Shown here one piece after another: positions 1 to 64,000 of a DNA stretch of 64,000 nucleotides. The notes under the pieces were generated by a model that did no database searches, was not told the origin of the DNA, and saw only the letters and a list, made by a program, of their open reading frames with translations. Position 1 is the first letter of the stretch. Each line of letters opens with the position of its first letter. The stretch lies in the sequence record ON568341.1. One strand, written 5' to 3'. A program made the translations under genes and the position numbers.

Positions 1-138
1 AGTACTGTAGTACTGTTGGACACTGGAAAGGTCGCCAATGATAAAGCGATTGCAGGTATATTAACGGATCTTGAGCCTGGTAGCAGTGCACCAATAACGT
101 TAAATGGTAAAGTGTTTAATATTTTACTCACTGATTAA
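1..138 (+). CDS. 3' end of a hypothetical protein, truncated by the window
   Basis: Frame 1 is open (STVVLLDTGK...LLTD*) to TAA at 136-138 and is followed by a terminator. Confidence 0.6.
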   Translation, partial: STVVLLDTGKVANDKAIAGILTDLEPGSSAPITLNGKVFNILLTD

Positions 139-144
139 GTACAT

Positions 145-166
145 AGCCCACCTGGTGGGCTTTTTT
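145..166 (+). terminator. Rho-independent terminator
   Basis: AGCCCAC-ctg-GTGGGCT stem followed by a T-run. Confidence 0.85.
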
Positions 167-371
167 GTTTTTGTAGTATCGTAGTACTGAGATACTTTGA
201 AAATAGTTTTAAGAAAGTAGTTGACATTACCGCAGAAAAGCGTAGAATGTATTACATCAAGACGGGGAGCACTAAGTAGACCGCCAGTAAGTCGAACGAA
301 AAACTGGACACGTCGAGAAAACTTTGATACACTAATAAACGTAAACTAAACTTTAATTGAGGATTTATAAA

Positions 372-854
372 ATGGCTAATGTAAAATCATTTCTGAAAGC
401 ACTGATTTCTAACGACACTGCTATTGCGGCTGAATTGCTGGCGGATCTGGATAGCGATACCATGAAAGCAGTACGCAACAATTTTAACATTGCGTACAGT
501 GAAGCTAAAGAACTGCAAGCCAAAAAGATAGCAGAACTGGAAGAACAGAAAAAAGCCCGTGAAGAAGAACTACAAGCAACGATTGAAAGTATTCAGGCGG
601 CGGTTGCAGGGTTGGATCTGGAAGTAGTTATTGAAATGGCACATAAAGCACTGGCAGTTAAGTACGGGGAAGATAAGCCAGTAACTAAACCTAAAAAATG
701 GATTCAGGAACGCGTAACGGTTGTTCTTGATAATGGCGAGGAACATTTAATTCCCGTGCGTGGTAACTGCATTGCGGTAGTTCTGGATGCTATCAAAGAA
801 AGCGGATTGACTCGCGAGGAATGGATCGAAGCTCACCGCAAAATTGAAGCATAA
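372..854 (+). CDS. H-NS/StpA-like protein with a divergent DNA-binding motif
   Basis: N-terminal coiled coil. The C-terminal VLDNGEEHLIPVRGNCIAVVLDAIKESGLTREEWI aligns without gaps to the E. coli H-NS segment [35 protein letters not shown] (recalled from memory). SD GAGG precedes ATG 372. Confidence 0.6.
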   Translation: MANVKSFLKALISNDTAIAAELLADLDSDTMKAVRNNFNIAYSEAKELQAKKIAELEEQKKAREEELQATIESIQAAVAGLDLEVVIEMAHKALAVKYGEDKPVTKPKKWIQERVTVVLDNGEEHLIPVRGNCIAVVLDAIKESGLTREEWIEAHRKIEA

Positions 855-875
855 CAATTAAAGTACTGAATCACT

Positions 876-902
876 AGCCCACTTCTTATAGTGGGCTTTT
901 TT
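876..902 (+). terminator. Rho-independent terminator
   Basis: AGCCCACT...AGTGGGCT followed by a T-run. Confidence 0.85.
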
Positions 903-1129
903 GTGTTTATCGTTTACCAGTCCACTAGCACCGCCTAGAATCGATTCTAACGCATTAAACTGATTATCTGATGAATAGCCCTAGCTGGTGGCGTTAATGC
1001 CGTTAGAAAGCGATTGAGGACGTTTAAAGTATTTTGCAAAAAGTAATAAAAAGTACTTGCACGATTAAGAGATTAGAGTATAATTAATTACATCAAGACA
1101 AGACACCTTAACTAACTGAGGATATAAAG

Positions 1130-1282
1130 ATGAATACTTATGAACTGGATTGTTTCACTTTACAAGTAATGTCAGTATGCAGTAAAAAAGATTGGTCATC
1201 AAAGGAATTTAAAGCAGTTATTGCGTGTGCAAAACACGGCAAGACTATCAATGAAACGGCATCAATCATTGATAAACTTTAA
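1130..1282 (+). CDS. Hypothetical protein (50 aa, not in the ORF track)
   Basis: Promoter at 1057, SD GAGGA, MNTYELDCF...IDKL*. Confidence 0.7.
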   Translation: MNTYELDCFTLQVMSVCSKKDWSSKEFKAVIACAKHGKTINETASIIDKL

Positions 1283-1354
1283 AAAATAGTTTGACAATAG
1301 TTTTAAGTACTGCGATAATACATACATCAACTACTGAATAGGAATAAAAAAACA

Positions 1355-1582
1355 ATGGCTATCATCATTACTTACGTATCTGGTACTACTGGCACTGCTT
1401 CAACTGTTGCTGTAATTACTAATAAGAAAGGAGCGGAATTACATTTTGCAATGGATAATTGGGCCGTGAAGGAGTTCGGACCGTGGGCAAGTGTAGCATA
1501 CATTGAAACCTATCAAGTGCCATCGATTAGCTTAACTGATTTAGGTGTAGATCGAATCTTATGCCTGGATGAATTAATTTAA
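1355..1582 (+). CDS. Hypothetical protein
   Basis: Own promoter and SD. Confidence 0.75.
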   Translation: MAIIITYVSGTTGTASTVAVITNKKGAELHFAMDNWAVKEFGPWASVAYIETYQVPSISLTDLGVDRILCLDELI

Positions 1583-1668
1583 AAAAGTACTTGCAAAGTA
1601 AATCGAATAAAGTATAATACATTACATCAAGGGGAGAAAATGGTTCTCCCCACTAAGAGGAAACTAAT

Positions 1669-1812
1669 ATGAAAACTTGTCAATGTGGTAAAAAATCTAT
1701 TACTGGTTTGAAACGGGGCGTTGCACTTTGCCAGTACCATTATAATTTACAAGTATGGGGTAAAGAATGGGCCGATCAAGTGGAAGCAATTAAGAAAGCA
1801 AAAAGTAAGTAA
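1669..1812 (+). CDS. Small Cys/His-rich protein, possible Zn ribbon (47 aa)
   Basis: Promoter, hairpin leader and SD GAGG; CQC...CQYH. Confidence 0.7.
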   Translation: MKTCQCGKKSITGLKRGVALCQYHYNLQVWGKEWADQVEAIKKAKSK

Positions 1813-1893
1813 AAATATTATCACAGTACTATTGACATAGATTGATAGTACTGGCATAATAGATTTTATCAAGACAACTAAGAGGAAATTAAA

Positions 1894-2238
1894 ATGGCTA
1901 ACATCAATACTATAGCAGCACAAAATATTAACCTGTCTTCTGTTGAAGTTGTACACATTGCCGCCCGGCGTTGGTTCCAGGCGTCTTATGGTAATACTTA
2001 TTTCTCTTTAACGGTAGATGTTGAAATCAATGGCGAATTTATTGAAGTAGTAAACGTGCCGTTCCAATATGGCTACGGGGATCATTTTGACACTGTAGCA
2101 ATGGAAGAATTTAGCAAGGTTATTAATATGGAAGGTAAAGAGTTTTTACGCGGTTCTTATCTTTCCCGTTTTTGCCGTGATAATAATATTACTGTTTATA
2201 GTTCTGTTAGTGATGTTAAACGCAAAAAAGATCTTTAA
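1894..2238 (+). CDS. Hypothetical protein, paralogue of 7732-8055
   Basis: Shared GNTY.S, YGYG and DVKRKKD motifs. Confidence 0.8.
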   Translation: MANINTIAAQNINLSSVEVVHIAARRWFQASYGNTYFSLTVDVEINGEFIEVVNVPFQYGYGDHFDTVAMEEFSKVINMEGKEFLRGSYLSRFCRDNNITVYSSVSDVKRKKDL

Positions 2239-2318
2239 TTAGCTTTACTTTATGCAGATACTTTGATATAGTGTCTGCATAGGGGAAAGAAATTAAATCA
2301 ACTTAAGAGGATAGTAAA

Positions 2319-2588
2319 ATGAAAAATATCAGTACTTTAATCGATGCAGGCACACATGTTCGTCGGTCTATGGTTGCAACCAGTTCTACAAAACAAGTAG
2401 CGAGCGGTTATCTTGTATTTGTGCACGATGGAAAACTCCTGGAACGTTCAATCAATTTTGATGTTAAAAACAATTGCCGTTTTATTATCTTTAAGCGTGA
2501 GCAATATAAAATTGATTTACCAGCAAAGCCCATTAGTGGGGCGTACAACGTGCAATCATTGTTTGAGCGTCAACCATACACCTATTAA
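2319..2588 (+). CDS. Hypothetical protein
   Basis: Promoter at 2244, SD GAGGA. Confidence 0.75.
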   Translation: MKNISTLIDAGTHVRRSMVATSSTKQVASGYLVFVHDGKLLERSINFDVKNNCRFIIFKREQYKIDLPAKPISGAYNVQSLFERQPYTY

Positions 2589-2639
2589 TCAAAACAACGT
2601 TAGCGGTCGATTTAGGCCGCTTATACTGGGGATTATATA

Positions 2640-2810
2640 ATGAATACTAATCAAGTACTGAACGAGATTGAAAGCATCATTAAACCGATGAAGCGTACTG
2701 ATGCAATGTTAACACCGGAAGAATGCCGCTTATATGAGCGTTACAGCGTCGAACAAGTCCAGGCAATGGCCCGTATCCGTCCGGTTGCCAGTACTGATAA
2801 GGCGGCGTAA
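2640..2810 (+). CDS. Hypothetical protein (56 aa, not in the track)
   Basis: SD GGGGA, MNTNQVLNE...DKAA*. Confidence 0.6.
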   Translation: MNTNQVLNEIESIIKPMKRTDAMLTPEECRLYERYSVEQVQAMARIRPVASTDKAA

Positions 2811-2811
2811 T

Positions 2812-3021
2812 ATGCTTACTGTACAGGATAAGATCGACATCTTAAAGGTTAATATGTATGTGATTGATGCCGTACCTGGTAAAGTATTTGCATACGATGA
2901 CACCACTGTAAGCAATTTCTACTATAGCCAGGACGTGGGGGATCTTTCTGTACAGTCGGTTATTGAAAATGTAGTTAATGCAGCGTATGAGCATTTACTT
3001 TCAAATAGTACTTGCAATTAG
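2812..3021 (+). CDS. Hypothetical protein
   Basis: ATG immediately follows the upstream stop; start corrected from 2734. Confidence 0.65.
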   Translation: MLTVQDKIDILKVNMYVIDAVPGKVFAYDDTTVSNFYYSQDVGDLSVQSVIENVVNAAYEHLLSNSTCN

Positions 3022-3090
3022 TTTTCAGTACTGTATAATGTTTTACATGAAGGGGAGAAATAGTACTCCCCACTAATTAAGGAATATGAA

Positions 3091-3237
3091 ATGAAAGCAT
3101 CAAAAAAGAGTAATACTAAGAAAGCATGTTCACCTTTCGCTGGGGTATTCCCTTTACGTTTCGTTGATGAAGTGGTTTCCTACCCGCCGGGCCTTACTCC
3201 TGAGATGGTAGAAAGTTTGCGTAAATCTAAAAAATAA
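3091..3237 (+). CDS. Hypothetical basic protein (48 aa)
   Basis: Promoter at 3012, hairpin leader, SD AAGGA. Confidence 0.65.
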   Translation: MKASKKSNTKKACSPFAGVFPLRFVDEVVSYPPGLTPEMVESLRKSKK

Positions 3238-3318
3238 TACTTGCAATTAGTTTTTAGTACTGTATAATGTTTTACATGAAGGGGAGAAATGATTCTCCCC
3301 AAGAACAGGAGAAACAAA

Positions 3319-3471
3319 ATGAAACAATACAACGCTCGGTTTGATGTTACTATCGGCAACGGCAAAGGTCAATTCTCTTTCAGTACTCGTAAGAGTTATA
3401 CAGAAAACTTCTTGCGTAATTGTGCACTGACCGCCGCACAAATTAAACATTATTTTCAGGCTAAAAAATGA
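3319..3471 (+). CDS. Hypothetical protein
   Basis: Promoter at 3241, SD AGGAG; start corrected. Confidence 0.7.
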   Translation: MKQYNARFDVTIGNGKGQFSFSTRKSYTENFLRNCALTAAQIKHYFQAKK

Positions 3472-3557
3472 AATCATTAGCTTATTATAGTTCGGCCCTG
3501 GTCGGTGCATTGATCGCGGCATTGTTAGTAGCTTATCTATTCTTTATGGTGATTTAA

Positions 3558-3695
3558 ATGAATCCTAACGGTATAATTTACAGTACTCCTAAAACGAAAG
3601 CAGATAAAGCTAAAGCACGTAAAGCGAAAGTAAAGGAATACATCAAGCAAGGCATGACACGAAAGGCGGCGATTCTAAAAGCTAAAAATAAATGA
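3558..3695 (+). CDS. Very basic small protein (45 aa)
   Basis: MNPNGIIYSTPKTKADKAKARKAK...; SD GGTGA. Confidence 0.55.
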   Translation: MNPNGIIYSTPKTKADKAKARKAKVKEYIKQGMTRKAAILKAKNK

Positions 3696-3800
3696 AAAAA
3701 GTGGTTGACTTCGGTCAGCCATTTTGCTATTATATAATCATTGAGAGATAGCTCACTAGCCCACGGGGTGCGGGAGTGTATCTATTATATAAGCATTGAG
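3695..3800 (+). ncRNA. Terminator/promoter/small-RNA cassette, copy 1
   Basis: Hairpin containing TTGACT-17-TATTAT, then an ORF-less stem-loop with a TAGCCCACGGGGTGC core. Confidence 0.5.
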
Positions 3801-3916
3801 TACTGAAAACTATTTTAAAAGTATTTGCAGAAAGTACTTGCAAACTATCTCAATTGGCGTATAATGTTTTACATCGCAAGGGGAAACGGTTTCCCCTAGT
3901 AATAAGGAATAAAATC

Positions 3917-4258
3917 ATGACTATTGCAATTGTACAATCTAACTTTGAAAATGAAATCATCGCCCAAGCACTGCGTTTAAATGATGGTCGGGCCGAAATT
4001 AATTACGGTTTCAATTCAGGCGGTTGTGAAAAATATCAGTACTTTATAACTGCTGATGGCGGTGTCCTGGGTATTAATACAGTTATTGTAAACATTCAGA
4101 AAATTAATTTCAATGATCCAGACGATAGCCAGTTTTACATTATAGGCGTAGACGTGAACTATGAGGATGACTCACTAACTGATGATTACACTGGCGAGAA
4201 GTTAGAAAGTGCATACGGTGAAGATGATTATCAGTCAGTACCAGAAGATTTCGAATAA
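3917..4258 (+). CDS. Acidic hypothetical protein
   Basis: Promoter at 3838, SD AAGGA; start corrected. Confidence 0.75.
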   Translation: MTIAIVQSNFENEIIAQALRLNDGRAEINYGFNSGGCEKYQYFITADGGVLGINTVIVNIQKINFNDPDDSQFYIIGVDVNYEDDSLTDDYTGEKLESAYGEDDYQSVPEDFE

Positions 4259-4358
4259 TATTAAAAAATAGTTTGACAATAGATTATAGTACTGTATAAT
4301 AGTTTACATCAAGAAACGGGAAGTAACAGTACTTCCCTACTAACAGAGAGAAAACAAA

Positions 4359-4571
4359 ATGGCTGATATCCGCACTTTACTGAAAAATGCAAAACGAGTT
4401 TTATTTTCTGATCACGAACATTTAAACAAGGATATTACTGGCGTTCGGAATATCAAAGATGTAAAACGTGTTATGGGTATCTATTGCAATATGAAACGTG
4501 TTGGCACGTTCGGTAATAAATTTCTATACCAGGCGGGGGATTACAATTTTACACTGACTATCATTAACTAA
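4359..4571 (+). CDS. Hypothetical protein
   Basis: Own promoter, leader hairpin and SD. Confidence 0.75.
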   Translation: MADIRTLLKNAKRVLFSDHEHLNKDITGVRNIKDVKRVMGIYCNMKRVGTFGNKFLYQAGDYNFTLTIIN

Positions 4572-4653
4572 AAATATTATCACAGTACTATTGACATAGT
4601 TTGATAGTACTGGCATAATAGATTTTATCAACTACACTACTAAGGAATTAAAA

Positions 4654-4833
4654 ATGGCTATCATCGCAAAAACTGAAATCATCGGCCTGGATTCTATCAT
4701 CATGACGTTTGAAGATCAAAAAGGTATGTATGTAGTTTCCTATGGTGATTATGTTCGGGAGTATGAAACAGTAGACGAAGCCTTTGAAAGTTACATTCGC
4801 CAGGTGAATAAAGCATACGACGATTACCGCTAA
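4654..4833 (+). CDS. Hypothetical protein (59 aa, not in the track)
   Basis: Promoter at 4591, SD AAGGA. Confidence 0.7.
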   Translation: MAIIAKTEIIGLDSIIMTFEDQKGMYVVSYGDYVREYETVDEAFESYIRQVNKAYDDYR

Positions 4834-4946
4834 AATATATTACCAGTACTATTAAAGATATTGACAACGTTTGATAGTACTGGCATAATAAGTTTTATAA
4901 ACAGTAGTCAAATAGTAGTTAACTTAACAAAAGAGAGAGAAACAAA

Positions 4947-5090
4947 ATGATCGCACTGGATTCATTCATCGATGCAGTTCTGGCAAAAACTGGCGAGGAT
5001 CTGACCGCAGAACAATACGCAATGATCGAGCAATGCCAGCAAGACGGTAAATCGGTGAAAGATACTGTTAAGATTATCCGCAAGATGTAA
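4947..5090 (+). CDS. Hypothetical protein (47 aa, not in the track)
   Basis: Promoter at 4861, AG-rich SD, terminator downstream. Confidence 0.7.
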   Translation: MIALDSFIDAVLAKTGEDLTAEQYAMIEQCQQDGKSVKDTVKIIRKM

Positions 5091-5096
5091 GATTAT

Positions 5097-5125
5097 AAGC
5101 CCATTAGTTAACGCTGGTGGGCTTT
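5097..5125 (+). terminator. Terminator hairpin containing a Chi site
   Basis: AAGCCCA...TGGGCTT with GCTGGTGG at 5113. Confidence 0.7.
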
Positions 5126-5196
5126 AATCATTTACCCTATACAATGCCAGTACTAAACCGTTTATCTCATTAGAATGCATTACAGGACGTTTAACA

Positions 5197-5394
5197 ATGA
5201 TTAGCATGAAATCAGTACAAAAACAAATAGAAACATTATCAAAAATTAAACGTAAACAGTACTCATTAGAATATAATATCAATGGTAACTATCATCTAAT
5301 GAAAGAGAATAATTTTATCGTCATTGATGAATCATTGCAAATTATTAGTATAGTACTGAAAGCATTAATTAATGATAGAAAAAGGTTAAAATAA
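5197..5394 (+). CDS. Hypothetical protein
   Basis: SD AGGA; coupled to the next gene. Confidence 0.6.
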   Translation: MISMKSVQKQIETLSKIKRKQYSLEYNINGNYHLMKENNFIVIDESLQIISIVLKALINDRKRLK

Positions 5395-5651
5395 TGGCAG
5401 TAGGATTCGCGAAAGATGGAGCCGAGCAAGATGAGATTAACGCAGTTATTCAAGCCGCCGTTAACCACGCTAGAAAGCAAATTAACGCACAAATAGAATC
5501 ACTGATACATTGCCTCGACTGCGGCGATAAAATCCCTGAGAATCGCCGACAGGCTGTTAAGGGATGTAAGTACTGCATTAATTGCCAAGTGGATCATGAT
5601 AGTACTTTTAAAAGAGATCCGCGTAATTGTTGGCATAGATCTATGAGATAA
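5394..5651 (+). CDS. TraR/DksA-family C4 zinc-finger protein (YbiI-like)
   Basis: MAVGFAKDGAEQDEI N-terminus and CLDCGDKIPENRRQAVKGCKYCINCQ zinc finger. Confidence 0.9.
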   Translation: MAVGFAKDGAEQDEINAVIQAAVNHARKQINAQIESLIHCLDCGDKIPENRRQAVKGCKYCINCQVDHDSTFKRDPRNCWHRSMR

Positions 5652-5715
5652 AAAGTAATTGACAGTACTGAAAGATAGTGTATAATGTTTTATATCTTAA
5701 CTGAGGATAGAAATC

Positions 5716-6072
5716 ATGGGAATACAACATATCACGCGGACCACTGACAATGGCGAGATCACTGGTTATCAAGTACAGGGCAAAGTAGCACAATTGCAGT
5801 ACTGGTTTGTTAAACGTGGAATCATTGCACCGGATCTTGATTATGACCGTGTAGCGTTTATTGATTCTCTTTATGTTGATCCTGATAGTCGGGGCAATGG
5901 TGAAGGTAACGAATTAATGAATGCCTTTATCGATGCCGCCGATGATTCAGATTGTATCATCTTAGAATGCGATACGGGAGAAGATAACGCCTTTAATCTT
6001 AAAGAATGGTACGAAGGATTCGGATTCGAGGTACTGATCGATAGTGAATATCCTATCATGATTTTATCATAG
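5716..6072 (+). CDS. GNAT-family acetyltransferase
   Basis: IDSLYVDPDSRGNGEGNELM (motif A) and WYEGFGF (motif B). Confidence 0.85.
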   Translation: MGIQHITRTTDNGEITGYQVQGKVAQLQYWFVKRGIIAPDLDYDRVAFIDSLYVDPDSRGNGEGNELMNAFIDAADDSDCIILECDTGEDNAFNLKEWYEGFGFEVLIDSEYPIMILS

Positions 6073-6150
6073 TACTTGCATTTAGTTTTCAGTACTGTTA
6101 TAGTACTTGCATCAAGGGGAAACATCTTCCCCTACTAAGAGGAAATAAAA

Positions 6151-6339
6151 ATGGAAAACTTATCAAGTATTTTAGTACAAGATGATTTCGGTAATCCTGG
6201 AAGTGCTATCATTGTTCGGGGCAATAAAGCAACGTTTGTTATTGCTGGTGGACCCGTACAGCGTAGCATTAAAAATAATGCTGTTACCATTAATAATGTA
6301 CGCTATCGCTTAGATAAAGAATTAATTCATAAACTGTAA
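6151..6339 (+). CDS. Hypothetical protein
   Basis: Own promoter, hairpin and SD. Confidence 0.75.
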   Translation: MENLSSILVQDDFGNPGSAIIVRGNKATFVIAGGPVQRSIKNNAVTINNVRYRLDKELIHKL

Positions 6340-6424
6340 AAAAGTACTGGACAATAGATTATAGTACTGTATAATAGTTTACATGAAGGGGAGAAATGAT
6401 TCTCCCCACTAAGAGGAAAGAAAA

Positions 6425-6637
6425 ATGCAAGGTCAACTAATCGTTCGTAAATGGTCTGATACTAACGAAAAACCGTGGGATGTACAATACATCGCCCCAA
6501 ATGGTGAATCCAGATATCAACCAGGTGTAACGCATAGTACTGAGCAATTCGCCGCCGCTCATCGCGAACGTCTGTTACAATCAATGCAGCACGGTTCCGG
6601 TGAAAAATTCATTCAGGATCATTGGCTGAAAGATTAA
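6425..6637 (+). CDS. Hypothetical protein
   Basis: Own promoter, hairpin and SD. Confidence 0.75.
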   Translation: MQGQLIVRKWSDTNEKPWDVQYIAPNGESRYQPGVTHSTEQFAAAHRERLLQSMQHGSGEKFIQDHWLKD

Positions 6638-6723
6638 AAAGTACTTGCACAGTACTGAATAAAGTGTATAATGTTTTATATCGGAAGGGGAATAGTTCCC
6701 CTCCTAACAAAGAGGAAAGTATA

Positions 6724-6897
6724 ATGGTCCAGGTAGAATTAACAGTACTGAAAGATCTGTTTTATCGGATTGGTACTACTGGCGAATATCCGAAGGGTGA
6801 TAATGCAAAACTTTACGTATCACTCGACTTATGGCAACGCGAACAATTAGCAACGGCCTGGCGTAAAGGCAAAGCAGATAGCGAGGTGAAAGCATGA
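6724..6897 (+). CDS. Hypothetical protein
   Basis: Promoter at 6645, SD GAGGA; start corrected. Confidence 0.7.
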   Translation: MVQVELTVLKDLFYRIGTTGEYPKGDNAKLYVSLDLWQREQLATAWRKGKADSEVKA

Positions 6898-7043
6898 AAG
6901 AATTCTTATTTGAAGTAGTGTTTCAAGGTGTCGGTAATAACCAACTGATTCGAACAAGTGGTTATAATGTTAACCAGGCATGGAATAACATTAAACAAAT
7001 GTACCCGAACGCTATCACATATCGCAACCCGAAAGAAGTTTAA
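6894..7043 (+). CDS. Hypothetical protein (49 aa, not in the track)
   Basis: ATGA overlap, SD GAGGTG. Confidence 0.65.
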   Translation: MKEFLFEVVFQGVGNNQLIRTSGYNVNQAWNNIKQMYPNAITYRNPKEV

Positions 7044-7052
7044 AAATAATTG

Positions 7053-7155
7053 AAAAAGGGATTGACTCCGGTCAGTCCCTTTGCTATTATATACGCATAG
7101 AAACAAATTAGCCCACCGGGTGCATAAATGTATCTATTGTTTGCTGGTGGCTAGT
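7053..7155 (+). ncRNA. Terminator/promoter/small-RNA cassette, copy 2 (with Chi)
   Basis: AAAGGGATTGAC-TCCG-GTCAGTCCCTTT, TAGCCCACCGGGTGC core, Chi at 7143. Confidence 0.5.
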
Positions 7156-7368
7156 ACTATCAAGTACTGAAAACTATTTTTAAAAAAGTACTTGCAAAGT
7201 ATCACGATAAGCGTATAATGTTTTACATCAGGACGGGGAACGAAATAAGTAACCCCGTTAAGTAGTCCAGGAGTAAGACATACGAAAAACTCCCCTGATA
7301 AAATAGTTTGACAATAGAAAGTAAACGAGTATAATACTTACATCAACCACTGATAAGGAAACATTAAA

Positions 7369-7644
7369 ATGCGGACTTTACTTACAGCTAACGAAATCGA
7401 GCAAGTACTGACTACTAATCTGGAACAATGGAAACGTGAAGCAGATATCCAGGCGGTTCAATGCCTTAACGATAAGTTAACGCCAGATGACTTAAGCACG
7501 ATTGTTGATCCACAATTTTATGAAGATATTCACGACACGTCTTTAAGCGTCGAGGATGTACTTGATAAGCACTACATTGATACTGATTTACATGTTTACG
7601 GTCGTAAAAACTTTATCACTATTCACGACATTTACAATACTTAA
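7369..7644 (+). CDS. Hypothetical protein
   Basis: Promoter at 7308, SD AAGGA. Confidence 0.75.
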   Translation: MRTLLTANEIEQVLTTNLEQWKREADIQAVQCLNDKLTPDDLSTIVDPQFYEDIHDTSLSVEDVLDKHYIDTDLHVYGRKNFITIHDIYNT

Positions 7645-7731
7645 GTATTGACAAAGTATCTTAGTACTGTATAATAGTTTACATCAAGCGAGGGGAATGG
7701 TTCCCCTCCTAACAAAGAGAGAGAAATAAAA

Positions 7732-8055
7732 ATGGCTATGATCCTTACCCAGAAAGTAGAACTGAAAATTGTAACCTCCTTTGACATTAAAGTTAATCGG
7801 TGGACTGATAGCCACGGCAATACTTACCACTCCTGCTACGTGTCCGCATTGATTGGTGATCGCTGGGAAGACCTGGGACACGAAACCTTTACATACGGTT
7901 ACGGCACACAAGGCGAGTACACGGGTTTAGAAATCATTAAGGAAACTGTAATAGGTTTCAACCCGAAAGAGAAAGTACTACACAGAATTGAGAAAGAGAT
8001 CAACAAAGAAATTACAGTTCGCTACTACGATGTAAAACGTAAGAAAGACATGTAA
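7732..8055 (+). CDS. Hypothetical protein, paralogue of 1894-2238
   Basis: GNTYHS, YGYG and DVKRKKDM motifs. Confidence 0.8.
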   Translation: MAMILTQKVELKIVTSFDIKVNRWTDSHGNTYHSCYVSALIGDRWEDLGHETFTYGYGTQGEYTGLEIIKETVIGFNPKEKVLHRIEKEINKEITVRYYDVKRKKDM

Positions 8056-8150
8056 TAGAATCCATTTAAAGTACTATTTGACATTGCCCAGATAGTACTT
8101 TATAATAGACTCTAACTTGTAGTACTAACTCAACTAATAGGATGTATACC

Positions 8151-8546
8151 ATGATTACTAAATTCTACGCTACCCGTGAAGCTGCCCGTATTGTTGCACG
8201 CGAGGAAGGAGCAGCATTTAAAGACATGGGCAAAGATGCAACGAAAGGTCAACGCTGGGCCGTACAGTTCAAAGAAATCTCTGATATTGTGAATTCACCT
8301 GAGCCAGTACTGACAGCAGCAGAACTAAAACGAGCGGATATGCTGGCGGCAATACTTGACGCACAAGATGAGTTTATCGCTGACTCTGATATCAAAGTAC
8401 AGGTAAACCACACCGCATGGACTCACGCGGATCACCTGGCAAACCTTAAGCGTCCAAGTGAACTGATTCGCAACCAGAAAGAGATCCGACATGATCGTAA
8501 GGGTAATCGTGTAACAGTATACAGTAAACGCCGCCAGGTTATCTAA
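8151..8546 (+). CDS. Hypothetical protein
   Basis: Promoter at 8078, SD AGGA, terminator downstream. Confidence 0.75.
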   Translation: MITKFYATREAARIVAREEGAAFKDMGKDATKGQRWAVQFKEISDIVNSPEPVLTAAELKRADMLAAILDAQDEFIADSDIKVQVNHTAWTHADHLANLKRPSELIRNQKEIRHDRKGNRVTVYSKRRQVI

Positions 8547-8568
8547 TAACTTGCAGTACTAACAACAC

Positions 8569-8593
8569 GGCGGGATCAGTTCCCGCCTTTTTT
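8569..8593 (+). terminator. Rho-independent terminator
   Basis: GGCGGGA...TCCCGCC followed by T6. Confidence 0.85.
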
Positions 8594-8607
8594 ATAGGAC
8601 AAACAAA

Positions 8608-8862
8608 ATGATTAAGGTTCAACTATATAAAGATAACATCTTACGGGTACACTATAAAGCACCTCAGAGAATCATCACAAAGGCCGTACAGCTTGCTAAT
8701 GAGTTTATTAATGGTAACCTATTACCTAGGAAGTTAAGCAACGGAAAACTGCGTGTAATCGACGTGGACACTAACAACAGGATAGTAATCGAGAACACAG
8801 GAAAAATAAACCTATATGAACACCAACAATACAATAAGAAAATAAAACTAATATCACGTTGA
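8608..8862 (+). CDS. Hypothetical protein
   Basis: SD AGGA. Confidence 0.65.
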   Translation: MIKVQLYKDNILRVHYKAPQRIITKAVQLANEFINGNLLPRKLSNGKLRVIDVDTNNRIVIENTGKINLYEHQQYNKKIKLISR

Positions 8863-9194
8863 CAGTACTCAAATGTTTTAGTATTATGTACACATACCAA
8901 CACGGGAGAAACAAAATGAAATTATCTAAAATCGAAAAGAAAACTATTGATGAAGCAGTTAAGCACGGTTATACCTTTCGTAATGATTCACATTTTACCA
9001 ATTTTCAACAGGGGTATCGTACTATTAAAAAACTAATTGACAAAGGTTTATTAGTTGAAGTCAATAATGGGAACGGTATCGAGTATCAGCCAACCCAAGA
9101 CGCATTATCTTTAAAGAAATATAATATTATCTAATTGACAGTACTCAAATGTTTTAGTACTATATGTACATACCAACACGGGGGAAACAAAATG
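8859..9194 (+). repeat. Duplicated ~60-bp promoter/RBS cassette (8859-8918 and 9135-9194)
   Basis: TTGACAGTACTCAAATGTTTTAGTA...CATACCAACACGGG.GAAACAAAATGA in both copies. Confidence 0.9.
8916..9134 (+). CDS. Hypothetical protein
   Basis: Start corrected; the track start lies inside the promoter. Confidence 0.75.
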   Translation: MKLSKIEKKTIDEAVKHGYTFRNDSHFTNFQQGYRTIKKLIDKGLLVEVNNGNGIEYQPTQDALSLKKYNII

Positions 9195-9434
9195 ATTACT
9201 TTAGAAAAACGTATCAAAGAAACTACATCGCTGGTGGAACTGTTAACAGTACTCAAATGTAAAACAACACCATTTAGCACGCCGGACTTTATTAATATGG
9301 TTGATGTTAATGGTCGCTATCGTATCACGGTCGAACAAGGAGCGGCGAAAGTATTCAGTACTAAAAACACGAAGGAAGTGATCCACGCCGTTAATGTTAA
9401 AAAAGTAGTTGCCATTGATAGTAAAGTACTGTAA
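9192..9434 (+). CDS. Hypothetical protein
   Basis: Start corrected; the track start lies inside the promoter. Confidence 0.75.
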   Translation: MITLEKRIKETTSLVELLTVLKCKTTPFSTPDFINMVDVNGRYRITVEQGAAKVFSTKNTKEVIHAVNVKKVVAIDSKVL

Positions 9435-9465
9435 TATAGTTTCATTAACTCAAGGAGAACATGCA

Positions 9466-10050
9466 ATGCGTAATTATACTAAATTCATCCGTACACTGTC
9501 AGAAATGGAAACCAACAAAGAGATCCTTTCAGCTTGTCGGTTAGCTGGCCTGGAGATCATCGGTGCTGGTTCTTCCCGTATAGTTTTCGCTTTAAATGAT
9601 CGGTTAGTGATTAAGGTCGCGAATTGTGATGCGGGTGTAGAACAAAATGAAACTGAATGTAAGGTATGGAATTTTTTAGACTATGACCGCCCTCAGTTGA
9701 AACAGTACTTTGCAAAGGTGCATATGCATTTATGCGATCCTGATAATATGTTTATCGTTATGGATCGGTTGAGTACTGCAAGCAAAGGTAGTGTGAAGCA
9801 CGTAAACGCGTGCAATGAATTAAAGTACAATATTAAACGTAATGCAATCGAACGCCATCACCGCTTTGCTGATGCACTACAACACGTCGATGATACATTA
9901 TCAACACTAACGATAAGAGATATCAGAAAACAGAATATCGGCCAGGATCGTAATGGCCTTATTAAAGTACTTGATTACGGTTTAACCTGCAATATCTGGA
10001 ATCAGTACTATAAAAAGCGTGATGTGGCAGCAAGTAAGGTAACACGATAA
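9466..10050 (+). CDS. Protein kinase-like (Ser/Thr kinase fold)
   Basis: Gly loop GAGSSR, VIK lysine, helix-C QNETE, catalytic loop RDIRKQNIG, DYG metal-binding motif; SD AAGGAG. Confidence 0.8.
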   Translation: MRNYTKFIRTLSEMETNKEILSACRLAGLEIIGAGSSRIVFALNDRLVIKVANCDAGVEQNETECKVWNFLDYDRPQLKQYFAKVHMHLCDPDNMFIVMDRLSTASKGSVKHVNACNELKYNIKRNAIERHHRFADALQHVDDTLSTLTIRDIRKQNIGQDRNGLIKVLDYGLTCNIWNQYYKKRDVAASKVTR

Positions 10051-10060
10051 AAAAGATTAA

Positions 10061-10165
10061 AAAAGGGATTGACTCCGGTCAGTCCCTTTGCTATTATATA
10101 TCCATTGAGAGATAACTCACTGACCCATAGGGTGCGGAAGTGTATCTATTATATAAGTATTCAGT
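10061..10165 (+). ncRNA. Terminator/promoter/small-RNA cassette, copy 3
   Basis: Same hairpin as copies 2 and 4; TGACCCATAGGGTGC core; body resembles copy 1. Confidence 0.5.
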
Positions 10166-10274
10166 ACTGAAAACTATTTTTAAAAAAGTACTTGCAAACT
10201 ATCTCAATGAGCGTATAATGTTTTATATCGAGAGGGGGAAATGGTTCTCCCTAGTACTAAAAGGAATCAAGACG

Positions 10275-10496
10275 ATGACTACTATGACCTGCGTTCACGC
10301 TTCAAATCTTCTGAATGATGCAGCATTTAAAGCAGGTGAAGAATATCAATGCTATCGGGATGAAAATAAAAAAGTTTTTGTAGTTGATAATAATGGTTTC
10401 CATATTGAATTACAATCCGGCTTCACTGGTTTAAATGGTAAATCAGTATGGGGCGTACAGGATGATAAAGGTACATATCATTTTAAACGTAATTAA
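10275..10496 (+). CDS. Hypothetical protein
   Basis: Promoter at 10192, SD AAGGA; start corrected. Confidence 0.75.
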   Translation: MTTMTCVHASNLLNDAAFKAGEEYQCYRDENKKVFVVDNNGFHIELQSGFTGLNGKSVWGVQDDKGTYHFKRN

Positions 10497-10577
10497 GTAT
10501 TGACAAAGTATATCAGTACTGTATAATAGTTTACATCAAGGGGAGAATGGTTCTCCCCACTAAAAGGAAACAAAATT

Positions 10578-10850
10578 ATGTCCAGCTACTCCGCTACTAT
10601 GATCATTAAAGATATGAACGGTAATCCTACTTCTGCTGGTGGATCATTTGGAAACATTAATTTAGATGGTCGGTTATCCATGCAATCAGCCATCGATGCA
10701 GCGAAAGAAGTTTTTAAGAATGAATGTACTGTTAGTAAGCTGGATTATATGGGTTTCGCTATCGAGAAAACTACTCGTTTTGTGAACTACAAAAATCCAC
10801 TGATGATTGATACTAACCTGAAAGCTAACGAAGTGGGGTACTTATTATGA
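10578..10850 (+). CDS. Hypothetical protein
   Basis: Own promoter, hairpin and SD. Confidence 0.75.
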   Translation: MSSYSATMIIKDMNGNPTSAGGSFGNINLDGRLSMQSAIDAAKEVFKNECTVSKLDYMGFAIEKTTRFVNYKNPLMIDTNLKANEVGYLL

Positions 10851-11038
10851 CAGTAGAAGAAGTAAAAAAAGTACTGGCAGTACTACGATATCATAATCAT
10901 TGCAAGGTGAAGAATGATCCTGATTATCTTGATTCATCCCTGGAGGAAGACACCTTGAACGCTATAAGCCATATGCAGACATTAGCAAAGCGTATGACTG
11001 AAAAGAACATGCCGGACTATATCGGAAATAAAATTTAA
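10847..11038 (+). CDS. Hypothetical protein
   Basis: ATGA overlap. Confidence 0.7.
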   Translation: MTVEEVKKVLAVLRYHNHCKVKNDPDYLDSSLEEDTLNAISHMQTLAKRMTEKNMPDYIGNKI

Positions 11039-11124
11039 AAAGTACTTGCATTGTAGTTAGATTAACGTATAATGTTTTATATCGAGAGGGGAAATGGTTT
11101 CCCCTCAAGTCCAGGAGATACACC

Positions 11125-11388
11125 ATGAACACTATCGAAATCACTATCAATGCACACGTATACGACAACGTAGTACTGCAAACTACTATGACCGCCAATG
11201 ATACCAGTACTTTGCGGAATACTGTTATTAGTGCTGTATGTGCCGCTATCGGTGATGTATCCCTGGAAAATTCAGAACACATCAACAACGGTTTCACTAT
11301 GTGCAAACGTGATAACGCAAAACATATCATCGTGGAAGGTTACGGCGGTGTAGAATTTAATGTTTATATGAAAAAAGTACTTGCATAA
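11125..11388 (+). CDS. Hypothetical protein
   Basis: Own promoter, hairpin and SD AGGAG. Confidence 0.75.
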   Translation: MNTIEITINAHVYDNVVLQTTMTANDTSTLRNTVISAVCAAIGDVSLENSEHINNGFTMCKRDNAKHIIVEGYGGVEFNVYMKKVLA

Positions 11389-11455
11389 TAACTAAAACAA
11401 AGTATAATGTTTTGCATAGGGGGAGATATCCTCCCCCACTAAAAGGAGTAATAAA

Positions 11456-11680
11456 ATGGCTAACTTTGATGAACTGATGCGGGAAGTAGCTTACCTGGCA
11501 GAAGAGAAGAAATCATTCGATTCTATCTATAACACCGCTCACCGTGATTCAGTACTGGCATGTAACCAGGATCAAAAAGATGAACTAATCGCCACCTATC
11601 ATGAAGCATGGAAGTACTACCGACAATGGGAGAAAGAAGAAAGTGAGTCTACCATTGACGGCCTCAATAATCTAATCTAA
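11456..11680 (+). CDS. Hypothetical protein
   Basis: Own promoter, hairpin and SD. Confidence 0.75.
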   Translation: MANFDELMREVAYLAEEKKSFDSIYNTAHRDSVLACNQDQKDELIATYHEAWKYYRQWEKEESESTIDGLNNLI

Positions 11681-11756
11681 AAGTTTTATTTCAGTACTAT
11701 TGACATAGCTTGATAGTACTGATGTAATAACTTTACTAACTACAAGGGGAAACATA

Positions 11757-12014
11757 ATGGATCAATTCACACAATATCGGGTAAATCCTCAAGCTATGGC
11801 CTACGTAGAAGACCATAAAACGTTACCAGTACTGCAACCAGTTAAAGGCCGTATCTATCGTGGCCTTGCCTGGGATACGGCCCAGGATGGATATAAAACC
11901 GTCGCCGTGGGTATGTATTGCGGTGATGGTGAATGGTTTGATCCAAATAATCCGGTATCCATTGACAGTACTGAAAAAATGAAATGGGCCGACTACATCG
12001 AAGATATTTCATAA
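11757..12014 (+). CDS. Hypothetical protein
   Basis: Promoter-like cassette and SD. Confidence 0.75.
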   Translation: MDQFTQYRVNPQAMAYVEDHKTLPVLQPVKGRIYRGLAWDTAQDGYKTVAVGMYCGDGEWFDPNNPVSIDSTEKMKWADYIEDIS

Positions 12015-12104
12015 AAACTATTTGACAGTACTAACCAGTAATGTATAATGTTTTACATAGAGCGGGGGAATAGTTCTCCCGCCAATAGTTTGGAGTAAAA
12101 CATT

Positions 12105-12305
12105 ATGTCTATCGCTATCGCCCTGGTTGAAGTACTGAAAGAAGCTAAAGCCAACCTTATCGACGTAAAGATCCAGGAACTACAAAACGGCTTAATCGGC
12201 TGTACTTGTACCGCTGGTGGAGCGGCAGACTATCGAGAACACGAATCACTCGAATCACTGGTTCGGTATCTTACCATGATCGTTGATGATTGGAGAATCA
12301 TCTAA
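12105..12305 (+). CDS. Hypothetical protein
   Basis: Own promoter, hairpin and SD. Confidence 0.75.
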   Translation: MSIAIALVEVLKEAKANLIDVKIQELQNGLIGCTCTAGGAADYREHESLESLVRYLTMIVDDWRII

Positions 12306-12320
12306 CAAAAAAGAATAAAA

Positions 12321-12450
12321 AAAGGGATTGACTCCGGTCAGTCCCTTTGCTATTATATACGCATAGACAAAAACTAGCCCACAGGGTGCATAGGTGTATC
12401 CAAAATATATAGTTAATAACGGTGAGTAACTATCTGCTGGTGGAACTAAA
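12321..12450 (+). ncRNA. Terminator/promoter/small-RNA cassette, copy 4 (with Chi)
   Basis: Same hairpin; TAGCCCACAGGGTGC core; Chi at 12436. Confidence 0.5.
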
Positions 12451-12550
12451 ACTATTAATAAAAAAGTATTGACAAAGTATATCAGTACTGCAATAATGTA
12501 TCTCGTAGGGCGGCAATGGTGCGACGGCCCACAAAGTTAGGAGATTCACC

Positions 12551-12883
12551 ATGAGTACTTCAATCGCTATCGTTAAAGCTTTCATCCGTACTAATGTTTC
12601 CTCTGTATTCATCGACGGCCTCGACCGTAACGTAGAATACTCAATCATTATCGCACAAACGGCAAACGGTTCTCGGTACATCCTGAATGATAGTGAAGCA
12701 AATCACTACTACTTCACTAAAGCCACTGGCTTTAAACGCATCGATGCTGATGTAGTATACGCTAAGATGAATAAGCTGGTAGACAAGATTAACGCGAAAG
12801 GTACTATCGATTTACAGTACTGGACCGAAACCGATCCAGAATATGGATCTCACCGCTACCTGAATCCAGGTATCAAAATGTAA
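12551..12883 (+). CDS. Hypothetical protein
   Basis: Own promoter, hairpin and SD AGGAG. Confidence 0.75.
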   Translation: MSTSIAIVKAFIRTNVSSVFIDGLDRNVEYSIIIAQTANGSRYILNDSEANHYYFTKATGFKRIDADVVYAKMNKLVDKINAKGTIDLQYWTETDPEYGSHRYLNPGIKM

Positions 12884-12972
12884 AAAGTACTTGCATAGTA
12901 CTTAGATTCATGTATAATGTTTTACATAGAGAGGGGGAAATGGTTCTCCCTCCTAAATTAAGGAGTTTTATC

Positions 12973-13374
12973 ATGACCTTCTCAATCACTTCCTTCGCTG
13001 ACGTTTTAGTACTGGCCCGGACTTTTGGTAAAGCTGGCCTTGAGCACGCTGTAAGTAATGGTCATATGCACCCTGAATATTGCCGCATCATCGGTAGCTG
13101 CAAACGTTGGGCCGTGTCCCGTAACATTGAGATTGAAAACTTCAATGACGGCAACAACGAATATACAGTTGATGCAGTATTCGAAGCCGTTGATCTCGGC
13201 GGTATCTATAACACTAACCTGAATGATGTGCGTATCGTTCGCACGGGGTTCGGTGCTTATGATGTATCTATCCGTGAAGCTATGGACAAGGGATACATTA
13301 GCAAGGACCAGTTAGCTTACATCATGCAGCAAACTAAGGAACGTAACGAAGCACGTACTATCTTAGGGTTGTAA
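12973..13374 (+). CDS. Hypothetical protein
   Basis: Promoter at 12891, SD AAGGAG; start corrected. Confidence 0.75.
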   Translation: MTFSITSFADVLVLARTFGKAGLEHAVSNGHMHPEYCRIIGSCKRWAVSRNIEIENFNDGNNEYTVDAVFEAVDLGGIYNTNLNDVRIVRTGFGAYDVSIREAMDKGYISKDQLAYIMQQTKERNEARTILGL

Positions 13375-13398
13375 GCGTTACACATCACCAAACATCAT

Positions 13399-13420
13399 AG
13401 GCCGCCTTGTAGCGGCCTTA
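13399..13420 (+). terminator. Terminator-like hairpin
   Basis: AGGCCGC-cttgta-GCGGCCT. Confidence 0.6.
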
Positions 13421-13442
13421 ACTATATCAGGAGTTCATACAC

Positions 13443-13652
13443 ATGAACTATACAGTATACAGCGTTCTAGGCACTATTGCAGGCGTACATGATAACGTCG
13501 ATGGTGCTATGCGTACAGTACTGCAACAGGTTCCACTAAAGCCTAAGACCATTAAGCAGATGACAGCACGACTAACCAGGGCGACGGCTGGCGTGGAAGT
13601 ATGGCAGGACTATGGGGATACACAGATAATCGTAAGCGTAACGAAGGATTAA
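13443..13652 (+). CDS. Hypothetical protein
   Basis: SD AGGAG. Confidence 0.7.
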   Translation: MNYTVYSVLGTIAGVHDNVDGAMRTVLQQVPLKPKTIKQMTARLTRATAGVEVWQDYGDTQIIVSVTKD

Positions 13653-13676
13653 TGCGTAAAAGGATTTAGTACTGAT

Positions 13677-13749
13677 TCAGAAAAAAGTCAAGGCGTTTTT
13701 TAAATTATGCGTTAAAAAAATGCATAGGTAATCCCTTGACTTTTTTGAA
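13677..13749. repeat. 13-bp perfect inverted repeat at the early/middle boundary
   Basis: AAAAAAGTCAAGG (13681-13693) and CCTTGACTTTTTT (13734-13746). Confidence 0.7.
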
Positions 13750-13843
13750 ATAAAAGGGATTGGACTATGGCAAAATGCGTAGGGGGCTAAAGGGCGGGTA
13801 ACCTTAGCGACTTCGTTAAAGGGGTATTACGAATAAAATGTTA

Positions 13844-13871
13844 TTGACTTTTTATATAAATCGTATAAAAT
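13844..13871 (+). promoter_or_regulatory. sigma70 promoter driving the LGTNYQE array
   Basis: TTGACT-16-TAAAAT. Confidence 0.6.
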
Positions 13872-14099
13872 ATGATTGATAATAATTTTAAGGGAGTCCC
13901 TGTGCGTATTTTAACTCAAGCAGAACACCACGAAAGACTTATCAATAACATGGCTATGATAATGTATAAGTCCCATGACCGTGGTATTGCATATAAGCGT
14001 GAATTAGTACTGGAACTATTCATTGGGACTAACTATCAGGAAAGGTATGTCAACGATTGGATTTGGTATTTAATTGAAGATATAACGAGTAAACTATGA
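13872..14099 (+). CDS. LGTNYQE-family paralogue
   Basis: FIGTNYQE. Confidence 0.8.
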   Translation: MIDNNFKGVPVRILTQAEHHERLINNMAMIMYKSHDRGIAYKRELVLELFIGTNYQERYVNDWIWYLIEDITSKL

Positions 14100-14290
14100 T
14101 AATTTTAACTAAAGAAGAATATCAATCACTGTTACGTAAAAACTACGTAAAGATTTACAATACAGCCACACACGTAGAACGAATGGAGTTATACCTTTTG
14201 ATTACATTGGGAACTAACTATCAGGAAAGATGGGTGATTCAATATATGGATACATTGAAAAATAAAATATTGTCCACGAGGAAACAATGA
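14096..14290 (+). CDS. LGTNYQE-family paralogue
   Basis: TLGTNYQE. Confidence 0.8.
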   Translation: MIILTKEEYQSLLRKNYVKIYNTATHVERMELYLLITLGTNYQERWVIQYMDTLKNKILSTRKQ

Positions 14291-14496
14291 AAATCATAAC
14301 ACACAGACAAGCATTGAGTCGTATGGTGAAGTATCTTGAATTGATGGTGTCTATACCAAAGAGCTTACCAAAAACTGAAAGAGAGATACATTCAGCAGAG
14401 TATCGTCTATTAGCAGTACTGAATACTAACTACCAAGATGAATATGTTGACGATTGGATTCTATCATTAATAGAAGATATAAAGAGTAAACTATGA
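14287..14496 (+). CDS. LGTNYQE-family paralogue
   Basis: VLNTNYQD. Confidence 0.8.
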   Translation: MKIITHRQALSRMVKYLELMVSIPKSLPKTEREIHSAEYRLLAVLNTNYQDEYVDDWILSLIEDIKSKL

Positions 14497-14708
14497 ATAT
14501 CATTGCGAACTCACATCAATATACCGAACGCGTCGCTGCCAGACAACTTGAAATCCTCATAATATACGAAGAAACTTCTGATTTAAACTTAGCTGAGGTA
14601 TTGGAAAATGAAATACTTTTGGGTGCATTCTTGGGAACAGACTATCAGGAGTATTATGAGGAAAAGTATTTGTCATCTCTTGAGAAATACATCAGGAGTA
14701 AACAATGA
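14493..14708 (+). CDS. LGTNYQE-family paralogue
   Basis: FLGTDYQE. Confidence 0.8.
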   Translation: MNIIANSHQYTERVAARQLEILIIYEETSDLNLAEVLENEILLGAFLGTDYQEYYEEKYLSSLEKYIRSKQ

Positions 14709-14932
14709 AACATTTAAGTATAAGAGAGAAGAATAAAATTATCATCAATGTCATGAACCGATATAATCAACTATTGGATAGAGAATACTCAAGTTCATAT
14801 GTGCACAGGATAAACACTACGGATGTACGCATGATGGCTGTACTGGGGACAAACTATCAGGAAAGTTATGTTCATGAGCACATAGTTGCACTCACTAATT
14901 ACATAATGGACAAATGTAATGAACATCATTAA
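14705..14932 (+). CDS. LGTNYQE-family paralogue
   Basis: VLGTNYQE. Confidence 0.8.
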   Translation: MKHLSIREKNKIIINVMNRYNQLLDREYSSSYVHRINTTDVRMMAVLGTNYQESYVHEHIVALTNYIMDKCNEHH

Positions 14933-15143
14933 TAACTTTGAATACGAGGCCCGTGTTAAGAGTGCCAGAGAAAAAGAGAACACCATTTACTTCACTATGA
15001 TGTACTTACAATGGACTGAAATTGAAGAAAAGGTTGCTGAAGTATGGATGTTGGAATTCATGGGGACGCAGTATCAGAATATGTTTGCGGGTGAGTATAT
15101 CAATGTTCTTATGAAACAAATAGAAAGGAAGGAAAAGAACTAA
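14919..15143 (+). CDS. LGTNYQE-family paralogue
   Basis: FMGTQYQN. Confidence 0.8.
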   Translation: MNIINNFEYEARVKSAREKENTIYFTMMYLQWTEIEEKVAEVWMLEFMGTQYQNMFAGEYINVLMKQIERKEKN

Positions 15144-15232
15144 TGGAGGGATGCTGTACTTTATTTGAACTTTTATATATTCATGAACACATAGTTGCCC
15201 TCACAAATCTAATAAAGGATAAATGTAAATGA
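15143..15232 (+). pseudogene. Truncated LGTNYQE-family remnant (29 aa)
   Basis: HEHIVALTNLIKDKCK matches the C-terminus of 14705-14932 (HEHIVALTNYIMDKCN); the motif half is missing. Confidence 0.6.
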
Positions 15233-15486
15233 AACACTTGACTGATGATGAACATGAAACTATAATTCGTAAACTAACCCCCATCACAAGGATAGTATAC
15301 GGTGATCCCAGCCTTACATGGAACCAAATGCAAGCTAAAGTTAATGAGCTATGGTTGCTGTACTTTATGGGGACTCAATATCAAGATAAGTTTTGCACAG
15401 AATATATCGAACAATTAACGAATGTTATACAGGATAAACTAAATGAACGAATTGTGGAAAAATATGAAAACTTTATCAAGCATTGA
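15229..15486 (+). CDS. LGTNYQE-family paralogue
   Basis: FMGTQYQD. Confidence 0.8.
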   Translation: MKHLTDDEHETIIRKLTPITRIVYGDPSLTWNQMQAKVNELWLLYFMGTQYQDKFCTEYIEQLTNVIQDKLNERIVEKYENFIKH

Positions 15487-15715
15487 GTATCAGACTGCCC
15501 TCTTCTCTCTTCTAAATACCCTCCGCACGAACAATAAACTTTATAATTCCCGTGAAGCTGATATTGTCAACGCTGATGTATATCTTAATAAATTCATTGG
15601 GACTAACTATCAAGAACTGTTTGTTTTACGATATATCTCTGCACTAAGAAACGAAATATCAGATAAAACCCGACAAGCCAGAAGAGAATGGAAGAAACAA
15701 TGCGACACAGACTAA
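15464..15715 (+). CDS. LGTNYQE-family paralogue
   Basis: FIGTNYQE. Confidence 0.8.
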   Translation: MKTLSSIEYQTALFSLLNTLRTNNKLYNSREADIVNADVYLNKFIGTNYQELFVLRYISALRNEISDKTRQARREWKKQCDTD

Positions 15716-15951
15716 ATCACAAAATGTATTGTAAACTATTACAGGAACTGACACAGAAACACTATAATACAATATCTTCCATATTACCCTATGATATCAT
15801 GCGTTTAATTCATAGTGAGGCAGAGATGTTAGTACTGATGACCGGTACTGATAAAATAGCAATCACCAGATCGATAGAGCAATATATTGATGCACACTGT
15901 CAATGTATTAGAACTGAGATATGGAGGCGAGTAAATGAAAGTACTGAATGA
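15700..15951 (+). CDS. Degenerate LGTNYQE-family paralogue
   Basis: MTGTDKI at the motif position. Confidence 0.65.
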   Translation: MRHRLNHKMYCKLLQELTQKHYNTISSILPYDIMRLIHSEAEMLVLMTGTDKIAITRSIEQYIDAHCQCIRTEIWRRVNESTE

Positions 15952-16150
15952 GTATCAGTATCATTGGAGGTTACAAACTATAAGAGGGAAAGTTGTTAGT
16001 ATTTCTTTAGACAAGTCTATTGCACAAGAGGACAAATGTGTTATAATAGCTGAAATGAAGTTGGGTGTATTTGTAGGAACAAACTATCAAAACATCTACA
16101 CTGACGTATTATTAAGTGCCTTACGCAACAAGGTGTTATCCAGAGAATGA
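15935..16150 (+). CDS. LGTNYQE-family paralogue
   Basis: FVGTNYQN. Confidence 0.8.
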   Translation: MKVLNEYQYHWRLQTIRGKVVSISLDKSIAQEDKCVIIAEMKLGVFVGTNYQNIYTDVLLSALRNKVLSRE

Positions 16151-16365
16151 GAAAATTAATAGGTTACGAATATGTTAAGCTTCTGAAAACCTGTAGTATT
16201 AGCAGGGTAAAGATTCAATCTGATAAGAGTATTCCTGTTGAACTAAAGTACGCAATGATGGCTGAACTTTATGTAGGTGCACTATTGGGGACAAACTATC
16301 AACAAATGTATGTAGACCTATGGGTTGACGCTCTACAGAAAGAGGTCCAAAGTAAATGCAAATGA
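16147..16365 (+). CDS. LGTNYQE-family paralogue
   Basis: LLGTNYQQ. Confidence 0.8.
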   Translation: MRKLIGYEYVKLLKTCSISRVKIQSDKSIPVELKYAMMAELYVGALLGTNYQQMYVDLWVDALQKEVQSKCK

Positions 16366-16577
16366 TTCATTTATCTTACTATGAATATCAAAAACGTTTA
16401 AATGCATCAAGAGGTATAAGGATTCAAATCTTCAATAACAAAAGATTGAAATCTGAAGCCAAAAAAATCAAAATCATAGAAGCAGAGTTGTGCAACTTTC
16501 TAGGGACGAACTATCAGGAAGGTAAGATAAAAAACTATCTTAGAGAACTAATGATTAGTATCAAGAGTAAATGTTAG
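16356..16577 (+). CDS. LGTNYQE-family paralogue
   Basis: FLGTNYQE. Confidence 0.8.
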   Translation: MQMIHLSYYEYQKRLNASRGIRIQIFNNKRLKSEAKKIKIIEAELCNFLGTNYQEGKIKNYLRELMISIKSKC

Positions 16578-16581
16578 GCAG

Positions 16582-16839
16582 ATGTACATGAAAATGATTA
16601 AATTATCTCAAGCAAAATATAAAGAACGCCTGGAAAAAATTACACCTAAACTTAATGAAATCCATCACGGAGAAGTCATTAAACACGGAAATAAGATGAT
16701 TATGAAACTTGAGTTAAAGGTGGGTGCATTCATAGGAACAAACTATCAGGAGTATTATGTAGATGAATACATAATCGCACTTAAGAGATACATTGGAAGA
16801 AAACTATATCTACAAACTAAAGAATTGTATTGCAAATAA
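16582..16839 (+). CDS. LGTNYQE-family paralogue
   Basis: FIGTNYQE; close relative of 16830-17120. Confidence 0.8.
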   Translation: MYMKMIKLSQAKYKERLEKITPKLNEIHHGEVIKHGNKMIMKLELKVGAFIGTNYQEYYVDEYIIALKRYIGRKLYLQTKELYCK

Positions 16840-17120
16840 ATGTGAGGTTGATGAACATGCAAATGATTAATTTAAGTAAAGATGAATATACCGAGCGTAT
16901 GACAAAAATTACGCACAAACGTAATACAATCTATCACAACCCAGAAATTCAACACAGTAAGAAAATGATTATGATGCGTGAGTTAAAGATGGGTGTATTC
17001 TTAGGAACAAACTATCAAGATACAGAAGTAAATCGCTTAATCGCGGAGTTACTACTGGAAATCAGAGGTAAGCTGTACTTTCATCAAATGACCCAACCAC
17101 TGAGGTGTACTAAGAAATGA
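16830..17120 (+). CDS. LGTNYQE-family paralogue
   Basis: FLGTNYQD. Confidence 0.8.
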   Translation: MQINVRLMNMQMINLSKDEYTERMTKITHKRNTIYHNPEIQHSKKMIMMRELKMGVFLGTNYQDTEVNRLIAELLLEIRGKLYFHQMTQPLRCTKK

Positions 17121-17332
17121 TCAACATCACATTGCAAGAAAGATTCATCCGAATCAACTATGCAATTACCAAATTAGATGCTACTATAGGATTCCAAAGT
17201 CTACCGTTCCAAACAAGAATGATATTAGAGTGCGAAGCTAAATTGGGTGTACTGTTAGGAACGCAACACCAACAACGATATGTGGAAATCTGGATTGATC
17301 TTTTAACCCAAAATGTACATGAGAAAATGTAA
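17117..17332 (+). CDS. LGTNYQE-family paralogue
   Basis: LLGTQHQQ. Confidence 0.8.
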   Translation: MINITLQERFIRINYAITKLDATIGFQSLPFQTRMILECEAKLGVLLGTQHQQRYVEIWIDLLTQNVHEKM

Positions 17333-17569
17333 ATGAAAAATGAAATGATATACTTAACGAATGAAGAGTTTCAAGAGAAGATGTTAAAAATCTATGATAA
17401 TACTCTTGAGTACGTTCCAAATCAATCAATATATGAAGTGTCTGCGAATGTATTATTTCAGAAGCTACCATACGTTCTTGGTACTGATAAACAAGAATTT
17501 ATGGTCAAAAATATGATTGAACATCTTATGATGAGTATTAAGGAAAAAGTAAATGCAAAAACAAAATAA
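17333..17569 (+). CDS. LGTNYQE-family paralogue
   Basis: VLGTDKQE; close relative of 17553-17816. Confidence 0.8.
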   Translation: MKNEMIYLTNEEFQEKMLKIYDNTLEYVPNQSIYEVSANVLFQKLPYVLGTDKQEFMVKNMIEHLMMSIKEKVNAKTK

Positions 17570-17816
17570 AATGATATACTTAACACCTGCTGAGTTAACA
17601 GAAAGACTAGTTAAATCCAGAAGATATACAAATCAACTTCCTCACAACCCAAATCAAAGCCCAGCGGAAAGGAGTGCAGAAGTTTTATTCCAATCACTAC
17701 CATACCTTCTTGGAACTAATAGACAAGAGTATCATATCGAACGTATAATTAAATATCTTAAAATTACTATTAAGGAAAAGATACATGCTCAAGAATTTAA
17801 AAATCCTAACAGCTAA
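17553..17816 (+). CDS. LGTNYQE-family paralogue
   Basis: LLGTNRQE. Confidence 0.8.
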   Translation: MQKQNKMIYLTPAELTERLVKSRRYTNQLPHNPNQSPAERSAEVLFQSLPYLLGTNRQEYHIERIIKYLKITIKEKIHAQEFKNPNS

Positions 17817-18027
17817 TGAATATCATAAGATTGTAATGACGACTAATAGTGCAATTTCTAAAAAATCAAATCCCAAATACATACTGGAACACACATTTGA
17901 AGAACGACAATTAACTTTAGTTGAAGCAAAACTTCTTGCACTCCTAGGAACAAACTATCAAGAAGAGTACGTTAGAAAACTAATATACCTTTTAACTAAA
18001 CATATTAGAAAAAAGAAAAACGCATGA
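17785..18027 (+). CDS. LGTNYQE-family paralogue
   Basis: LLGTNYQE. Confidence 0.8.
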   Translation: MLKNLKILTANEYHKIVMTTNSAISKKSNPKYILEHTFEERQLTLVEAKLLALLGTNYQEEYVRKLIYLLTKHIRKKKNA

Positions 18028-18254
18028 AACACTTGACAGATGATGAACATGGGCTTATAGTAATGGATGTAATCAACATCGAATACAAAAAGTTGATACG
18101 CTACCGTTGTTATGAAGATAAGCAACTCGTTCTAGAAGAACAGAAGTTGTTTCGACTCTTAAACACAAACTACCAAGCACAATACGAAGAATCGTATATG
18201 TACCTTTTGGCGAGGAAAGCAAAAAGAGATTATGAAAATTTTAAGCGAAGGTGA
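18024..18254 (+). CDS. LGTNYQE-family paralogue
   Basis: LLNTNYQA. Confidence 0.8.
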   Translation: MKHLTDDEHGLIVMDVINIEYKKLIRYRCYEDKQLVLEEQKLFRLLNTNYQAQYEESYMYLLARKAKRDYENFKRR

Positions 18255-18447
18255 TGCAGTAATATTACTTATCGAGAATTCACGTAAATTCGTAAACATA
18301 ACACTGTCTGATATAGATGAAGATGACAAAGAAGTACTGAGAGCAGATTTAAGAGTACTGTTACATCTCGGAACAAACCTACAAGAAAGATATGTAGAGT
18401 TCTACATTGATGAACTTAAAGAATCAGTACTGAAAAGATGCAAATGA
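18232..18447 (+). CDS. LGTNYQE-family paralogue
   Basis: HLGTNLQE. Confidence 0.8.
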   Translation: MKILSEGDAVILLIENSRKFVNITLSDIDEDDKEVLRADLRVLLHLGTNLQERYVEFYIDELKESVLKRCK

Positions 18448-18665
18448 AAATCATTACTGACGAAGAATACCTAACAATCATAAATGGACTGTTTTTGAAG
18501 CTATATGCTATTAACATATCAAACCTACCAGATATGGATAAAATTATTAAGAGAAATGAAATCTATGTTCTAGCTACCCTGGGAACTAACTATCAAGAAT
18601 ACGATATTAATGATTATATTAAGACACTTAAACGAGCGATTGAACTAAAATGCCAAAACCACTAG
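18438..18665 (+). CDS. LGTNYQE-family paralogue
   Basis: TLGTNYQE. Confidence 0.8.
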   Translation: MQMKIITDEEYLTIINGLFLKLYAINISNLPDMDKIIKRNEIYVLATLGTNYQEYDINDYIKTLKRAIELKCQNH

Positions 18666-18865
18666 GAACAGCAGAATACATTGAACTCATGGGATTACAC
18701 TTCTCATCCTTTCAGAAACTTATGCGAGAATCAAAGAATGATTTAGAATATACCATCAGAGGTTCAGATTTAAGAATGCTTCTCACCCTAGACACAGATT
18801 CCCAAGAGCGATTTGTCAATGAGCACATTAGAGCACTTTTAATGGAAATTCAAAGTAAACTATGA
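18650..18865 (+). CDS. LGTNYQE-family paralogue
   Basis: TLDTDSQE. Confidence 0.75.
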   Translation: MPKPLGTAEYIELMGLHFSSFQKLMRESKNDLEYTIRGSDLRMLLTLDTDSQERFVNEHIRALLMEIQSKL

Positions 18866-19077
18866 AGGAAATATCAAACCAAGAGTACTTGGCACTATTC
18901 AGAAAGAATAATCATAAATTTATGGCACTTGATACAAGAACTGATATAGGGGAACTTGAAAAAAATCTTTTGCGTTCAGAGATGATAGTACTGACACTTT
19001 TAGGAACACAGCATCAAGAGAGAACTGTTAATTCATATATTGAGATTCTTACGAAGCTTATACAGGAAAAACTATGA
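18862..19077 (+). CDS. LGTNYQE-family paralogue
   Basis: LLGTQHQE. Confidence 0.8.
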   Translation: MKEISNQEYLALFRKNNHKFMALDTRTDIGELEKNLLRSEMIVLTLLGTQHQERTVNSYIEILTKLIQEKL

Positions 19078-19295
19078 GAATCATAACACAAACAGACATA
19101 TTTAAGTTAGCAAGAGAACATACATCTGAAATTGATGCTATAGTATCAAAAAGTTACAATGACCCTTATACACAAGATGTACACTACAATGAATTATGGG
19201 TGTATATACTTTTAGGTACAAATTATCAAGAGCAAGCAGTACAGAAGTATTTGACAGCCTTAAGTACTGCTATTGCTAATGGAATAGGTGTTTAA
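19074..19295 (+). CDS. LGTNYQE-family paralogue
   Basis: LLGTNYQE. Confidence 0.8.
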   Translation: MRIITQTDIFKLAREHTSEIDAIVSKSYNDPYTQDVHYNELWVYILLGTNYQEQAVQKYLTALSTAIANGIGV

Positions 19296-19539
19296 AATGC
19301 TAGTACTGACAGAACTAGAAATGTATCATAGATTTAACAAGTACTATCATTTACTTAAGCCTATACAGAGGATTAAATGTCCATTTGAAGAGAAACAGGT
19401 ATTAATTTATGAGCATAAGTTATTTGTATCATTAGGTACGAATGAACAAGAGTATTATTTGAAGTTGTACTTAATTACTTTAATTGAATTGATTAATCAC
19501 AAAACTCAGAAAGCTAAGAAATCTAAAAATGAAAACTAA
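19288..19539 (+). CDS. LGTNYQE-family paralogue
   Basis: SLGTNEQE. Confidence 0.8.
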   Translation: MFKMLVLTELEMYHRFNKYYHLLKPIQRIKCPFEEKQVLIYEHKLFVSLGTNEQEYYLKLYLITLIELINHKTQKAKKSKNEN

Positions 19540-19867
19540 TATTCAACTCAAGGTATACATATCTTATGAATCTATATACATCAAATGCAGTCTATGTAAA
19601 GATGTAATGGATTATAAAGGTAAGCCATTCACAATTACTTACAGTCTAACAGGAGGTTTTTATATATCTTTTGTTGATTACGAAAATAAAATATACAAGC
19701 ACATTGATATTAAAGATTTAAGTACCTTGTCAGATGAGGAATACTTTCAAGAATCATTAGTATGGGATTTAGAGTTTCCTATGACATTAGTACACAAAAT
19801 GATAGTTCTAATGAAAGAAACTAAACCTGAGCCGAGTGGTTATGAAGAATTCATTATTGAGTATTAA
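19529..19867 (+). CDS. FQ-motif family protein (short type)
   Basis: LSDEEYFQESLVWD. Confidence 0.8.
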   Translation: MKTNIQLKVYISYESIYIKCSLCKDVMDYKGKPFTITYSLTGGFYISFVDYENKIYKHIDIKDLSTLSDEEYFQESLVWDLEFPMTLVHKMIVLMKETKPEPSGYEEFIIEY

Positions 19868-19879
19868 GAGTACTGATAT

Positions 19880-20095
19880 ATGAAAATATTATCATACAAA
19901 GATTATAGTAAGCTTATCAGTGCTTTGCAACCAGAAATTAGGAGAATTAATTCTCTTCCTGTATCTAATGCAGAATGTACAGTACTGAAAAAAGAGTTAA
20001 TATTAAAACGCACAGTAGGTACTAACTATCAGGATAATAGTGTTCGAGATTTAATTAGAGGGTTAATGAACACAATAAAGGCCAAGTGCCATTGA
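19880..20095 (+). CDS. LGTNYQE-family paralogue
   Basis: TVGTNYQD. Confidence 0.8.
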   Translation: MKILSYKDYSKLISALQPEIRRINSLPVSNAECTVLKKELILKRTVGTNYQDNSVRDLIRGLMNTIKAKCH

Positions 20096-20101
20096 CAGTA
20101 C

Positions 20102-20130
20102 TTGACGGAGCTTTTCATTACTGATATAGT
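20102..20130 (+). promoter_or_regulatory. sigma70 promoter
   Basis: TTGACG-17-TATAGT with TG extension. Confidence 0.65.
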
Positions 20131-20159
20131 ACACAAACGTTAATCATAGGGTAGAAATT

Positions 20160-20405
20160 ATGTTAAAATTTTTAAATTTCCTTATCGTCTTGTGTATTGT
20201 TCTTGGGATTGCACCGTTTGTACTGGTGTATATGGATTCAGATGAAATGCAAAAGATGAATTGCACAAAGACGGGACAGAGTAGAGAAGAGACGATTCTT
20301 ATGCCTGTTACCGTTATTGTTAATAATATGCCCATTACAAACATGGTCCCTAACCTAACGACAACGTACCAGTACTCTTGTACAGACGGGGAGAGGTGGA
20401 GATGA
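20160..20405 (+). CDS. Small membrane-anchored protein
   Basis: N-terminal hydrophobic helix FLNFLIVLCIVLGIAPFVLVY. Confidence 0.75.
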   Translation: MLKFLNFLIVLCIVLGIAPFVLVYMDSDEMQKMNCTKTGQSREETILMPVTVIVNNMPITNMVPNLTTTYQYSCTDGERWR

Positions 20406-20722
20406 AATTTAATATAGCAAAAACATCGAATGTATGTATATTTGGTTATGCAGATGAGTTAGGTGATCTTGACATTCTTTTGTACAAAAAGGATGGTGTT
20501 ATGCATTTCAAGTACCAGGATGAAGAGGCAGACAATTATCCTTTACCTAATTTAGTACAAATGCAGGAAGAGGAATTATTCCAGTACAGCTTAGTATATG
20601 ACATTGATATTTGCACGATGCCAGTACTAATTAATATTCAAAAAGTGATGCTCGATGTGTTTGATAGGCTAATACAAGGCACACAAGGAAGAACCATATA
20701 TGTCAATGTACAAGACAATTAA
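20402..20722 (+). CDS. FQ-motif family protein (short type)
   Basis: QEEELFQYSLVYD. Confidence 0.8.
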   Translation: MKFNIAKTSNVCIFGYADELGDLDILLYKKDGVMHFKYQDEEADNYPLPNLVQMQEEELFQYSLVYDIDICTMPVLINIQKVMLDVFDRLIQGTQGRTIYVNVQDN

Positions 20723-20915
20723 TCAAGAATGGAAGACCCAAAAATACAGAGAATTCAATAGGAATTTTACAAAAGACGAATTGAATATAAAAACAACAGA
20801 ATTTGATATGTTTATTTTTCTCGGAACACGTTCACAGGAGCAATTTGTTCATTATTATATAAATTCGTTGCGAACGGAGATAGTATGCAAAACAAAGGGT
20901 ATTATAAAAAGGTAA
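20700..20915 (+). CDS. LGTNYQE-family paralogue
   Basis: FLGTRSQE. Confidence 0.75.
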   Translation: MSMYKTINQEWKTQKYREFNRNFTKDELNIKTTEFDMFIFLGTRSQEQFVHYYINSLRTEIVCKTKGIIKR

Positions 20916-21151
20916 ACCAACATTTGTACGCTACAAAGTACAGGGATTTTTGTTTAAAGGGTGGTGATGAAGATTTTTCTTTGCGATTATCAGAATTTAA
21001 TCTGTTATTTTATCTTGGTACATCGGAACAAGAAGAAATGGCACAGAAATTTATCAAGCACCTTGTACAAAAAATTAATATGCAAATTTTGATGCTTAAG
21101 TTACAGAATGAGATAAATGAATATGAACCCAACAATAGTACTGGATCTTAA
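20885..21151 (+). CDS. LGTNYQE-family paralogue
   Basis: YLGTSEQE. Confidence 0.75.
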   Translation: MQNKGYYKKVNQHLYATKYRDFCLKGGDEDFSLRLSEFNLLFYLGTSEQEEMAQKFIKHLVQKINMQILMLKLQNEINEYEPNNSTGS

Positions 21152-21506
21152 AAAAGTAATATTTCTATTGAATGCCAGAAGTGAATTGTATACAGAGTTA
21201 AAAGAGATTAATGCATTTTATCAGAATTTTGTAATCCAAGAGTTCAGTGATTTAATTACAGATGCATTATTTGAATTCTCGGAGAAATACAAAGGAGCCG
21301 AGTTCAGTGTTAAGAATGTATTACGTCCTTTATCTAAGCGTATAATAAAATTGGATCATTTTAAATTTGACAATAAAGATTTATTCAGCTATAATCCTAA
21401 TACAGCTTTATATTTTATTCCTGATTCAGACAAAGATCACCCAATTCATTACGGATGGATTCTGTCGTACATAGAACAAGGAAAGGAGTATCCTATTAAA
21501 TGGTAA
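21117..21506 (+). CDS. Hypothetical protein
   Basis: Coupled ORF; EKYKG motif similar to the late small-protein family. Confidence 0.7.
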   Translation: MNMNPTIVLDLKKVIFLLNARSELYTELKEINAFYQNFVIQEFSDLITDALFEFSEKYKGAEFSVKNVLRPLSKRIIKLDHFKFDNKDLFSYNPNTALYFIPDSDKDHPIHYGWILSYIEQGKEYPIKW

Positions 21507-21661
21507 GATTATGGCGTTTAGATTATTACACAATTAATGTAAATTATTTGCTGAGTAATATAAAATCCGATTACAAAATATGGATAAAGAACAGAGATAG
21601 TATGTGTTATGAATTTTATTTAGATTATGCTATCAAACGATTTTTAAGAGAAGAACATTAG
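21500..21661 (+). CDS. Hypothetical protein (53 aa, not in the track)
   Basis: SD AAGGAG upstream; fills the gap between coupled genes. Confidence 0.55.
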   Translation: MVRLWRLDYYTINVNYLLSNIKSDYKIWIKNRDSMCYEFYLDYAIKRFLREEH

Positions 21662-21864
21662 TGCAAAATAGTAATACGATAACATTAAATGCATTACAGG
21701 ATTCATTATTAGATAGTATTAAGATGTATTACAATATACATTTGAGGGGTGGCATTGATGATTATAATTATTATTTGAGTTTAATTGTAATTGAGCACCT
21801 TTCAGTACAGGACAGGATTTTACATCCTACAAATCCTATGTATCCATCAATAGGTAAATTATGA
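21661..21864 (+). CDS. Hypothetical protein
   Basis: Coupled ORF, GTG start. Confidence 0.6.
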   Translation: MQNSNTITLNALQDSLLDSIKMYYNIHLRGGIDDYNYYLSLIVIEHLSVQDRILHPTNPMYPSIGKL

Positions 21865-22418
21865 ATGAGATAGAGTTATTAGCACACAAGATAAGTACAA
21901 TAATGCTTATCCTCAATAACAACCATCCTATATCGCAGATAGATGGAATCCTGAGTCAGAGGACAGGTGGTAGTTTATATTTGTCCATAAACGCAAATAT
22001 CGCAAGGAAATACATTGACATTGGTGATGTTGATGCTGAAATCGAATGTGATACAACTGGAATTGTTGATGTAGGTGCATTAATCAGTTCAAATCCTGTA
22101 TCAGTATCCCCATTGACCAAAGGTGTTAGTACAGGATTCGAAGGATATTTGTGGTATAATGCTAATGATAATTATTTTATATATCAGCATTCCAATACAA
22201 ATTATGATGAAGATAAATTTGAGTTCATTGACCCTTATGATGAAGCTGGAGTATTTCAACAATCATTAATCACAAAACCACATCAAATGATGTATCTAAT
22301 GTTATTCAGTACAATGAATTTGAATCCATTAATTAATGGTTTAAAGTTTTATATTCAATTGAATCTGGTTCATATAGTTTATGATTTATTAATGCAAGGA
22401 TATAGTTATGAAGTATAA
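21861..22418 (+). CDS. FQ-motif family protein
   Basis: DEAGVFQQSLIT. Confidence 0.75.
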   Translation: MNEIELLAHKISTIMLILNNNHPISQIDGILSQRTGGSLYLSINANIARKYIDIGDVDAEIECDTTGIVDVGALISSNPVSVSPLTKGVSTGFEGYLWYNANDNYFIYQHSNTNYDEDKFEFIDPYDEAGVFQQSLITKPHQMMYLMLFSTMNLNPLINGLKFYIQLNLVHIVYDLLMQGYSYEV

Positions 22419-22710
22419 AATGATGTATACTCCAGATATGATTTATGTTGAATTAGAAGACGATGACGACGGGTGGAATTTGATTTATTCAATTAGTTCA
22501 GGTTGGTACATGGCACATTTAAATGATAACAAAGTTACAGATTATTTTGTAGATTTCAACACCTTATCCGATGAAGAATTGTTTCAACAACAATTAGTGA
22601 TTGATACAGGTGGTTATGATGTGTTATTATTAAAAAAGATACAGAAAGCTGTTATTGATTTTAAGCCCAATATGTTGCAAAGGAAATATTATGACATCGA
22701 AGTACAATAA
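22408..22710 (+). CDS. FQ-motif family protein (short type)
   Basis: LSDEELFQQQLVID. Confidence 0.8.
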   Translation: MKYKMMYTPDMIYVELEDDDDGWNLIYSISSGWYMAHLNDNKVTDYFVDFNTLSDEELFQQQLVIDTGGYDVLLLKKIQKAVIDFKPNMLQRKYYDIEVQ

Positions 22711-23044
22711 TGTATTTGATATTAAGAAATTAAAAGAATGGGTTTATAGTATTGAAATTGAAGCAATTCCTTATCATAGATACAAACAATATGATTTATG
22801 TAATATAGATATTCGTGAGTTGTACGCATATTATCAGAGTGCATTAGAGATGCATAAGATATTTTTGAGTTCAAATTACATGACACGTTGTAATGATGCT
22901 TTTAAAGAATTTAATAATTATAATTTAGTACAAAAATATGTAGTATCAAAGTACATGTACAATCAAGGAATTAAAGGTTGTATTGAATTCAATTCGGTCT
23001 TTGCTTTAGTTGAGATAATTTTATGCAGTACATGTCTGATTTAG
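22691..23044 (+). CDS. Hypothetical protein
   Basis: SD AAGGA; coupled. Confidence 0.65.
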   Translation: MTSKYNNVFDIKKLKEWVYSIEIEAIPYHRYKQYDLCNIDIRELYAYYQSALEMHKIFLSSNYMTRCNDAFKEFNNYNLVQKYVVSKYMYNQGIKGCIEFNSVFALVEIILCSTCLI

Positions 23045-23520
23045 AGTTTAGTTTAGATGCTGCTTTTAAATTTGTACACAAGATAGAAACAATATATCGT
23101 ACATTATGTGCAATACGATTAGTAACATCTGAACTTGATGTTGGTAAAAGGTATCAGGTATGGAATAACACATTTCTAGACAAAGAGCGTTGTTCAACTG
23201 GGTTTAATATTTTATCATTTAATCCAAGTAATTGTTACCCAGAGAAGCATGAGCGTTATCCGAATGATGACATGTGGTTTGAGTACAAAGAAGATGGTGA
23301 TATGTCGTTCATTGAAGTTCCTGATGATTTTAATGCACAAGATTTAACTGAAGAATGGTGGTTCCAGCAGAATTTAGTCCACGATGATATTGATTTATTT
23401 TTTTATGTAGTATTTAAAATGCTTTATCATAACAAGATAGTACAAGATAGTGTATTTTTTTCATGTCTATATATTGATGATTTGTACAATGAAATTCAAA
23501 TCAACATGCCTGTATCGTAA
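23023..23520 (+). CDS. FQ-motif family protein
   Basis: TEEWWFQQNLVHD. Confidence 0.8.
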   Translation: MQYMSDLEFSLDAAFKFVHKIETIYRTLCAIRLVTSELDVGKRYQVWNNTFLDKERCSTGFNILSFNPSNCYPEKHERYPNDDMWFEYKEDGDMSFIEVPDDFNAQDLTEEWWFQQNLVHDDIDLFFYVVFKMLYHNKIVQDSVFFSCLYIDDLYNEIQINMPVS

Positions 23521-23574
23521 GATATGGGCTTTTTTTGTTTTGGTATTGACATAGAAGTACAAAACTGTTATCAT
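23508..23574 (+). terminator. Terminator followed by a sigma70 promoter
   Basis: GCCTGTATC...GATATGGGC plus T7, then TTGACA-17-TATCAT. Confidence 0.7.
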
Positions 23575-23600
23575 GGGTAATCATTTTAAAGGAGGAATTT

Positions 23601-24134
23601 ATGGCGAGTTTTATGGTTCCAAGTACATACGAAGATGCATCAAGTGCAGTGCATAAGGTTCATCATATTTTTAATTTAATTATTAATGCATCAAAAAATA
23701 AAATGTATGCACCTCTAGTGAAATTTAATAAAAATGAGGAAATTTTTGTTAGTACAGAACAAACGATTTTTCCATATTTCAATAAAGATAGATTATGGTT
23801 CATGCATTCAGTCGCATTACAAAGATATAATATAACAAGATCCAACGAAAATCATAATCCAAGATATTTGCATATATCGTTATACCATCCCGATATTGGA
23901 GAGGATGAATATTTTCAGTACAGCACAGTACACCACCATGAAGATATCTTTGCTGCTATGCTTATTGCTAAATTGAACACCGTTGATTTGGAGAAGCACA
24001 AATACAATAATAAATCATGTAAGATCATAATCCCTGCATTCATAGCTCTTTATGATTATGTGGTGCATAACAAAAAAGATGATACATATGCTTTCAATGA
24101 AGAGTATTTGAATTTTTTTAAGGAGAACATATGA
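23601..24134 (+). CDS. FQ-motif family protein
   Basis: GEDEYFQYSTVHH. Confidence 0.8.
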   Translation: MASFMVPSTYEDASSAVHKVHHIFNLIINASKNKMYAPLVKFNKNEEIFVSTEQTIFPYFNKDRLWFMHSVALQRYNITRSNENHNPRYLHISLYHPDIGEDEYFQYSTVHHHEDIFAAMLIAKLNTVDLEKHKYNNKSCKIIIPAFIALYDYVVHNKKDDTYAFNEEYLNFFKENI

Positions 24135-24661
24135 GCAGTACAACAGTACAGAAAGCAATGACATTCAATGAAATTGGTACATTTAAAGATAAGATCATTG
24201 ATTGCCTTGAATACATGATTTGTAGTAATATTGAGAGTATCGAAATATTTAACAAGAGAAATCGCTCTTACCATATGATGTACACTGCAAAAAATACTGG
24301 TATCATTCCATTTATTTCGGATAGCACAATATGGTACGCATGTGATACGAAAAAATACACAGCAGGTTCGTATAGCGTAGGGTCACATACGGAATTGATT
24401 ATTCCTGAGCATTGTATACAAGAAGAAGAATATTTTCAAATGCAATGTGTACATTCACCATTAGAGTTGTTTAGTTTATATATGATACCGTATATTTCTA
24501 AATGTGTTCATGAGAATAAAGCTCCGTGGAATCATGAATTTGTATCGTTGAAGTTATTGTATAATGTATTAGTAGAATATTATGATTACAGGCACAATGG
24601 TACAATCAGTGATGTATGGGATTTTGAATCGCTAAGGGTGAAAACATACACAGGTGAATGA
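24131..24661 (+). CDS. FQ-motif family protein
   Basis: QEEEYFQMQCVHS. Confidence 0.75.
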   Translation: MSSTTVQKAMTFNEIGTFKDKIIDCLEYMICSNIESIEIFNKRNRSYHMMYTAKNTGIIPFISDSTIWYACDTKKYTAGSYSVGSHTELIIPEHCIQEEEYFQMQCVHSPLELFSLYMIPYISKCVHENKAPWNHEFVSLKLLYNVLVEYYDYRHNGTISDVWDFESLRVKTYTGE

Positions 24662-25277
24662 TATGACCAGAATTAAAATGTATGATTTGATGCAGTACAG
24701 TAAAATTGCAATTCCAGTACTTAATAAAGTGCTGGATGCATTCATTGCCAAATACCCTGAGAATTCAGAGTTACGCATTCCATTTCGTGTACCAGATAAA
24801 GATGATATATTCCAAGTGAATGTCAGTACACGTGGTATTACATTGCAGCAGAAATACATGGATACAGAATATTATGGAATAAAGTTGGATTCAGTTCAGG
24901 GTTCGAAATCAGCCTATGATTTTTTTGTTCCTAATAATATAGAGTCATGGGAAACAAACATTTCAAAGAAAGATGAAAATGATGTTCCTATTAGCGGTGA
25001 ATTAAACAATAAAGTTTTTTATTATTACGAAACTGATAAATTCCCTGAAGAGTTATATTACAATTCAGAAATGAGTGAAGATGTAGATGCATTTATGTTT
25101 CAATTATCTTTAGTACATGATATCATCGACGTTCAAGAGTTAAGAGCAGAAATCAATTTAGCTAAAGAGTTGTCGGACATGTTGCCACCGTTTAGTATGA
25201 TTTTTTGTGAAGGAGGTTATTTTACAAAAGAAGTGTTTGAACATTTCGTAGATGTTGTAAAAGGGTTGGATATATAG
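24654..25277 (+). CDS. FQ-motif family protein
   Basis: VDAFMFQLSLVHD. Confidence 0.75.
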   Translation: MNDMTRIKMYDLMQYSKIAIPVLNKVLDAFIAKYPENSELRIPFRVPDKDDIFQVNVSTRGITLQQKYMDTEYYGIKLDSVQGSKSAYDFFVPNNIESWETNISKKDENDVPISGELNNKVFYYYETDKFPEELYYNSEMSEDVDAFMFQLSLVHDIIDVQELRAEINLAKELSDMLPPFSMIFCEGGYFTKEVFEHFVDVVKGLDI

Positions 25278-25278
25278 T

Positions 25279-25473
25279 ATGCTTACTGATGATATTAAAC
25301 AAAAATACCGTAAGTTTGATTGGTTCACCGACAGTTTCCAGCTTGAATTACTGCATTTGAATATAAGTGAGACATTATGTGCAGAAACACAAGATGAATT
25401 TGATGACAGAGTTCTTAACATAGTAATGCTTTCTTGCTTTAAACATTTTGGTTATTTTTTCGAACAGGATTAA
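25279..25473 (+). CDS. Hypothetical protein
   Basis: Coupled short ORF. Confidence 0.6.
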   Translation: MLTDDIKQKYRKFDWFTDSFQLELLHLNISETLCAETQDEFDDRVLNIVMLSCFKHFGYFFEQD

Positions 25474-25481
25474 GGTACAAA

Positions 25482-25997
25482 ATGCATCAACACAAGCATC
25501 ATTCATATGATTTTGCAATTAACATTATGAAGTTCATTCGAGCGTTGGAGGATGGGAAGCTTAGTCATAAGTACAGGAAAGAGGGTAACAATTGGTTCAG
25601 AAATGATTCCGAGTTCAGGAGTCATAACATCGTGTATAGCAATCAGTACAGTGCCAATTACCTACAAGATGTAGTGATGTGTTTTGAATATGTATTGCAG
25701 TTCAGGGGTACAATCCAGAATGAATTAATGGATCACATGTACATCCGATACCTTCCAATGCATAAAGATGAAAATGCATTATTAGGTTCAATATACCAAC
25801 GAGTAAGGGAAATTGAGTGCAGGGATATATTAGATACAGAAGAATCGTATTTCCAGCAATCTCTTATTACTGCACCTGATTCATTACAGGCACATAATTT
25901 GTTTAATACATTACGTCAGAACATCAGTACAGACATATTTTTGTCATTATTGGATTATGATACATTTGTCAAAGATTTAGAGGAAATAGGTTTATGA
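25482..25997 (+). CDS. FQ-motif family protein
   Basis: TEESYFQQSLIT. Confidence 0.8.
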   Translation: MHQHKHHSYDFAINIMKFIRALEDGKLSHKYRKEGNNWFRNDSEFRSHNIVYSNQYSANYLQDVVMCFEYVLQFRGTIQNELMDHMYIRYLPMHKDENALLGSIYQRVREIECRDILDTEESYFQQSLITAPDSLQAHNLFNTLRQNISTDIFLSLLDYDTFVKDLEEIGL

Positions 25998-26350
25998 GTA
26001 TATTTTCGGTTTGTGTGGTAAACATAAAAAGTGATGGTAGTTTAATTGAATTTGAACTAGTTGATGACGATTATAATGCATATGGTATTAAAGTACAGGG
26101 CAATGATGTACAGTTCAGTGCAAGAACAGATTATGAAAATCCAGTCCATGTTCCTAATTTCATAGAAGATGAAGCAACCCGATTCCAATACGAAACGGTA
26201 TATGACAATGTACATATGCATATTGTTATGCAACAAAGTTTAGTTCAATTAGTTCCTTTGTTCAGACAAAATATATATGTACACGAGATAACGATTGGTG
26301 GCATAAGTAAATCCGTGTTATTCCGTACAATTGATTCCTATGATATGTAA
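25994..26350 (+). CDS. FQ-motif family protein
   Basis: DEATRFQYETVYD. Confidence 0.75.
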   Translation: MSIFSVCVVNIKSDGSLIEFELVDDDYNAYGIKVQGNDVQFSARTDYENPVHVPNFIEDEATRFQYETVYDNVHMHIVMQQSLVQLVPLFRQNIYVHEITIGGISKSVLFRTIDSYDM

Positions 26351-26359
26351 GGAAGTACA

Positions 26360-26908
26360 ATGAGTTTATTAGATACATTAGAAAAAGACAGAAGTGCAAT
26401 TAAGCGTTTAAAAGAGCAAGTACAAAAGATTGTATACAACGTTGATAAGTTTGAGGTTCCCGGAAGATTTGGTGATATTTCCCATACGGAGATCAAATCC
26501 CTGAAGTCAGATTTGTTGATTAAAAATAAAAATGAGTTGATTTTAGTTTTGAGTTCAGATATGATGGGGGCAAGATATGGTTTTAATTCAATATCAGTAC
26601 ATCCTAAGAGTGAAGGGTTATATCTATCACAGGGTTTCAATAGCAACGAGCAGAAGTGTTTTTGTGATGCCGTGCATGATCCTATGAAGTTCAGGAGAAG
26701 TGAAGCCCAAGCGTTATTAGAGCTATCAGACGAAAGTTTGTTTCAGTACAGTACAATATACGACAATGACAAGCTTCGTTGTATGTACGCAGTGAAGCAT
26801 TATGCACATGAGTTCTCTGGATTTGAATACCTTTTAGTCAGAACCAATACAATGTATCTTGATATGTTAGAAGAATACATCGATAAAGTTGTCAATGAGT
26901 ATTACTAA
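26360..26908 (+). CDS. FQ-motif family protein
   Basis: SDESLFQYSTIYD. Confidence 0.8.
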   Translation: MSLLDTLEKDRSAIKRLKEQVQKIVYNVDKFEVPGRFGDISHTEIKSLKSDLLIKNKNELILVLSSDMMGARYGFNSISVHPKSEGLYLSQGFNSNEQKCFCDAVHDPMKFRRSEAQALLELSDESLFQYSTIYDNDKLRCMYAVKHYAHEFSGFEYLLVRTNTMYLDMLEEYIDKVVNEYY

Positions 26909-27069
26909 TGAAAGAGTTATTTGAAGATCAGTTCAATACCTATGTGGATAATATTCTTTATTCCAGTCGTGACAGTCAACGAGGGAATCGTGCTTACAAT
27001 ATTGATTACCTATTAGTGGTACTGAGTTCACAGTACACACACGCTGTACAGAGGATGTATTATGAATAG
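26908..27069 (+). CDS. Hypothetical protein (53 aa, not in the track)
   Basis: TAATG overlap; MKELFEDQ...MYYE*. Confidence 0.6.
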   Translation: MKELFEDQFNTYVDNILYSSRDSQRGNRAYNIDYLLVVLSSQYTHAVQRMYYE

Positions 27070-27265
27070 TTATCACGATATTGCAAAGGAGAAGTTGGAG
27101 TGCAGTTTAGATTACGGTTTAAATGATTTTCTTACATGCACAATGTACAGGAATGATGATTATGAGCAATCCGTAATTTCGTTGCACAGATATTTCGAAA
27201 TAATTTACGCAAGATATCTTAGAAGGTTAGAGGGAATAGGGGATTGGAATTATGATTACGTTTGA
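27062..27265 (+). CDS. Hypothetical protein
   Basis: SD GAGGA; coupled. Confidence 0.65.
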   Translation: MNSYHDIAKEKLECSLDYGLNDFLTCTMYRNDDYEQSVISLHRYFEIIYARYLRRLEGIGDWNYDYV

Positions 27266-27497
27266 AGAGCCGGAAACAATGAGTCCATATACGATGAAAG
27301 GTTTTGAATTCATGATGGATTCGATTTTGAAGAGTTCGTGTTTAGTACACAATCCTGGATGTGCTACAGTGAGGGAATATCAGGACAATGCATTGCATCG
27401 TGTAATGAATATGTACAGGAATACGAGCCGTAAGCTTTGTGCGATTAAAAGGATTAAAGAAATCAAGGCTTCTAAGATGAATAAAATCAATCCGTGA
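27252..27497 (+). CDS. Hypothetical protein
   Basis: Coupled ORF. Confidence 0.65.
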   Translation: MITFEEPETMSPYTMKGFEFMMDSILKSSCLVHNPGCATVREYQDNALHRVMNMYRNTSRKLCAIKRIKEIKASKMNKINP

Positions 27498-27542
27498 GAT
27501 TTTTGAAATCTTCGTATTCATATATCATAAGGTTTAATAAAA

Positions 27543-28271
27543 ATGAAATATAAAGAATTTTGTATAAAAACATGGATGTACACTGGTGAATTGCTTACGT
27601 GTTGTAATTTGTACAAGCGTGATGTAAACTTCACAAAGGACAAAGTTATCAAGTATGAAAATTCTCAATTTTATTTGATGGATTTTAGTACTGGGTTTCA
27701 TGGTAAATCAACCGAGATGCTGGATTATACATTAATGGATGAGGCGGCACTATTTCAAGAATCATTAGTATTTGATAAGAAGTACATCTGTACATTAGAA
27801 GAGATGATTGAAATTCAGAATAAAATTAAATGTGTTCACAGGGAATGTATTGATAAATGGTGTAAAACTGGTGAAACTGATTTTAGTAATCATTTTAATC
27901 TAGGAGAAAGAGTGATGGAATTTGATTTTTTAATATCAGTGCATACATTCAAGAATACACATCAGTACTTTTGTAATTTAAACAAAGGTGATTTAATGCA
28001 CAGTGCGAATGAGTATATTCATTTTATGGATGGTAAATTCACATTCATTGATTACAGTTCATTACAATATCCACATCAAGATATGCCGGACTATACAATA
28101 ATGAATGAGGCTGAACTATTTCAAGCTTCATTAGTATTTGACAAGAAGTACATCTGTACATTTGAAGAAGTAATTACTATACAAAATGAAATGAAGGAGT
28201 ATGCATCTTTGAATAAACCCAATGAAGGTATTAATCAAGAATACAAATTCAATATAGAGATTCCAAAATGA
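27543..28271 (+). CDS. FQ-motif family protein with two tandem modules
   Basis: DEAALFQESLVFDKKYICT and NEAELFQASLVFDKKYICT. Confidence 0.85.
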   Translation: MKYKEFCIKTWMYTGELLTCCNLYKRDVNFTKDKVIKYENSQFYLMDFSTGFHGKSTEMLDYTLMDEAALFQESLVFDKKYICTLEEMIEIQNKIKCVHRECIDKWCKTGETDFSNHFNLGERVMEFDFLISVHTFKNTHQYFCNLNKGDLMHSANEYIHFMDGKFTFIDYSSLQYPHQDMPDYTIMNEAELFQASLVFDKKYICTFEEVITIQNEMKEYASLNKPNEGINQEYKFNIEIPK

Positions 28272-28627
28272 CATATGATTACTCTATGTACTATTATAAG
28301 TTACCTAAAGGATGGGACTTGTGCTGTAATCTTATTAAGGGAGACTCGGAACATGAGTTGAATTTATATATGCACTACAAAGATTCTTGTTTTAAATTTA
28401 TTCATGTATCACATGATGACTATGACTATGAATCTGAGAGTCTTATAGATTATACAGTACTGGACGATGGCGAACTATTTCAGGAAGCATTAGTGTTTGA
28501 TAAGAATAAGTACTCCTGTACATTTGAAGAAATGGTTTCTTTGCAAACTGAAATGAAGAGATTTGAAAAAGAAAACGTATTTAATCCATCCCCATCAAGA
28601 ACGAATAATTATTATTTCAATATATGA
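28268..28627 (+). CDS. FQ-motif family protein (short type)
   Basis: DDGELFQEALVFD. Confidence 0.8.
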   Translation: MTYDYSMYYYKLPKGWDLCCNLIKGDSEHELNLYMHYKDSCFKFIHVSHDDYDYESESLIDYTVLDDGELFQEALVFDKNKYSCTFEEMVSLQTEMKRFEKENVFNPSPSRTNNYYFNI

Positions 28628-28636
28628 GATTATAAA

Positions 28637-29110
28637 ATGACATTACAGAGTTCATTGGAAAAAGCAAAGAAGATCCATGAGTACATGAATATGGCAAAAG
28701 AAGGTTCAGTTTACGGTGTTTTCAAAGACACAAGTACTCAATATTATGTGCCGGATAACCTCCTTTATAATGACTACTCAGATACAGAAACGTGCGTACT
28801 GGATACCGACCCTAAAGATTATGAATGTTTCATTGATATGCATTATGAGTACATGGTCTATATTAATGATGCAGATATTACCATCTACAGTACTGACAGC
28901 GATTCCGATGACATTATAATTCCGAGTGAAGTTCTGGAAGGTCCGTGGGATAGTGAAGAGTATTACTTCCAACAAAGTACTGTGTATGATGAAGAAGTTT
29001 TAGATGTTATTGTAATTATGTGGTATTTTAAAAGTATTGGTTCTGGGAACTTCTATTTCGATTACAAATACGTAAAGAAAACTGTAGATAACGGTATTAA
29101 CAGGGGTTGA
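28637..29110 (+). CDS. FQ-motif family, W.SEEYYFQ subfamily
   Basis: GPWDSEEYYFQQSTVYD. Confidence 0.85.
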   Translation: MTLQSSLEKAKKIHEYMNMAKEGSVYGVFKDTSTQYYVPDNLLYNDYSDTETCVLDTDPKDYECFIDMHYEYMVYINDADITIYSTDSDSDDIIIPSEVLEGPWDSEEYYFQQSTVYDEEVLDVIVIMWYFKSIGSGNFYFDYKYVKKTVDNGINRG

Positions 29111-29111
29111 A

Positions 29112-29582
29112 ATGAGTTTAGAAAGAGCATTAGAGATTGCGAAGTTAATTGATTTATGCAGCAAAGAAATTGTATCAAATTGTCTCAATGGATATCTATT
29201 CAAGGAAGGTAAATCATATTGTCGAATGAGATACGATGACAGTAGTGAGTATATTCACATGTATGAAGAAGACCTTGATGATTCCGAAATAACACTGAAT
29301 GGGTGTGATGTTAATCTGGAAGATAATTACATTTACTTCAGTCGTGGTGCTGATATTTTAATACAAGAAACATCAATTCAACATGTGAATCCAGATGTAT
29401 ATCTTCCATATTCAGTACTGGATAATGACTGGGGAAGTGAAGAGGTTTACTTTCAGCATAATACTATCTATGATGAAGATGTGCTTGACAAGCTTGTCAT
29501 TCTGTGGTACTTTAAGAACACTGATACTCCCAACTTCTATATGGATTTGGATCTACTACGAGTTATAAAAGAGGATATATGA
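29112..29582 (+). CDS. FQ-motif family, W.SEEYYFQ subfamily
   Basis: WGSEEVYFQHNTIYD. Confidence 0.85.
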   Translation: MSLERALEIAKLIDLCSKEIVSNCLNGYLFKEGKSYCRMRYDDSSEYIHMYEEDLDDSEITLNGCDVNLEDNYIYFSRGADILIQETSIQHVNPDVYLPYSVLDNDWGSEEVYFQHNTIYDEDVLDKLVILWYFKNTDTPNFYMDLDLLRVIKEDI

Positions 29583-30022
29583 GTTTAGCAAGTGCACTTA
29601 AACTGGCACACAAAATACATCACTTCCACGATAACATAAAAAGTGGGTTTTATGGTGATAAAGTACATACATATGGAAATGAATATTATCTATCAGGTGT
29701 GACAAGATACTCTAATGATATTTTACTTATGGGATGTGATAAAGATAACTTCATGCAGTACACGTCATGTAGCTTATACACTAATTTTATTGTATATATG
29801 CCTGGTGCTAATATTACATTTGACACATCAAATACCTCGGTAGATTTTGGAATACTGGATGGGCCGTGGGGGACTGAAGAGTATTACTTCCAACAGAGTT
29901 TTATTTTCAGCCAAGAAATGCTTGATTCCTTGGTTGTTTTGTGGTACTTTAAGGAATTAGATATAGAACCCTTCTTTATGGACTGGGGGGCGTGTGAGTA
30001 TTTAGAGACAGAGGTATATTAA
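29579..30022 (+). CDS. FQ-motif family, W.SEEYYFQ subfamily
   Basis: GPWGTEEYYFQQSFIFS. Confidence 0.85.
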   Translation: MSLASALKLAHKIHHFHDNIKSGFYGDKVHTYGNEYYLSGVTRYSNDILLMGCDKDNFMQYTSCSLYTNFIVYMPGANITFDTSNTSVDFGILDGPWGTEEYYFQQSFIFSQEMLDSLVVLWYFKELDIEPFFMDWGACEYLETEVY

Positions 30023-30510
30023 TGTCATTGCAGAGTGCATTAAAAGAGGCAAAGAAGATTCATGAGTACATGATTATGGTACAGGAAGGTTTAGTGCCTG
30101 GTGTATACAAAACATCAGATACGGAATTCTTTGTTCTGGACAGGGATGATTATGATGAGTCCGAGGTACATGCTGAAACATTAGTTCTGCACACTGATAC
30201 TGGTGATAGTGACAACTGTGAATATCATATGTACAATCAATACATTAGTTATTGCCGTAATGAAGATATTACCATCTACAACACAGATATTGATGCTGAT
30301 GACACTATCATTCCATATTCAGTTCTGGAAGGTCCGTGGGATAGTGAAGAGTATTACTTTCAGAATAGTACTATCTACAGTGAAGAAGAACTGGATGTTA
30401 TTGTGATTATGTGGTACTTTAAAAGTATTGACTCCAGTAGTTTCTATTTTGATTATGAATATGTAGAGAATACAGTAGGAGAAGGTAATGTCATTACAAA
30501 GTGCTCTTGA
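30022..30510 (+). CDS. FQ-motif family, W.SEEYYFQ subfamily
   Basis: GPWDSEEYYFQNSTIYS; 39-nt DNA identity with the 28637 gene. Confidence 0.85.
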   Translation: MSLQSALKEAKKIHEYMIMVQEGLVPGVYKTSDTEFFVLDRDDYDESEVHAETLVLHTDTGDSDNCEYHMYNQYISYCRNEDITIYNTDIDADDTIIPYSVLEGPWDSEEYYFQNSTIYSEEELDVIVIMWYFKSIDSSSFYFDYEYVENTVGEGNVITKCS

Positions 30511-30934
30511 AAAAGCAAAAGAACTACATGGATACTTTGAAGATATAAAGGCAGGAAAGTTCAAAGAAGTATACAAAACCGAGAACGGTAACTACTACAA
30601 AGATGAAATATATAATAATTCCGTTGGTGTAAGGGTTATTCTTGGGTTGAATTCCAATAGTCCTGTGTCGTTTTCTGAATACAATAGAGATGCAGAATTC
30701 ATTAGTTATGTTGAAAATGGTAGCATTCGTTTTATTAATAGACAAAAACCATTAATTTTGAATTATGAAGTTCTGGATGGTCAGTGGAATAATGAAGAGT
30801 ATTACTTCCAAAACAGTACTGTATACGACGATGAAGTACTTGAAGCATTAGTTATTATGTGGTACTTCAAGAGTATTAACTGTCCTCGATTTTATTTGGA
30901 TTTCGAAGAACTTGGTAAAGATCCAGAGGTATAG
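30488..30934 (+). CDS. FQ-motif family, W.SEEYYFQ subfamily
   Basis: GQWNNEEYYFQNSTVYD. Confidence 0.85.
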   Translation: MSLQSALEKAKELHGYFEDIKAGKFKEVYKTENGNYYKDEIYNNSVGVRVILGLNSNSPVSFSEYNRDAEFISYVENGSIRFINRQKPLILNYEVLDGQWNNEEYYFQNSTVYDDEVLEALVIMWYFKSINCPRFYLDFEELGKDPEV

Positions 30935-30935
30935 A

Positions 30936-31250
30936 ATGAAAAACTTATTCAGTGTTCAGTACGTTCCAGGTGAAATTAGTTTATTGTATCTCTTTGACCA
31001 TGATAATTCATTATTACTAGTAGTGAAGAAATGCCAAGCTAGTTCGTTTGTTGAATACATTCACGATAATGAATATATACCTGATTTTTTAGAGTGTGAT
31101 TATCACGATGAACATGAATCATTTATTTTCCAGGAATCGCTAGTATGGGATAAGTCGATTAACTTTTTTACGTTAATTGAATTACAAAAGCAGGTGAAAT
31201 ATCATTGGGATTACTTAATTACCCAAGACTACATAGAGATAGAAATATAA
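30936..31250 (+). CDS. FQ-motif family protein (short type)
   Basis: HESFIFQESLVWD. Confidence 0.8.
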   Translation: MKNLFSVQYVPGEISLLYLFDHDNSLLLVVKKCQASSFVEYIHDNEYIPDFLECDYHDEHESFIFQESLVWDKSINFFTLIELQKQVKYHWDYLITQDYIEIEI

Positions 31251-31558
31251 TGACTAAAAATGAATTTGATTCACTTTGTACGGTTTATAATTCATTGACA
31301 GCAATACCTGACTTTATTAATTATATTTCAGCTTTAAATCACATTATGCATAGTTTTGAACAATCATTTGAAGAGAAATATGCTGGAAGAAAAGTTCTAT
31401 GTCATATGACAATGTACTTAGGAGATGGTGAGCCTTACACTACAAGTACTACATGTGAAATAAAAAAATATAATATATTATTGGGAACTATAGAATTCAC
31501 AGTATCCAATGGCGGTAGTTATATGTACTTTAGAGATGGAGTGGTTGAATTATTATGA
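31250..31558 (+). CDS. Hypothetical protein (helix plus KY.G.K.V family)
   Basis: EEKYAGRKVL. Confidence 0.65.
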   Translation: MTKNEFDSLCTVYNSLTAIPDFINYISALNHIMHSFEQSFEEKYAGRKVLCHMTMYLGDGEPYTTSTTCEIKKYNILLGTIEFTVSNGGSYMYFRDGVVELL

Positions 31559-32004
31559 GTTACGAAAGTGCAATCAAGAAAGCAAATGATATTCTACGCG
31601 TCGTTCAATTCTTCAAAGAAAATCCTGAATACGTAGATGATAAAAACCAAGAGAACGATGAGAGATTGAGACGAAAAATTATCTCTTTATTTGACACTAA
31701 TAAAGATAATTGGAGTCTATGTGAGTTAGCATACGATTATATTTCATTGAACCGAAATGATGATGTAGTTAAGATAGAAAGGCATGAATCAGAAGAATCT
31801 TTTAAAATTTCAGATATTTTATCCCTGAGTACTGAAGAAGGGTACTTCCAGGGTAGCACTCTTTATAATGAAGAAACACTTGACAATCTATGCACATTCA
31901 GTGTAATATATCAGAAATCTGTACTAGATATATTTTATCTTGACACTGCTGAACTGCATACCCTAACCAATTTTGTTACTACCGAAGAGGCTACATTCGA
32001 GTGA
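31555..32004 (+). CDS. FQ-motif family protein
   Basis: TEEGYFQGSTLYN. Confidence 0.8.
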   Translation: MSYESAIKKANDILRVVQFFKENPEYVDDKNQENDERLRRKIISLFDTNKDNWSLCELAYDYISLNRNDDVVKIERHESEESFKISDILSLSTEEGYFQGSTLYNEETLDNLCTFSVIYQKSVLDIFYLDTAELHTLTNFVTTEEATFE

Positions 32005-32537
32005 TGAAAGTTAACATTAATGACTTTGATGCATTACAAGATTTATCAAAAAAGATTCGCACCATCGTACCAGTACTTAAAAAATGCAGTACTGGTTTAA
32101 TCGATCCTAGTACTGTTGTTAATGAGAAGTACAATTTTCATCGTGTATTACAGGGGACAGGTGCATTTCAGAAGTGTGAGGTACGTGAGAAACATGTAAT
32201 TGATACATCGTTGTTTTCTATTGGTGCACCTGTGTCAAACAATACTATTTTCCTGGATGCCTCTGGAAATATTCAACAATTAACATTTAAGAAAAGGAAA
32301 AAGAATAATAACATTGGTGTGTACGCGATGAAGTGGGGACAGCCAGCGTTGATGCGTGACATTCACATTCCTAAGTACAATTTCAATGCATTTGAAGAAC
32401 AGTGTTTTCAACTTTCTTGTACTGACCCTGACTATGCTATCATTCAATTCTATATGGAATTGCAGATTGCATTTAATAGTAATTTGTATATTAACTTATT
32501 GGCAATGAACATAGATGAAGTATTCAAAAACATTTAA
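32001..32537 (+). CDS. FQ-motif family protein
   Basis: FEEQCFQLSCT. Confidence 0.7.
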   Translation: MMKVNINDFDALQDLSKKIRTIVPVLKKCSTGLIDPSTVVNEKYNFHRVLQGTGAFQKCEVREKHVIDTSLFSIGAPVSNNTIFLDASGNIQQLTFKKRKKNNNIGVYAMKWGQPALMRDIHIPKYNFNAFEEQCFQLSCTDPDYAIIQFYMELQIAFNSNLYINLLAMNIDEVFKNI

Positions 32538-32733
32538 TCGAATTGAATACATGAGAACTGTGAGAGCGGTGTGGAATATATGGTACACTACTAAACCAAA
32601 AATGGATTACCATGATTTTAAGCTCTTGTTCTTTGTTGGCTCTAACAAACAGGATGTTGCAATGAAGGGTTATATTCAGCACTTACAGGAACTAATCCAG
32701 AAGAGAATATATGAAAATAATAGACCAAAATGA
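32515..32733 (+). CDS. LGTNYQE-family paralogue (outlier)
   Basis: FVGSNKQD. Confidence 0.65.
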   Translation: MKYSKTFNRIEYMRTVRAVWNIWYTTKPKMDYHDFKLLFFVGSNKQDVAMKGYIQHLQELIQKRIYENNRPK

Positions 32734-32902
32734 CATTGCTAAACTATTCAATATATATTCTACTAGAATGATGCAAACAGATTCATATAGTACTAAATTC
32801 AAAGAGTTGAAAGTACTGATGTACTTGGGAACACAATATCAGGAACAAGTTATTTTAGAATATATTAATTCATTAAAGAAGGATATCCGTGATGTACGAT
32901 GA
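32711..32902 (+). CDS. LGTNYQE-family paralogue (outlier)
   Basis: YLGTQYQE. Confidence 0.8.
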   Translation: MKIIDQNDIAKLFNIYSTRMMQTDSYSTKFKELKVLMYLGTQYQEQVILEYINSLKKDIRDVR

Positions 32903-33452
32903 TTTAGATCTTGCGTTTGAACGCATGAAAATTTTAATGCAATGCAATGAAATGCATGAGACAATCCGTCGCACCAAAGGGATTGAATATACAAGTAAAC
33001 TATTCTCATACGAAAGTCGTCGAGGGATGGATCATTTTTACTGCACTGATTGTTCAAAGTTTTCAGTACTGAAATATTATCATCCTACTGTTTCCAATAA
33101 TAGTTTAATATCCACATATGACGGTGATCTGTTTAGTGTAATGTATGACACATTACATCCATCAATTTCAATATATAAAGATTGCGATAGTAGTCTATCG
33201 TATATAATTGAAGATTACTTATCTCCTAATACTGAAGAGAATATATTTCAAAACAGTGTATTGCATGATGAATTAAGTATAAAATGCATCTATATGTTCA
33301 ATAAGTTAAAAGAATACGTTGATAATAATTACTTAATTGATGAGTTAGCTGTGTTTTCGGTTTCAGTTTTCAATACAAATGATGTTGATATGAAATACTA
33401 TAATGAAATTTGTAAAGTACATAACATGTATAAGGAACTCTTATGCTACTAA
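32889..33452 (+). CDS. FQ-motif family protein
   Basis: TEENIFQNSVLHD. Confidence 0.8.
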   Translation: MMYDDLDLAFERMKILMQCNEMHETIRRTKGIEYTSKLFSYESRRGMDHFYCTDCSKFSVLKYYHPTVSNNSLISTYDGDLFSVMYDTLHPSISIYKDCDSSLSYIIEDYLSPNTEENIFQNSVLHDELSIKCIYMFNKLKEYVDNNYLIDELAVFSVSVFNTNDVDMKYYNEICKVHNMYKELLCY

Positions 33453-34045
33453 ATGCCAATAAATGTTGTAGTGCAGATGTGCATTTGTTTTTTAAGAAAT
33501 TGGCAAATGATATTATATATATGCAGGAAATGATTTACCACAAACGAACAGATTTAGAAAAAGCATTAGTACAGTTCTCCTTTATGCTTGATGGTGATAT
33601 ATTTCTACATGGTGATACATTGCGAACAGTACTGGACGGAAATTCAAATAGAAGTTTCATTTGTACAAATAATAAATTTTCTTCCACGATGTGCCGTACT
33701 TTTTATAATCCTGATTCGGACTTATATCAAGTGTCGTATTCTAAAGGTGCAGTTGAATCATCATATTGTGATAGTTCAGCTTTAGGTAAAAGTCGTCCAT
33801 ATATGCAATCATTTGAAATTGAACTCATCAGTACTGATGAAGATGCAATGTTCACAAATGATATAACGATGGATCGTGAATCGGCAATGATATATATTAC
33901 AAATTCTATGCATACATTCTTTCAACGATTAGAATTTGATAATGTATATATATCAAATGTAAATATTTTCAATGATCTGTGTCAGTACTTGAAAAGTGTT
34001 TGTGATTTTGATGAAAGCTATTGTAAGCTTTATACTGAGGTATAA
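33443..34045 (+). CDS. Hypothetical protein, degenerate FQ-family
   Basis: DEDAMFTNDITMD at the motif position. Confidence 0.65.
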   Translation: MLLNANKCCSADVHLFFKKLANDIIYMQEMIYHKRTDLEKALVQFSFMLDGDIFLHGDTLRTVLDGNSNRSFICTNNKFSSTMCRTFYNPDSDLYQVSYSKGAVESSYCDSSALGKSRPYMQSFEIELISTDEDAMFTNDITMDRESAMIYITNSMHTFFQRLEFDNVYISNVNIFNDLCQYLKSVCDFDESYCKLYTEV

Positions 34046-34050
34046 AACAA

Positions 34051-34413
34051 ATGAACACATTAAGTATTACATACTATACAACTAAAAAATTAATTACTTG
34101 TTTAATATCATTGAAGTCAAAAAATGATGATATGTTTGATATGGCTGCATATGAATTAGAATTATCAGAAGATGGTTTCAAGATCTATGAAGTATATAGC
34201 TATGTTCGTGAAGATGTAATTGACACTACACTAATGCAAGAGGATGAGTTATTCCAAGAAAGTTTAGTATGGGATAATAAGTACGATTGTAACTTTGATT
34301 TCTTATGTTTAATCCAAAAAGAAATGAAAAGAATCTTTGATAATTATCCAATCAAACGTTTCAGTACTGCACCTGAGCAATATAAAAGGATTATATTCAC
34401 CTATGAAGATTGA
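34051..34413 (+). CDS. FQ-motif family protein (short type)
   Basis: QEDELFQESLVWD. Confidence 0.8.
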   Translation: MNTLSITYYTTKKLITCLISLKSKNDDMFDMAAYELELSEDGFKIYEVYSYVREDVIDTTLMQEDELFQESLVWDNKYDCNFDFLCLIQKEMKRIFDNYPIKRFSTAPEQYKRIIFTYED

Positions 34414-34780
34414 ATTTGAAGTTATTACATATAGTATAGGTGATGGTATCCGTTGCTACGTACAAGCAAGGCATATTGTTCCTGATGATAAACTGTCACC
34501 CAAAAGTTTCCTTATTACACAAGAACTCTTAGATATTAACAGAGAGAACAAGTATACATATTATCTCACTAAGGGTTATTGTGGTTCGCGTGGATTTAAT
34601 ATTGTAGCTGTTTCTAGAGATGAAATTGATGATTTAACTGAGTACGGTGAAGAAGAGATGTTCCAGTACAGTACTGTTTTTAATGAACTGGATGTGTTTC
34701 TGTTACGAAAAATACAACACATTATGAAAGAATGTTTGCATCATAAGAGAGGTATTGTATGCGACGTGAATCTGAATTAG
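34403..34780 (+). CDS. FQ-motif family protein (short type)
   Basis: GEEEMFQYSTVFN. Confidence 0.8.
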   Translation: MKIEFEVITYSIGDGIRCYVQARHIVPDDKLSPKSFLITQELLDINRENKYTYYLTKGYCGSRGFNIVAVSRDEIDDLTEYGEEEMFQYSTVFNELDVFLLRKIQHIMKECLHHKRGIVCDVNLN

Positions 34781-35100
34781 TTAAAGTAATGTACGCTACT
34801 CATATTAAACTACTACTTGTGAAATTTGATTATAATATAAAACATAATAATTTCTATACGTTGATTCGTGATGAAAATTCATTCTCATTGCGATGCAACA
34901 ATATACAGTGGACGATAAGTGATTTTACTTCACTTGACGAGGGTGAATTATTTCAAGAATCATTAGTTTTTAATAGTAATATAAAAGTTGATATAGAAGC
35001 AATTAAACAGTATCAAATATTATTAAACAAAATTATGGATTGTTATCCATGTGAAATAGGTGGTCATATGCAGTTCAAATCAAAAATGTACGAGTTATGA
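34759..35100 (+). CDS. FQ-motif family protein (short type)
   Basis: DEGELFQESLVFN. Confidence 0.8.
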   Translation: MRRESELVKVMYATHIKLLLVKFDYNIKHNNFYTLIRDENSFSLRCNNIQWTISDFTSLDEGELFQESLVFNSNIKVDIEAIKQYQILLNKIMDCYPCEIGGHMQFKSKMYEL

Positions 35101-35107
35101 GGTCTTT

Positions 35108-35644
35108 ATGTTAGATAAAAAAATGAACACTGGAACTCTATACAATCATCTTAAGTTGGATACTTTCGAATCAGCTATCAGTACTGCACAAGATATTATC
35201 GATATTATTAAGTACATTAAAGAAAATAAGTTAAAATGTGTGAAAACACCCGAACGTACAATGTATAAAGATGACTGTATTCACGTATCTGTTGTTAATC
35301 CAAAAGATAAGGATGGTAATAGAGATTTCTATAATAACAGTGAGCAGTTCGAATGTGAATATGATCCAGAATTCAGAGGTGGTTTCATGTGTTACAGTAT
35401 GAAGGATACCTCACACATTGAGATACGTTCATCTAAAGGTGGCATACGTACATTAGAGTTCATTGATATAGTTTTAAATCAGGAATACTACTTTCAACTA
35501 TCATTATTGTTTCCTGCATACGATTTAGGAGTTCTATTCATGTATAAGTACTTTCATGAGCACTGGAATGAAGACTTCTATCTGGACTTAGAAGATTACC
35601 AATTAGTTTGGGAAGAAATGGTAGAACTTCGCAACCACTCTTGA
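35108..35644 (+). CDS. FQ-motif family protein
   Basis: NQEYYFQLSLLFP. Confidence 0.8.
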   Translation: MLDKKMNTGTLYNHLKLDTFESAISTAQDIIDIIKYIKENKLKCVKTPERTMYKDDCIHVSVVNPKDKDGNRDFYNNSEQFECEYDPEFRGGFMCYSMKDTSHIEIRSSKGGIRTLEFIDIVLNQEYYFQLSLLFPAYDLGVLFMYKYFHEHWNEDFYLDLEDYQLVWEEMVELRNHS

Positions 35645-35670
35645 CACCCACCGATTTTTTGTGATATAAT
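35641..35670 (+). promoter_or_regulatory. sigma70 promoter
   Basis: TTGACA-18-TATAAT with TG extension. Confidence 0.65.
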
Positions 35671-35703
35671 CCCTTTATATTAATTTTAAAGGGTTATAAC
35701 ACA

Positions 35704-36180
35704 ATGTCCAACGAACTCACATTCACCAATGCACAAAAAATAGCAAAAGACATTATCAGGGTTTATAAATTCCTTGCGAATGTTACTGAAGATTTTTTAA
35801 TTGATAAAAATAAAGTTATTAAGCGAAATGGATACCTTTCCTTTATGGATGGGTTGCTCTATAGTTCAGATGAGTCAGCTTGTAGTATTAGAGTACTTGA
35901 TACTGTACCAAGTGGTGATTTTATTTCATACCATTTTCCAAGTTCAGATAAGTTCAAATACTACAATAGTATTCTCATAGCAGAAGACTTTGATACGATT
36001 GTAATTAACACTGAAGAAGAGTTCTTCCAGTACAGTACTGTGTACCCAGAGAGGATTGTTTTCAGTTCAGTGATTTACACTACCCTTAAAAATGAACTAA
36101 ATTCCGATAGTGATCATTTCTACTTGGACCTGAATAATATCGATTGTATTATTGAGTACATGGAGAAAAATGGTTTATGA
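35704..36180 (+). CDS. FQ-motif family protein
   Basis: TEEEFFQYSTVYP. Confidence 0.8.
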   Translation: MSNELTFTNAQKIAKDIIRVYKFLANVTEDFLIDKNKVIKRNGYLSFMDGLLYSSDESACSIRVLDTVPSGDFISYHFPSSDKFKYYNSILIAEDFDTIVINTEEEFFQYSTVYPERIVFSSVIYTTLKNELNSDSDHFYLDLNNIDCIIEYMEKNGL

Positions 36181-36680
36181 TTACTACAGAATATGATTAC
36201 AATAGTGTCCTTGAATTTGCAGAAAATATATATCGTATTGCAAAGGAGTTCAGAAGTCCTGAGCCGTTTGGTGGTATGTTCGAATACGATGAGTTTAGTT
36301 CATCAAAAGGAAGACTTGCATTTACTAATGGTAGAGGTAATCAAATCTACACAGAGTACTTTGATGACAATGACTTTCATCACAAAGCCGAATACATTTC
36401 ATATTGCCCTGGGTCTGATTTGAAGATTCATATTGAAAGAGATATAGAAAATGTATTTGTTCCATATACTGATTTAGTCTTCATGTCAGAGGAAATGTAC
36501 TTTCAGGAATCATTGATTCATGATACAAAAGTACTTAATACTATATTATTATATGGTACACTACTTAATCATTACAAATACAATCAAAGATTCTTTTTAG
36601 ATTTAGTAGTATACCATCAATGTGTGGATTATTTGAATGCAAAATCAGACAACAATTCAGTACATGACCGATGGTTCTGA
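36177..36680 (+). CDS. FQ-motif family protein
   Basis: SEEMYFQESLIHD. Confidence 0.8.
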   Translation: MITTEYDYNSVLEFAENIYRIAKEFRSPEPFGGMFEYDEFSSSKGRLAFTNGRGNQIYTEYFDDNDFHHKAEYISYCPGSDLKIHIERDIENVFVPYTDLVFMSEEMYFQESLIHDTKVLNTILLYGTLLNHYKYNQRFFLDLVVYHQCVDYLNAKSDNNSVHDRWF

Positions 36681-36999
36681 ATACTTTGTTTCAAGATATG
36701 TAATAAATCACAACCATTATGTAACCTATATTCCAGAGTACAATCAATTTTATATCCAGATTTATCAACATAATGGAAAGAGAAATGATATATATTCAGA
36801 AATAAAAATCCCTGATTATAGTTCTTTATCAGAAGAGGAATTGTTTCAGGAGAGCACTATCAGTACTGAAGATGTGTACGAAATAATGGAGTACCAGAAG
36901 GTACTTAAACATTTTCATGAAACAAATGATATACAAATAGATATTGTTAAACCGTGGTGTTACAATACATATGAGGTAAATTATGTTAGAAATGATTAA
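36637..36999 (+). CDS. FQ-motif family protein (short type)
   Basis: LSEEELFQESTIS. Confidence 0.8.
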   Translation: MQNQTTIQYMTDGSEYFVSRYVINHNHYVTYIPEYNQFYIQIYQHNGKRNDIYSEIKIPDYSSLSEEELFQESTISTEDVYEIMEYQKVLKHFHETNDIQIDIVKPWCYNTYEVNYVRND

Positions 37000-37396
37000 A
37001 ATTATGCAACGCTGTCTTATTGACAAATACGGGATATATGGATATCGTTTAAGTGCTCCTATTGACAAAAATAAAACAACCTATGTAAGCTATAATGCTG
37101 TACAAGGGTTTGATATATTCATTAGTACTAATTATCAAATCAAACAAGCTAAAGATGTGTCTATAATGACCCCTGATGAGTTATTTCAGTACAGCTTAGT
37201 TCTTCCTACATGTATCGATTTACAACGTCTAGGAGCGATACAGAAGGTTTTACGCGAACATAAAATACAACCCAATAAAGTTACACACATTCCAGAAACA
37301 ATCTTCAAAACAATAGAAGTAGAAACCCCTGATTATATGTTAAGTGATGATGAATTCTACGAGAAGCACTTCCCTGGTAAAGTTTGGAGAGACTAA
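36983..37396 (+). CDS. FQ-motif family protein (short type)
   Basis: TPDELFQYSLVLP. Confidence 0.8.
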   Translation: MLEMIKIMQRCLIDKYGIYGYRLSAPIDKNKTTYVSYNAVQGFDIFISTNYQIKQAKDVSIMTPDELFQYSLVLPTCIDLQRLGAIQKVLREHKIQPNKVTHIPETIFKTIEVETPDYMLSDDEFYEKHFPGKVWRD

Positions 37397-37878
37397 TGAA
37401 CCGAAAGTACAGAGAAACTATGAAGTTCGCTAAGGAGTGTTTAGAGACATTTGATTTCATTTTCGATAACAACGAATCACTAGGTCATTACTTCGTAATT
37501 ACAAAGGAAGAAGATAATAGATACAAGTGTCAAAGATTAGGATACAGTATTGAGTTATCCTTAATGAGTGATGGTTTGATAAACTCCGTCTATGAATCTG
37601 GTAAGACAGATTACATTTCATTTAGATCATGGAGTGATAATATAATGTTCTTGAGTCCTAATGGAAGTAAATATCCATTCATTAATGATTTATCAGAAGA
37701 AAGTTACTTTCAAAACAGTTTAATTTATACAGAAAAAGAACTCAAAATGTTATTCATAATGTCGTACTTTAAAAAGTACTGTAAATTTAAATCATTATCT
37801 TTTGAGATTTCTGCGATGAAAGTATTCATTAAAAATGTAAAAGAATTAAAGAGGGCTTTTAATGTACATAGAAAATGA
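37396..37878 (+). CDS. FQ-motif family protein
   Basis: SEESYFQNSLIYT. Confidence 0.8.
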   Translation: MNRKYRETMKFAKECLETFDFIFDNNESLGHYFVITKEEDNRYKCQRLGYSIELSLMSDGLINSVYESGKTDYISFRSWSDNIMFLSPNGSKYPFINDLSEESYFQNSLIYTEKELKMLFIMSYFKKYCKFKSLSFEISAMKVFIKNVKELKRAFNVHRK

Positions 37879-38404
37879 GAATGTAAAATGCATCACTGAC
37901 ATTTGTATAAAATTAATGAAAATTTTCATTAACCCAAAATACAAGACTCGTTCTTTACGTCATAATATTGATGAGCATTGTACCATTAATATCCTAGGTA
38001 GTATTCTTGATGTAAAATATGATGGTAAACTGTTATTCGGTATAAGAGAAGAGAAAATGGATGATGCATTCTTTTCTTGTAAAGATAAATTTGAACCTTC
38101 TGATTATAAAGTAATTATTCGTGATGATAGCATCTATATTAGTAGTGATTATTCAAATTACTTCGATAAAATATACACTGAAAACGTTGATTACCATTAT
38201 GAAATGCTAGATTTACCAGTAACAGACATTGATATGGAGAGAATCAAATTTTCATTATCAGATAATGAGTACTTAGGTATACAAACATATTATTCACTAC
38301 AAGGAAAGATTCCACCTGCTATGTATATAAGGATTGAGATTGGTAATGTATTCAATGATAAGGTTATATCAATTGCTGATAAAATATTGAGGGTTGAATT
38401 ATGA
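37862..38404 (+). CDS. Hypothetical protein, possibly degenerate FQ-family
   Basis: Same size and position in the array; motif not clear. Confidence 0.65.
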   Translation: MYIENENVKCITDICIKLMKIFINPKYKTRSLRHNIDEHCTINILGSILDVKYDGKLLFGIREEKMDDAFFSCKDKFEPSDYKVIIRDDSIYISSDYSNYFDKIYTENVDYHYEMLDLPVTDIDMERIKFSLSDNEYLGIQTYYSLQGKIPPAMYIRIEIGNVFNDKVISIADKILRVEL

Positions 38405-38964
38405 ATGGCCATGATTACCAATTCCATAGACTAGAATTTAGACACTGTGTTGCATATGCAAAAACATTAATGTGCATCATTGACACTCTTTCATCCGAAC
38501 AATTTCGTAAGGATAATGATTTATTGCTGAAAAAAGGTCGTATAACATCATCCGATATCGGTATTGAACTATTTGTTGAAATCAGTGTTGATACCGGAGA
38601 CAGTACAAGGGCTGGTTGTATAGGTCATATTGGTACACATTGTTTCACATGGAATCCAAATACAAGTCAAGTTAGAATTGATTATAGAAATTCACGTTGG
38701 GTTGATCTTAGTACTGAATCAGATTTAGAATCAGTTATGTTCCAGCTAAGTTTAATTCACGATCCTAATGAACTTCTTTATATTATTACTTTCAGTTATC
38801 TGTTACAAAACTACGATAGTCCATCAGGGTTTTTCATAGAATCAGATATAGATGAAATTATGGAAGAGATTCCTAGTTTAAAGAATATTCTGGAAAAAAA
38901 AGATTTCTATAATGACTTCAGAGATTTATACGACATGCACTTGGAGTTATTTAAGAATGGATAA
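38401..38964 (+). CDS. FQ-motif family protein
   Basis: LESVMFQLSLIHD. Confidence 0.8.
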   Translation: MNGHDYQFHRLEFRHCVAYAKTLMCIIDTLSSEQFRKDNDLLLKKGRITSSDIGIELFVEISVDTGDSTRAGCIGHIGTHCFTWNPNTSQVRIDYRNSRWVDLSTESDLESVMFQLSLIHDPNELLYIITFSYLLQNYDSPSGFFIESDIDEIMEEIPSLKNILEKKDFYNDFRDLYDMHLELFKNG

Positions 38965-39475
38965 AGATGATATTCTAATTAGACTAGTTCAAAGTTTGAT
39001 AAAGTTCGCAAATAATGATATCAATACATACAAAGTAGGTGATATTGAATTCAAATCATTTGGTATGTACGGTGATGACGAAACATATTATGCTTCAATG
39101 AAATTTCAAGAATTTCACGAGATGTTAATATCGTTATCATACGAAGATGTTGACCCAAGATGGAGTTCCAGTATTTCACTATCGAGAATGGTAATTCGTA
39201 GTAAGCATCGTTACATTTCGTCAAAGAATACTCCTAACTTGATTAATATTGTGTTGAATGAAAATACAAACCCCCTATCTAAATATGATATCGTACCTTT
39301 AACCGATGAAGCAATTTTTCAATTGAGTACCATTTGTGATGAAGATGTGATATCATGTATGAAAATTTATGAGAAAGTTGGGGGTGATATTCCCATGAAC
39401 TATTACCTAACTATAGATGAAACGTATCTCCAAGATGATGTTCTGGCGTACATTGACAGTGTTTTACCAAAATAA
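38957..39475 (+). CDS. FQ-motif family protein
   Basis: TDEAIFQLSTICD. Confidence 0.8.
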   Translation: MDKDDILIRLVQSLIKFANNDINTYKVGDIEFKSFGMYGDDETYYASMKFQEFHEMLISLSYEDVDPRWSSSISLSRMVIRSKHRYISSKNTPNLINIVLNENTNPLSKYDIVPLTDEAIFQLSTICDEDVISCMKIYEKVGGDIPMNYYLTIDETYLQDDVLAYIDSVLPK

Positions 39476-39536
39476 AGACCCGTTATGGGTCTTTTTGTGT
39501 TTATGGCTTTACAAGAGCATTCAGGTGTGTTATACT
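39474..39536 (+). terminator. Terminator followed by a promoter
   Basis: AAAGACCC...GGGTCTTT, then TTTACA-17-TATACT. Confidence 0.7.
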
Positions 39537-39563
39537 TGATTTCAAATAGAGTTGGAGGAATCT

Positions 39564-40130
39564 ATGAGTACTGAATTAATTAAAGAAGTTACCTTACTTC
39601 TGAAGCATTGTTTTAAGTTCATTCCTGATACTGGTTCACGCCAGTACATTAAAGTTAATGAGAAATATAACATCAATATCCTTGTATCTGAAACTGCGAG
39701 CAGCTATGCTAACATTGAGTTGGATTCTGAAGAAAAATATACAGTATTACAAATCATAGCAGATGTACAACGTAAACAAGATTATCGTTCTTCATTTGAC
39801 AACGATTATCTGTGTGTTTGCTCAAACTTCAGTGAGAATAAAATTGTGTATAAGAATTTATACACACATGAAGTGATTGATACATATAATTATAAAATTT
39901 CATCTGATGAATACAATGTGCTAATGTTCAACGCAAACCTTTTGTATGATGCCAGTACTGTACGCTGTTTAGAGTTAGCATATAAAATTCCAAAGATCAT
40001 GGAAAGAAAAGATTTGATTCACTTTAAAACTATTTTAAAATACAGTACAAAAGAATTAGAAGATTTAGTACAGGCTCTTAAGAATTTCATTAATGAACAT
40101 GTACCTGTTAAATTCGAGGATGCACAATGA
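39564..40130 (+). CDS. Hypothetical protein, degenerate FQ-family
   Basis: DEYNVLMFNANLLYD. Confidence 0.65.
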   Translation: MSTELIKEVTLLLKHCFKFIPDTGSRQYIKVNEKYNINILVSETASSYANIELDSEEKYTVLQIIADVQRKQDYRSSFDNDYLCVCSNFSENKIVYKNLYTHEVIDTYNYKISSDEYNVLMFNANLLYDASTVRCLELAYKIPKIMERKDLIHFKTILKYSTKELEDLVQALKNFINEHVPVKFEDAQ

Positions 40131-40711
40131 ACCATATCAGAACTAAAATTTTGAGACTCATGCATGACATTTCAGAACTTTCAGAGATTCATGACATTAC
40201 AGAAATTGTTGAATTTGATGATTATCGACTGAAAATTGAAAACAAATCCAAACATCGTTTTGGTTCAGTTCAGTTGGATGTATATAAAACTTATGAATTT
40301 TCTAAAAAAATTAAAAGTTCATGGGATACGATTACTATGTACATTCGCACATCCAGAAATCGTGAACGTATTGGTTCTATTTCTTCTAATATGATATTTG
40401 CGAATGCATTACATGAAAAAATGAATAAAATTGTAGAATCTGATTTCAGTAAAGATGATGGTTTTATTGGTTTGGATGTTCCACCAGAATTAGATCAAAG
40501 TGAAGATATTCGAGATGCATTCATTTTCCAGAAATCATTGTTGGACAATTACAAAGAATTCGAGTACTTAATGCTTTGTTACGATACTGCAAAAATTCTT
40601 GATTGTGGTGAACTAGTTATGTACAATGATTTTATCAATTGCAAGACTGATGTTCTGAATACACTACTTCAAAATATAGAATCTGTTAAGGAAAAATATG
40701 AACGCTTATAG
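40127..40711 (+). CDS. FQ-motif family protein
   Basis: RDAFIFQKSLLDN. Confidence 0.75.
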   Translation: MNHIRTKILRLMHDISELSEIHDITEIVEFDDYRLKIENKSKHRFGSVQLDVYKTYEFSKKIKSSWDTITMYIRTSRNRERIGSISSNMIFANALHEKMNKIVESDFSKDDGFIGLDVPPELDQSEDIRDAFIFQKSLLDNYKEFEYLMLCYDTAKILDCGELVMYNDFINCKTDVLNTLLQNIESVKEKYERL

Positions 40712-41276
40712 TTATATGACAGAACGTCATCAGATATTATATGATATCAGTGCTAAAATGTTATCAATTGTTAGTAGTACAAAAGAAATTGAAAAACAAT
40801 ACCTCATCCGTGATGTAGCAATTTCATCTAAATGTTGGTCCAATGAATATTACGATCACGGTATTCTTACTATTTCTGGGGCTAGAAATATTTGTATTGT
40901 AAAAAATAAGAAAAAATGCAATGAAGAGTGTGAAATTAGTTCTGATATCCAAATAAAGGATGATGGAAGCTTTTCTCATCATCCATTCCATATTAGTACT
41001 ATTGGTGTTTTATATAATATTAAAGTACTATTCGGTGATGAAGAGTATGTGTTAAAAGCTATCAATCCAGAATCAAGTACAGTTGAAGAAGAACTGTTCC
41101 AGATGAGCACGGTTATACCTGAAGAGGTTCTTAGTACTGTTATTTTTTGTAGTTTAATTTATCATGAATACAAAAAGAACCAGTTCGATTTCCACATGTT
41201 AGGAACGTACATCTTCAATAATTTGAGCGTAGATCGTTTAAAAGCATTAAATTCAGCGATGGATAAGGTTCTATAA
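40698..41276 (+). CDS. FQ-motif family protein
   Basis: VEEELFQMSTVIP. Confidence 0.8.
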   Translation: MNAYSYMTERHQILYDISAKMLSIVSSTKEIEKQYLIRDVAISSKCWSNEYYDHGILTISGARNICIVKNKKKCNEECEISSDIQIKDDGSFSHHPFHISTIGVLYNIKVLFGDEEYVLKAINPESSTVEEELFQMSTVIPEEVLSTVIFCSLIYHEYKKNQFDFHMLGTYIFNNLSVDRLKALNSAMDKVL

Positions 41277-41704
41277 TGACAAGAGATGATTGTTTGTACA
41301 TATGGGATGTAGTTGAAAATACACTTTCAAATCCAGAAAATTATAAAACACAAAAAAGACAGCGACACAAAACATGGATAGATTTGTTCGTTGAGGACAT
41401 ACATGCAGTGACTATTTGGGATTCACCGAGGGCATCAGCATCTACTCTATTGGACAATGAATGCATTGATTGCATTAATTCCACTTTTCATCTACACGGT
41501 TCTACAATTTTTGGTACATTTCTGGATATTGAAAATAAAGATGATATTGATTCACTTGCGTTACAATATCAAGTACTGTATAATACTAAATTAATTTACG
41601 ATTTAGTACTAGCTTCTTATGTGTATAAATTAATGATGAAATATAATCACATTTCTGTATCAGTTTATACCAAGGATATTCTTTCATTAAGAGACAAAAC
41701 ATGA
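41276..41704 (+). CDS. Hypothetical protein, degenerate FQ-family
   Basis: DSLALQYQVLYN. Confidence 0.65.
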   Translation: MTRDDCLYIWDVVENTLSNPENYKTQKRQRHKTWIDLFVEDIHAVTIWDSPRASASTLLDNECIDCINSTFHLHGSTIFGTFLDIENKDDIDSLALQYQVLYNTKLIYDLVLASYVYKLMMKYNHISVSVYTKDILSLRDKT

Positions 41705-42210
41705 GTTTATTAAATGCACGAGAATTAGTTGAGATGTATGAGATCTTATCTTCATATAAAAATTCCCCAAAAGATGTAATTCTCAACAAAAAGTTCCATG
41801 TCAATGTTGATCATATGAAAAATATAGATATGATTTCTTTAGTGGAAAGTAGTAAATCGGGTCTTGAGCGTGATATCATGCGTTTGATTTATATTACCAA
41901 ACCATCATATACTAATGATAGTTCAATTAGTAATGAGACGTTTTTGTACACTCCTTATACTGATTGTACTTTAGTTTCAGTGTCTAATCAGAAACAAGAT
42001 ACTATCCAATTCATCAATACCAGTACTGATAACATTGAAGAAAATGAATTCCAAAACAATACATTAAGTTCATGTAGTAGTGTTATAACCTTTATGTCAT
42101 ATCTGTGGTCAATAAAATCAAATGCAATTGTATATAGTTCTAATTACACACAAGATAGTATTGTTGAATCATATAAAGCTCTGAAGGAATACTATGAAAA
42201 TAACAAATGA
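41701..42210 (+). CDS. FQ-motif family protein
   Basis: IEENEFQNNTLS. Confidence 0.75.
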   Translation: MSLLNARELVEMYEILSSYKNSPKDVILNKKFHVNVDHMKNIDMISLVESSKSGLERDIMRLIYITKPSYTNDSSISNETFLYTPYTDCTLVSVSNQKQDTIQFINTSTDNIEENEFQNNTLSSCSSVITFMSYLWSIKSNAIVYSSNYTQDSIVESYKALKEYYENNK

Positions 42211-42775
42211 TTTTTTTAAATGTTTAGTACACCCTATGCTGAGTGTTATGAAAAAATTACAGAATCTACCGGAAGACAACGATTACAAGTTTAATCGTTT
42301 TGATTCAGATGTATTTTGTATTGAAATTGAAATGAATAATAATCGTAATTTGCATTTAAAATTCAAAGAATCGTCAAGTCCGTATTACAACTTTGATATG
42401 AATTTTAAAATAGATACTGACATTGAAGAAAACGTAATATCAAATCATACTAGCAAAAATGGTTTTAAGCATAGAACTACTATGTACAATAATAAAAATA
42501 GTATTATATCTAAATGGTTTCACCAATTCACAAAAATTGGTGAAATTGAATATAGTGATTTTGGTGAAGAGCAATACTTTCAGTTGAGTACAATTCATGA
42601 ACTTCCACCATATGATTATGTTAAAACATGGTTTGATATTCATAATATAATTGATGATGCAATCAAACTTCCATTTGGGGTATCAATATCATATACTGCT
42701 CCTAAAACATTTGTTTTTACTGAAGATATGATTATGAAAAAGATATGGGCAATTATCCCACTTATGATGGATTAA
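42194..42775 (+). CDS. FQ-motif family protein
   Basis: GEEQYFQLSTIHE. Confidence 0.8.
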   Translation: MKITNDFFKCLVHPMLSVMKKLQNLPEDNDYKFNRFDSDVFCIEIEMNNNRNLHLKFKESSSPYYNFDMNFKIDTDIEENVISNHTSKNGFKHRTTMYNNKNSIISKWFHQFTKIGEIEYSDFGEEQYFQLSTIHELPPYDYVKTWFDIHNIIDDAIKLPFGVSISYTAPKTFVFTEDMIMKKIWAIIPLMMD

Positions 42776-42779
42776 ATTT

Positions 42780-42818
42780 ATACCAGGGGTTGACTCTGGT
42801 ATTTTTGTATGATACATT
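42780..42818 (+). terminator. Terminator hairpin with an embedded promoter -35
   Basis: ATACCAGGG-gttga-CTCTGGTAT plus T5; TTGACT-17-TACATT. Confidence 0.6.
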
Positions 42819-42836
42819 ATCCTAAAGGAGAATTTT

Positions 42837-43388
42837 ATGAACTACAATCATGATCTTTTTACATTATGTGCATCAAAATGTGTTGATGGTTGGGCAGATA
42901 AAATCAATACCATAATTCATCGATATCTCGTCTTTAGTTCCCGTGCACGAAGTGAGGGGGCTATGGATTTCAAATATACACTATCTATTGATGGTGTAAC
43001 TATCCATGCAGACGAAGAACGTCTGAGCATTAATTTGTATGATTCCTGTGTATTTGCTATTCACCAAAAGATGGGGACAGGATGGGGTTGTAATAACATT
43101 AACTCCAAAGCTATCTTTTGGGTTGGTCACCATCAGACAGTACTTGATCCTTCAATTAAATCTAATCTTTTATCCGATAATATGGTTTATGATTTATTGT
43201 ACTCCGAAGAACAACATTTTCAATTAAGTACATTGCATGATCTGGCACAGTACGAGGATTGTTACAAAACATTAGAACTATGCCATTCCCTTGAACTCAA
43301 AGATAAATTGATACAAGTTTACCCTTCATTCTTTCATGAAGAAGTACAATGCACACTAGAACATATTTTATATGGGTACGACAAATGA
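42837..43388 (+). CDS. FQ-motif family protein
   Basis: SEEQHFQLSTLHD. Confidence 0.8.
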   Translation: MNYNHDLFTLCASKCVDGWADKINTIIHRYLVFSSRARSEGAMDFKYTLSIDGVTIHADEERLSINLYDSCVFAIHQKMGTGWGCNNINSKAIFWVGHHQTVLDPSIKSNLLSDNMVYDLLYSEEQHFQLSTLHDLAQYEDCYKTLELCHSLELKDKLIQVYPSFFHEEVQCTLEHILYGYDK

Positions 43389-43987
43389 GAAAAAGTTATC
43401 AAGAAACTATTGACCTAATTAGAGAAGTTATTAAAGTGGCCCCTGGTGCGATAGCATTCAAGAAGTCCCTATATAAAAAGTATGGCTCCATGTCAAATAT
43501 GTGTTGTCAAAAGAAACGTAGTAAATTCACTACGCAGTACTGGCATGATTCTATTATCCTTAGTAATGAACATCAGCGTATTTTAACAATCGAATCAGTA
43601 GATAATCAATATGGTGAAGGAATGATTTGTGTACCTGATTATGATGAAATTAACTTCAACTGCGGTGATTTTGAAACAACATTATTACTTCACGAGGGTT
43701 ATCCAGAAGGTGATGTATTAGCTGAGTACAATCCAAAAACTAAAATTCTCAAAAGAGGAATCCAGTTCACTATTAATAACAAAGATGATGTTGAAGCAGC
43801 ACTAATGCAACTGAGTACAAGTGAACCTATTACTATTAGTGTAGAAGAGTTATGGGGAATTATTTCAGTCCTCAATGAATGCTACAAAGTAAAATCATTG
43901 CGTAATCACACCCTTATATTGCATACTAATATGGCAAATATAAAATGTAAGCACATTCAAGAAATGGCGGTTCCAGATGGACTTTAA
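43385..43987 (+). CDS. FQ-motif family protein (degenerate)
   Basis: VEAALMQLSTSEP. Confidence 0.7.
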   Translation: MRKSYQETIDLIREVIKVAPGAIAFKKSLYKKYGSMSNMCCQKKRSKFTTQYWHDSIILSNEHQRILTIESVDNQYGEGMICVPDYDEINFNCGDFETTLLLHEGYPEGDVLAEYNPKTKILKRGIQFTINNKDDVEAALMQLSTSEPITISVEELWGIISVLNECYKVKSLRNHTLILHTNMANIKCKHIQEMAVPDGL

Positions 43988-44561
43988 AGAAATTGAAAGT
44001 AAATTAAAGTACTTCAAAGATATCAAACTTCTTTGGGAAAAGTATAAAATTGATTACAAATTCAGTGATGATGAGACAATAAAATCCATTGATATTAATA
44101 TCAAAATCAAGTTCAAGAATAATAATTATGGTGAAGTAAGCTTAAATCATACTGGTGTATCACTCAGGGACTATGATGGTTCAACACTCGCATATTTCGA
44201 CTTCATTCCAGAACCAGGTGAAACACTACTTAGTGAGATAAATTCCTATGATATGGAAATATTCGGCGGGAATCCGTTACTGTTCCGACTGTCTGAAGAG
44301 TGGAGTGAAGAATACTACACTTACAAAGATGGTGTAGTACTTGACATTAATGGAGAAGTTGTGAATGACTTGGAAGAACGTTTGTTCCAAGAATTGTGTG
44401 TTTCAAATACTTCATATGCATACAATCATATCCTTGACATGTTTGATTTATATAGTAAAATAGATGCTGAAATGAATGCACATGGTATTCATTACCTTAC
44501 AATTAACGACTATGCTCAACTCGAAACCGCTGTGAAAGCATTGACTAAAGTACTGAAATAG
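43977..44561 (+). CDS. FQ-motif family protein
   Basis: LEERLFQELCVS. Confidence 0.75.
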   Translation: MDFKEIESKLKYFKDIKLLWEKYKIDYKFSDDETIKSIDINIKIKFKNNNYGEVSLNHTGVSLRDYDGSTLAYFDFIPEPGETLLSEINSYDMEIFGGNPLLFRLSEEWSEEYYTYKDGVVLDINGEVVNDLEERLFQELCVSNTSYAYNHILDMFDLYSKIDAEMNAHGIHYLTINDYAQLETAVKALTKVLK

Positions 44562-44570
44562 GAATGAAAT

Positions 44571-44984
44571 ATGAAACTGTATCATGCGAGTACTGTAAAA
44601 ATTGATAACTTTTATATCCCGTATGGTGGTCTTCATATGGGAGGTAAACACAGTGCTTTGGAAGCTGCATTACGCAAGCTGAGAAGCCCACTGAACGTAG
44701 TAGACGCATGTACAGTATACTTGCATACCTTAGAAGTTGATGTTGATAACGTGCTTCTGTGTGAAGATTTAGGCAGTGATGATGAGTGGCGTTCACTTAT
44801 TGAGAATTGCACTGCTCAAGGTTATGATGCTGTTCAGTACAAAAATGATTACGAGCCAGACAATGTTCCTAGCTTTATGATTTGGGATGCATCTAAAGTT
44901 CGCATCATTGAAGTTGATGCTATGCATATGGATGAAGCTGAAATGATTATCGAAGATTTTCTTGATGAATATGAAGGTGTATAA
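44571..44984 (+). CDS. Probable ADP-ribosyltransferase-fold protein (ART-PolyVal-like)
   Basis: N-terminal LYHAS, GLHMG and GYDAVQYKNDYE...SFMIWD pattern. Confidence 0.55.
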   Translation: MKLYHASTVKIDNFYIPYGGLHMGGKHSALEAALRKLRSPLNVVDACTVYLHTLEVDVDNVLLCEDLGSDDEWRSLIENCTAQGYDAVQYKNDYEPDNVPSFMIWDASKVRIIEVDAMHMDEAEMIIEDFLDEYEGV

Positions 44985-45520
44985 TGACTGACCCGATGGT
45001 AGCACTGGCACGTACTAAGTTACTATTAAAGATTGGTGAGATTTTTACGGTTCTTCTGTCCAATAATATTGATATTACTGAGCTAGATATTAAGCAACCG
45101 TGGGAAGTGACTATGTTCTCGGCGTTCCACCGATTGTCATATAAAGGTGAAAGTGTTCTTGATTTTAACCCTAAAGCAAAATTCATAGATTATGCTGCGT
45201 TGTACAGAGAGTTGCACCGAAATATTTATTCCGGTTGTATAACCAATAACTTCAAAGAAATTAAAGTTCAAACTGCATCACATGAGTTCAATGATTTACT
45301 CTATCCAGAATTTAATCTAACTGAAGAATTACTTTTTCAGTACTCGTTAATTCTCACAAATCTAGAATCACTCGAGTACTACACAAAGTTAGTAGATATT
45401 TTTATGAATACACGACTTTCAAAAGATATTGTGATATTCTGGTATACAGAGCATGTTACGGAGGAATTGCTTACTGAATTTCTTCTAAATATGACAGCTA
45501 TAAAGGAGAAGTTATGTTAG
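44984..45520 (+). CDS. FQ-motif family protein
   Basis: TEELLFQYSLILT. Confidence 0.8.
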   Translation: MTDPMVALARTKLLLKIGEIFTVLLSNNIDITELDIKQPWEVTMFSAFHRLSYKGESVLDFNPKAKFIDYAALYRELHRNIYSGCITNNFKEIKVQTASHEFNDLLYPEFNLTEELLFQYSLILTNLESLEYYTKLVDIFMNTRLSKDIVIFWYTEHVTEELLTEFLLNMTAIKEKLC

Positions 45521-45987
45521 ATATTTTAGGAAACATCGATACTGCAAATTATTTTATCCAAGACGCACTGTTTAATACACTACAAAAAGGTTTAGAAGTT
45601 CGTTACAACGTATATCAAGGTGATGGATATTTTGTTGATATTCTAGAAACACGTAAAAATACATTTAATGTTAACATTACGACGTTTGGAAGACAGAACA
45701 TTGCACGAATTTTAGTAAGTAAAGATGAAATAGTACTGAGATACAGTGCTAAGTTTATGTTGACGTACAAGAAAAAAACAGACATGTTCAGTACTAATTT
45801 ATTTGATGAACCATTTGACCTTGTAGATATTGAAGCTACTTTCTTTACTCAAAGTACTATGGTAAAATACACTGATGTTCAATTTTCATCAGACGTTATG
45901 TCTGAAACATTACAAATGATCAAGGTATTATTTTATGCATTTGAGCAATTCAGAGAAGAAAGAAACAAGGTTAACAACCACAGATGA
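45514..45987 (+). CDS. FQ-motif family protein (degenerate)
   Basis: IEATFFTQSTMV. Confidence 0.65.
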   Translation: MLDILGNIDTANYFIQDALFNTLQKGLEVRYNVYQGDGYFVDILETRKNTFNVNITTFGRQNIARILVSKDEIVLRYSAKFMLTYKKKTDMFSTNLFDEPFDLVDIEATFFTQSTMVKYTDVQFSSDVMSETLQMIKVLFYAFEQFREERNKVNNHR

Positions 45988-46348
45988 ACTAATAGAGGCG
46001 ATCACTAAGGAGTCAAAATACCACAAAGGGATTCGTCTATATTTTATAGATCTTGGTTCGATGGAAGGTACATACATTTATGGTTCACAATCATTGTCTT
46101 ATGATGCAATGCCAGATAAACATGTTAAAATCTTTCTAGGTTCAAGTAATAAAACTTTCTTGACAATTAATGATAACAGTGTTATTATGAATTCCCTGGG
46201 TCATGACAAAGTAGAAATTGACCTAAACACATTAGAAGAAATGGATTTTTTTCAATACGAGTGTTTAGGCGTTGACTTACATGGTATCAGTAGTGATATG
46301 ATAAAATCATTAATTAAATATTTCGAAGGTGTTTATAAATGTATCTAA
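45935..46348 (+). CDS. FQ-motif family protein
   Basis: EEMDFFQYECLG. Confidence 0.7.
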   Translation: MHLSNSEKKETRLTTTDELIEAITKESKYHKGIRLYFIDLGSMEGTYIYGSQSLSYDAMPDKHVKIFLGSSNKTFLTINDNSVIMNSLGHDKVEIDLNTLEEMDFFQYECLGVDLHGISSDMIKSLIKYFEGVYKCI

Positions 46349-46845
46349 CTAAATCGATGAAAAATTCATTAGATAATATAAAGAGTGTAATTAGTGGTGA
46401 GTATATTGCTAGTGTAACACAAACTGCTGACCAGATACAAAGTAGTTCTAGTGATTGTACTGTGATTCTCGGTTTACACAGTCTACGTTTATCAATAGTA
46501 AATAATATTGACAACACTGCTATTGTAATCACACCATGTCATATTCAAAATGAGAATGGTGTATATCTTCATCACATGGGAACAGTATTTTACATTTTCA
46601 ATACAAACAATACACTCGAAACAATTGTCAAAGAATATAATACACTTAACATTGATCCGGGTGAATTATTTCAGATGAGTACGTTGTATTCATGTGATTT
46701 TACAGATACCTCACATATTTTACCATTTTTCTTGGAAATTCTAAAGAAAATGGAAAAATTAAATCGTGAATACAATAAAAAAATGGTTCCAGAAGCTATA
46801 TTAAATATTACTGATGCTATGAAAAAATATAAAGCAGTGCCTTAA
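46339..46845 (+). CDS. FQ-motif family protein
   Basis: DPGELFQMSTLYS. Confidence 0.8.
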   Translation: MYLTKSMKNSLDNIKSVISGEYIASVTQTADQIQSSSSDCTVILGLHSLRLSIVNNIDNTAIVITPCHIQNENGVYLHHMGTVFYIFNTNNTLETIVKEYNTLNIDPGELFQMSTLYSCDFTDTSHILPFFLEILKKMEKLNREYNKKMVPEAILNITDAMKKYKAVP

Positions 46846-46890
46846 TAAAAAAAACGCACATGGAGTGCATATGAAGATCAAGGATAGATC

Positions 46891-47364
46891 ATGGAGATTA
46901 AAACTGTTGAAAATGGGAAAATTGATGACATTTTAGACTTGGACGCATTCAAAGTTCATGATATAATGTTTAATGTGAAGGACATTATTCAATGTCTGTT
47001 TTTATGCAGCAAGACTATGCATGATTTTTTTCACAACCCGAATACTAATGTTTTTATACTTACAATCAGTACTGAAAACTCGTTTATCATGGGTATGCCC
47101 ATGAGTACAAATGAACAGTATATTGATTGTGTTATTCGCAATAATGATTGTATTACCCCACAATCTGAAGTTCGCAAAAAGAAAAACACTTACACAATCA
47201 AAGATGATAAAATCATGATGTGTTGCAGTAAAGGATTTATATTGGACAATTTCATCGTCAAAGATAGTTATCATGACTTTAAAATTTCCGAAAATCAATC
47301 CAATGTAGTTCTTTATGCTAGTGATATCGAAAGTTTAACAGTCAAAGATCCTAGTTTGGAGTAA
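46891..47364 (+). CDS. Hypothetical protein
   Basis: SD AAGGA. Confidence 0.7.
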   Translation: MEIKTVENGKIDDILDLDAFKVHDIMFNVKDIIQCLFLCSKTMHDFFHNPNTNVFILTISTENSFIMGMPMSTNEQYIDCVIRNNDCITPQSEVRKKKNTYTIKDDKIMMCCSKGFILDNFIVKDSYHDFKISENQSNVVLYASDIESLTVKDPSLE

Positions 47365-47366
47365 GT

Positions 47367-47498
47367 ATGGCTAAGAAAGTAAACAATTTCGTACAGAAAC
47401 ACATGAATGAGTTTAACAAGCCTCAGACACATGTGGATCGTAAAAAAGAAATGAAAAATGGTAAAGTAAAACACAAGTCGAGATTTATTCTCGACTAA
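47367..47498 (+). CDS. Small basic protein (43 aa, not in the track)
   Basis: MAKKVNNFVQKHMNEFNKPQTHVDRKK..KHK resembles a short peptide common in T4-like phages; SD GGAG; hairpin terminator over the stop. Confidence 0.7.
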   Translation: MAKKVNNFVQKHMNEFNKPQTHVDRKKEMKNGKVKHKSRFILD

Positions 47499-47521
47499 TT
47501 TTTTGTCTAAATTTTTGAGGA

Positions 47522-48376
47522 TTGTATATGTTGGACATTTCAGATTTTCTTAATTTTAAAAAGTATTCAGTACTTGAACATATCAACGAATTTCTGAATT
47601 CCCCAACACCATTTGGTATCAGTACATCAGATTCATACGATGGATATAGAATCTTCCCATGCAATGACTTTCAAATTTCTGTCAAAAAAGGTTTTACAAA
47701 AGAAGTTGCAATTCGTGATGTAGTAATGTATAGCGATTCTTCTATTTCTTACTGTCATGATGTGAACAATTTTGAATCTCTTTCAACACCTAATTGTTCA
47801 TACTACAAATCCCATGACACGATGATGTATAAAGAACAACATATCAATGGTGTTTCGTTCTACAAAACTAGCAGTGATAAATCATATACATCTAGAGATG
47901 ATTTTGGAAAATACACATGTACTATGCACACGGATAATGAAAAAACAAATTACACTCATTCATTCGAGTCCAAATTCCAAGAGAGTGAAGTTTCAAATAT
48001 CACTATACAAGAACAGGTTTCAGAAGGCATTGTATATCGTAGTACTGCATTCTTTCGCATGAAAGATGTTGCCACAGGCAGACCAATGATGTACAATATT
48101 GACATATACATGAAAGGTGATATATCAGAAGTAGTGATTAGTACTGGTTATCGTGAAAAATATACAGTTACAATGGAATCACCAGATGCATCGTTAGTTC
48201 ACCTCTTTAACAATTTATATACATTCCAATTCGAACTTAGTTTAGACTACAATGAATATCAAATATTCGATATATTAAAAAGTAATATTATTAATAAGTT
48301 AGAATATTACTACAAGTTAGGTGGTAAGATGTGCATAGTTAATACTATGTTACATAACATAAAAGAAACATTATAA
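47522..48376 (+). CDS. Hypothetical protein (284 aa) with a weak FQ-like C-terminal motif
   Basis: SD GAGGA, TTG start; YTFQFELSLDYN. Confidence 0.7.
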   Translation: MYMLDISDFLNFKKYSVLEHINEFLNSPTPFGISTSDSYDGYRIFPCNDFQISVKKGFTKEVAIRDVVMYSDSSISYCHDVNNFESLSTPNCSYYKSHDTMMYKEQHINGVSFYKTSSDKSYTSRDDFGKYTCTMHTDNEKTNYTHSFESKFQESEVSNITIQEQVSEGIVYRSTAFFRMKDVATGRPMMYNIDIYMKGDISEVVISTGYREKYTVTMESPDASLVHLFNNLYTFQFELSLDYNEYQIFDILKSNIINKLEYYYKLGGKMCIVNTMLHNIKETL

Positions 48377-48392
48377 ATCTGGAGGATTTGGT

Positions 48393-48686
48393 ATGGATAC
48401 TAAATTCAAAATTATTTTTAAAACTAAGCCGTATATTCCACATACAGCAGAACGTTTTATACCACATGATGCAGAGGAAATTATTCATCAAGATGGTACA
48501 AAGTTATATCTAGTGCCATGTTCATATGAACGTGCAGTAGAAATGTTACTCATGAATTCTAAATTATGTACAAACAAGTACATTAGTTACTTATATAATG
48601 AACATATTTTAGATTTTAATGATGAAAATATGTTTATTCTGGCAATTGAAGATTTTAATAATTGGTACAACATTATTAAAATCTGA
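48393..48686 (+). CDS. Hypothetical protein
   Basis: SD GGAGGA. Confidence 0.75.
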   Translation: MDTKFKIIFKTKPYIPHTAERFIPHDAEEIIHQDGTKLYLVPCSYERAVEMLLMNSKLCTNKYISYLYNEHILDFNDENMFILAIEDFNNWYNIIKI

Positions 48687-48756
48687 TAAAATATTGTGAA
48701 CATATTAAATCTTTATGATATAATGTTCACATCTTTTTTTGATAATGGAGATATAG

Positions 48757-49143
48757 ATGAATACAAGTTCAATCCTAAAAGCAATTGGTGGTGTTTTACT
48801 TATTGAAGTGAAAGGTGAACCAAAACTGTGCTGTTTGGAAGATATGAAGAATACAAAACACTTCAGTACTGGTCAGATTTTTAATGCCATTCGTGTTCTA
48901 AATGATAAATCAATCGCTGATTATGGTAAAGTTTGGCCTGTATATCAAAACGCAGATGGTGATATCAGTTCTGACTGGAAAACCATTGAAGCAGTCCGAC
49001 AAAGTTGTGATAGCGACTGGGACTTCATTGTAGAAGTATGTGACCAACTTCAAGAAGATGTACCAGAAATTGTGGAACGAAAGGAAGTTCTGGCAAATCT
49101 AGAAAAGTTCCGTCATGGAACACTACCATATGATACAATCTAA
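48757..49143 (+). CDS. Hypothetical protein
   Basis: Extended -10 TGATATAAT upstream, SD GGAG. Confidence 0.75.
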   Translation: MNTSSILKAIGGVLLIEVKGEPKLCCLEDMKNTKHFSTGQIFNAIRVLNDKSIADYGKVWPVYQNADGDISSDWKTIEAVRQSCDSDWDFIVEVCDQLQEDVPEIVERKEVLANLEKFRHGTLPYDTI

Positions 49144-49193
49144 TCTACTTATTAAAAAATAGCTAGTTAACATTATATAAAAAGGAATTTAAA

Positions 49194-49499
49194 ATGGAAG
49201 ATAATGGAATGAAATTTGATATGTTTGAGGGTGTACCTGAGTTTGATTTTAACAAACTAGAAAATGGTGAAGAGTCAGAACTCGTTAGTGTTACACTTAA
49301 AGCAGATTCTAAAAAGAAATATTCATCAACGGTACGTTCACGTTCACAAGAAGAATATGAATCTTTCATTGAGAGTATTCATTATGAAACATTATATCAT
49401 AAAGATGGAACTCCATATGAAGTACGTGTAACAGTACTGAAGCCTGAAGTGAATCCAATGGAAAATCTACGTCCTGTTTACTGCTGGGCAAGTCACTAA
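49194..49499 (+). CDS. Acidic hypothetical protein
   Basis: SD AAGGA; terminator at 49509-49537. Confidence 0.75.
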   Translation: MEDNGMKFDMFEGVPEFDFNKLENGEESELVSVTLKADSKKKYSSTVRSRSQEEYESFIESIHYETLYHKDGTPYEVRVTVLKPEVNPMENLRPVYCWASH

Positions 49500-49550
49500 T
49501 AAACCAATGGACGGGATTTCATATCTCGTCCTTTTTTATATGGAGATTTT

Positions 49551-50405
49551 ATGAAACTTTATCTAATAGTTGACTATAATAAGGATTATGCTGGTAACTT
49601 CACCGAAGATTCGGATGGATATTGCACATCGACTAATGTCAATGTACGTAGCAGTAGTGCTCATGAACATGAATCTTGTAAAAATCTAAAAGATTTTATC
49701 ACATACCGAGCATTTGAAAAGAACTTCTGCCGCAGTAGATATTCTAAGTTTGAGTACCCATTAATTGATGTTCCTGATGAATTGATGTTCCAGCTAATGT
49801 TAACTGGAGTTCAAGATTATGATTATATTGCTTATAATCACATAACAAAGAAGATTTACATTGGAACATCAGTACACGATACTTCCATGTATGCATCATG
49901 CCCAGATGATCGAATGAAGCATAGAAATTCATACTATAGTGGATCAGTTGGTTCAAATAATTCATCAAATAAAAATTCATTCTTTGAGTACGTGTATGAT
50001 TACCATCACGAGAAAAAAGAACGTGAAGATTACTGTATAGAGATTGATAGTACTAATGGATATGAAGACGTAAAAGAAGCTCTTATGCCATACATTATAG
50101 AAAAATACTACAAAGATTTTCAGTACTGTAGTAATTTTCTAATCAGAAATTCTATTCAAATCGGTCGTCAATCCACTGCATACGCTATGTACTACAGTGA
50201 TTCTCCAGTTGTAGCAGGAAATGAAAGGGGTGATATCCTACCAATTCCACGTGAAGATATGACATTCATTTTTACATCTTTTATTGAGGATGATGAATTG
50301 TACGTTAAAAATAAGCATCGTTTCATGCCAAGTAAAATTGAGATTATTAGAAGCATCAGTGTTGATATATTAACCAATTTTACTGAAAAAACTGAATATA
50401 ACTGA
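49551..50405 (+). CDS. Possible GIY-YIG (Seg-like) nuclease-domain protein with an FQ-like segment
   Basis: YIAYNHITKKIYIG...HRNSYYSGS pattern, preceded by PDELMFQLML. Confidence 0.4.
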   Translation: MKLYLIVDYNKDYAGNFTEDSDGYCTSTNVNVRSSSAHEHESCKNLKDFITYRAFEKNFCRSRYSKFEYPLIDVPDELMFQLMLTGVQDYDYIAYNHITKKIYIGTSVHDTSMYASCPDDRMKHRNSYYSGSVGSNNSSNKNSFFEYVYDYHHEKKEREDYCIEIDSTNGYEDVKEALMPYIIEKYYKDFQYCSNFLIRNSIQIGRQSTAYAMYYSDSPVVAGNERGDILPIPREDMTFIFTSFIEDDELYVKNKHRFMPSKIEIIRSISVDILTNFTEKTEYN

Positions 50406-50434
50406 GACAAAATAGAAGTTAATGATATAATGTG

Positions 50435-50463
50435 AGGTGACAGTATATACTGTCACCTTTTTT
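50435..50463 (+). terminator. Perfect 24-bp palindrome plus T-run directly after an extended -10
   Basis: AGGTGACAGTATATACTGTCACCT (50435-50458); TGATATAAT at 50423-50431. Confidence 0.7.
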
Positions 50464-51120
50464 AATCCTGAAAGGTTCCTATAAGGAAATGATTAAAAGC
50501 CTAATCCACTCGAAAATGTAGAGGGTAGATGAGTAGTCCTTTCAGTACGAACAGCAGAAGAAACCCGTCAGATGTGGGCATAGTTTGAACCCCTCACGGC
50601 AATGCGGCTCAGAAGAAACCCGTCAGATGTGGGCATAGTTTGAACCCCTCACGGCAATGCGGCTGTATAAAGAACTCCAATAGGATAAAGAGAGTTCCTC
50701 GATAGACATATAAGGATCGCACCTTACCAATTATCTAAGGGAGATTTCATAAGAAATATGCGGTCGGAATTATACAATATAGTTGCGTCCAAATTTTGTG
50801 AAATCAAATACAAGTACTGGTCATATGGTATTTGTATTATGTGTCGGGATGTTTAAGACCGACGACCGTTGCTACAAGAACCGCGATAGAGAGAAACAGA
50901 GCAACCCGCTTTCGTCTCGTAAGAGAATTCGTGATATGAACTATGTGAAGGCCACCAGCGTCAAACTTTTTTGTTCTTTCCCCTGCGGGGGGATGAAATA
51001 TGCTCAAGCAAACCTCGTCAATATTAATTAAAAGACTTTATAATACTTGTAGAATTGTACATGCACCGCATGGAGAATTCTACTGATGTTGATGTAATCA
51101 ACATCACGTATATTCATTGA
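50464..51120 (+). ncRNA. Candidate large structured non-coding RNA or origin region
   Basis: No credible ORF, higher GC than its flanks, many hairpins (see findings). Confidence 0.4.
50555..50664 (+). repeat. Perfect 55-bp tandem duplication
   Basis: CAGAAGAAACCCGTCAGATGTGGGCATAGTTTGAACCCCTCACGGCAATGCGGCT at 50555 and 50610. Confidence 0.95.
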
Positions 51121-51136
51121 TGTTTCCATAGGAATA

Positions 51137-51682
51137 ATGATGGCATTTATTAAAAAAGAAAAAACTATTACTTATAAAACTTTGAATTTTGATGATTGTA
51201 TTAATCAATCACAGGACGAAAATATTTTTACTGGATATGTGGTTATTAAAGAAAAAGGATGCATTTCTTATATAAAGGAATTGCAAAATGGCATTGAAGT
51301 CACTTCAGTTAAATTACTTCCTACACAAAAACCAACAATATCAAAAGCCCAGTACGGTAATTATTTCGAGGAAAGATACAGTAATAATTTAATAAGTGTT
51401 AAAGCTCATATTGTAAAAGGAGAACTAGAAGGAGAATATAGAAAATTCAACCCACAAGGAAAATGTGTTTGGGTTAAATACTACAATTCAGGTGTTGACA
51501 TAACATCTGAAATTATTGAGTTTTTAGGATTGACATGTACACCTGAAACTCTTCATGACTACAAATTTAATACTGAAGAAGAGTTTAATCTGATGATGCG
51601 TTATGGATCACATTTTAAATTTTTATATGAATATAACGTTGACAGTAGTATTTTTGATAAAATAGTACATAATTGTCTATAA
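51137..51682 (+). CDS. MORN-variant repeat protein
   Basis: KGELEGEYRKFNPQGKCVWVKYYNSG repeat-type motif. Confidence 0.65.
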   Translation: MMAFIKKEKTITYKTLNFDDCINQSQDENIFTGYVVIKEKGCISYIKELQNGIEVTSVKLLPTQKPTISKAQYGNYFEERYSNNLISVKAHIVKGELEGEYRKFNPQGKCVWVKYYNSGVDITSEIIEFLGLTCTPETLHDYKFNTEEEFNLMMRYGSHFKFLYEYNVDSSIFDKIVHNCL

Positions 51683-51698
51683 CAAAAGGATTTATATA

Positions 51699-52220
51699 AT
51701 GTCGAAGAAGGATACTTCGAATAAACATTCAGTACATTTCAGTACTGGAAAAGATAACTGGACAACCCCAAAAGATTTTTTTGAAGATTTAGATGAGTTA
51801 TGGGGATTTACACTTGATGCTGCTTGTGTAGATGAGACTGCATTGTGTGATAATTTTTTCACTCCAGAAGATGATTCACTGTCACAGGATTGGGGAAATA
51901 ATATAGTTTGGTTGAATCCACCATATAGTGACTTAAAAACATGGTTATCTAAAGCTGTAGATGCATATAATAACGGAGCAACTGTAGTTATTCTTGTACC
52001 CTCAAGAACCGATACAATTGCTTTTCAGGATTATGCTGCTAAAATATGTGATTGTATTTGTTTTATTAAGGGAAGATTGCGATTTGGTATACCAGAAGAA
52101 CCCGATAAGAAAACTGATTCAGCACCATTTCCTTCGTGTCTGATAGTTCTGGATAAGTACTTAACCACTGCTAAAATCAATTGTCTTAAATCTCTCGGAT
52201 TGGTGATGAAGAATTTATGA
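51699..52220 (+). CDS. Phage DNA N6-adenine methyltransferase (Dam-like, PF05869 type)
   Basis: WTTP..FF, FTLDAAC, WLNPPYS, VILVPSRTDT and IKGRLRF motifs. Confidence 0.9.
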   Translation: MSKKDTSNKHSVHFSTGKDNWTTPKDFFEDLDELWGFTLDAACVDETALCDNFFTPEDDSLSQDWGNNIVWLNPPYSDLKTWLSKAVDAYNNGATVVILVPSRTDTIAFQDYAAKICDCICFIKGRLRFGIPEEPDKKTDSAPFPSCLIVLDKYLTTAKINCLKSLGLVMKNL

Positions 52221-52750
52221 AAGAAACATGTATATTATCATTTATGAGATGTAACCCAGTCCACAATGGACATGGTTTAGTTTTTGAAAAGGCCAAAACA
52301 TTACAAGAACAGTACAATGCTGATTTAAAAATTTATCTAAGCACTAGTACTGACAATATAAAAAACCCACTACCACCTGAACTAAAAATGTATTATACAG
52401 AGGGATTCTATCCTTCAGTGCAAGAGAACATCTACACAGAGGACAATCTATTTGATATAATGAGAGAACTGGATGGAAAGTACTTAGATGTTCTCTTCAT
52501 ATGTGGTTCTGACCGTATTGATTCTTTTCAGAAAACCCTTGACACTTACAATGGGAAGTTGTATAATTTTTGTAATATAAAAGTAATTCAAGCAGGTATT
52601 GACCGCCAATCAAGTCGATATAGCTCAACACAAATGCGTAAGTTTGCCAAAAATGAAGATTTTGATAGTTTTCGTGAGTTTTTGCCTGGAAATGACGAGA
52701 ACTTAAAAATTCAATTATTTGAAGATGTTATAAAATACATGAGGAAATAA
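52217..52750 (+). CDS. Cytidyltransferase-like nucleotidyltransferase
   Basis: RCNPVHNGH (HxGH), GSDR and SSTQMR motifs. Confidence 0.85.
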   Translation: MKETCILSFMRCNPVHNGHGLVFEKAKTLQEQYNADLKIYLSTSTDNIKNPLPPELKMYYTEGFYPSVQENIYTEDNLFDIMRELDGKYLDVLFICGSDRIDSFQKTLDTYNGKLYNFCNIKVIQAGIDRQSSRYSSTQMRKFAKNEDFDSFREFLPGNDENLKIQLFEDVIKYMRK

Positions 52751-52752
52751 TT

Positions 52753-53046
52753 ATGTCAGTACTGTTCAAAACTAATCCAGTACTTTGGGAACAAAATGAA
52801 CAATCAGGATTTCGTTCCATCCATGTTGAATACAAAGGTAATACAGTAGTTGCAATTATTGCTAACAAAACTCTAGGAAAATGGACCGCACAGGTTGTTC
52901 CTATGGGCTATTCTTATACATCTGATGAGGTTCAATTTTTAGCTGAACTTTATCGTCAAGTTCCTTTTATTATTAATGTGTTAGAAGGCAATGATACATT
53001 ATCACATGAAGATGTGATTGATTTTCTTGGAAACTTACATGTGTGA
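52753..53046 (+). CDS. Hypothetical protein
   Basis: SD GAGG; coupled. Confidence 0.75.
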   Translation: MSVLFKTNPVLWEQNEQSGFRSIHVEYKGNTVVAIIANKTLGKWTAQVVPMGYSYTSDEVQFLAELYRQVPFIINVLEGNDTLSHEDVIDFLGNLHV

Positions 53047-53326
53047 TGAAATAAATCTTACAGGATATTTTTTACAAGAATCTATGATTAAATTTAGTGA
53101 ACATTTCCCAGTACTGGATGGTATCGAAATGTGGCATGTCAAACCACTGTTCCACACTTTCAGTAAAGAGCACAAAATGTTATTGACTGAGGCGAGTAAA
53201 TCAAATAACATATGTGAAATCAAAATTGGTGTAAATGTCTATAAAGGGATGGTTATCTTTTTTGACAATAACAGCAACTACTTTTATATTGTTAAGGAGC
53301 ATTACGTTGACAAATACAAATACTAA
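53039..53326 (+). CDS. Hypothetical protein
   Basis: Coupled; start corrected. Confidence 0.7.
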   Translation: MCDEINLTGYFLQESMIKFSEHFPVLDGIEMWHVKPLFHTFSKEHKMLLTEASKSNNICEIKIGVNVYKGMVIFFDNNSNYFYIVKEHYVDKYKY

Positions 53327-53915
53327 TACATACTTCCGTTATCTTCGCTTAGGTCTTTCCCTGCGACCGATCCGTGGAAAGTGCGATTCACTCGCGGACC
53401 TTGACTATGCATATGCATTACATCATGAAGGTGTACAGTATGTATTGGGTGATTATGGTGAATTTGAAGAAACAAATGACAGTACTGGAATTAATGCTGG
53501 TGTAGATAATCTCAACAACATTGCAAACAGTTCTCGTCATGATATTGTATTACAAATCCAGAACTTTATTGAGCAACACACAGGAAAACGTGTTTGGTGC
53601 TATGTCGGAACTGATGCACAAATGTCTATTTCATTCGGTAATGATGATGGATATGTCGCACAGCTAATTATGGATTTTGAATCTGAAGAGAAGTTTTTAG
53701 AATTTAAAGAGAAAATCATCAAATCACTCGTTGATATGGGTGTCCCCGAAAATAAAATGCCAGAAGTTCAAAATATTGATGAATTTGTTTTGATTCCATC
53801 TGATGAGAAATATGATGCAATGTTTACTGCTCTTGATATTCCTGGAGTTATTGTGGAGTACTTTGATGATGGTGATGATAGTATCTATATAGATCTAGAT
53901 GACGACGATGAATAA
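53307..53915 (+). CDS. Acidic hypothetical protein (TTG start)
   Basis: AAGGAG at 53294-53299, 7 nt before an in-frame TTG at 53307; terminator at 53919-53947. Confidence 0.7.
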   Translation: MTNTNTNTYFRYLRLGLSLRPIRGKCDSLADLDYAYALHHEGVQYVLGDYGEFEETNDSTGINAGVDNLNNIANSSRHDIVLQIQNFIEQHTGKRVWCYVGTDAQMSISFGNDDGYVAQLIMDFESEEKFLEFKEKIIKSLVDMGVPENKMPEVQNIDEFVLIPSDEKYDAMFTALDIPGVIVEYFDDGDDSIYIDLDDDDE

Positions 53916-53959
53916 TATATAGCCCGACATAAGTTCGGGCTATTTTTGTAAGGGGATAT

Positions 53960-54235
53960 ATGAATTATAAAGTTCTACAATATACATACAGTGTTTTGTT
54001 TGATTTACATCACAATGGAAGATATCTCAATACAATACGAGAAAACACATTTACTCATATGTTATGGATTGATTACTTAGAAACGATTCGTGCATATTTT
54101 GTTAATACTGAGATAATCATTCGTGGTAAAAAACAGAAGATTCAACATGTTAATAGTTATGGTGGTAAATTAACTCTAACATTTACCGATAATAATACTA
54201 ATGAAATGTGTTGTATCGAGTTGGTGAACATATGA
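53960..54235 (+). CDS. Late small-protein family (Q.TY.hL.D type)
   Basis: VLQYTYSVLFDL. Confidence 0.75.
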   Translation: MNYKVLQYTYSVLFDLHHNGRYLNTIRENTFTHMLWIDYLETIRAYFVNTEIIIRGKKQKIQHVNSYGGKLTLTFTDNNTNEMCCIELVNI

Positions 54236-54498
54236 ATTATAAAGATTTCCAATTAACATATAAGATTATTCGCAATCTAGCACACAACAATGATAGCCCT
54301 AGTCTAGAAGACACATGCACAGAAATGATCCATACGATTCGTGCAAAGATTGAAGAAAATTTCAGTACTGTTATTATTAATGATGACCATGCAGAATTTT
54401 CTGATATAATCATTAGACGTGATGGTAAAGTTGAGGTTCAGTACTACACTGATTTTGGATTTACAAGTGTACCGTTGGAGATATTCCCTTGGGATTAA
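54232..54498 (+). CDS. Late small-protein family
   Basis: DFQLTYKIIRNL. Confidence 0.75.
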   Translation: MNYKDFQLTYKIIRNLAHNNDSPSLEDTCTEMIHTIRAKIEENFSTVIINDDHAEFSDIIIRRDGKVEVQYYTDFGFTSVPLEIFPWD

Positions 54499-54800
54499 AT
54501 TTAAATGATATACAATTCACTTATAAGGTACTATATGATTTGTATGATGCATACCTTGTTAGTAACAAAATAGGTTCACATAACCCAACCAAAGAACAAT
54601 CATTTATTGATTTATATATTGAGTACTTAGATTCTATTGAAAACTATCTCAAAAAGAATTACAGTACTTTTATCGATGGAAATGATACATTCGATTTCTA
54701 TGGTGTGCAATCATATGATGGTATAATCCATGTTCAATTTCAGGAAAGAACCGATAGGGAATTTATCGAAATTAAAGTTGTGAAGTTGGTGAATTTATAA
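54489..54800 (+). CDS. Late small-protein family
   Basis: NDIQFTYKVLYDL. Confidence 0.75.
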   Translation: MGLNLNDIQFTYKVLYDLYDAYLVSNKIGSHNPTKEQSFIDLYIEYLDSIENYLKKNYSTFIDGNDTFDFYGVQSYDGIIHVQFQERTDREFIEIKVVKLVNL

Positions 54801-54810
54801 GAGGTTACAT

Positions 54811-55122
54811 ATGTTATTAAATGATATACAATTTACATACAAATTTTTGTATATCCAATTCGCAACGGTTGATGCTGGTCAATATATCTACAGTGAAGTT
54901 TATCGTTCGATATGGATAAAGTTTTTGGATGAATTACATGATTATTACCATGATTTGTGTATAGTTCGTGATAATAAAATATACAAATTCCGCGATATTG
55001 TTAGCCATAGCGGTAAGCTAAGATTGGAATTAAGTACTGATAAGGATGTTGATTGGATTGGTGTAAATTTACTGGAGTTGGAGAATGAAAAACAACTTAA
55101 AGGAAATACAAGTATTTTATAA
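54811..55122 (+). CDS. Late small-protein family
   Basis: NDIQFTYKFLY. Confidence 0.75.
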   Translation: MLLNDIQFTYKFLYIQFATVDAGQYIYSEVYRSIWIKFLDELHDYYHDLCIVRDNKIYKFRDIVSHSGKLRLELSTDKDVDWIGVNLLELENEKQLKGNTSIL

Positions 55123-55369
55123 ATTCTTATACTTATCATATGTAAAAGATGAGTATTATGAAAGTGTGTATTATTTTTTATGGCAACATTACCGTACTAT
55201 AGTAAGAGATTTATATATAGGAAAATCTATCATATCCAATGGTGAAAAATGTACCTGTACGGATGTAGTTAGTTTTAATGGTTCTTTAACACTGTGTTTC
55301 AGATGCGATAATAATAGTGGGTCATTTTCATTAAACGTATATCAGTTAGAAGGAATAAATTTTGAATAA
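55085..55369 (+). CDS. Late small-protein family
   Basis: EIQVFYKFLY...LYIGKSII. Confidence 0.75.
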   Translation: MKNNLKEIQVFYKFLYLSYVKDEYYESVYYFLWQHYRTIVRDLYIGKSIISNGEKCTCTDVVSFNGSLTLCFRCDNNSGSFSLNVYQLEGINFE

Positions 55370-55562
55370 ATGTCCATACTGTAACAGTACTCAATTAGCT
55401 CGTTTCCGTTTAGATTCAGACTGGGCGACTGGTGCTGGTGATTTCTTTCCTATTAATGATGATGCGGAATACACCGAAGAACAACTCAAAGATTTTGATA
55501 AATCATGGCGACCTGACATTGAGTGTATTTATTGCCTTAATTGTGAGCGTGTCCATGACTAA
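55362..55562 (+). CDS. Small Zn-ribbon protein
   Basis: CPYC...CLNC. Confidence 0.7.
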   Translation: MNKCPYCNSTQLARFRLDSDWATGAGDFFPINDDAEYTEEQLKDFDKSWRPDIECIYCLNCERVHD

Positions 55563-55818
55563 AGCTGAACTAATAGTTCATACATATAAAATGATATCAA
55601 GTACTGAGTCTTCGTATAGTGAAGATAATCCGGTACTGGATTATTTTGTTGAATTATTGAAAGAGCATTATATTGGTAAATCACTGATTCTCAATAATAT
55701 TAATTTCACGGTAAAGGATGTAGCACCTGGAAAAAACATACTAATAGTATGTGTTACTTCATCTGATAACCCAGTATACCCAATATCAATAATTTTTGAG
55801 ATATTAGGAGATTTATGA
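55555..55818 (+). CDS. Late small-protein family
   Basis: IVHTYKMI...HYIGKSLI; start corrected. Confidence 0.7.
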   Translation: MTKAELIVHTYKMISSTESSYSEDNPVLDYFVELLKEHYIGKSLILNNINFTVKDVAPGKNILIVCVTSSDNPVYPISIIFEILGDL

Positions 55819-56105
55819 ATATCATTTTAATGCAGAAAACATATGCTATATTGGTGAAAGATTATTCCATTACTTTCGATTTACAAGAAAGTGCTCTGCA
55901 TAACCTATACAAAAACGTAACACAAGAATACAGAAATATGTTTTCTGACTTAGTAGTAGGAAGGTATTTCAGAACTAGAAAATACCCAAAACTTCAAATA
56001 GTTGATGTTTCTTTTTATTTCAATGGTCATATTACTATTCATAGTTTAGACCAAGATTCAACAACGTACTTAAACTTTTCATTTGATGAGGTAACATTTT
56101 TATGA
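55815..56105 (+). CDS. Late small-protein family
   Basis: MQKTYAILVKD. Confidence 0.7.
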   Translation: MNIILMQKTYAILVKDYSITFDLQESALHNLYKNVTQEYRNMFSDLVVGRYFRTRKYPKLQIVDVSFYFNGHITIHSLDQDSTTYLNFSFDEVTFL

Positions 56106-56278
56106 GAACAGTATTTTTTATCTGGAGTCTTTTTTCATTGGCAGTACTGACAGTATGTGGGATTTGTTTCCTTTCATCAATTAATACTTGGTATATCAAT
56201 TTACTATTTCCATTTGTCGGTGTTGGTTTAGGGTTTACTTTGCATAGTGTATGTAAGGATTACAATGAGAACAAATGA
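56102..56278 (+). CDS. Small two-TM membrane protein (58 aa, not in the track)
   Basis: ATGA overlap, SD GAGGT, two hydrophobic segments. Confidence 0.65.
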   Translation: MRTVFFIWSLFSLAVLTVCGICFLSSINTWYINLLFPFVGVGLGFTLHSVCKDYNENK

Positions 56279-56543
56279 AGTACTTATTGCTGAAACAATG
56301 AAGATGATTTACAATATCACGTCAGCACAGAATATGCCCTATCCAACTAAGTCTTTATTGAGGACTGTGTATCTGGGGATAGTACAGGAGTACTACAAAT
56401 CCAAGCACCTAAGCATTATTAGTGTTTATCGTGATTATGAAAGGATTCGTATTTTATTCTGGAACAAGAATCGAGTACGTTCTGAATGTGACCTAGTGGA
56501 CTTTAAATTAGAGAATCTTTATTGCTATAAACAGGGACAATAG
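56265..56543 (+). CDS. Late small-protein family (divergent)
   Basis: IAETMKMIYNI. Confidence 0.65.
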   Translation: MRTNEVLIAETMKMIYNITSAQNMPYPTKSLLRTVYLGIVQEYYKSKHLSIISVYRDYERIRILFWNKNRVRSECDLVDFKLENLYCYKQGQ

Positions 56544-56601
56544 TTTAATTCATGATATAATAATGGGTAAGGAACAATAATTAACACAAGGAGTGTGTGA
56601 A

Positions 56602-57330
56602 ATGCTTGACCGTATCCGTTTCGCTACAGAGATGGCGAATGAATTAAACATGGCAAATTTCCAAATGTTAACATCAGTAATGGCTGAACATGCATGTGCT
56701 TATTCTGTAAGTGGTGTGCAGTGTGGTCAGGAGAATATGTTAGCAGATGTTTATAGTGAAGTGCAAAGTAAGCAATATAGTGTAAAGACATATAAGGATA
56801 AGTTTGTTAGTCTTTATATGAACGAAGATATTGCCGAAGACCGTAAATTCACTGATTTTATTATTGAACGCCGAGTATCAGGTGTATCTAATCCTAATGC
56901 ATCAAGCGAGGAAGTTTTTGCAGAAGTACTGAAAGATATATACGAAAATGAATTAAAAAGTAAGAATCATTACAATGTACGTGAAACTAACACAGTGCTC
57001 TTGGGATATGATGAAGACGAAGAATACTATTATTTTCGTATGACTGAAGTTCCTTTTGAATACAAATCTCCATATACAACTACAGTGAAAGAATTTACTG
57101 AAAAAAGTAAAAACTTCATGAAGCATGAAGGAAATCGTTGTAGTATAAATGGTTATGACGAAAATGGCATTCACATTTATGAATGGGTTCACCCAAATTG
57201 TCAGACATACACTCGTTGCTTGAAAAAACGTTATAATTTAGAAGAGCATGAATCATTCTATTTTAAAGTTAAGAAGCAAGGTTATACTCGCCCCGCCGAT
57301 TCTGAATTGATGGGTATGATATATTTCTAA
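56602..57330 (+). CDS. Hypothetical protein (242 aa)
   Basis: Extended -10 promoter upstream, SD AAGGAG. Confidence 0.75.
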   Translation: MLDRIRFATEMANELNMANFQMLTSVMAEHACAYSVSGVQCGQENMLADVYSEVQSKQYSVKTYKDKFVSLYMNEDIAEDRKFTDFIIERRVSGVSNPNASSEEVFAEVLKDIYENELKSKNHYNVRETNTVLLGYDEDEEYYYFRMTEVPFEYKSPYTTTVKEFTEKSKNFMKHEGNRCSINGYDENGIHIYEWVHPNCQTYTRCLKKRYNLEEHESFYFKVKKQGYTRPADSELMGMIYF

Positions 57331-57340
57331 GGAAACTTCT

Positions 57341-57622
57341 ATGGATTTTTATCTACACACATGGACATACGAACAATATATTACATTATATCTTGAAATT
57401 ATTAACACAGAACCTAGGTGTGGTTGTTGGTTCGCAGATATCATAAAAGAGTATGCTGACGAGTTCGAGTTTGTGTATCTTGGGTCTGATATATTTGTAA
57501 AAAGTGTAGGTAAAACCGGACGAATCACTGATATAGATTACGACACTGTTAGTGTCAATTTCTATGTTGATTTTCCTGATGCTGGCGTTGATGGTGTATA
57601 TTGTCTTTATGAAATAATTTAA
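57341..57622 (+). CDS. Late small-protein family (divergent)
   Basis: HTWTYEQYITL; terminator at 57629-57653. Confidence 0.65.
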   Translation: MDFYLHTWTYEQYITLYLEIINTEPRCGCWFADIIKEYADEFEFVYLGSDIFVKSVGKTGRITDIDYDTVSVNFYVDFPDAGVDGVYCLYEII

Positions 57623-57666
57623 ATTCTTAGGCCAGCGTTTGCTGGTCTTTTTTCGCAGGTACAAAG

Positions 57667-57969
57667 ATGTTCAGTATAGATTTAATTAACAGTACTATCA
57701 AAATGTTGGCTGATTTGGTGAGACAATCCAATGGAACTTTATATCCATCAATGTATAAAATGTTTGACCGATACATCAAGGATTGTAACATATCATTATA
57801 TGGACTTGCTGTTGATATAGACGATTACTATGGAATTAATACTTCATATGAAAGAGGAATTTTGATTGGTATTAATATAAAGATGGGATATTATCCTTAT
57901 TACTGTATAGGATTACCAGATAATACTTTTGTAGAATATCCAGCCAGTACTATTAAATTAAGAGGATAA
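57667..57969 (+). CDS. Late small-protein family (divergent)
   Basis: LINSTIKMLADL. Confidence 0.65.
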   Translation: MFSIDLINSTIKMLADLVRQSNGTLYPSMYKMFDRYIKDCNISLYGLAVDIDDYYGINTSYERGILIGINIKMGYYPYYCIGLPDNTFVEYPASTIKLRG

Positions 57970-57976
57970 AACTAAA

Positions 57977-58555
57977 ATGAATGTATTAGAATTAAGTACT
58001 AAGCTGATTAGTATGCGTAATGAGTGGTACGATTGGTTTTATAATGGTACTGATATGGATTTTTCAAAATATCCATTTATGGAATCAGGATGTGATGCAA
58101 GATACCGCTGGTTGAGCAAAGATTGTTCTGGTTTACATATTCTAGTTGACGATAGTGGTCAGGGAATTATAAAAGATTTACTTCAAGTTGAACAACTCGT
58201 CCATGATAATTGGTGTGATAACGATCCATACCTTGGAAATATGATTTATGTAAGTGAAGATGATTGCATATTCGTTATCCAGCGTCATGGTAATTCTATG
58301 TTTTATGTAGCAGATAGCAGTACTCCAGAAGGTGCAGCAGCCGATGGACTTATGCCTAAGATTGATATATTGGAATTTGGATTACCTGAGCACTTCCAGA
58401 TTAGTACTTTATACGATATTCCACCACTTGAGTTCTTTGAAGAATTTAAATTGTACTACAATGATCTTCAAAAATTGAGTACTGATCGACGCATTGAAAT
58501 AACTGTTAAGTACATGGACGGAACGAAATTAACTGATACGGGGATAGAATTTTGA
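57977..58555 (+). CDS. FQ-motif family protein (outlier)
   Basis: LPEHFQISTLYD. Confidence 0.75.
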   Translation: MNVLELSTKLISMRNEWYDWFYNGTDMDFSKYPFMESGCDARYRWLSKDCSGLHILVDDSGQGIIKDLLQVEQLVHDNWCDNDPYLGNMIYVSEDDCIFVIQRHGNSMFYVADSSTPEGAAADGLMPKIDILEFGLPEHFQISTLYDIPPLEFFEEFKLYYNDLQKLSTDRRIEITVKYMDGTKLTDTGIEF

Positions 58556-59241
58556 TTAAAGATTTAGATAGAATTTTATATGTACTAAGGGGTGTAATTA
58601 CATTACATCCACAAATCAATCGAATTGAAAGTACATTTCAGTTGGAGTCAAGAGAAACTCCATATTCACATATATCAAATGTAGTTGGTTCACTCAGTAC
58701 TGAAGACTCGTCTTACGATATTTGTGTATGTGAAGTACAACCAAGTTCGGATCTTGGATTTGCTATTTTTGATAAAGATCAAAATCTCATTAGTATGTTT
58801 CAGTGCAATAATCCTTTTTGGAAAACATGCCTGTATCCAGAGTGGGCTATGCTTGATCCAACCAAGAGTACCATTAAAGTTTATGACTCTAAAAATGATG
58901 AAGTCGTTATTGATTTGGATGAGTCAATGTCAGAGGAAGAACACTTTCAGCTAATGATGATGCGTGCTATGCCGGAATACAATGCAATGATTAACACTGT
59001 GCAATACATTAAGGATACCATGCCAGCGTTGCGTACACATGAGTTTTGTCATCCGGTATTGTATGAACATCTAGATTTAGACTTCAGTACTATTAAATTT
59101 AAAGATAGTGTTAAAAAATATATTCAAGAGAATGTTAAATTTGATTTTATTAGTACTATGAACAATAATCCAAAAACTAATTTTAGGCATCAGTACAATG
59201 AATCTTTGTCTAATGGACGTGATACCAGTTGGTGGAAATAA
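58552..59241 (+). CDS. FQ-motif family protein (outlier)
   Basis: SEEEHFQLMMM. Confidence 0.7.
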   Translation: MIKDLDRILYVLRGVITLHPQINRIESTFQLESRETPYSHISNVVGSLSTEDSSYDICVCEVQPSSDLGFAIFDKDQNLISMFQCNNPFWKTCLYPEWAMLDPTKSTIKVYDSKNDEVVIDLDESMSEEEHFQLMMMRAMPEYNAMINTVQYIKDTMPALRTHEFCHPVLYEHLDLDFSTIKFKDSVKKYIQENVKFDFISTMNNNPKTNFRHQYNESLSNGRDTSWWK

Positions 59242-59242
59242 T

Positions 59243-59506
59243 ATGAATATTCAAGATAGATTACAATTACTGTACACACTTGAACAGGCTGCTTATGATC
59301 TTGTTCGAAAAATCTCAGATGAACTACCTAAAGGAACTAAAGTTCGTGTACGTGAGATGAATTATTTTTCTGGAGTAATTGAAGAACAAGTACTAACAGT
59401 GAATAAAGTAACATACTATGAATCTGAGTTGTCTATTCAGTGTGAATCTGATGATGGATTAATATCATATTATGGAACTGATGTAGATATAGAGGTAATA
59501 AAATGA
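59243..59506 (+). CDS. Small helix plus beta-barrel-like protein
   Basis: ELPKGTKVRV; start corrected. Confidence 0.7.
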   Translation: MNIQDRLQLLYTLEQAAYDLVRKISDELPKGTKVRVREMNYFSGVIEEQVLTVNKVTYYESELSIQCESDDGLISYYGTDVDIEVIK

Positions 59507-60645
59507 CCCTTTTGCAAATATATGAAGATTTAATGCACTTATGTAATACAAACGATGCATTCTTTTATGTGGATCATAAAAGTCCTGCTGGTGGCACGTA
59601 TCGTGTATTCAGTTATCGCCTAGCATCATACAATGATTTCATGCAACCAAATGCACTAGAAACCCGTGGCTCTATGTGGGAAATTGATGAAGAAGGTAAT
59701 ATGATTCGTTGTGCTGCTCGTACTATGAAAAAGTTCTTCAATGCTTACGAGAATCCTGCTACAATGTTCCCTGCTAACACCACATGCGATGACATTGCGG
59801 TAGTGATGCCTAAATTAGATGGTTCAGTGATCAGTACTTACCGTGATAATGATGGTGAGATTCGTTGTAAATCACATACTGCATTGTATTCTGACCATGC
59901 GATTAACAGTACTCGACTTATTAACGAAAACCAGAATTTGTATCAGTACATCGACGAAGCTGAACGTTTAGGTTACACAGTTAATATGGAGTATACAAGC
60001 CCAGAGTACCGAATTGTATTACCATATCAGGTAGAACAACTGTTTGTATTGAACGTTCGTCATCGTGTGAGTGGTGAGTTGCTATGTGGTAAAGCACTAC
60101 GTGATAAGTTTCCATGTCTTGCACAGTACAGCACTAACATGACAGGCCAAGATATTCATCACACTTTTCCTGTACGAAATACATTCCGTGAAAGTGTTGA
60201 TGAAGTTCATAAAATGCTTGATATTGAGGGGTTTGTGTGCATCTTAAATAATGGGACAATGTGTAAAATAAAGACTGACTGGTACAGTTCATTACATCTT
60301 ACAAAAGATAGTATTATTATTGATTCTCATTTATATGAAGCTGTATTAAATGGTTCAAGTGATGATTTAAAACAATTGTTCAGTACTGATGAATATGCTA
60401 TGCAAAAGATATTAAGAATGGAACAGTTGGTTTTTTCGTGCTATAATGCATTACAAGATGAAGTAGAAAGCTTCGTCAATGAACACAAGCACTTAGAGCG
60501 AAAGGAATTCGCATTGAAGGTTCAGTCGTGTTTATCTAGTGAACTGAATCGTCAGGGCTTGGCATTTGCAATGTATAATAATAAGAAAGTTGATTATAAA
60601 GATACTCTTATCAAATACATGAAAATTATACTAAAAGATTTTTAG
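59503..60645 (+). CDS. rnlA: RNA ligase 1 (T4 Rnl1-like)
   Basis: KFFN, motif I KLDGS, EYTSP..RIV, EGFV and KIKTDWY nucleotidyltransferase motifs; 380 aa. Confidence 0.95.
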   Translation: MTLLQIYEDLMHLCNTNDAFFYVDHKSPAGGTYRVFSYRLASYNDFMQPNALETRGSMWEIDEEGNMIRCAARTMKKFFNAYENPATMFPANTTCDDIAVVMPKLDGSVISTYRDNDGEIRCKSHTALYSDHAINSTRLINENQNLYQYIDEAERLGYTVNMEYTSPEYRIVLPYQVEQLFVLNVRHRVSGELLCGKALRDKFPCLAQYSTNMTGQDIHHTFPVRNTFRESVDEVHKMLDIEGFVCILNNGTMCKIKTDWYSSLHLTKDSIIIDSHLYEAVLNGSSDDLKQLFSTDEYAMQKILRMEQLVFSCYNALQDEVESFVNEHKHLERKEFALKVQSCLSSELNRQGLAFAMYNNKKVDYKDTLIKYMKIILKDF

Positions 60646-60672
60646 TACTAACTAGCCTAAGCACAAGGAGAA

Positions 60673-60930
60673 GTGATGGCTAAACCTAAGTATAAAAATG
60701 ACGGTTCCCTTTCTCCAACTGAGTTCAGGAAAATACAACAAGAAATCGATGAATTACAGCACAAACGCTCAATGAAAGGTGTGAAGATAAGTAAGAAGAG
60801 AATCGAGAATACTTTCGGATGTAGTAGTACTGAATATAAGAAGAAAAGGAAACCGAAGGGTGTTAAGCCGAGAATACATGATGTAACTCGCTATACATCA
60901 AAACGTGAAAATAAATTTGATCCACTATAA
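60673..60930 (+). CDS. Basic hypothetical protein
   Basis: SD AAGGAG. Confidence 0.7.
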   Translation: MMAKPKYKNDGSLSPTEFRKIQQEIDELQHKRSMKGVKISKKRIENTFGCSSTEYKKKRKPKGVKPRIHDVTRYTSKRENKFDPL

Positions 60931-60939
60931 GGAGTTCAT

Positions 60940-61170
60940 ATGAAAGTTGAAGTTCAGCATAGTATTGTTCAAGATATGTCTGTAGTTAAATTTCTTTCAT
61001 TAAAAGATTACTTTAGATGTATCAAGTTCCTAGAAGAATCTCATTTAAAATGGACTCCATTAAAGTACAGTTCATCCAAAGACACTGCTAGTATTCGTTG
61101 TGATGAAGCTGTACTCGTAAAAATCTCTAAAAGATTTGGGATAGGTAAAGTGAATGAGCACAGTAAATGA
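60940..61170 (+). CDS. Hypothetical protein
   Basis: SD AAGGAG. Confidence 0.7.
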   Translation: MKVEVQHSIVQDMSVVKFLSLKDYFRCIKFLEESHLKWTPLKYSSSKDTASIRCDEAVLVKISKRFGIGKVNEHSK

Positions 61171-61408
61171 ACTAAAATACTACAACAAAATTGCGGATAC
61201 GTTTATTACTCATTTATATGAAGAATTCAGTAGTATCCGCAAGGAATATACAGGTAAATGTATTTTATATAGTTCTTATCTTAGTGGAAGAATTGAACGT
61301 GCTTACATTACTAAAGTGAAGTTTTCTGATGATTATCAATTACTATTTGAATTGGATGATTGTTTAGTCATTGAAGCTGATTTAATAGTAGATGTGCTGA
61401 ACAATTGA
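61154..61408 (+). CDS. Small helix plus beta-barrel-like protein
   Basis: KEYTGKCIL. Confidence 0.7.
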   Translation: MSTVNELKYYNKIADTFITHLYEEFSSIRKEYTGKCILYSSYLSGRIERAYITKVKFSDDYQLLFELDDCLVIEADLIVDVLNN

Positions 61409-61414
61409 GGACAT

Positions 61415-61729
61415 ATGAATAAAGAACTTGCATATAAGGGTATCGAAAAGCTAAAGTTCGTTGAAAAGGAACTAATAGAATCAGTTGAAACAATGGTTGA
61501 AGATTACGTTTTTGATTTTAAGAAAACATTAATTGGATGTAAAGTCAAATGCTGGGATCATACCATTAGAGAATGGTTCAGTGCTATAATTCTTGATGTT
61601 AAAGTATCTCGAACTGGTATTGGTAACTTAGTAAATGGTGAATGCTTTGTATACACTGAATACAATAACGGTACAAGACACCTTTCAAAAGGATGGCACA
61701 ATCTCGAAGATGTAGAATTCATTGAGTAA
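61415..61729 (+). CDS. Small helix plus beta-barrel-like protein
   Basis: KTLIGCKVKC. Confidence 0.7.
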   Translation: MNKELAYKGIEKLKFVEKELIESVETMVEDYVFDFKKTLIGCKVKCWDHTIREWFSAIILDVKVSRTGIGNLVNGECFVYTEYNNGTRHLSKGWHNLEDVEFIE

Positions 61730-61741
61730 CAAGGAGTAATA

Positions 61742-62674
61742 ATGCCAACTATCACCTTAACAATTGGGTTGCCTGGGTGTGGTAAAACTACATGGGCAGT
61801 GCAAGAGATTAAAAACGCCAAATCTAAGACTATCAACATCAACCGTGATGATATTCGTGAATCTATGGCGGGGTCACATGATGCTTACAAATTCAACGAT
61901 GCTAATGAGCAGTACGTAACTACTTTACAGTTCAGTGCAGCAAATTTAGCAGCAGAGAATGGTTGGAACATCATCATATCCGATACGAACCTTAAACAAC
62001 ATTTCCGTGATCTCTGGAAAGTATGGGCTAAAGATAATGATTATGATTACAAAGAAAAGAACTTCTATGATGATTTTGTACCTAATGAAGACCGTGGTGC
62101 AGATGTTCATGAATTCTTTAAGATTAAAGAGTTCGTAAAACTTTGTAAGAAATATAACCGCCAGCGTGAGCGTTCAGTACAAGATAATATCATTGATACG
62201 ATGGCAGATACTTACTATTATAGTAAAGCAATGCACATTGGTTACTATGGTAATTCAAGAGAAGCCTCTGTTATCGTTGATATCGACGGAACTCTTGCTC
62301 ATAAATGGGGTCGTAATCCTTACGATGAAAGTACTGTACTACAAGATACACCAGATGAAGAAGTTATTTTGTCTATTATCGCTGAAGCAGTTTTCCATAA
62401 ACGTAAGATTATTGTAATGAGTGGGCGTACTGAAGGGTGTCGTGCAGACACAGAACAGTGGCTTAAGAATTGGGGTGTTCCTTACGATGCATTGTTTATG
62501 CGAGGCATCGATGATAAACGACCCGATGATGTGGTAAAATATGAGTTGTATATGAATAACGTCGTGCATCATTACGATGTTAAAAAAGTATACGATGACA
62601 GATCACAAGTCGTATTCATGTGGCGTAAACTACTTGGATTAAAAGTGATGCAAGTTGCAGAAGGAAATTTCTGA
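61742..62674 (+). CDS. pseT: Polynucleotide 5'-kinase/3'-phosphatase
   Basis: P-loop GLPGCGKT, RDDIR, HAD motif DIDGT, SGR, RPD..VK and DDR. Confidence 0.95.
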   Translation: MPTITLTIGLPGCGKTTWAVQEIKNAKSKTININRDDIRESMAGSHDAYKFNDANEQYVTTLQFSAANLAAENGWNIIISDTNLKQHFRDLWKVWAKDNDYDYKEKNFYDDFVPNEDRGADVHEFFKIKEFVKLCKKYNRQRERSVQDNIIDTMADTYYYSKAMHIGYYGNSREASVIVDIDGTLAHKWGRNPYDESTVLQDTPDEEVILSIIAEAVFHKRKIIVMSGRTEGCRADTEQWLKNWGVPYDALFMRGIDDKRPDDVVKYELYMNNVVHHYDVKKVYDDRSQVVFMWRKLLGLKVMQVAEGNF

Positions 62675-62677
62675 CAC

Positions 62678-62705
62678 AAAAGGGATCAATGTATGATCCC
62701 TTTTT
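62678..62705 (+). terminator. Rho-independent terminator
   Basis: AAAAGGGATCA...TGATCCCTTTT. Confidence 0.8.
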
Positions 62706-62723
62706 CTTTTAAGGTATATTATA

Positions 62724-62900
62724 ATGAATGTAAAAACACAGATGTTATTACAAAAAGAATACTTAGAAAATATAGAAATGTTCTATAGATTGTCTTTATA
62801 CGAAAATAAACATAAAAAATATAACTTTTCTAAACAACTAACCACAAGTACTAATGATTATCTATTTTCATCAATGTTTTATGTGAGAGGTTTATTATAA
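62724..62900 (+). CDS. Hypothetical protein (58 aa, not in the track)
   Basis: SD AAGGT; TAATG overlap with the next gene. Confidence 0.55.
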   Translation: MNVKTQMLLQKEYLENIEMFYRLSLYENKHKKYNFSKQLTTSTNDYLFSSMFYVRGLL

Positions 62901-63157
62901 TGGATAAATTTCACACAGATATAACACAGATAGGTAATCTTATCAATAGTCTAATTACTGATTTAGAAGAAAAGTACTTAGGTCGAAATGTATACGTTGA
63001 AATGTATGAAACATATGGTGTTATTGATATGATTTATTACAGTGCATTGAAGTGTGAAATACGTTTAACAGTATGTTTGTTTGAAAAAGATACATTCAAC
63101 AGAAGTACTGCAATTCGTCAGGTTGGTGTAGATGACATTGAATTATATGAGGAATAA
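62900..63157 (+). CDS. Small helix plus beta-barrel-like protein
   Basis: EKYLGRNVYV. Confidence 0.7.
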   Translation: MDKFHTDITQIGNLINSLITDLEEKYLGRNVYVEMYETYGVIDMIYYSALKCEIRLTVCLFEKDTFNRSTAIRQVGVDDIELYEE

Positions 63158-63411
63158 TGATGTTTGAACAGGACGTAGAGCTATTCAAAAGACATATTGA
63201 ATATTTGACTGTTTTAGAGAATGATTTAACCACAAAATACAAAGGAATTAGAGTCCAGTGTTGGTATGATGACTGGGATTATAAAAGGGAACTTACTATT
63301 GACCGAATTTATTTCAGTGATGGTGTACTGAATGTACATGGTGTAAATGATTTTGGTCATTCATATACATATTCTAATAATGCTAAATTTAAAAGGATCT
63401 GCAATGAATGA
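63157..63411 (+). CDS. Small helix plus beta-barrel-like protein
   Basis: TKYKGIRVQC. Confidence 0.7.
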   Translation: MMFEQDVELFKRHIEYLTVLENDLTTKYKGIRVQCWYDDWDYKRELTIDRIYFSDGVLNVHGVNDFGHSYTYSNNAKFKRICNE

Positions 63412-63706
63412 ATATTATCATAATTTATTCGATTACATAAAACTAATAGATGATCTTTCTTTTGAATTTCTCAGTACTGAAAAAGTTGATGAACCTCTCT
63501 ATTATGATTGTATTAGTTCACTGTGTTTAGATGAAAAAGAGATATTAGCAAATAACTTACCATCCACGGTCTGTGTAATCAATGGTTCCAAGGCTGTGGT
63601 GTCTGAGGTTAATTTTCATAAATCACTTAATACAATTGTTTACAAGTTCGATAACACTTGGTTTAATCACGTAACTAGTAATATTAAATCTGTGAGATTT
63701 TTATGA
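63404..63706 (+). CDS. Hypothetical protein
   Basis: SD AAGGA; start corrected. Confidence 0.65.
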   Translation: MNEYYHNLFDYIKLIDDLSFEFLSTEKVDEPLYYDCISSLCLDEKEILANNLPSTVCVINGSKAVVSEVNFHKSLNTIVYKFDNTWFNHVTSNIKSVRFL

Positions 63707-63999
63707 ATATAAAAAAATTATTTGAACAAGTAAATTTATTGTACTTGTGTTCAGACGGCTCAGATAAGGAATATAGTGAAGTTTATTTAGAACTATTTAG
63801 AACTGAAATACATCTAATTCGAAGATACCTAATTGATAACAAAACTGAAGTAAAAGTTAGATACCATAATGGTACTTTAAAGAATGGTATAATTATTGGA
63901 TTGATAGTTACAAGAATGTCCAGTAATATTAAAGTTGCAGTAAGATTAATGACTGATGATGGTGTCTACACAATAGAAGCTAATGAGATTATATATTAA
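63703..63999 (+). CDS. Late small-protein family (divergent)
   Basis: LFEQVNLLY...ELFRTEIHLIRRYL. Confidence 0.65.
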   Translation: MNIKKLFEQVNLLYLCSDGSDKEYSEVYLELFRTEIHLIRRYLIDNKTEVKVRYHNGTLKNGIIIGLIVTRMSSNIKVAVRLMTDDGVYTIEANEIIY

Positions 64000-64000
64000 A

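Follow-up and report, generated by a model that had tools for sequence, protein, structure and literature searches.

Several phages are known to defend their linear DNA against RecBCD with a protein that either inhibits the enzyme or caps the DNA ends, examples being lambda Gam, T7 gp5.9, P22 Abc and T4 gp2. A different relation to the same enzyme has been described for phage P1, in which RecBCD and RecA were experimentally shown to be required for recombining the terminal repeats, where Chi sites are concentrated. The RecBCD literature takes the non-coding and frame signature of the P1 sites as selection for Chi itself. Lambdoid phages of the LLS type, which have no Rec module, have been read as co-opting host RecBCD (Zheng et al. 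2025, Genome Res). A further point of comparison is T5, since PhageTerm assigns the ends of the jumbo phages considered here to the "T5 type".

The window analyzed here, 64 kb of record ON568341.1 starting at its position 124,001, comes from Escherichia phage UE-S1, a virulent myovirus (358 kb) in the genus Asteriusvirus. Its Chi-rich stretch forms the right two-thirds of the direct terminal repeat (DTR) of this phage. This part of the DTR is of early type, with about 39 small genes on the + strand, most of which have their own sigma-70-like promoter (seven perfect 12/12 matches and about 30 with at least 10/12, nearly all on the + strand), and its GC fraction is 0.38 vs 0.32 in the remaining window. 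An exhaustive search of both strands for the Chi octamer (GCTGGTGG) returned exactly the ten exact matches named in a preliminary description of this DNA, namely eight on the + strand of the early region and, outside it, one at 59587 (+) and one at 50952 (−). The features to which the following text refers are:

1..13804, + strand: right-hand 13.8 kb of the DTR, part of the ~19.9-kb UE-S1 DTR (record 117,923-137,804)
984..991, + strand: Chi 1, intergenic, with a terminator hairpin (876-897) on one side and the next promoter on the other; 12.8 kb to the right terminus; intact in 6/6 Asteriusvirus genomes
5113..5120, + strand: Chi 2, intergenic, just past a gene end, its 3' half serving as descending arm in an AGCCCA...TGGGCT hairpin; intact in 6/6 genomes
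6244..6251, + strand: Chi 3, in a small ORF (6151-6339), frame GCT-GGT-GG (Ala-Gly-Gly); intact in 6/6 genomes
7143..7150, + strand: Chi 4, intergenic, in the terminator/promoter cassette copy at 7042, within a short insertion absent from the other copies; intact in 6/6 genomes
9230..9237, + strand: Chi 5, in an ORF (9135-9434), frame G-CTG-GTG-G (Leu-Val); intact in 6/6 genomes
10635..10642, + strand: Chi 6, in an ORF (10599-10850), frame GCT-GGT-GG; intact in the 5/5 genomes having the segment
12213..12220, + strand: Chi 7, in an ORF (12105-12305), frame GCT-GGT-GG; 1.58 kb to the right terminus; intact in the 3/3 genomes with a clear ortholog, the segment being absent or poorly aligned in the other three of the six
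12436..12443, + strand: Chi 8, intergenic, in the cassette copy at 12308, at a cassette position unlike that of Chi 4; intact in 6/6 genomes
13792..13804, + strand: last 13 bases of the DTR, GGGCGGGTAACCT; right physical genome end in the right-hand DTR copy

The preliminary description had guessed a DNA end near 13.7 kb, on the 3' side of the array, and an end was indeed located there, at 13804. In UE-S1 this terminus is assigned through homology to relatives and not by read mapping, and it applies to the right-hand DTR copy of virion DNA only. The independently determined DTR ends of vB_Ec-M-J (position 21525; annotated DTR of 21,525 bp) and fEgEco12 (position 20993; DTR of 20,993 bp, established by PhageTerm and restriction digests) share their final 13-mer with the sequence ending at 13804, and the right terminus has been mapped by PhageTerm in two relatives. 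The authors of UE-S1 gave a different DTR of 8.3 kb, which others consider misassigned. Chi 8 is the first Chi from the right terminus, and the distance between them (1,361 bp, or 1.36 kb) is identical in J and fEgEco12.

The claimed local enrichment withstood all background models applied. Between 984 and 12443, eight + copies were observed vs 0.07-0.36 expected from Markov models of orders 0-4, an excess of 20-80 fold over models that were trained on positions 1-13800 of the window itself (order 5 was overfitted by the Chi sites themselves). Dinucleotide shuffles yielded an expectation of 0.28 copies per 64 kb for both strands, and none of 100 shuffles gave ten. This enrichment is specific to the full Chi octamer: all eight GCTGGTG heptamers and eight of the nine CTGGTGG heptamers in the region belong to complete Chi sites, whereas the GCTGGT hexamer, once the Chi copies are subtracted, has the same density inside and outside the region. 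Among 8-mers with at least six G/C bases only Chi reaches at least five copies, and the remaining frequent 8-mers are all parts of repeated promoter or hairpin cassettes.

Transfer of the UE-S1 annotation to window coordinates placed four sites (984, 5113, 7143, and 12436) between genes, as previously described, so that half of the array is intergenic in a region of which 72% is coding. Two of these, 7143 and 12436, do lie in the repeated non-coding cassette, at non-homologous positions, and the remaining cassette copies (3685 and 10049) have no Chi; this points to a separate origin of the two sites rather than to duplication. Within genes, the sites lie mostly outside the CTG-GTG frame.

Conservation was then considered across six Asteriusvirus genomes, in which eight of the nine + Chi of UE-S1 are intact wherever the segment aligns. 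Mismatches amount to 1.5% in the Chi octamers vs 7.8% DTR-wide (permutation P=0.006), and full conservation is seen in only 35% of random octamers; as the genomes are related, these P values are optimistic. On this comparison, the Chi octamers appear to be under purifying selection. Turnover of sites was also observed: fEgEco12 and TH47 have an extra Chi at a position that in J departs from Chi by one base, another additional site is present in 121Q, and a − Chi found 62 nt upstream of Chi 1 in relatives has decayed to CCACTAGC in UE-S1.

The Chi array is restricted to the DTR. It runs 6.1 kb left beyond the window start, including one oppositely oriented Chi, so that the whole 19.9-kb DTR of UE-S1 has nine + and one − Chi (about 1 per 2.0 kb). 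On its left, this DTR is preceded by 9.9 kb devoid of Chi, and the 50 kb to its right hold one on each strand. The genome-wide strand count against a Markov background that had been suggested earlier was performed in the relative TH47 (352 kb), and it revealed a Chi excess in the 18.5-kb DTR (eight + and two −) and background level in the other 334 kb (nine + and four − vs 5.4-6.8 and 3.5-4.3 expected). The enrichment is local, the sites are conserved and a genome end lies on their 3' side, which supports the interpretation given in the preliminary description. Similar arrays recur in other genera on Chi-using hosts. The PhageTerm-mapped 19.7-kb DTR of Klebsiella phage fENko-Kae01 contains 12 + and two − Chi vs one of each in the next 30 kb, with four sites in promoter spacers and the last one 375 bp from the terminus, and the DTR of Pectobacterium phage CBB contains seven + and two − vs two and one in the next 22.5 kb. 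The arrays of these two distant genera occupy positions of their own, non-homologous to the Asteriusvirus sites. In the 39-kb DTR of the Pseudomonas relative PA5oct, GCTGGTGG was not found.

The orientation of the sites requires a more careful statement than it was first given. The + sites do face the end on their right; the array also has an opposite-facing Chi, and the + strand is G-rich, so that the models already favor + Chi by about 3-4 to 1 and the 8:0 bias alone is within expectation from strand composition. Pooling three lineages gave a +:− ratio of 28:6 vs ~3:1 predicted from strand composition (P=0.22). The − Chi are likewise enriched (P about 0.002-0.01 per genome) and lie farther left than the + sites (Mann-Whitney P=0.003), which indicates that Chi tend to face outward. 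Moving leftwards from the right terminus, correctly oriented Chi occur at 1.4, 1.6, 3.2, 4.6, 6.7, 7.6, 8.7, 12.8, and about 19.3 kb; in the other direction, a correctly oriented − Chi is reached about 0.58 kb in from the left terminus. This left site is paired with a + Chi in a palindrome, CCACCAGC-N4-GCTGGTGG, whose stems are invariant and whose loop is variable (ACAA, TTGT, TTAA), a pattern suggesting constraint on sequence and not on structure. With just one or two active Chi at the left end, any protection would be lopsided.

Taken together, the position, conservation and recurrence of the sites make it reasonably probable that, in this virulent jumbo coliphage, an array of outward-facing Chi within the DTR makes RecBCD give up degradation in favor of RecA loading. 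The phage would probably thereby co-opt the stop-and-recombine signal of host RecBCD, saving and joining its DNA ends. Packaged DNA has the DTR at both ends, and in a singly infecting genome nothing but the repeat has a homologous partner. Ahead of any phage protein being made, RecBCD entering from the right terminus would travel leftwards into the array and, at a Chi, would stop degrading, keep the 3'-ended strand and load RecA while still within the repeat. The loss of the end would thereby be limited, and recombinogenic or complementary 3' tails could join both repeat copies, leading to circularization, concatemer formation or recombination-primed replication. Several Chi would be needed, since each is recognized only part of the time. 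What we infer from this layout is the action of RecBCD at the sites, the order in which the ends are exposed, and the advantage gained by the phage. A counter-point to the proposal is that these phages carry their own recombination genes (TH47 encodes a RecA-family ORF and a UvsW-like helicase; gp46/47, UvsX and endonuclease VII homologues are reported in CBB), which is at odds with the published rule "no Rec module, many Chi".

A decoy would also account for this geometry and enrichment: its main benefit would lie outside recombination, with Chi encounters attenuating or disassembling scarce RecBCD on a redundant repeat and sparing the unique genome and later replication intermediates. Such a decoy relies on the established Chi-dependent inactivation of RecBCD; a phage with its own RecA-like recombinase may do without host recombination, and the repeat is expendable since a second copy is present. 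We nevertheless consider the decoy unlikely, for it leaves unexplained why the array ends exactly at the DTR boundaries and not further inward. Spacer acquisition from a free DNA end proceeds only to the first properly oriented Chi, and terminal Chi might have been selected mainly to shrink the genome part sampled by Cas1-Cas2. The geometry for this is present (outward Chi within 0.4-1.4 kb at the right terminus and about 0.5 kb at the left one), but one Chi per end would be nearly enough, yet 9-12 are present; CRISPR adaptation in E. coli is often weak or silent; and "self-mimicry", the use of Chi as a self/non-self marker, is contested in the RecBCD literature. A main role in limiting adaptation is, for these reasons, rather improbable.

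The array could also be a functionless by-product of the favored codons GCT and GGT, of GGTGGGCT-like terminator arms and of a slightly GC-richer early region. Three of the four coding DTR sites are in the GCT-GGT-GG frame, Chi copies beyond the DTR all lie within ORFs and mostly in that same frame, the terminator at 145-161 holds a 7/8 Chi match, Chi 2 overlaps a hairpin arm, and the orientation bias equals the strand-composition expectation. This explanation is already disfavored, and very unlikely, given a region-trained expectation of at most 0.4 copies, a GCTGGT density that without Chi copies is no higher in the DTR than elsewhere, the intergenic half of the array, octamers better conserved than their flanks, and arrays at differing positions in three genera but missing from the PA5oct DTR. 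Lastly, the octamer might be recognized by something other than RecBCD, a factor of phage or host origin with a role, for example, in packaging, in duplicating the DTR or in controlling early transcription, with its Chi identity coincidental; the left palindrome, whose distance from the terminus is fixed, might bind a protein or form a cruciform, and several sites are in promoter spacers or near terminators. This would, however, require the exact host Chi to be matched by chance in phages of three Enterobacterales hosts, and the positions are unfixed relative to genes and promoters (ORFs, loops and spacers all hold sites), while PA5oct has the same genome layout without the motif. We regard such a factor as highly improbable.

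Returning to the reading in which the array redirects RecBCD within the repeat, its closest counterpart is P1. P1 (and P7 and D6), like UE-S1, far exceeds its host in Chi density; the sites cluster at packaged ends or terminal repeats, are equally common in non-coding and coding DNA and not bound to the CTG-GTG frame, and have the proposed role of RecBCD/RecA recombination of terminal repeats after injection. P1 differs in being temperate and in packaging by headful, which leaves it with a permuted redundancy of varying length (5-10 kb), and its Chi lie on both strands over tens of kb, whereas UE-S1 is a virulent 358-kb phage with an exact ~20-kb DTR, to which an array facing about 85% one way is confined. 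The LLS-type phages are also rich in Chi (1 per 1.9 kb in LLS), and in LLS most face the right end and cluster there, and no octamer of the same class ranks above Chi (Zheng et al. 2025, Genome Res). These phages, however, lack recombinases and RecBCD inhibitors and have Chi across the genome, and LLS has cos ends and no long DTR; recombination proteins, RecA/UvsX-type ones among them, are present in Asteriusvirus and CBB, in which Chi is at background level beyond the DTR. T5 shares an exact long DTR packed with small early genes that host RNA polymerase transcribes, but this repeat, the first-step-transfer DNA that carries the pre-early genes, has only two Chi in 10.2 kb, at or below the genome average, with none facing the left, first-entering end; Chi arrays are thus not general to long DTRs. 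When the ten largest DTR ORFs in the window were inspected, none was recognized as belonging to a family of RecBCD inhibitors or end-capping proteins, but most DTR ORFs have no known function. Gam, gp5.9, Abc and gp2 answer the same problem of exposure to RecBCD with a protein, for which the array would be a DNA-only solution. If this holds, Chi would serve as a signal carried by DNA and acting before gene expression, in a virulent jumbo phage that has a RecA-like protein of its own.

The Chi octamer, GCTGGTGG, was located by an exact motif search of the 64-kb window at the following positions:

984, + strand, Chi 1
5113, + strand, Chi 2
6244, + strand, Chi 3
7143, + strand, Chi 4
9230, + strand, Chi 5
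10635, + strand, Chi 6
12213, + strand, Chi 7
12436, + strand, Chi 8
50952, - strand, Chi
59587, + strand, Chi

The preliminary description had listed the same positions, all of them exact, and the array that it pointed out in the early region holds against chance expectation. Dinucleotide shuffles predict 0.28 Chi in the whole window, and Markov models (orders 0-4), for which window 1-13800 itself supplied the training sequence, predict 0.07-0.36 + copies in that region versus the 8 observed, each the exact octamer of the enterobacterial RecBCD site and all within 984-12443. An order-5 expectation of 2.3 was discarded as overfitted on 14 kb and driven by the Chi sites themselves. The excess belongs to the full octamer, since all GCTGGTG heptamers in the region are full Chi, GCTGGT hexamers, with those in Chi set aside, reach no higher density there than elsewhere in the window, and Chi alone among 8-mers with at least 6 G/C bases reaches at least five copies in the window's part of the direct terminal repeat (DTR), where the other frequent 8-mers are words from repeated promoter/hairpin cassettes. 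The flanks of Chi 1-8 are mutually unrelated.

The window runs from base 124,001 of ON568341.1, the record of Escherichia phage UE-S1, a virulent myovirus of 358 kb in the genus Asteriusvirus (among Rak2-like jumbo phages, the 121Q/PBECO4 group). Its first 13.8 kb carries about 39 small + strand genes, most of them with their own sigma-70-type promoter (seven perfect 12/12 and about thirty with at least 10/12, nearly all +). The corresponding stretch in vB_Ec-M-J (J) is annotated as a DTR of 21,525 bp, and the DTR of fEgEco12 was set at 20,993 bp by PhageTerm, backed by restriction digests. The UE-S1 publication gives a DTR of 8,298 bp, and the fEgEco12 paper considers this 8.3-kb repeat misassigned. 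The right ends of the J and fEgEco12 DTRs, determined independently, share an identical final 13-mer that ends at window 13804, and position 117,923 of the UE-S1 record carries the conserved motif of the left end; these positions predict a UE-S1 DTR of about 19,882 bp (record 117,923-137,804), so that the window starts 6.1 kb into it. An exact, non-permuted repeat at both ends has been physically determined in fEgEco12 (PhageTerm and digests), J and fENko-Kae01, and the UE-S1 boundaries are inferred from the conserved end motifs and differ from the published value. The UE-S1 GenBank record is not rotated to the terminus; packaged DNA bears the DTR at both ends, and window 13804 is the right terminus in the right-hand copy only (in UE-S1, by homology). 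A DNA end to the right of the array, near 13.7 kb, had been predicted in the preliminary description, and both its position and the proposed geometry find support in the independently mapped termini of the relatives: the DTR right end (in UE-S1 by homology only) lies 3' of the octamers, 1,361 bp beyond the last Chi.

Several other features were recorded along the window. Past the DTR boundary, GC falls from 0.38 to about 0.32, and from window 13872-16150 onward there are back-to-back, often overlapping paralogous ORFs of about 65-90 aa, with an internal motif repeated every ~200-400 bp. The palindrome AGTACT (often CAGTACTG) occurs in 90 copies in window 1-13804, 6.5 per kb versus 2.45 elsewhere in the window, most of them in the spacer that separates the -35 and -10 hexamers of promoters; it may serve as a regulator site, and is also the ScaI recognition sequence. 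A leader hairpin of the GGGGAGAA-ATGG-TTCTCCCC type, possibly a transcript-stabilising 5' stem-loop, was found in eight copies directly 3' of promoters and 5' of the ribosome-binding site:

1632-1657, leader hairpin
3052-3077, leader hairpin
3281-3306, leader hairpin
6388-6413, leader hairpin
10233-10258, leader hairpin
10539-10564, leader hairpin
12062-12087, leader hairpin
12932-12957, leader hairpin

At window 30070-30154 (+), ARAGORN called a tRNA-Cys of 85 nt whose anticodon, ACA, is unusual, and no Rfam family scored above threshold anywhere in the window. Megablast matches to the DTR unexpectedly included six "Campylobacter phage" records (host C. jejuni), which may be mislabelled or contaminated. 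In the further relative PA5oct, the DTR genes have been reported as highly transcribed early in infection.

The array was observed to be confined to the repeat. The whole UE-S1 DTR holds 9 + and 1 - Chi; the 9.9 kb to its left hold none and the 50 kb to its right 1 + and 1 -. At 10 sites in 19.9 kb of 38% GC DNA, or about 1 per 2.0 kb, Chi is denser than in the host E. coli (1 per 4.6 kb) and ranks top among octamers, as in a P1-type arrangement. An origin of the array from host DNA was not supported, given this density and a megablast search, covering the phage collection, whose matches were all related jumbo phages. The complete TH47 genome, reoriented to begin at the DTR, allowed a strand-wise count against a Markov background: the 18.5-kb DTR contains 8 + and 2 - Chi, and the other 334 kb contain 9 + and 4 - versus 5.4-6.8 + and 3.5-4.3 - expected (order 3-5 models), so that the excess is local to the DTR and counts elsewhere are near background. 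The + Chi outside the DTR all lie within long ORFs, mostly in the GCT-GGT-GG frame, and look like a codon by-product. A weaker second run, six co-oriented Chi in 23 kb, was noted at about 222-245 kb of the TH47 record (MT446416.1), in or beside the genome part with a RecA-family ORF (33066-34181, - strand, of the compared segment L007) and a UvsW-like helicase; although locally above expectation, it is probably a codon by-product too, with 6/6 sites in long ORFs and 4/6 in the GCT-GGT-GG frame.

Within the array, Chi is not tied to coding and does not fall mainly in the CTG-GTG frame, again as in P1-type phages. Of the eight sites, four fall between genes, in a region with 72% coding and 28% intergenic DNA, and three of the four coding sites are in the GCT-GGT-GG frame. 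Gene annotation and cassette comparison agree with the earlier reading that two of the four intergenic sites belong to a repeated non-coding cassette, which is present in four copies:

3685-3820, non-coding cassette
7042-7134, non-coding cassette
10049-10184, non-coding cassette
12308-12400, non-coding cassette

The front part of the cassette comprises an A-tract, a hairpin (12-bp stem) in which TTGACT resembles a -35 hexamer, and a T-tract in which TATTAT resembles a -10; its rear part comprises a short AGCCCAC...GGGTGC element followed by a second strong promoter. The unit resembles a terminator joined to promoters in tandem. The two cassette Chi occupy differing positions within the unit and the other two copies have none, which indicates that Chi 4 and Chi 8 arose separately; cassette duplication was rejected as their origin on account of these unequal positions. 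Elsewhere, a terminator hairpin, AGCCCACCTGGTGGGCT, at window 145-161 (+) holds CCTGGTGG, one base off Chi, and Chi 2 (5113) overlaps an arm of an AGCCCAC/GTGGGCT-type terminator. New Chi sites would seem to arise readily from terminators of this type.

Chi is active only for RecBCD arriving from its 3' side, so + sites would act for the right terminus and - sites for the left. The - sites are also enriched (P ~0.002-0.01 per genome) and lie further left than the + sites (Mann-Whitney P=0.003). This results in the P1-type layout of an array confined to the DTR with - sites at the left and + sites mostly at the right, each facing its end. Over three lineages, the + to - ratio of 28:6 does not exceed the ~3:1 predicted from the G-rich + strand, and orientation bias was accordingly rejected as a stand-alone sign of selection; co-orientation alone is weak evidence, and positions and enrichment carry the argument. 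The left-most - Chi forms half of a perfect palindrome, CCACCAGC-N4-GCTGGTGG, so that Chi can be read in either orientation; in fENko-Kae01 and every Asteriusvirus genome the palindrome is found 483-587 nt from the left terminus:

UE-S1 record 118,500-118,519 (outside the window; 258-277 of compared segment L002), both strands, Chi palindrome
588-607 of compared segment L001, both strands, Chi palindrome
578-597 of compared segment L011, both strands, Chi palindrome
484-503 of compared segment L012, both strands, Chi palindrome

Its stems are invariant even in the distant fENko-Kae01, and its loops read ACAA, TTGT or TTAA, TTGT being the reverse complement of ACAA. Invariant stems with a varying loop fit a constraint that acts on sequence and not on a hairpin.

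Conservation was examined among six Asteriusvirus DTRs (UE-S1, J, fEgEco12, TH47, BF17 and 121Q), each with 8-10 + and 1-2 - Chi. Eight of the nine UE-S1 + sites are kept in every genome segment that aligns. Mismatches within the octamers amount to 1.5% (5/336 cells, all from one doubtful alignment) versus 7.8% DTR-wide; random octamers are fully conserved in 35% of cases, and the permutation P of 0.006 is optimistic because the genomes are related. Turnover was also observed, with an extra site in fEgEco12 and TH47 where J carries GCTGATGG, and one extra site in 121Q. Outside the genus, such an array recurs in relatives from two distant genera:

fENko-Kae01 (Klebsiella), 19.7-kb DTR set by PhageTerm: 12 + and 2 - Chi in the DTR, 1 + and 1 - in the next 30 kb
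CBB (Pectobacterium), 22.5-kb DTR predicted from read depth: 7 + and 2 - Chi in the DTR, 2 + and 1 - in the next 22.5 kb

Between fENko-Kae01 and UE-S1 almost no DNA is alignable beyond the promoter cassettes; promoter spacers contain four of the fENko-Kae01 Chi and a terminator loop contains one, and 375 bp separate the last Chi from the terminus. In the CBB DTR, Chi is the commonest 8-mer with at least 5 G/C bases. The 39-kb DTR of PA5oct, a Pseudomonas phage, holds 0 copies of GCTGGTGG. A switch of motif with the host was not supported, as the proposed Pseudomonas Chi, GCTGGCGC, occurs there 0 times on + and once on -, and the informative point is solely the absence of GCTGGTGG. The 10.2-kb DTR of T5, the classic coliphage with a long DTR, contains only 2 Chi, and T5 was dropped as a general long-DTR comparator. 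Together, the T5 and PA5oct counts indicate that long DTRs as such do not bring the array with them, and that it is not a motif of the phage clade either. Enteric RecBCD enzymes share GCTGGTGG as Chi, the recorded hosts are E. coli, and the array-bearing relatives grow on Klebsiella and Pectobacterium; the array thus goes with hosts whose RecBCD reads this octamer. Enrichment, confinement, conservation and recurrence give good support to selection for Chi in the DTR.

Linear phage genomes face RecBCD in the first seconds of infection, and DTR phages must also join their repeats; inhibitor or end-capping proteins are the known answers. Assignments for the ten largest DTR ORFs were limited to a GNAT acetyltransferase, a DksA-type zinc finger and a weak kinase-like match, and none of the ten was recognised as a known RecBCD inhibitor. 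We propose that RecBCD, loading at either injected end, would meet an active Chi before leaving the DTR. If Chi is recognised 20-40% of the time per site, as is generally held, nine sites would give 87-99% recognition for the right end; the one or two sites at the left end would give far less cover, and the proposed mechanism does not explain this asymmetry. At Chi, RecBCD ceases to destroy the 3'-ended strand and RecA is loaded. In a single infection the DTR would be the sole homologous partner, and the tails from the two ends would be complementary across it, so that end loss would be limited and the repeats joined, through circularisation, concatemer formation or recombination-primed replication. 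This proposed biochemical role of the array is drawn from established RecBCD biology; the fEgEco12 authors already assume DTR recombination, on general grounds.

We tentatively extend this to a general reading, to which we give somewhat less than an even chance: outward-facing, DTR-confined Chi arrays may be a protein-free, immediate-early device of Rak2-like jumbo phages of Enterobacterales, by which RecBCD halts in the DTR, loads RecA, and circularises the genome or primes the first replication before phage gene expression, the left palindrome acting as a two-way gate. Such arrays would be a DNA-encoded counter-defence that virulent phages hold alongside their own recombinases. Two variants start from the same array and share the evidence for it. 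In one, which we regard as unlikely, the sites would serve as a RecBCD decoy; in the other, more improbable still, they would limit CRISPR spacer uptake.

The literature searched contained no account of Chi arrays in the DTRs of jumbo phages, nor of plating of any Asteriusvirus on rec mutants, and RecBCD and Chi sites go unmentioned in a 2026 jumbo-phage review and in the genome papers of UE-S1, fEgEco12, fENko-Kae01 and CBB. That the array stops at the DTR boundaries, is kept within the genus and is rebuilt at other positions in other genera suggests that virulent 350-kb phages, as an entire clade, place the Chi signal in the DNA that both ends share. If confirmed, this function would explain how RecBCD is handled before phage gene expression and would provide a testable model for long-DTR recombination. 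The array would also make termini in jumbo-phage assemblies inexpensive to locate from sequence; the published UE-S1 DTR is at odds with it.

Among known systems, P1 and some lambdoid phages borrow the host Chi signal. Work from the Smith laboratory supplies the closest precedents, having revealed that P1 and its relatives concentrate Chi where terminal repeats form, P1 cyclisation requiring RecBCD and RecA, and that lambdoid phages lacking a Rec module, such as LLS, cluster many right-facing Chi near the right end. The UE-S1 array resembles both in Chi density, end-directed placement and independence from coding. Unlike P1 and LLS, UE-S1 is virulent and very large, its DTR is exact, its array is DTR-confined, and its group encodes RecA/UvsX-type and other recombination proteins: TH47 has a RecA-family protein (PF00154, 54 bits versus a cutoff of 27) and a UvsW-like helicase, and the CBB paper describes homologues of gp46/47, UvsX, UvsW and endonuclease VII. 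The absence of a Rec module, which defines the LLS class, consequently does not hold for the group, and the group also departs from the high genome-wide Chi density of that class, TH47 being near Markov expectation outside its DTR. If the function is confirmed, an own recombinase and the use of Chi would not be alternatives, which would break the current "Rec module or Chi" dichotomy.

Follow-up and report, generated by a model that had tools for sequence, protein, structure and literature searches.

A promoter-coupled, structured RNA element repeated in the terminal-repeat early region of RaK2-like jumbo phages

Small hairpin RNA elements located directly after early promoters are represented by the put sites of HK022 and the nut sites of lambdoid phages, in which a variable stem is combined with a conserved loop or flanks; each operon has a single such site, whose targets are terminators further downstream. 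At the DNA level, the promoter-early stem-loop (PeSL) cassettes of T4-type phages are repeated composites in which a stable stem-loop is joined to an early promoter of sigma-70-like type with an AT-rich stretch upstream (PMC2839356). They are concentrated in plastic regions made up of small orphan genes, indel breakpoints are found at the cassettes, and recombination between them forms circular DNAs (PMC2839356, PMC4122927). Phage-encoded RNAs include the Racr RNA anti-CRISPRs, which mimic the host CRISPR repeat and titrate a protein (PMC10651486), and ncRNA001 and ncRNA002 of the Pseudomonas jumbo phage PA5oct, non-coding transcripts of 236 and 451 nt from the terminal repeat that are highly transcribed by RNA-seq and annotated without known promoters (PMC7318152).

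Here we analysed a window of 64,000 nucleotides (sequence record ON568341.1) from an E. coli jumbo phage of 350 kb. The initial annotation had proposed a four-copy non-coding cassette, and exactly four were found in the window (Table 1), in the early region, where all genes are small and hypothetical. The 28-nt hairpin of the cassette occurred three times exactly and once with compensatory changes (0 expected in shuffles); compared to copies 2-4, copy 1 carries two fully compensatory pair changes and one G-C to G-T change, in line with the annotation. The hairpin has a fold energy of -15.9 kcal/mol (z = -4.4) and contains 12 pairs, 4-5 of them G-C, with the stem ending in TTT before the tail GCTATTATAT. 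A terminator scan returned all four hairpins as intrinsic terminators (G+C hairpin plus U-rich tract), and on the opposite strand the A-run reads as 5-6 U, making the structure terminator-like both ways. It is predicted to end transcription of the upstream gene and would also end transcription from the opposite strand. The -35 hexamer of an extended -10 sigma-70 promoter lies inside the hairpin, on its 5′ arm and loop; the complete promoter described previously (-35, 17-bp spacer, TG, -10) was present with the same TTGACT-17-TATTAT sequence in all four cassettes. The reported conserved core, RCCCAnnGGGTGC, was likewise recovered (n = 4 versus 0.22 expected), and a search of the 64 kb with covariance model R2 gave exactly four matches (45-63 bits, E-value ≤ 3e-9) to a transcribed element that we term E. 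The suggested division into two subtypes was reproduced in the hairpin P1 of E, present in copies 1 and 3 and absent in copies 2 and 4, and each of the latter has a decayed inverted partner copy of E. The stretch downstream of the hairpin had also been described as free of open reading frames; no conserved ORF was found, although mechanical ORFs do overlap it. The cassette is a compact regulatory module in the terminal-repeat early region of the phage.

Table 1. Positions of cassette features in the window.
Feature	Position	Strand	Details
Cassette 1 hairpin/terminator	3698..3725	+	12 bp, loop TTCG; directly after stop codon of upstream ORF; A-run before, T-rich tail after; -35 inside; z = -4.4
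Cassette 1 first promoter	3705..3733	+	TTGACT, 17-bp spacer, TG, TATTAT
Cassette 1 E	3739..3790	+	50.5 bits; predicted start at invariant A 3740; P1 hairpin UGAG/CUCA, linker CUAG, P2 GCCC-ACG-GGGU, GC, variable stretch, GUAUCUAU tail
Cassette 1 second promoter	3838..3865	+	TTGCAA-16-TATAAT, generic early type
Cassette 1 5′-UTR hairpin	3876..3900	+	Part of generic early-gene module; then RBS, ATG at 3917
Cassette 2 hairpin/terminator	7055..7082	+	-35 inside
Cassette 2 first promoter	7062..7090	+	
Cassette 2 E	7096..7142	+	46.1 bits; without P1 stem, P2 and tail intact; predicted start A 7097
Cassette 2 decayed remnant of inverted (opposite-strand) partner E	7143..7154	+	Complementary to cassette 2 P2 region; compared with intact dyad in UE-S1, L001:853-951
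Cassette 2 second promoter	7192..7219	+	Then hairpin 7232-7259 and RBS-like AGGAG without ORF
Cassette 2 third promoter	7308..7335		Before gene at 7369
Cassette 3 hairpin/terminator	10062..10089	+	-35 inside
Cassette 3 first promoter	10069..10097	+	
Cassette 3 E	10103..10154	+	63.4 bits; P1 UGAG/CUCA, P2 ACCC-AUA-GGGU; predicted start A 10104
Cassette 3 second promoter	10192..10219	+	5′-UTR hairpin 10233-10252; gene ATG 10275
Cassette 4 hairpin/terminator	12321..12348	+	-35 inside
Cassette 4 first promoter	12328..12356	+	
Cassette 4 E	12362..12408	+	45.5 bits; without P1 stem; model match 12368-12408; predicted start CA at 12362-12363
Cassette 4 decayed remnant of inverted partner E	12430..12448	+	By analogy with dyads in relatives
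Cassette 4 second promoter	12469..12497	+	TTGACA-17-AATAAT with TG; 5′-UTR hairpin ~12508-12530; gene ATG 12551

The secondary structure of E differs from the one first drawn. Across 94 homologues the proposed outer stems (AGATA/TATCT and CACT/AGTG) were paired in 59.7% of cells, compared to 58.1% in shuffles, and the CCCA/GGGT stem as written is not reverse-complementary; the real helix, P2, pairs R-CCC with GGG-U around a 3-nt loop. The supported fold consists of a 5′-terminal hairpin (P1), the near-invariant hairpin P2 and a conserved GUAUCUAU tail. Within the ~50-nt consensus, P1 (4-5 bp with a purine-rich loop of the GNGAAA/AGAUAA type) lies 1-3 nt from the predicted 5′ end and is followed by a YUAR linker, P2 (R-CCC, 3-4 nt loop, GGG-U), GC, ~6 variable nucleotides and the tail. 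Covariation had been anticipated for the CCCA/GGGT stem; it proved strong, but in P1, which is not the stem proposed. P1 was paired in 93.8% of cells, with double changes at all four pairs, 3-5 Watson-Crick types at each and at least 12 different stems among the homologues. Its covariation was 0.444 versus 0.144 in shuffles (0/500 reached 0.444) and at most 0.058 when the partners were slid, and the signal recurred in an ungapped MAFFT alignment not fitted to structure. P2 was paired in 100% of cells, with an RNA-type A-U or G-U closing pair and a C-G to U-A change in two sequences; because P2 is almost invariant, covariation hardly puts its pairing to the test. Folded as single sequences, the E elements had unremarkable energies (z from -0.2 to -1.3). 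At the predicted start, the dinucleotide Y-A was invariant in 94 of 94 distinct rows, and transcription initiating there is predicted to yield E immediately.

The idea of a conserved multicopy structured RNA was borne out by the covariance model, which found ~99 copies of E in 14 loci. These belong to RaK2-like jumbo phages (Asterius-, Alcyoneus-, Mimas- and Eneladusvirus together with metagenomic relatives) infecting seven host genera, and every such phage examined carried 10-20 copies per genome. All 99 copies lie at a fixed distance 3′ of their own TTGAC-N17-extended -10 promoter, and all fall within a ~20-kb block that, where the repeat has been mapped, is the direct terminal repeat. Every copy in CBB is inside its annotated 22.4-kb terminal repeat (PMC13070987), and fEgEco12 has 11 copies in 1-20 kb and none in 21-24 kb. 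In blastn comparisons between genera, E was the sole stretch of the cassette detected (70-75% identity), surrounded by unalignable flanking DNA. This cross-genus conservation beside unalignable flanks points to selection rather than recent homogenisation. Neither bacterial species-representative genomes nor sequences other than jumbo-phage contigs yielded a copy, Rfam 15 gave 0 matches at gathering score across the whole window, a permissive Rfam scan of one cassette returned noise alone (E-values of 4-6), and our literature search found no paper describing E. E is an undescribed RNA family, confined to the RaK2-like jumbo phages examined. At the level of gene content, the window differs from fEgEco12 by four single-gene indels, two with alignment ends overlapping by ~95 bp, and the window lacks one fEgEco12 module made up of promoter, E and ORF (11150-11468).

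The initial annotation had further noted a second promoter immediately downstream, so that the first appeared to supply the short RNA and nothing else. The second promoter was found in all four copies, but no terminator was detected between E and the second promoter or gene in any of them. Read-through into the gene is therefore expected, E in the window is also a 5′ leader, and a discrete small RNA is not predicted there without processing; the four copies do not form the unit of own promoter and Rho-independent terminator, giving a 50-300 nt RNA, by which a chaperone-dependent trans-acting sRNA is recognised. Most gene-strand copies in relatives also have no terminator after E. Of the 99 copies, 32 are on the strand devoid of genes, and each of these is preceded by a promoter of its own. 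Behind solo copies, a GC hairpin and U-run come after 16-25 nt, giving predicted RNAs of 97-108 nt with both promoter and terminator (for example L004:16222-16318, minus strand). Many copies in relatives are either stand-alone units on the gene-less strand closed by a terminator, which fits the proposed independent small RNA, or paired as convergent dyads, some with an AT-rich palindrome at the centre. The orientation of E is strict relative to its promoter, that is, strand-specific. No conserved downstream gene partner was found across genera, and in nearly every case a complete second promoter intervenes before the gene, which argues that the gene is independent of E. In this phage the ordinary early-mRNA leader is laid out like the 5′ part of E (CA, hairpin, CUAR), so part of the motif may be generic.

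Taken together, we favour a model, to which we assign a probability of roughly 45%, in which the RNA of the promoter-coupled element is itself the product and acts in trans through a bound protein. The argument that the RNA is the product comes from the gene-less-strand copies with their own promoters, the terminators and the convergent dyads. Strong host-type promoters would produce many copies of E RNA as soon as the terminal repeat can be transcribed. P2 and the tail, whose conservation is base-specific, may constitute a binding site for a host or phage protein, which E would sequester or recruit in trans, and P1 would mainly protect the RNA 5′ end. In relatives the module would be a discrete terminated RNA of ~100 nt; in the window the motif would form the 5′ terminus of an early mRNA that reads through into the gene, unless processing frees it. 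Our best guess from the conservation pattern is that E may serve as a protein-binding decoy; the searches turned up neither a protein partner or target nor a known RNA homologous to E. The high expression and the decoy, sponge or anti-defence roles suggested in the initial annotation are likewise conjectures. It is possible, and we suggest it only tentatively, that E represents a new class of multicopy phage sRNA, produced from 10-20 strong terminal-repeat promoters of host type right at the start of infection and binding a conserved enterobacterial protein in trans, with the dyads as a second output. Were this so, the bound protein would be neutralised or redirected, with RNA-binding regulators, ribonucleases and defence components among the conceivable targets, and the dyads would provide the second output as a long hairpin or double-stranded RNA.

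Another model, which we consider somewhat doubtful, is that E is a cis-acting 5′ leader affecting solely its own transcript or the RNA polymerase carrying it, either as a 5′-end stabiliser or by promoting processive transcription of the downstream early operon in a put- or nut-like manner, such that mRNA from the first promoter would differ in properties from second-promoter mRNA. E indeed lies upstream of genes on the gene strand in all four window copies and in 67 of 99 overall, mostly unterminated, with P1 placed at the predicted 5′ end like 5′ stabiliser hairpins, a CA-hairpin-CUAR layout equal to that of the generic early leader, and a promoter-proximal position like that of known antitermination RNAs. 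However, a purely cis-acting role is hard to reconcile with the one third of copies facing away from all genes, the terminator directly after solo copies, the second promoter that almost always intervenes, the lack of conserved downstream partners or a density of 10-20 copies per 20 kb, far above the need of known antitermination sites. Trans action by base pairing, with the single-stranded GUAUCUAU tail or the P1 loop as a chaperone-aided seed for host or phage mRNAs, is unlikely. While the solo copies are built like classic examples of such RNAs (a promoter of their own, then a 5′ functional domain, an AU-rich spacer and a Rho-independent terminator) and conserved stretches exist outside the helices, neither the terminator nor the U-tail on which these RNAs rely is present in the window copies. 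Sites complementary to the tail motif number 3 on the coding strand of the window, no more than chance would give, and conservation is strongest within helix P2, unusual for a seed.

It is quite improbable that the RNA is functionless and the element operates in DNA only, as PeSL-type shuffling cassettes homogenised by recombination or as operator sites for a regulator of the early promoters. The hairpin and promoter part fits the PeSL design, single-gene indels between related phages appear to have their edges in repeated promoter sequence (including the fEgEco12 module absent from the window), P2 is a short palindrome-like site, and AT-rich palindromes occupy the centre of some dyads. Neither protein-DNA recognition nor gene conversion, however, explains the compensatory changes in P1 with its many alternative stems, and the tolerated G-U pairs, the strict orientation of E relative to its promoter and its cross-genus identity beside unalignable flanks also oppose this model. 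A micro-peptide, such as one from an NUG-UAU-CUA-stop frame overlapping the tail, appears very unlikely from the sequence: while (A/G)UG UAU CUA UA(A/G) after a GGAG-like string occurs in about half of the copies, the start-codon position is without G in 42 of 94 (column 50: G 52, C 26, A 16), the spacing from GGAG to the start is 0-1 nt, and no frame is conserved.

Comparison with the known systems places the cassettes nearest to elements with which they share design or location. Like PA5oct, a distantly related jumbo phage, these phages would have non-coding transcripts in a long terminal repeat, and scanning PA5oct over its first 26 kb with the E model found no copy (best 12 bits, E-value 0.5). 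E resembles the Racr RNAs as a short phage non-coding RNA with its own strong promoter (predicted for E) and a small hairpin conserved in sequence and shape; it differs in being multicopy, at 10-20 per genome, across phages of seven host genera. Resemblance to a host CRISPR repeat was sought by blastn in 5,426 complete E. coli genomes (28 Gb), and E had no match, in a search of low sensitivity because a repeat-length match must be near-perfect to pass the E-value limit in a database of this size. As in put and nut sites, a hairpin-containing element with a variable stem and conserved loop or flanks comes right after an early promoter, but E is present in 10-20 copies, many of which point away from genes and many of which run at once into a terminator. 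The cassettes of the window have the composite PeSL arrangement of promoter, AT-rich upstream stretch and stem-loop: a strong early promoter, an AT-rich stretch before the -35 and a G/C-cored stem-loop ending upstream transcription. Both types appear to be concentrated in plastic regions of small genes without assigned function, and in both, related phages appear to differ by gain or loss of single cassette and ORF modules; there is no sequence relationship, and the likeness is one of analogy. In contrast to PeSLs, the window cassettes hold the -35 within the hairpin, are followed by a second promoter, and add a deeply conserved transcribed element of a kind with which PeSLs have not been described; across the family, E copies occur in both orientations and in convergent dyads.

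The transcribed half of the cassette is a new RNA family. This conserved motif of ~50 nt (hereafter E) is made from the first promoter of the cassette and comprises a 5′-terminal hairpin (P1), a second hairpin with an R-CCC/GGG-U stem (P2) and a conserved 3′ stretch (the tail). The initial annotation had described four such cassettes in the window, and its account of their hairpins, promoters and subtypes held up. Three of the terminator hairpins are exact copies and the fourth was recovered with the stem bases left free (0 expected by chance), while the core turns up four times (0.22 expected). A promoter scan placed TTGACT-17-TATTAT with its TG extension at all four sites, and a terminator scan listed all four hairpins, whose stability is well above that of shuffles (z = -4.4). 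Also borne out were the compensatory changes in copy 1 (two pair exchanges, plus one G-C to G-T change), a second promoter of generic type after each copy and, by alignment of the cassettes, the subtypes 1/3 and 2/4. Nothing credible came from Rfam, either at the gathering score across the window or under permissive settings for a single cassette, and no paper on the element was found in the literature searched.

Using blastn, one cassette matched 76 phage records, with 86-100% identity within Asteriusvirus. In jumbo phages of other genera (Klebsiella RaK2 and K64-1, Cronobacter GAP32, Pectobacterium CBB, Serratia BF, and Erwinia, Yersinia and Salmonella jumbo phages) the identity was 68-78% and was limited to the hairpin, promoter and initial 50-60 nt of transcribed sequence. 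A simple pattern found 5-9 copies per locus in the fetched early regions, together with an obvious covarying hairpin directly after the promoter. MAFFT did not keep the register of this P1 hairpin across genera; a covariance model was seeded from 11 ungapped Eneladusvirus copies and rebuilt from 72 search matches. The second model gave a clean separation, with 103 matches representing 94 distinct rows, and detected exactly four E copies in the window (45-63 bits).

Among the 94 distinct rows, 93.8% of P1 cells are paired, and 3-5 Watson-Crick types occur at every pair. Its covariation was 0.444 compared to 0.144 for shuffles (0/500 reached the observed value) and at most 0.058 when the partners were slid; an ungapped MAFFT alignment unfitted to any structure gave the same result. 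Covariation had been anticipated in the CCCA/GGGT stem, and strong covariation was indeed found among homologues; however, it resides in P1, whereas P2 is always paired and almost invariant. P2 is closed by A-U in 53 rows and by G-U in the other 41; a C-G to U-A exchange occurs in two sequences. Because columns 1-2 of E are Y-A in all 94 rows, at a spacing from the -10 that fits a start site, the RNA would begin 1-3 nt ahead of P1. The fact that P2 and the tail hardly vary points to recognition of specific bases, which we take to suggest a putative protein partner. P1 is missing from window copies 2 and 4, as it is from several relatives, and the extra spacer in these two copies is what remains of a decayed partner in inverted orientation.

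Other folds fared less well. The nested structure proposed initially, with outer stems AGATA/TATCT and CACT/AGTG around the core, was unsupported on test and rejected. A third hairpin 3′ of P2 was equal to shuffles in both registers tested, and pairing of the P1 loop with the tail in a pseudoknot was dropped after inspection of ~20 copies by eye revealed no joint change. In the variable stretch after P2 (alignment columns 44-50), many copies have either a GGAG string or GATC (within GGAGATCC or GGAGATCT). These phages encode a Dam-type methyltransferase (CBB_72, GAP32_068).

Many E copies lie on the gene-less strand, where each has a TTGACA-17-extended -10 promoter of its own. The gene strand holds 67 of 99 copies, with the -35 inside a hairpin in 40 of the 67; the remaining 32 are on the opposite strand, none with a -35-bearing hairpin. 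Seventeen pairs of promoter+E units point towards each other as convergent dyads. Eleven of these have a gap of exactly 7 nt; the others have gaps of 18-29 nt, several of which contain an AT-rich, AATGAGAATCATT-type palindrome. RNA reading through a dyad is predicted to fold into a hairpin of ~50 bp (-59 kcal/mol, z = -10). Since solo copies are followed 16-25 nt downstream by a GC hairpin and U-run, usually a terminator that the converging gene also uses, they are predicted to yield discrete RNAs of 97-108 nt. Copies in UE-S1 also lie just upstream of the window (L001, its fetched locus: 853 plus, 911 minus and 2828 minus).

The main rival explanation is that E is a cis-acting leader, and the copies in the window fit such a role. 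The first promoter had been thought to serve only the short RNA; this was not supported, and because the window copies have no terminator on the way from E to the second promoter or the gene, transcripts from the first promoter should enter the gene and then reach the hairpin of the next cassette 2-3 kb on. However, the opposite-strand copies and the terminated copies do not fit a leader. No conserved downstream gene partner was detected with six of eight query ORFs (the two that follow copies 1 and 3 were out of frame and left out), and targets complementary to the tail were not enriched within the window. Covariation, G-U tolerance, a strictly kept orientation downstream of a promoter and terminated stand-alone units on the opposite strand together say that E is selected as RNA, independent of any particular gene. 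An anti-defence role for E is conceivable.

Neither a host origin nor mimicry was supported: blastn of E against E. coli genomes, able to detect only near-perfect matches of CRISPR-repeat length, gave none, and a pattern scan of 185,579 bacterial species genomes gave 5 chance matches, 0 of which passed the model. Among viral contigs, true matches were confined to those of 108-378 kb; contigs other than jumbo-phage ones contained no E, and the 15-mer matches in small contigs were due to chance and failed the model. In PA5oct the model likewise found no copies over the first 26 kb, where the search took in the ncRNAs defined by RNA-seq, and homology of these terminal-repeat ncRNAs to E was rejected. 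A tRNA or tmRNA identity was discarded because ARAGORN called only one tRNA, distant from the cassettes. That call (window 30070-30154) is an 85-nt tRNA-Cys with anticodon ACA; both length and anticodon are unusual for tRNA-Cys, and it may be another or an aberrant tRNA.

In the loci examined E is restricted to a block of ~20 kb (see table). Escherichia phage UE-S1 (Asteriusvirus, 358 kb) shares 99.5% identity with the window, and other Asteriusvirus genomes share 90-97%. In fEgEco12 the direct terminal repeat has been experimentally mapped to 1-20,993 (PMC13070987). Because fEgEco12 5698-23307 is collinear with window 1-16000, the terminal-repeat-type early region would, by homology, extend to ~13.8 kb of the window and contain all four cassettes. 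Related Asteriusvirus genomes are distinguished by single-gene indels at repeated promoter sequence, and comparison with fEgEco12 indicated that one promoter+E+ORF module is missing from the window. At two of the indels the alignment ends overlap by ~95 bp, as expected if repeated promoter sequences had recombined with each other. AGTACT, a palindromic hexamer, is present 213 times in window 1-64000 (16.3 expected; largest shuffle value 28), most densely in 1-14000. Its sites fall in promoter spacers, over -35 hexamers, just 3′ of E elements and inside genes, and the hexamer is also seen near the E copies of other genera; it may mark a site for a regulator or for modification, or reflect restriction-linked selection.

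Coordinates of early-region features (L-numbers are fetched early-region loci; L039 is fEgEco12)
Feature	Source	Coordinates	Remark
Generic early module	Window	220-12500	e.g. 1591-1660, 3241-3310, 6348-6420, 10500-10570
E span	CBB	987-20,929	Inside annotated 22,456-bp repeat
E span	GAP32	3.8-23.6 kb	
E span	BF	1-18.7 kb	
E span	fHe-Yen9-03	0.3-15.8 kb	
E span	fEgEco12	1.1-19.6 kb	
Convergent dyad	L002	3797-3907	
Convergent dyad	L003	6597-6707	
Convergent dyad	L005	976-1103	
Convergent dyad	L006	284-413	
Convergent dyad	L031	3062-3189	
Convergent dyad	L001	853-951	
Single-gene insertions/deletions	Window vs fEgEco12 (L039)	5383-5395, 6339-6363, 7642-7738, 10495-10590	

Nearly every small early gene in the window has an ordinary module in which TTG(A/C)AA-16-TATAAT is followed by gttttacatc, a hairpin (GGGGAG..CTCCCC, AAUGGUU-like loop), ACTAA and then RBS and ATG. 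In its 5′ part (CA, hairpin, CUAR) E is laid out like this module; P2 and the tail are specific to E and occupy the place of the RBS and ORF. Window 7220-7307 contains a complete generic promoter, a 5′-UTR hairpin and an RBS-like AGGAG with no ORF, followed by another promoter; it looks like a module whose gene was lost, and the same arrangement is present in UE-S1 (L001:1040-1180). The deposited start of the UE-S1 CDS UES1_266 (window 10140-10496) is a GTG within an E element; the ATG at 10275, which has an RBS and lies behind the second promoter and its 5′-UTR hairpin, is more plausible. The corresponding E copy of fEgEco12 (16799-16850) is likewise overlapped at its end by a short CDS, g045 (16836-16955).

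RaK2-like jumbo phages infect Escherichia, Klebsiella, Salmonella, Serratia, Yersinia, Erwinia, Pectobacterium and Cronobacter and are commonly isolated for therapy and biocontrol, and their ~20-kb terminal repeats are currently annotated as no more than rows of hypothetical genes. Organization of the repeat by promoter-coupled RNA modules appears to be undescribed. A covariance model and consensus structure of E are now provided, and the predictions are that transcription begins at defined bases, that the RNA has two hairpins and that terminated forms of ~100 nt exist in relatives. Should E prove an abundant early product, a multicopy small-RNA layer would be added to host takeover by large lytic phages, and gene calls now starting inside E would be corrected; were it only a leader, the operon punctuation and modular gene turnover of the region would still be explained. 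For comparison with known elements, the definitions of PeSL and Racr were taken from the published papers. The hairpin-plus-promoter half of the cassette is a PeSL-like composite terminator/promoter.

Follow-up and report, generated by a model that had tools for sequence, protein, structure and literature searches.

The window analysed here, a 64,000-nucleotide stretch of sequence record ON568341.1, comes from Escherichia phage UE-S1, a jumbo phage of E. coli in the genus Asteriusvirus, and carries a long series of small paralogous genes (Table 1). An HMM trained on the motif-bearing open reading frames (ORFs) and searched against all six-frame ORFs of the window recovered 29 clear family members (E ≤ 1.2 × 10−5), all on the + strand; 27 lie within positions 13872–21151, and the remaining two form an outlying pair that has an equivalent pair in ECO103 4-12-1. 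The next-best ORF (15688–15951) scored E = 0.025 and all others scored E > 0.3. The ORFs of the array run measure 63–96 amino acids, and 16 of the 26 array junctions overlap, 11 of them by 4 nt, in agreement with the tight packing described in the initial annotation. That annotation had counted about 30 small paralogues, namely 25 consecutive ORFs, three more up to 21151 and two outliers at 32515 and 32711. The overall count was borne out (29 members together with a degenerate copy and a remnant), as were the three distal copies (members 25–27) and both outliers; in the consecutive run, 24 ORFs are clear members and the 25th, at 15688–15951, is only a probable degenerate one. This ORF is a real gene, conserved in eight phages with a dN/dS ratio (ω) of 0.28, and its probable membership is suggested by comparison with the family profile (hhalign E = 0.003, probability 10%), by an AF2 model with three helices (pLDDT 78) and by a top Foldseek match that is itself a family member (probability 0.87, E = 0.66). 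The remnant fills an 85-bp spacer between neighbours that flank a 52-amino-acid gene in G17, slurp01, Sharanji and SD-15. Three non-family genes interrupt the distal array, two of them from a second paralogue family ('B', eight copies in the window), for which profile comparison found no relation to the main family. Judging from this layout, the 27 copies, the degenerate copy and the remnant make up a predicted operon that is tightly packed and largely overlapping.

Table 1. Features of the array and its surroundings (window coordinates).
Feature	Position	Strand	Basis or remark
Inner edge of ~21-kb left direct terminal repeat, ~13804	13775..13815	.	By homology; inside GC-rich block kept in all aligned relatives
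Sigma-70-type promoter-like site, directly 5' of array	13844..13871	+	10/12 matches, 16-nt spacer
Member 1, 65 aa counted from GTG	13902..14099	+	HMM; start by relatives
Member 2	14096..14290	+	HMM E 2.5 × 10−19; PHROG 4148
Member 3	14287..14496	+	HMM; UE-S1 allele ~73–81% identical (nt) with each of the other 33 records
Member 4, the most acidic at net charge −7	14493..14708	+	HMM
Member 5	14705..14932	+	HMM
Member 6	14919..15143	+	HMM
Remnant of further member, truncated once, without ORF	15144..15228	+	Nucleotide repeat match (repeat family D3)
Member 7	15229..15486	+	HMM
Member 8; longest ORF begins 15443	15464..15715	+	HMM
Probable degenerate member; motif reduced to G-T	15688..15951	+	HMM E 0.025, profile, fold
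Member 9	15935..16150	+	HMM
Member 10, copy chosen for modelling	16147..16365	+	HMM; AF2 pLDDT 97.6
Member 11	16362..16577	+	HMM
Member 12; duplicate of its neighbour, member 13	16594..16839	+	HMM; 73% nt identity over 221 nt
Member 13	16863..17120	+	HMM; nt match to member 12
Member 14	17117..17332	+	HMM
Member 15; duplicate of its neighbour, member 16	17345..17569	+	72% nt over 114 nt; 49% aa identity
Member 16	17571..17816	+	HMM
Member 17	17785..18027	+	HMM
Member 18	18024..18254	+	HMM
Member 19	18232..18447	+	HMM
Member 20	18444..18665	+	HMM
Member 21	18650..18865	+	HMM
Member 22	18862..19077	+	HMM
Member 23	19074..19295	+	HMM
Member 24	19297..19539	+	HMM
Interleaved gene, paralogue family B	19529..19867	+	PHROG 13866/15629
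Member 25	19880..20095	+	HMM
Interleaved non-family gene, 81 aa	20160..20405	+	Kept in 10 phages, ω 0.25
Interleaved gene, family B	20378..20722	+	Family B paralogue
Member 26, divergent	20706..20915	+	HMM E 1 × 10−10
Member 27, divergent, start uncertain	20885..21151	+	HMM E 1.2 × 10−5
Outlying member, divergent	32515..32733	+	HMM E 1.1 × 10−5
Outlying member	32711..32902	+	HMM E 1.4 × 10−18

The array begins ~100 bp inside the unique genome, measured from the inner edge of the terminal repeat, which upholds its earlier description as placed first after the early region. This edge was positioned by homology with Ec-M-J, whose repeat is annotated at 1–21525 (with locus L003 at position 2505), and with fEgEco12, whose repeat of 20,993 bp was confirmed by restriction digests (PMC13070987) and whose match to window position 13800 begins at 20,989. 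Both hexamers of the promoter and their spacing are conserved in seven relatives, Turkey5 keeps the promoter though its first gene differs, and the Shine–Dalgarno sequence and the start of the array are likewise conserved in relatives. For the first gene, the most likely start codon is GTG 13902, which follows the Shine–Dalgarno sequence (13890–13896) and is ATG in relatives, rather than at ATG 13872 as first proposed, a codon that relatives do not conserve. Within the repeat, positions 1–9000 of the window hold 55 sigma-70-like sites (versus 31.4 ± 5.9 in shuffles), with all perfect-consensus promoters on the + strand, and encode a GNAT protein, a protein with a ParE-like domain and another with weak resemblance to kinases; promoter-like sites within 9000–24000 were not enriched over shuffles. 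Because the operon lies ~100 bp from the repeat edge behind a conserved sigma-70-type promoter, host RNA polymerase would most likely read it early in infection, at the same time as the promoter-dense set of host-takeover genes in the repeat or shortly afterwards. The array appears to be absent from the virion: the 62-protein virion proteome of phAPEC6 contains no 7–10-kDa proteins and none of this region's gene numbers, in a size range that mass spectrometry easily misses (PMC7247149).

The family is predicted to be a soluble four-helix domain of ~70 residues, as modelled by AF2 for member 10 (pLDDT 97.6, pTM 0.82), which agrees with the helical family proposed from the sequence. In the model, a short N-terminal strand is bridged to the central motif, which sits at the junction of helices 3 and 4 and is conserved together with the hydrophobic core; motif and core most plausibly hold the fold together, and each copy would have its own helix 2 and helix 3 surfaces. 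General helix-capping rules and the secondary structure lead us to infer a structural role for the conserved residues and surface exposure for the variable ones. Full-length matches to PHROG 4148 were obtained for all ten copies tested (E values from 7 × 10−10 to 3.6 × 10−22, the latter rounding to 4 × 10−22), with PHROG 28039 listed beside it as nearest known family entry. The PHROG 4148 annotation is 'function unknown', which makes the entry just another label for this family, and the profile search advised in the initial annotation thus placed the family but returned no functional assignment and no known housekeeping domain. None of the 29 copies had a Pfam relative, immunity families and DNA-binding domains included; a sequence-profile search of the PDB found no relative; and Foldseek gave no significant PDB match (best E = 2.4), the T4 Vs.4 sponge appearing in its output only at an r.m.s.d. 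of 16.8. No characterised inhibitor, anti-defence protein (anti-CRISPRs, anti-restriction proteins, nucleotide sponges and antitoxin mimics included) or antitoxin was matched by sequence, profile or fold in Pfam, the PDB or Foldseek–PDB, and the anti-defence, decoy or host-range role put forward in the initial annotation is a hypothesis. Structurally, the UE-S1 model was matched best by proteins of the sister phage 121Q.

Conservation is concentrated in the motif, as the initial annotation had it: among the 27 array copies, mean pairwise identity is 0.62 in the motif and 0.10–0.18 in helix 2, the loop and helix 3. Motif T and Q are invariant (27/27 each), G is present in 24 copies and N and Y in 18 each, and synonymous codons vary freely (G: GGA 12, GGG 7, GGT 5; T: ACA 14, ACT 9, ACG 4; Q: CAA 18, CAG 9), so conservation acts on the protein, again as proposed. 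The suggestion of diversifying selection did not survive the comparison of orthologues. Pooled ω was 0.39 (range 0–0.76) and, with pooling at the level of regions, 0.19 in the motif, 0.46 in helix 2, no higher than 0.46 elsewhere and 0.83 in the terminal extensions; the comparison of motif with flanks therefore yielded no region with ω > 1, and selection is purifying. Non-family neighbours have an ω of 0.34 (downstream ones 0.25–0.46) and those downstream are equally divergent, so rapid evolution does not set the array apart.

Across ten phages the array holds 21–31 copies, a number that is thus not static among relatives, and in one whole relative genome all 30 copies fall within one 21-kb stretch. 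Clustering at 60% identity gave 58 clusters, 22 of them present in at least 8 of the 10 phages, and shared copies are collinear in 9 of the 10; 19 of the 21 copies of Turkey5 are private. The array is also mosaic, through single-gene insertions and deletions, gene-sized allele replacement and half-gene recombination: neighbouring genes range from 74% to 99% nucleotide identity to the same relative, and 39 of 747 orthologue pairs show strongly unequal divergence between the two halves of the gene. Variable copy number, single-gene indels with one surviving remnant, two adjacent pairs recognizable as duplicates at the DNA level (72–73% identity) and one cluster with two or three copies in seven phages are what might be expected of an accordion, in which copy number expands and contracts by recent duplication under diversifying selection in an ongoing arms race. 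The initial annotation favoured such a scheme, but UE-S1 has no near-identical copies (its best pairs reach 49% amino acid identity over full length and 73% nucleotide identity over 221 nt), positional orthologues keep their order, and ω exceeds 0.83 in no region. We regard this reading as quite improbable and largely refuted by sequence comparison; the array instead appears to be an old, lineage-specific expansion. An ω below 1 with conserved gene order fits stable specialized functions as well as an arms race.

Alternatively, the array might be dispensable filler, duplicated DNA kept to fill a larger capsid (the 'ratchet' of Hua et al. 2017) with no specific function per copy. Hua et al. took the 121Q array as a tandem duplication contributing to genome growth (PMC5646251), paralogue families and ORFans abound throughout the arm, and some copies have been lost without obvious compensation. 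Filler would, however, hardly be expected to leave all 27 array ORFs intact, orthologues and motif under the constraint described above, the order and identity of most copies kept across the genus, and the promoter, Shine–Dalgarno sequence and start conserved, and we consider this the least probable of the explanations weighed here.

We tentatively favour, at a probability of about 0.4, a battery of small, early-expressed binding proteins directed against different host factors. Through its variable helix 2 and 3 surfaces, each copy would most likely bind a partner of its own (all such partners being hypothetical), and the battery would neutralize or redirect different host proteins for host takeover, counter-defence included. 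The diversity of the array may have arisen as neighbouring genes duplicated, halves of genes recombined around the motif and co-circulating phages exchanged gene-sized alleles. Isoelectric points span 4.5–9.9 and net charges −7 to +9; none of the copies is hydrophobic, and cysteines number 0–2 per copy, none conserved. Small helical domains, 15 of the 29 copies being basic (pI > 8.5) and an early genome position could also suit nucleic-acid binding, as small regulators of transcription or translation or as nucleoid-organizing proteins, a role suggested for a ~35-copy zinc-ribbon expansion in Bacillus phage G (PMC7824862). This seems unlikely given nine acidic copies (pI < 6.5), conserved positions that are not basic, and the lack of any HTH or other DNA-binding Pfam match in the 29 copies and of any Foldseek match to a solved DNA-binding fold; the same Pfam and Foldseek results and the charge span led us to reject a class assignment as HTH or DNA-binding regulators. 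A further reading, also unlikely, is that the copies are adaptors, all docking by the motif face on one phage or host hub and each bringing a different client by its variable face or a fused domain. The polar motif positions are the most constrained, and as fusions in RaK2 (128 and 115 aa) and in UB and EC.P1 (269 aa) the domain precedes unrelated C-terminal domains. The family as a whole is confined to Asteriusvirus, apart from ~6 scattered copies in RaK2-like Klebsiella phages. Such fusions are few, however, no hub candidate was identifiable, and the motif is explicable as a helix C-cap/N-cap turn, which can merely hold a fold together.

The array has partial parallels elsewhere. Bacillus phage G carries a lineage-specific expansion of ~35 zinc-ribbon proteins (Iyer et al. 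2021, PMC7824862). Like UE-S1, it is a jumbo phage in which one small domain, its function only guessed, occurs tens of times, but it belongs to another phage lineage and its zinc ribbon is unrelated to the all-helical UE-S1 domain, whose cysteine content places it outside a class defined by four conserved metal-binding cysteines or histidines. Many small early genes with host-type promoters lie at the genome end in the terminal-redundancy module of SPO1 and the pre-early region of T5. The UE-S1 repeat itself looks like such a host-takeover module, but those modules are unrelated genes inside a repeat, whereas the array is one paralogue family just outside it, and we do not class it as a terminal-repeat pre-early module. 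Poxvirus K3L-type accordions share tandem copies of a small host-interaction gene in variable number, but their copies are recent, near-identical and appear and collapse within passages, whereas those of UE-S1 are ancient and individually conserved. In African swine fever virus and others, multigene families near the genome termini have experimentally shown roles in host range and immune evasion; they too are diverged paralogues clustered in a variable arm beside a terminal repeat, and isolates differ in copy number, but they are from eukaryotic viruses and have no sequence relation to the UE-S1 family, whose role is only proposed. In bacterial polymorphic-toxin immunity arrays, the tandem paralogues are likewise small, diverged and mostly helical, and each presumably neutralizes a different partner; they are, however, cellular rather than phage-borne, and no copy matched a Pfam immunity family. 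Closest are the arrays of the same genus. That of 121Q was mentioned in one sentence by Hua et al. [quoted passage not shown] These arrays most probably occupy the same locus. 'Very similar', as used for 121Q, overstates the likeness of copies that in UE-S1 are 13–39% identical to a reference copy. 121Q genes 320–338 match the UE-S1 array by BLAST. Together, these comparisons place the UE-S1 genes in an Asteriusvirus class of tandem arrays, orthologous and collinear at the same position in 9 of 10 phages and matched in 121Q by both fold and BLAST.

A hidden Markov model (HMM) built from the motif-bearing open reading frames (ORFs) and run against all ORFs of ≥35 aa from the six frames of the 64-kb window set 29 ORFs apart from the remainder (E values of 1.4 × 10−27 to 1.2 × 10−5), recovering the run of small plus-strand ORFs of the initial annotation together with both of its outliers (see table). 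The annotated count of 25 consecutive copies held for 24 clear members; the other, ORF 15688-15951, scored just E = 0.025, aligned in register but weakly with the family in a profile–profile comparison (E = 0.003, probability 10%) and gave a mediocre AlphaFold model (pLDDT 78, three long helices) whose closest structural neighbour was a family member (probability 0.87, E = 0.66). This ORF is probably a degenerate member, and it is a real gene, since its orthologues are kept in eight phages with an ω of 0.28 (all ω values are Nei–Gojobori estimates over orthologue pairs, pairwise and pooled). The 85-bp spacer at 15144-15228 holds the remnant of one further copy, and a 52-aa gene occupies the equivalent spot in G17, slurp01, Sharanji and SD-15. 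With gene starts picked from the family alignment before junctions were counted, overlaps of any kind were present at 16 of the 26 junctions (4 nt at 11 of them). The first gene most likely starts at GTG 13902, which is preceded by a Shine–Dalgarno sequence and is ATG in relatives; ATG 13872 is not conserved. Among the 27 array copies, the central motif residues G, T, N, Y and Q are present in 24, 27, 18, 18 and 27 copies, respectively, and synonymous codons are mixed at the motif columns, so conservation acts on the protein and not the DNA, as had been argued from varying third codon positions. Two of the three non-member genes interleaved with the distal array belong to a different paralogue family (family B), for which hhalign found no profile relation to the main family. 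Family B (8 copies of ~100-120 aa, one internally duplicated) corresponds to PHROG 13866/15629, without assigned function, and shows a conserved acidic-Phe-Gln motif of its own. ORFans and multigene families make up the whole 64-kb arm; a tRNA-Cys called by ARAGORN (anticodon ACA, 30070-30154) lies inside ORF 30022-30510 and is probably a false positive.

Features of the small-protein array, its surroundings and related loci (window coordinates unless a locus of another phage is named)
Feature	Coordinates	Evidence or size	Remarks
Array members	13872-21151	Family HMM	+ strand; 27 of 29 HMM matches
Outlying members	32515-32733; 32711-32902	Family HMM	Both in initial annotation
Promoter-like site	13844-13871	10/12 match	Between repeat edge and first family gene
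Non-members inside distal array	19529-19867; 20160-20405; 20378-20722
Family B copies	19529-19867; 20378-20722; 22408-22710; 27543-28271; 28268-28627; 34051-34413; 34759-35100; 36637-36999
Third paralogue family	28637-30934; 36177-36680; 37384-37878	7 copies, ~150-165 aa	PHROG 9317
Fourth paralogue family	53960-55369	4 copies, ~91-103 aa	PHROG 21004/32291
GNAT acetyltransferase gene	5716-6072	Pfam E 4e-9	Terminal repeat
ParE-like toxin domain gene	8608-8862	Pfam E 6e-11	Terminal repeat
Protein-kinase-like gene (weak)	9409-10050	Pfam E 4e-3, below cut-off	Terminal repeat
RaK2 fusion genes	L011 (RaK2 locus) 15149-15535 and 18814-19161		Extra C-terminal domain
UB fusion gene	L009 (UB locus) 9970-10779	269-aa protein	Family domain + 200-aa C-terminal domain

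The region 13800-21200 was 100% identical to Escherichia phage UE-S1 (ON568341.1, 358 kb) and matched, at 80-90% identity and in several pieces, 35 other Asteriusvirus jumbo phages infecting E. coli or Salmonella (including G17, Sharanji, slurp01, phAPEC6, PBECO4, SP27 and UB), and every gene under these matches is annotated as 'hypothetical protein' in all records. Among 1.84 billion representative proteins, profile searching matched only 99 clusters, all of 52-122 aa bar one of 269 aa, and a search of 5.8 billion sequences found 90, whose named sources were all Escherichia phages or 'E. coli' assemblies with a 343-385 kb contig; such contigs, found in many 'Escherichia coli' assemblies, are Asteriusvirus genomes co-assembled with bacterial isolates. 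The same architecture occurred on two long metagenomic contigs; a single-copy search of IMG/VR and GTDB genomes gave no relative, which says little because it needs near-exact peptides. Further types exist, since 44 of the 99 representatives had <50% identity to, or partial cover of, every copy in ten arrays compared in detail; some of these came from divergent Asteriusvirus (Turkey5 and JNE01) and one from RaK2-like Klebsiella phages. Over the 28 kb scanned around its match, RaK2 has six scattered members, two of them with an extra domain of ~55 aa that is common to RaK2-like phages; UB and EC.P1 have one copy joined to a domain of 200 aa, which RaK2 encodes as a gene of its own and for which neither Pfam nor the PDB gave a match and the window gave no homologue. 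The extra domains of both kinds of fusion are without known relatives. The complete 352-kb genome of ECO103 4-12-1, scanned piecewise, contains 30 members, of which 28 form the array and 2 lie ~13 kb from it; all fall in a single 21-kb stretch, and none lies elsewhere. Because of the restricted database matches and these two scans, the family is, on sequence comparison, a lineage-specific expansion (Alcyoneusvirus has ~6 copies, Asteriusvirus 21-31).

Copy number was not static across relatives: the ten phages carry 21, 23, 26, 27, 28, 29, 30, 30, 30 and 31 copies, which form 58 types when clustered at 60% identity, an arbitrary threshold. Gene order is common to nine phages, bar single-gene insertions or losses, and 19 of the 21 types in Turkey5 are private. 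Within UE-S1, no full-length pair of copies exceeds 49% identity, DNA-level duplicates are recognizable only as two adjacent pairs (73% identity across 221 nt in one, 72% across 114 nt in the other) and a few short DNA segments are common to non-adjacent copies. The initial annotation had proposed an accordion of repeated duplication under diversifying selection, and neither recent duplication nor such selection is borne out: the copies are old and collinear, and the family had an ω of 0.39 over 30 clusters (range 0 to 0.76), compared with 0.34 for non-family neighbours and, under tighter constraint, 0.08-0.31 for terminal-repeat genes. By structural region, the motif had the lowest ω (0.19), followed by the helices and loop (0.36-0.46) and then the N- and C-terminal extensions (0.83). 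These pooled pairwise values, which recombination blurs, gave no indication of positive selection across whole genes or regions and leave room for a few positively selected sites. Recent duplication with positive selection is therefore very unlikely, and the constraint on the copies makes it less likely still that the array is pure filler. The strong constraint on the polar motif and the fusions to other domains would suit proteins acting as adaptors, a role that we nonetheless consider doubtful.

Mosaicism stands out among the changes between relatives: successive UE-S1 genes are 94, 94, 75, 93, 76, 98, 81 and 95% identical to those of G17, and the closest relative of UE-S1 switches gene by gene. 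The UE-S1 allele of 14287-14496 has ~73-81% identity to all 33 other records and is, judging from these alignments, a single-gene allele replacement whose donor is absent from the database; the neighbours of this gene are ~93% identical to G17. Within genes, 39 of 747 orthologue pairs (7 clusters) have pre-motif and post-motif parts that diverge sharply unequally (for example, 11% versus 40%; P < 0.001 each, with <1 pair expected by chance). Where UE-S1 lacks a gene, a chimaera test returned no clean signature, just uneven half-gene identities. From the gene-to-gene identity mosaic and the unequal half-gene divergence, we infer that recombination between alleles and between paralogues, often near the motif codons, shuffles half-genes and whole genes.

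The family corresponds to PHROG 4148 and partly to PHROG 28039, neither with an assigned function. Pfam searches with 10 and then all 29 copies gave scattered single sub-threshold matches and nothing consistent, PADLOC gave isolated matches to 6 different families, none common to two copies, and a profile search against all PDB sequences found no relative; a prefoldin relationship suggested by a single PDB profile match (E = 0.14) was rejected. An AlphaFold2 model of copy 16147-16365, from an alignment of the 29 paralogues, was unusually confident (pLDDT 97.6, pTM 0.82), with helices at residues 6-14, 17-25, 31-45 and 52-71 and a one-residue bridge joining an N-terminal strand to the motif T. 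Foldseek found no solved structure in the PDB below E = 2.4 and, in a viral model library, significant matches only to paralogues from 121Q, UB, slurp01 and PBECO4; the predicted four-helix fold is thus both confident and an orphan. Partial Foldseek matches to helices of the T7 gp11/KP32 tail tubular protein (45 residues) and to T4 Vs.4 (rmsd 16.8) were dismissed as trivial helical overlap. In the model, the motif falls exactly on the junction of helices 3 and 4. Its residues match a standard capping pattern, in which a Gly closes one helix and Thr/Asn, then an acidic or amide residue, open the one after it, and for this reason the motif would be mainly a fold determinant. Mean pairwise identity among copies drops from 0.62 in the motif to 0.27-0.28 in helices 1 and 4 and to just 0.10-0.18 across helix 2, the loop and helix 3; going by secondary structure and general helix-capping rules, the conserved residues would be structural and the variable ones exposed. 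The copies are hydrophilic, with 0-2 cysteines, pI of 4.5-9.9 and net charge of -7 to +9; a nucleic-acid-binding role is improbable, given that acidic copies exist and that no copy has a DNA-binding signature.

Two relatives place the inner edge of the terminal repeat at about window position 13804: in vB_Ec-M-J, the direct terminal repeat is annotated up to 21,525, with the start of the first family gene at 21,624, and in fEgEco12, whose 20,993-bp repeat was confirmed by restriction digests (PMC13070987), the match to window position 13800 starts at 20,989. With this edge, window 1-13800 is the inner portion of the repeat. The fEgEco12 paper (PMC13070987) considers the published 8.3-kb repeat of UE-S1 to be probably mis-assigned, and the start of the UE-S1 record is not the physical genome end; in many records that begin at that end, the array starts 20-26 kb in. 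A GC-rich block at the inferred edge (13775-13815) is retained by every aligned relative, the divergent Turkey5 among them, and could be a signal tied to generating the repeat boundary. Window 1-9000 contains 55 sigma-70-like sites (31.4 ± 5.9 in shuffles) and 13 terminator-like hairpins (5.6 in shuffles), and seven perfect-consensus promoters, all on the plus strand, lie in 1-12500 (4273, 5659, 7308, 7648, 8078, 10500 and 12022), a stretch that looks like a chain of short early transcription units. A 28-nt GC-rich stem-loop occurs four times in the repeat region (identical at 7055-7082, 10062-10089 and 12321-12348, variant at 3698-3725), with a -35-like hexamer in the stem and then a -10-like hexamer, and may serve as terminator and promoter in one cassette. 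With its promoters, its hairpins and the three Pfam-matched genes in the table, this inner region has a profile typical of host-polymerase-dependent early takeover genes. For the promoter-like site ahead of the array, hexamers and spacing are conserved, with the Shine–Dalgarno sequence and start codon, in seven relatives, among them Turkey5 with its different type of first gene. In phage A4, an additional 272-aa gene (its locus L008, 2120-2938) separates the array from the last repeat gene, and Salmonella phage SD-15_S21 is without the promoter stretch (its locus L007, ~2500-2560). Inside the array, promoter- and terminator-like sites are no commoner than in shuffled sequence, which fits one long operon. 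A literature search found no Asteriusvirus transcriptome, and none of the 62 proteins in the phAPEC6 virion proteome is of this size or from this region (PMC7247149).

Together, these results firmly describe an old multigene family in a single operon at the terminal-repeat boundary, with purifying selection on every copy, variable charges and predicted surfaces, and a repertoire altered through gains, losses and allele exchanges of gene size. On the strength of these features and the orphan fold, we tentatively suggest (probability of roughly 0.4) that the array is a battery of early small binding proteins, each directed against a different host protein, for host takeover, which may include counter-defence.

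The existence of the array is not new, because it has already been noted in 121Q by Hua et al. and again in the phAPEC6 paper, neither of which gives more on the family; no mention of it is made in the papers on UE-S1, Sharanji and fEgEco12 or in a jumbo-phage review, and a literature search for analogous phage arrays returned nothing relevant. New here are the limits of the family, its fold, its boundary position with a conserved promoter, its expansion relative to RaK2, its selection regime and its mosaic mode of evolution. Its present value is that of a well-delimited candidate, not a discovery: an uncharacterised family already noticed in 121Q. For multigene-family evolution in phages, too, the array serves as a clean natural example, in which old duplication is combined with exchange of gene-sized alleles and with recombination at a conserved motif. 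Should the copies be early host-factor inhibitors, the locus would yield ~30 ready-made small binders on a new, very stable-looking fold, with >50 distinct types genus-wide, and would show how a virulent jumbo phage without a nucleus-like shelter handles diverse E. coli and Salmonella strains. More specifically, though we think this unlikely, the array could be a library of ~30 early inhibitors on a previously unseen four-helix scaffold, each copy neutralizing a different host defence effector or abortive-infection toxin and half-gene shuffling at the conserved motif yielding new specificities; such a library would be the phage counterpart of bacterial immunity-protein arrays.
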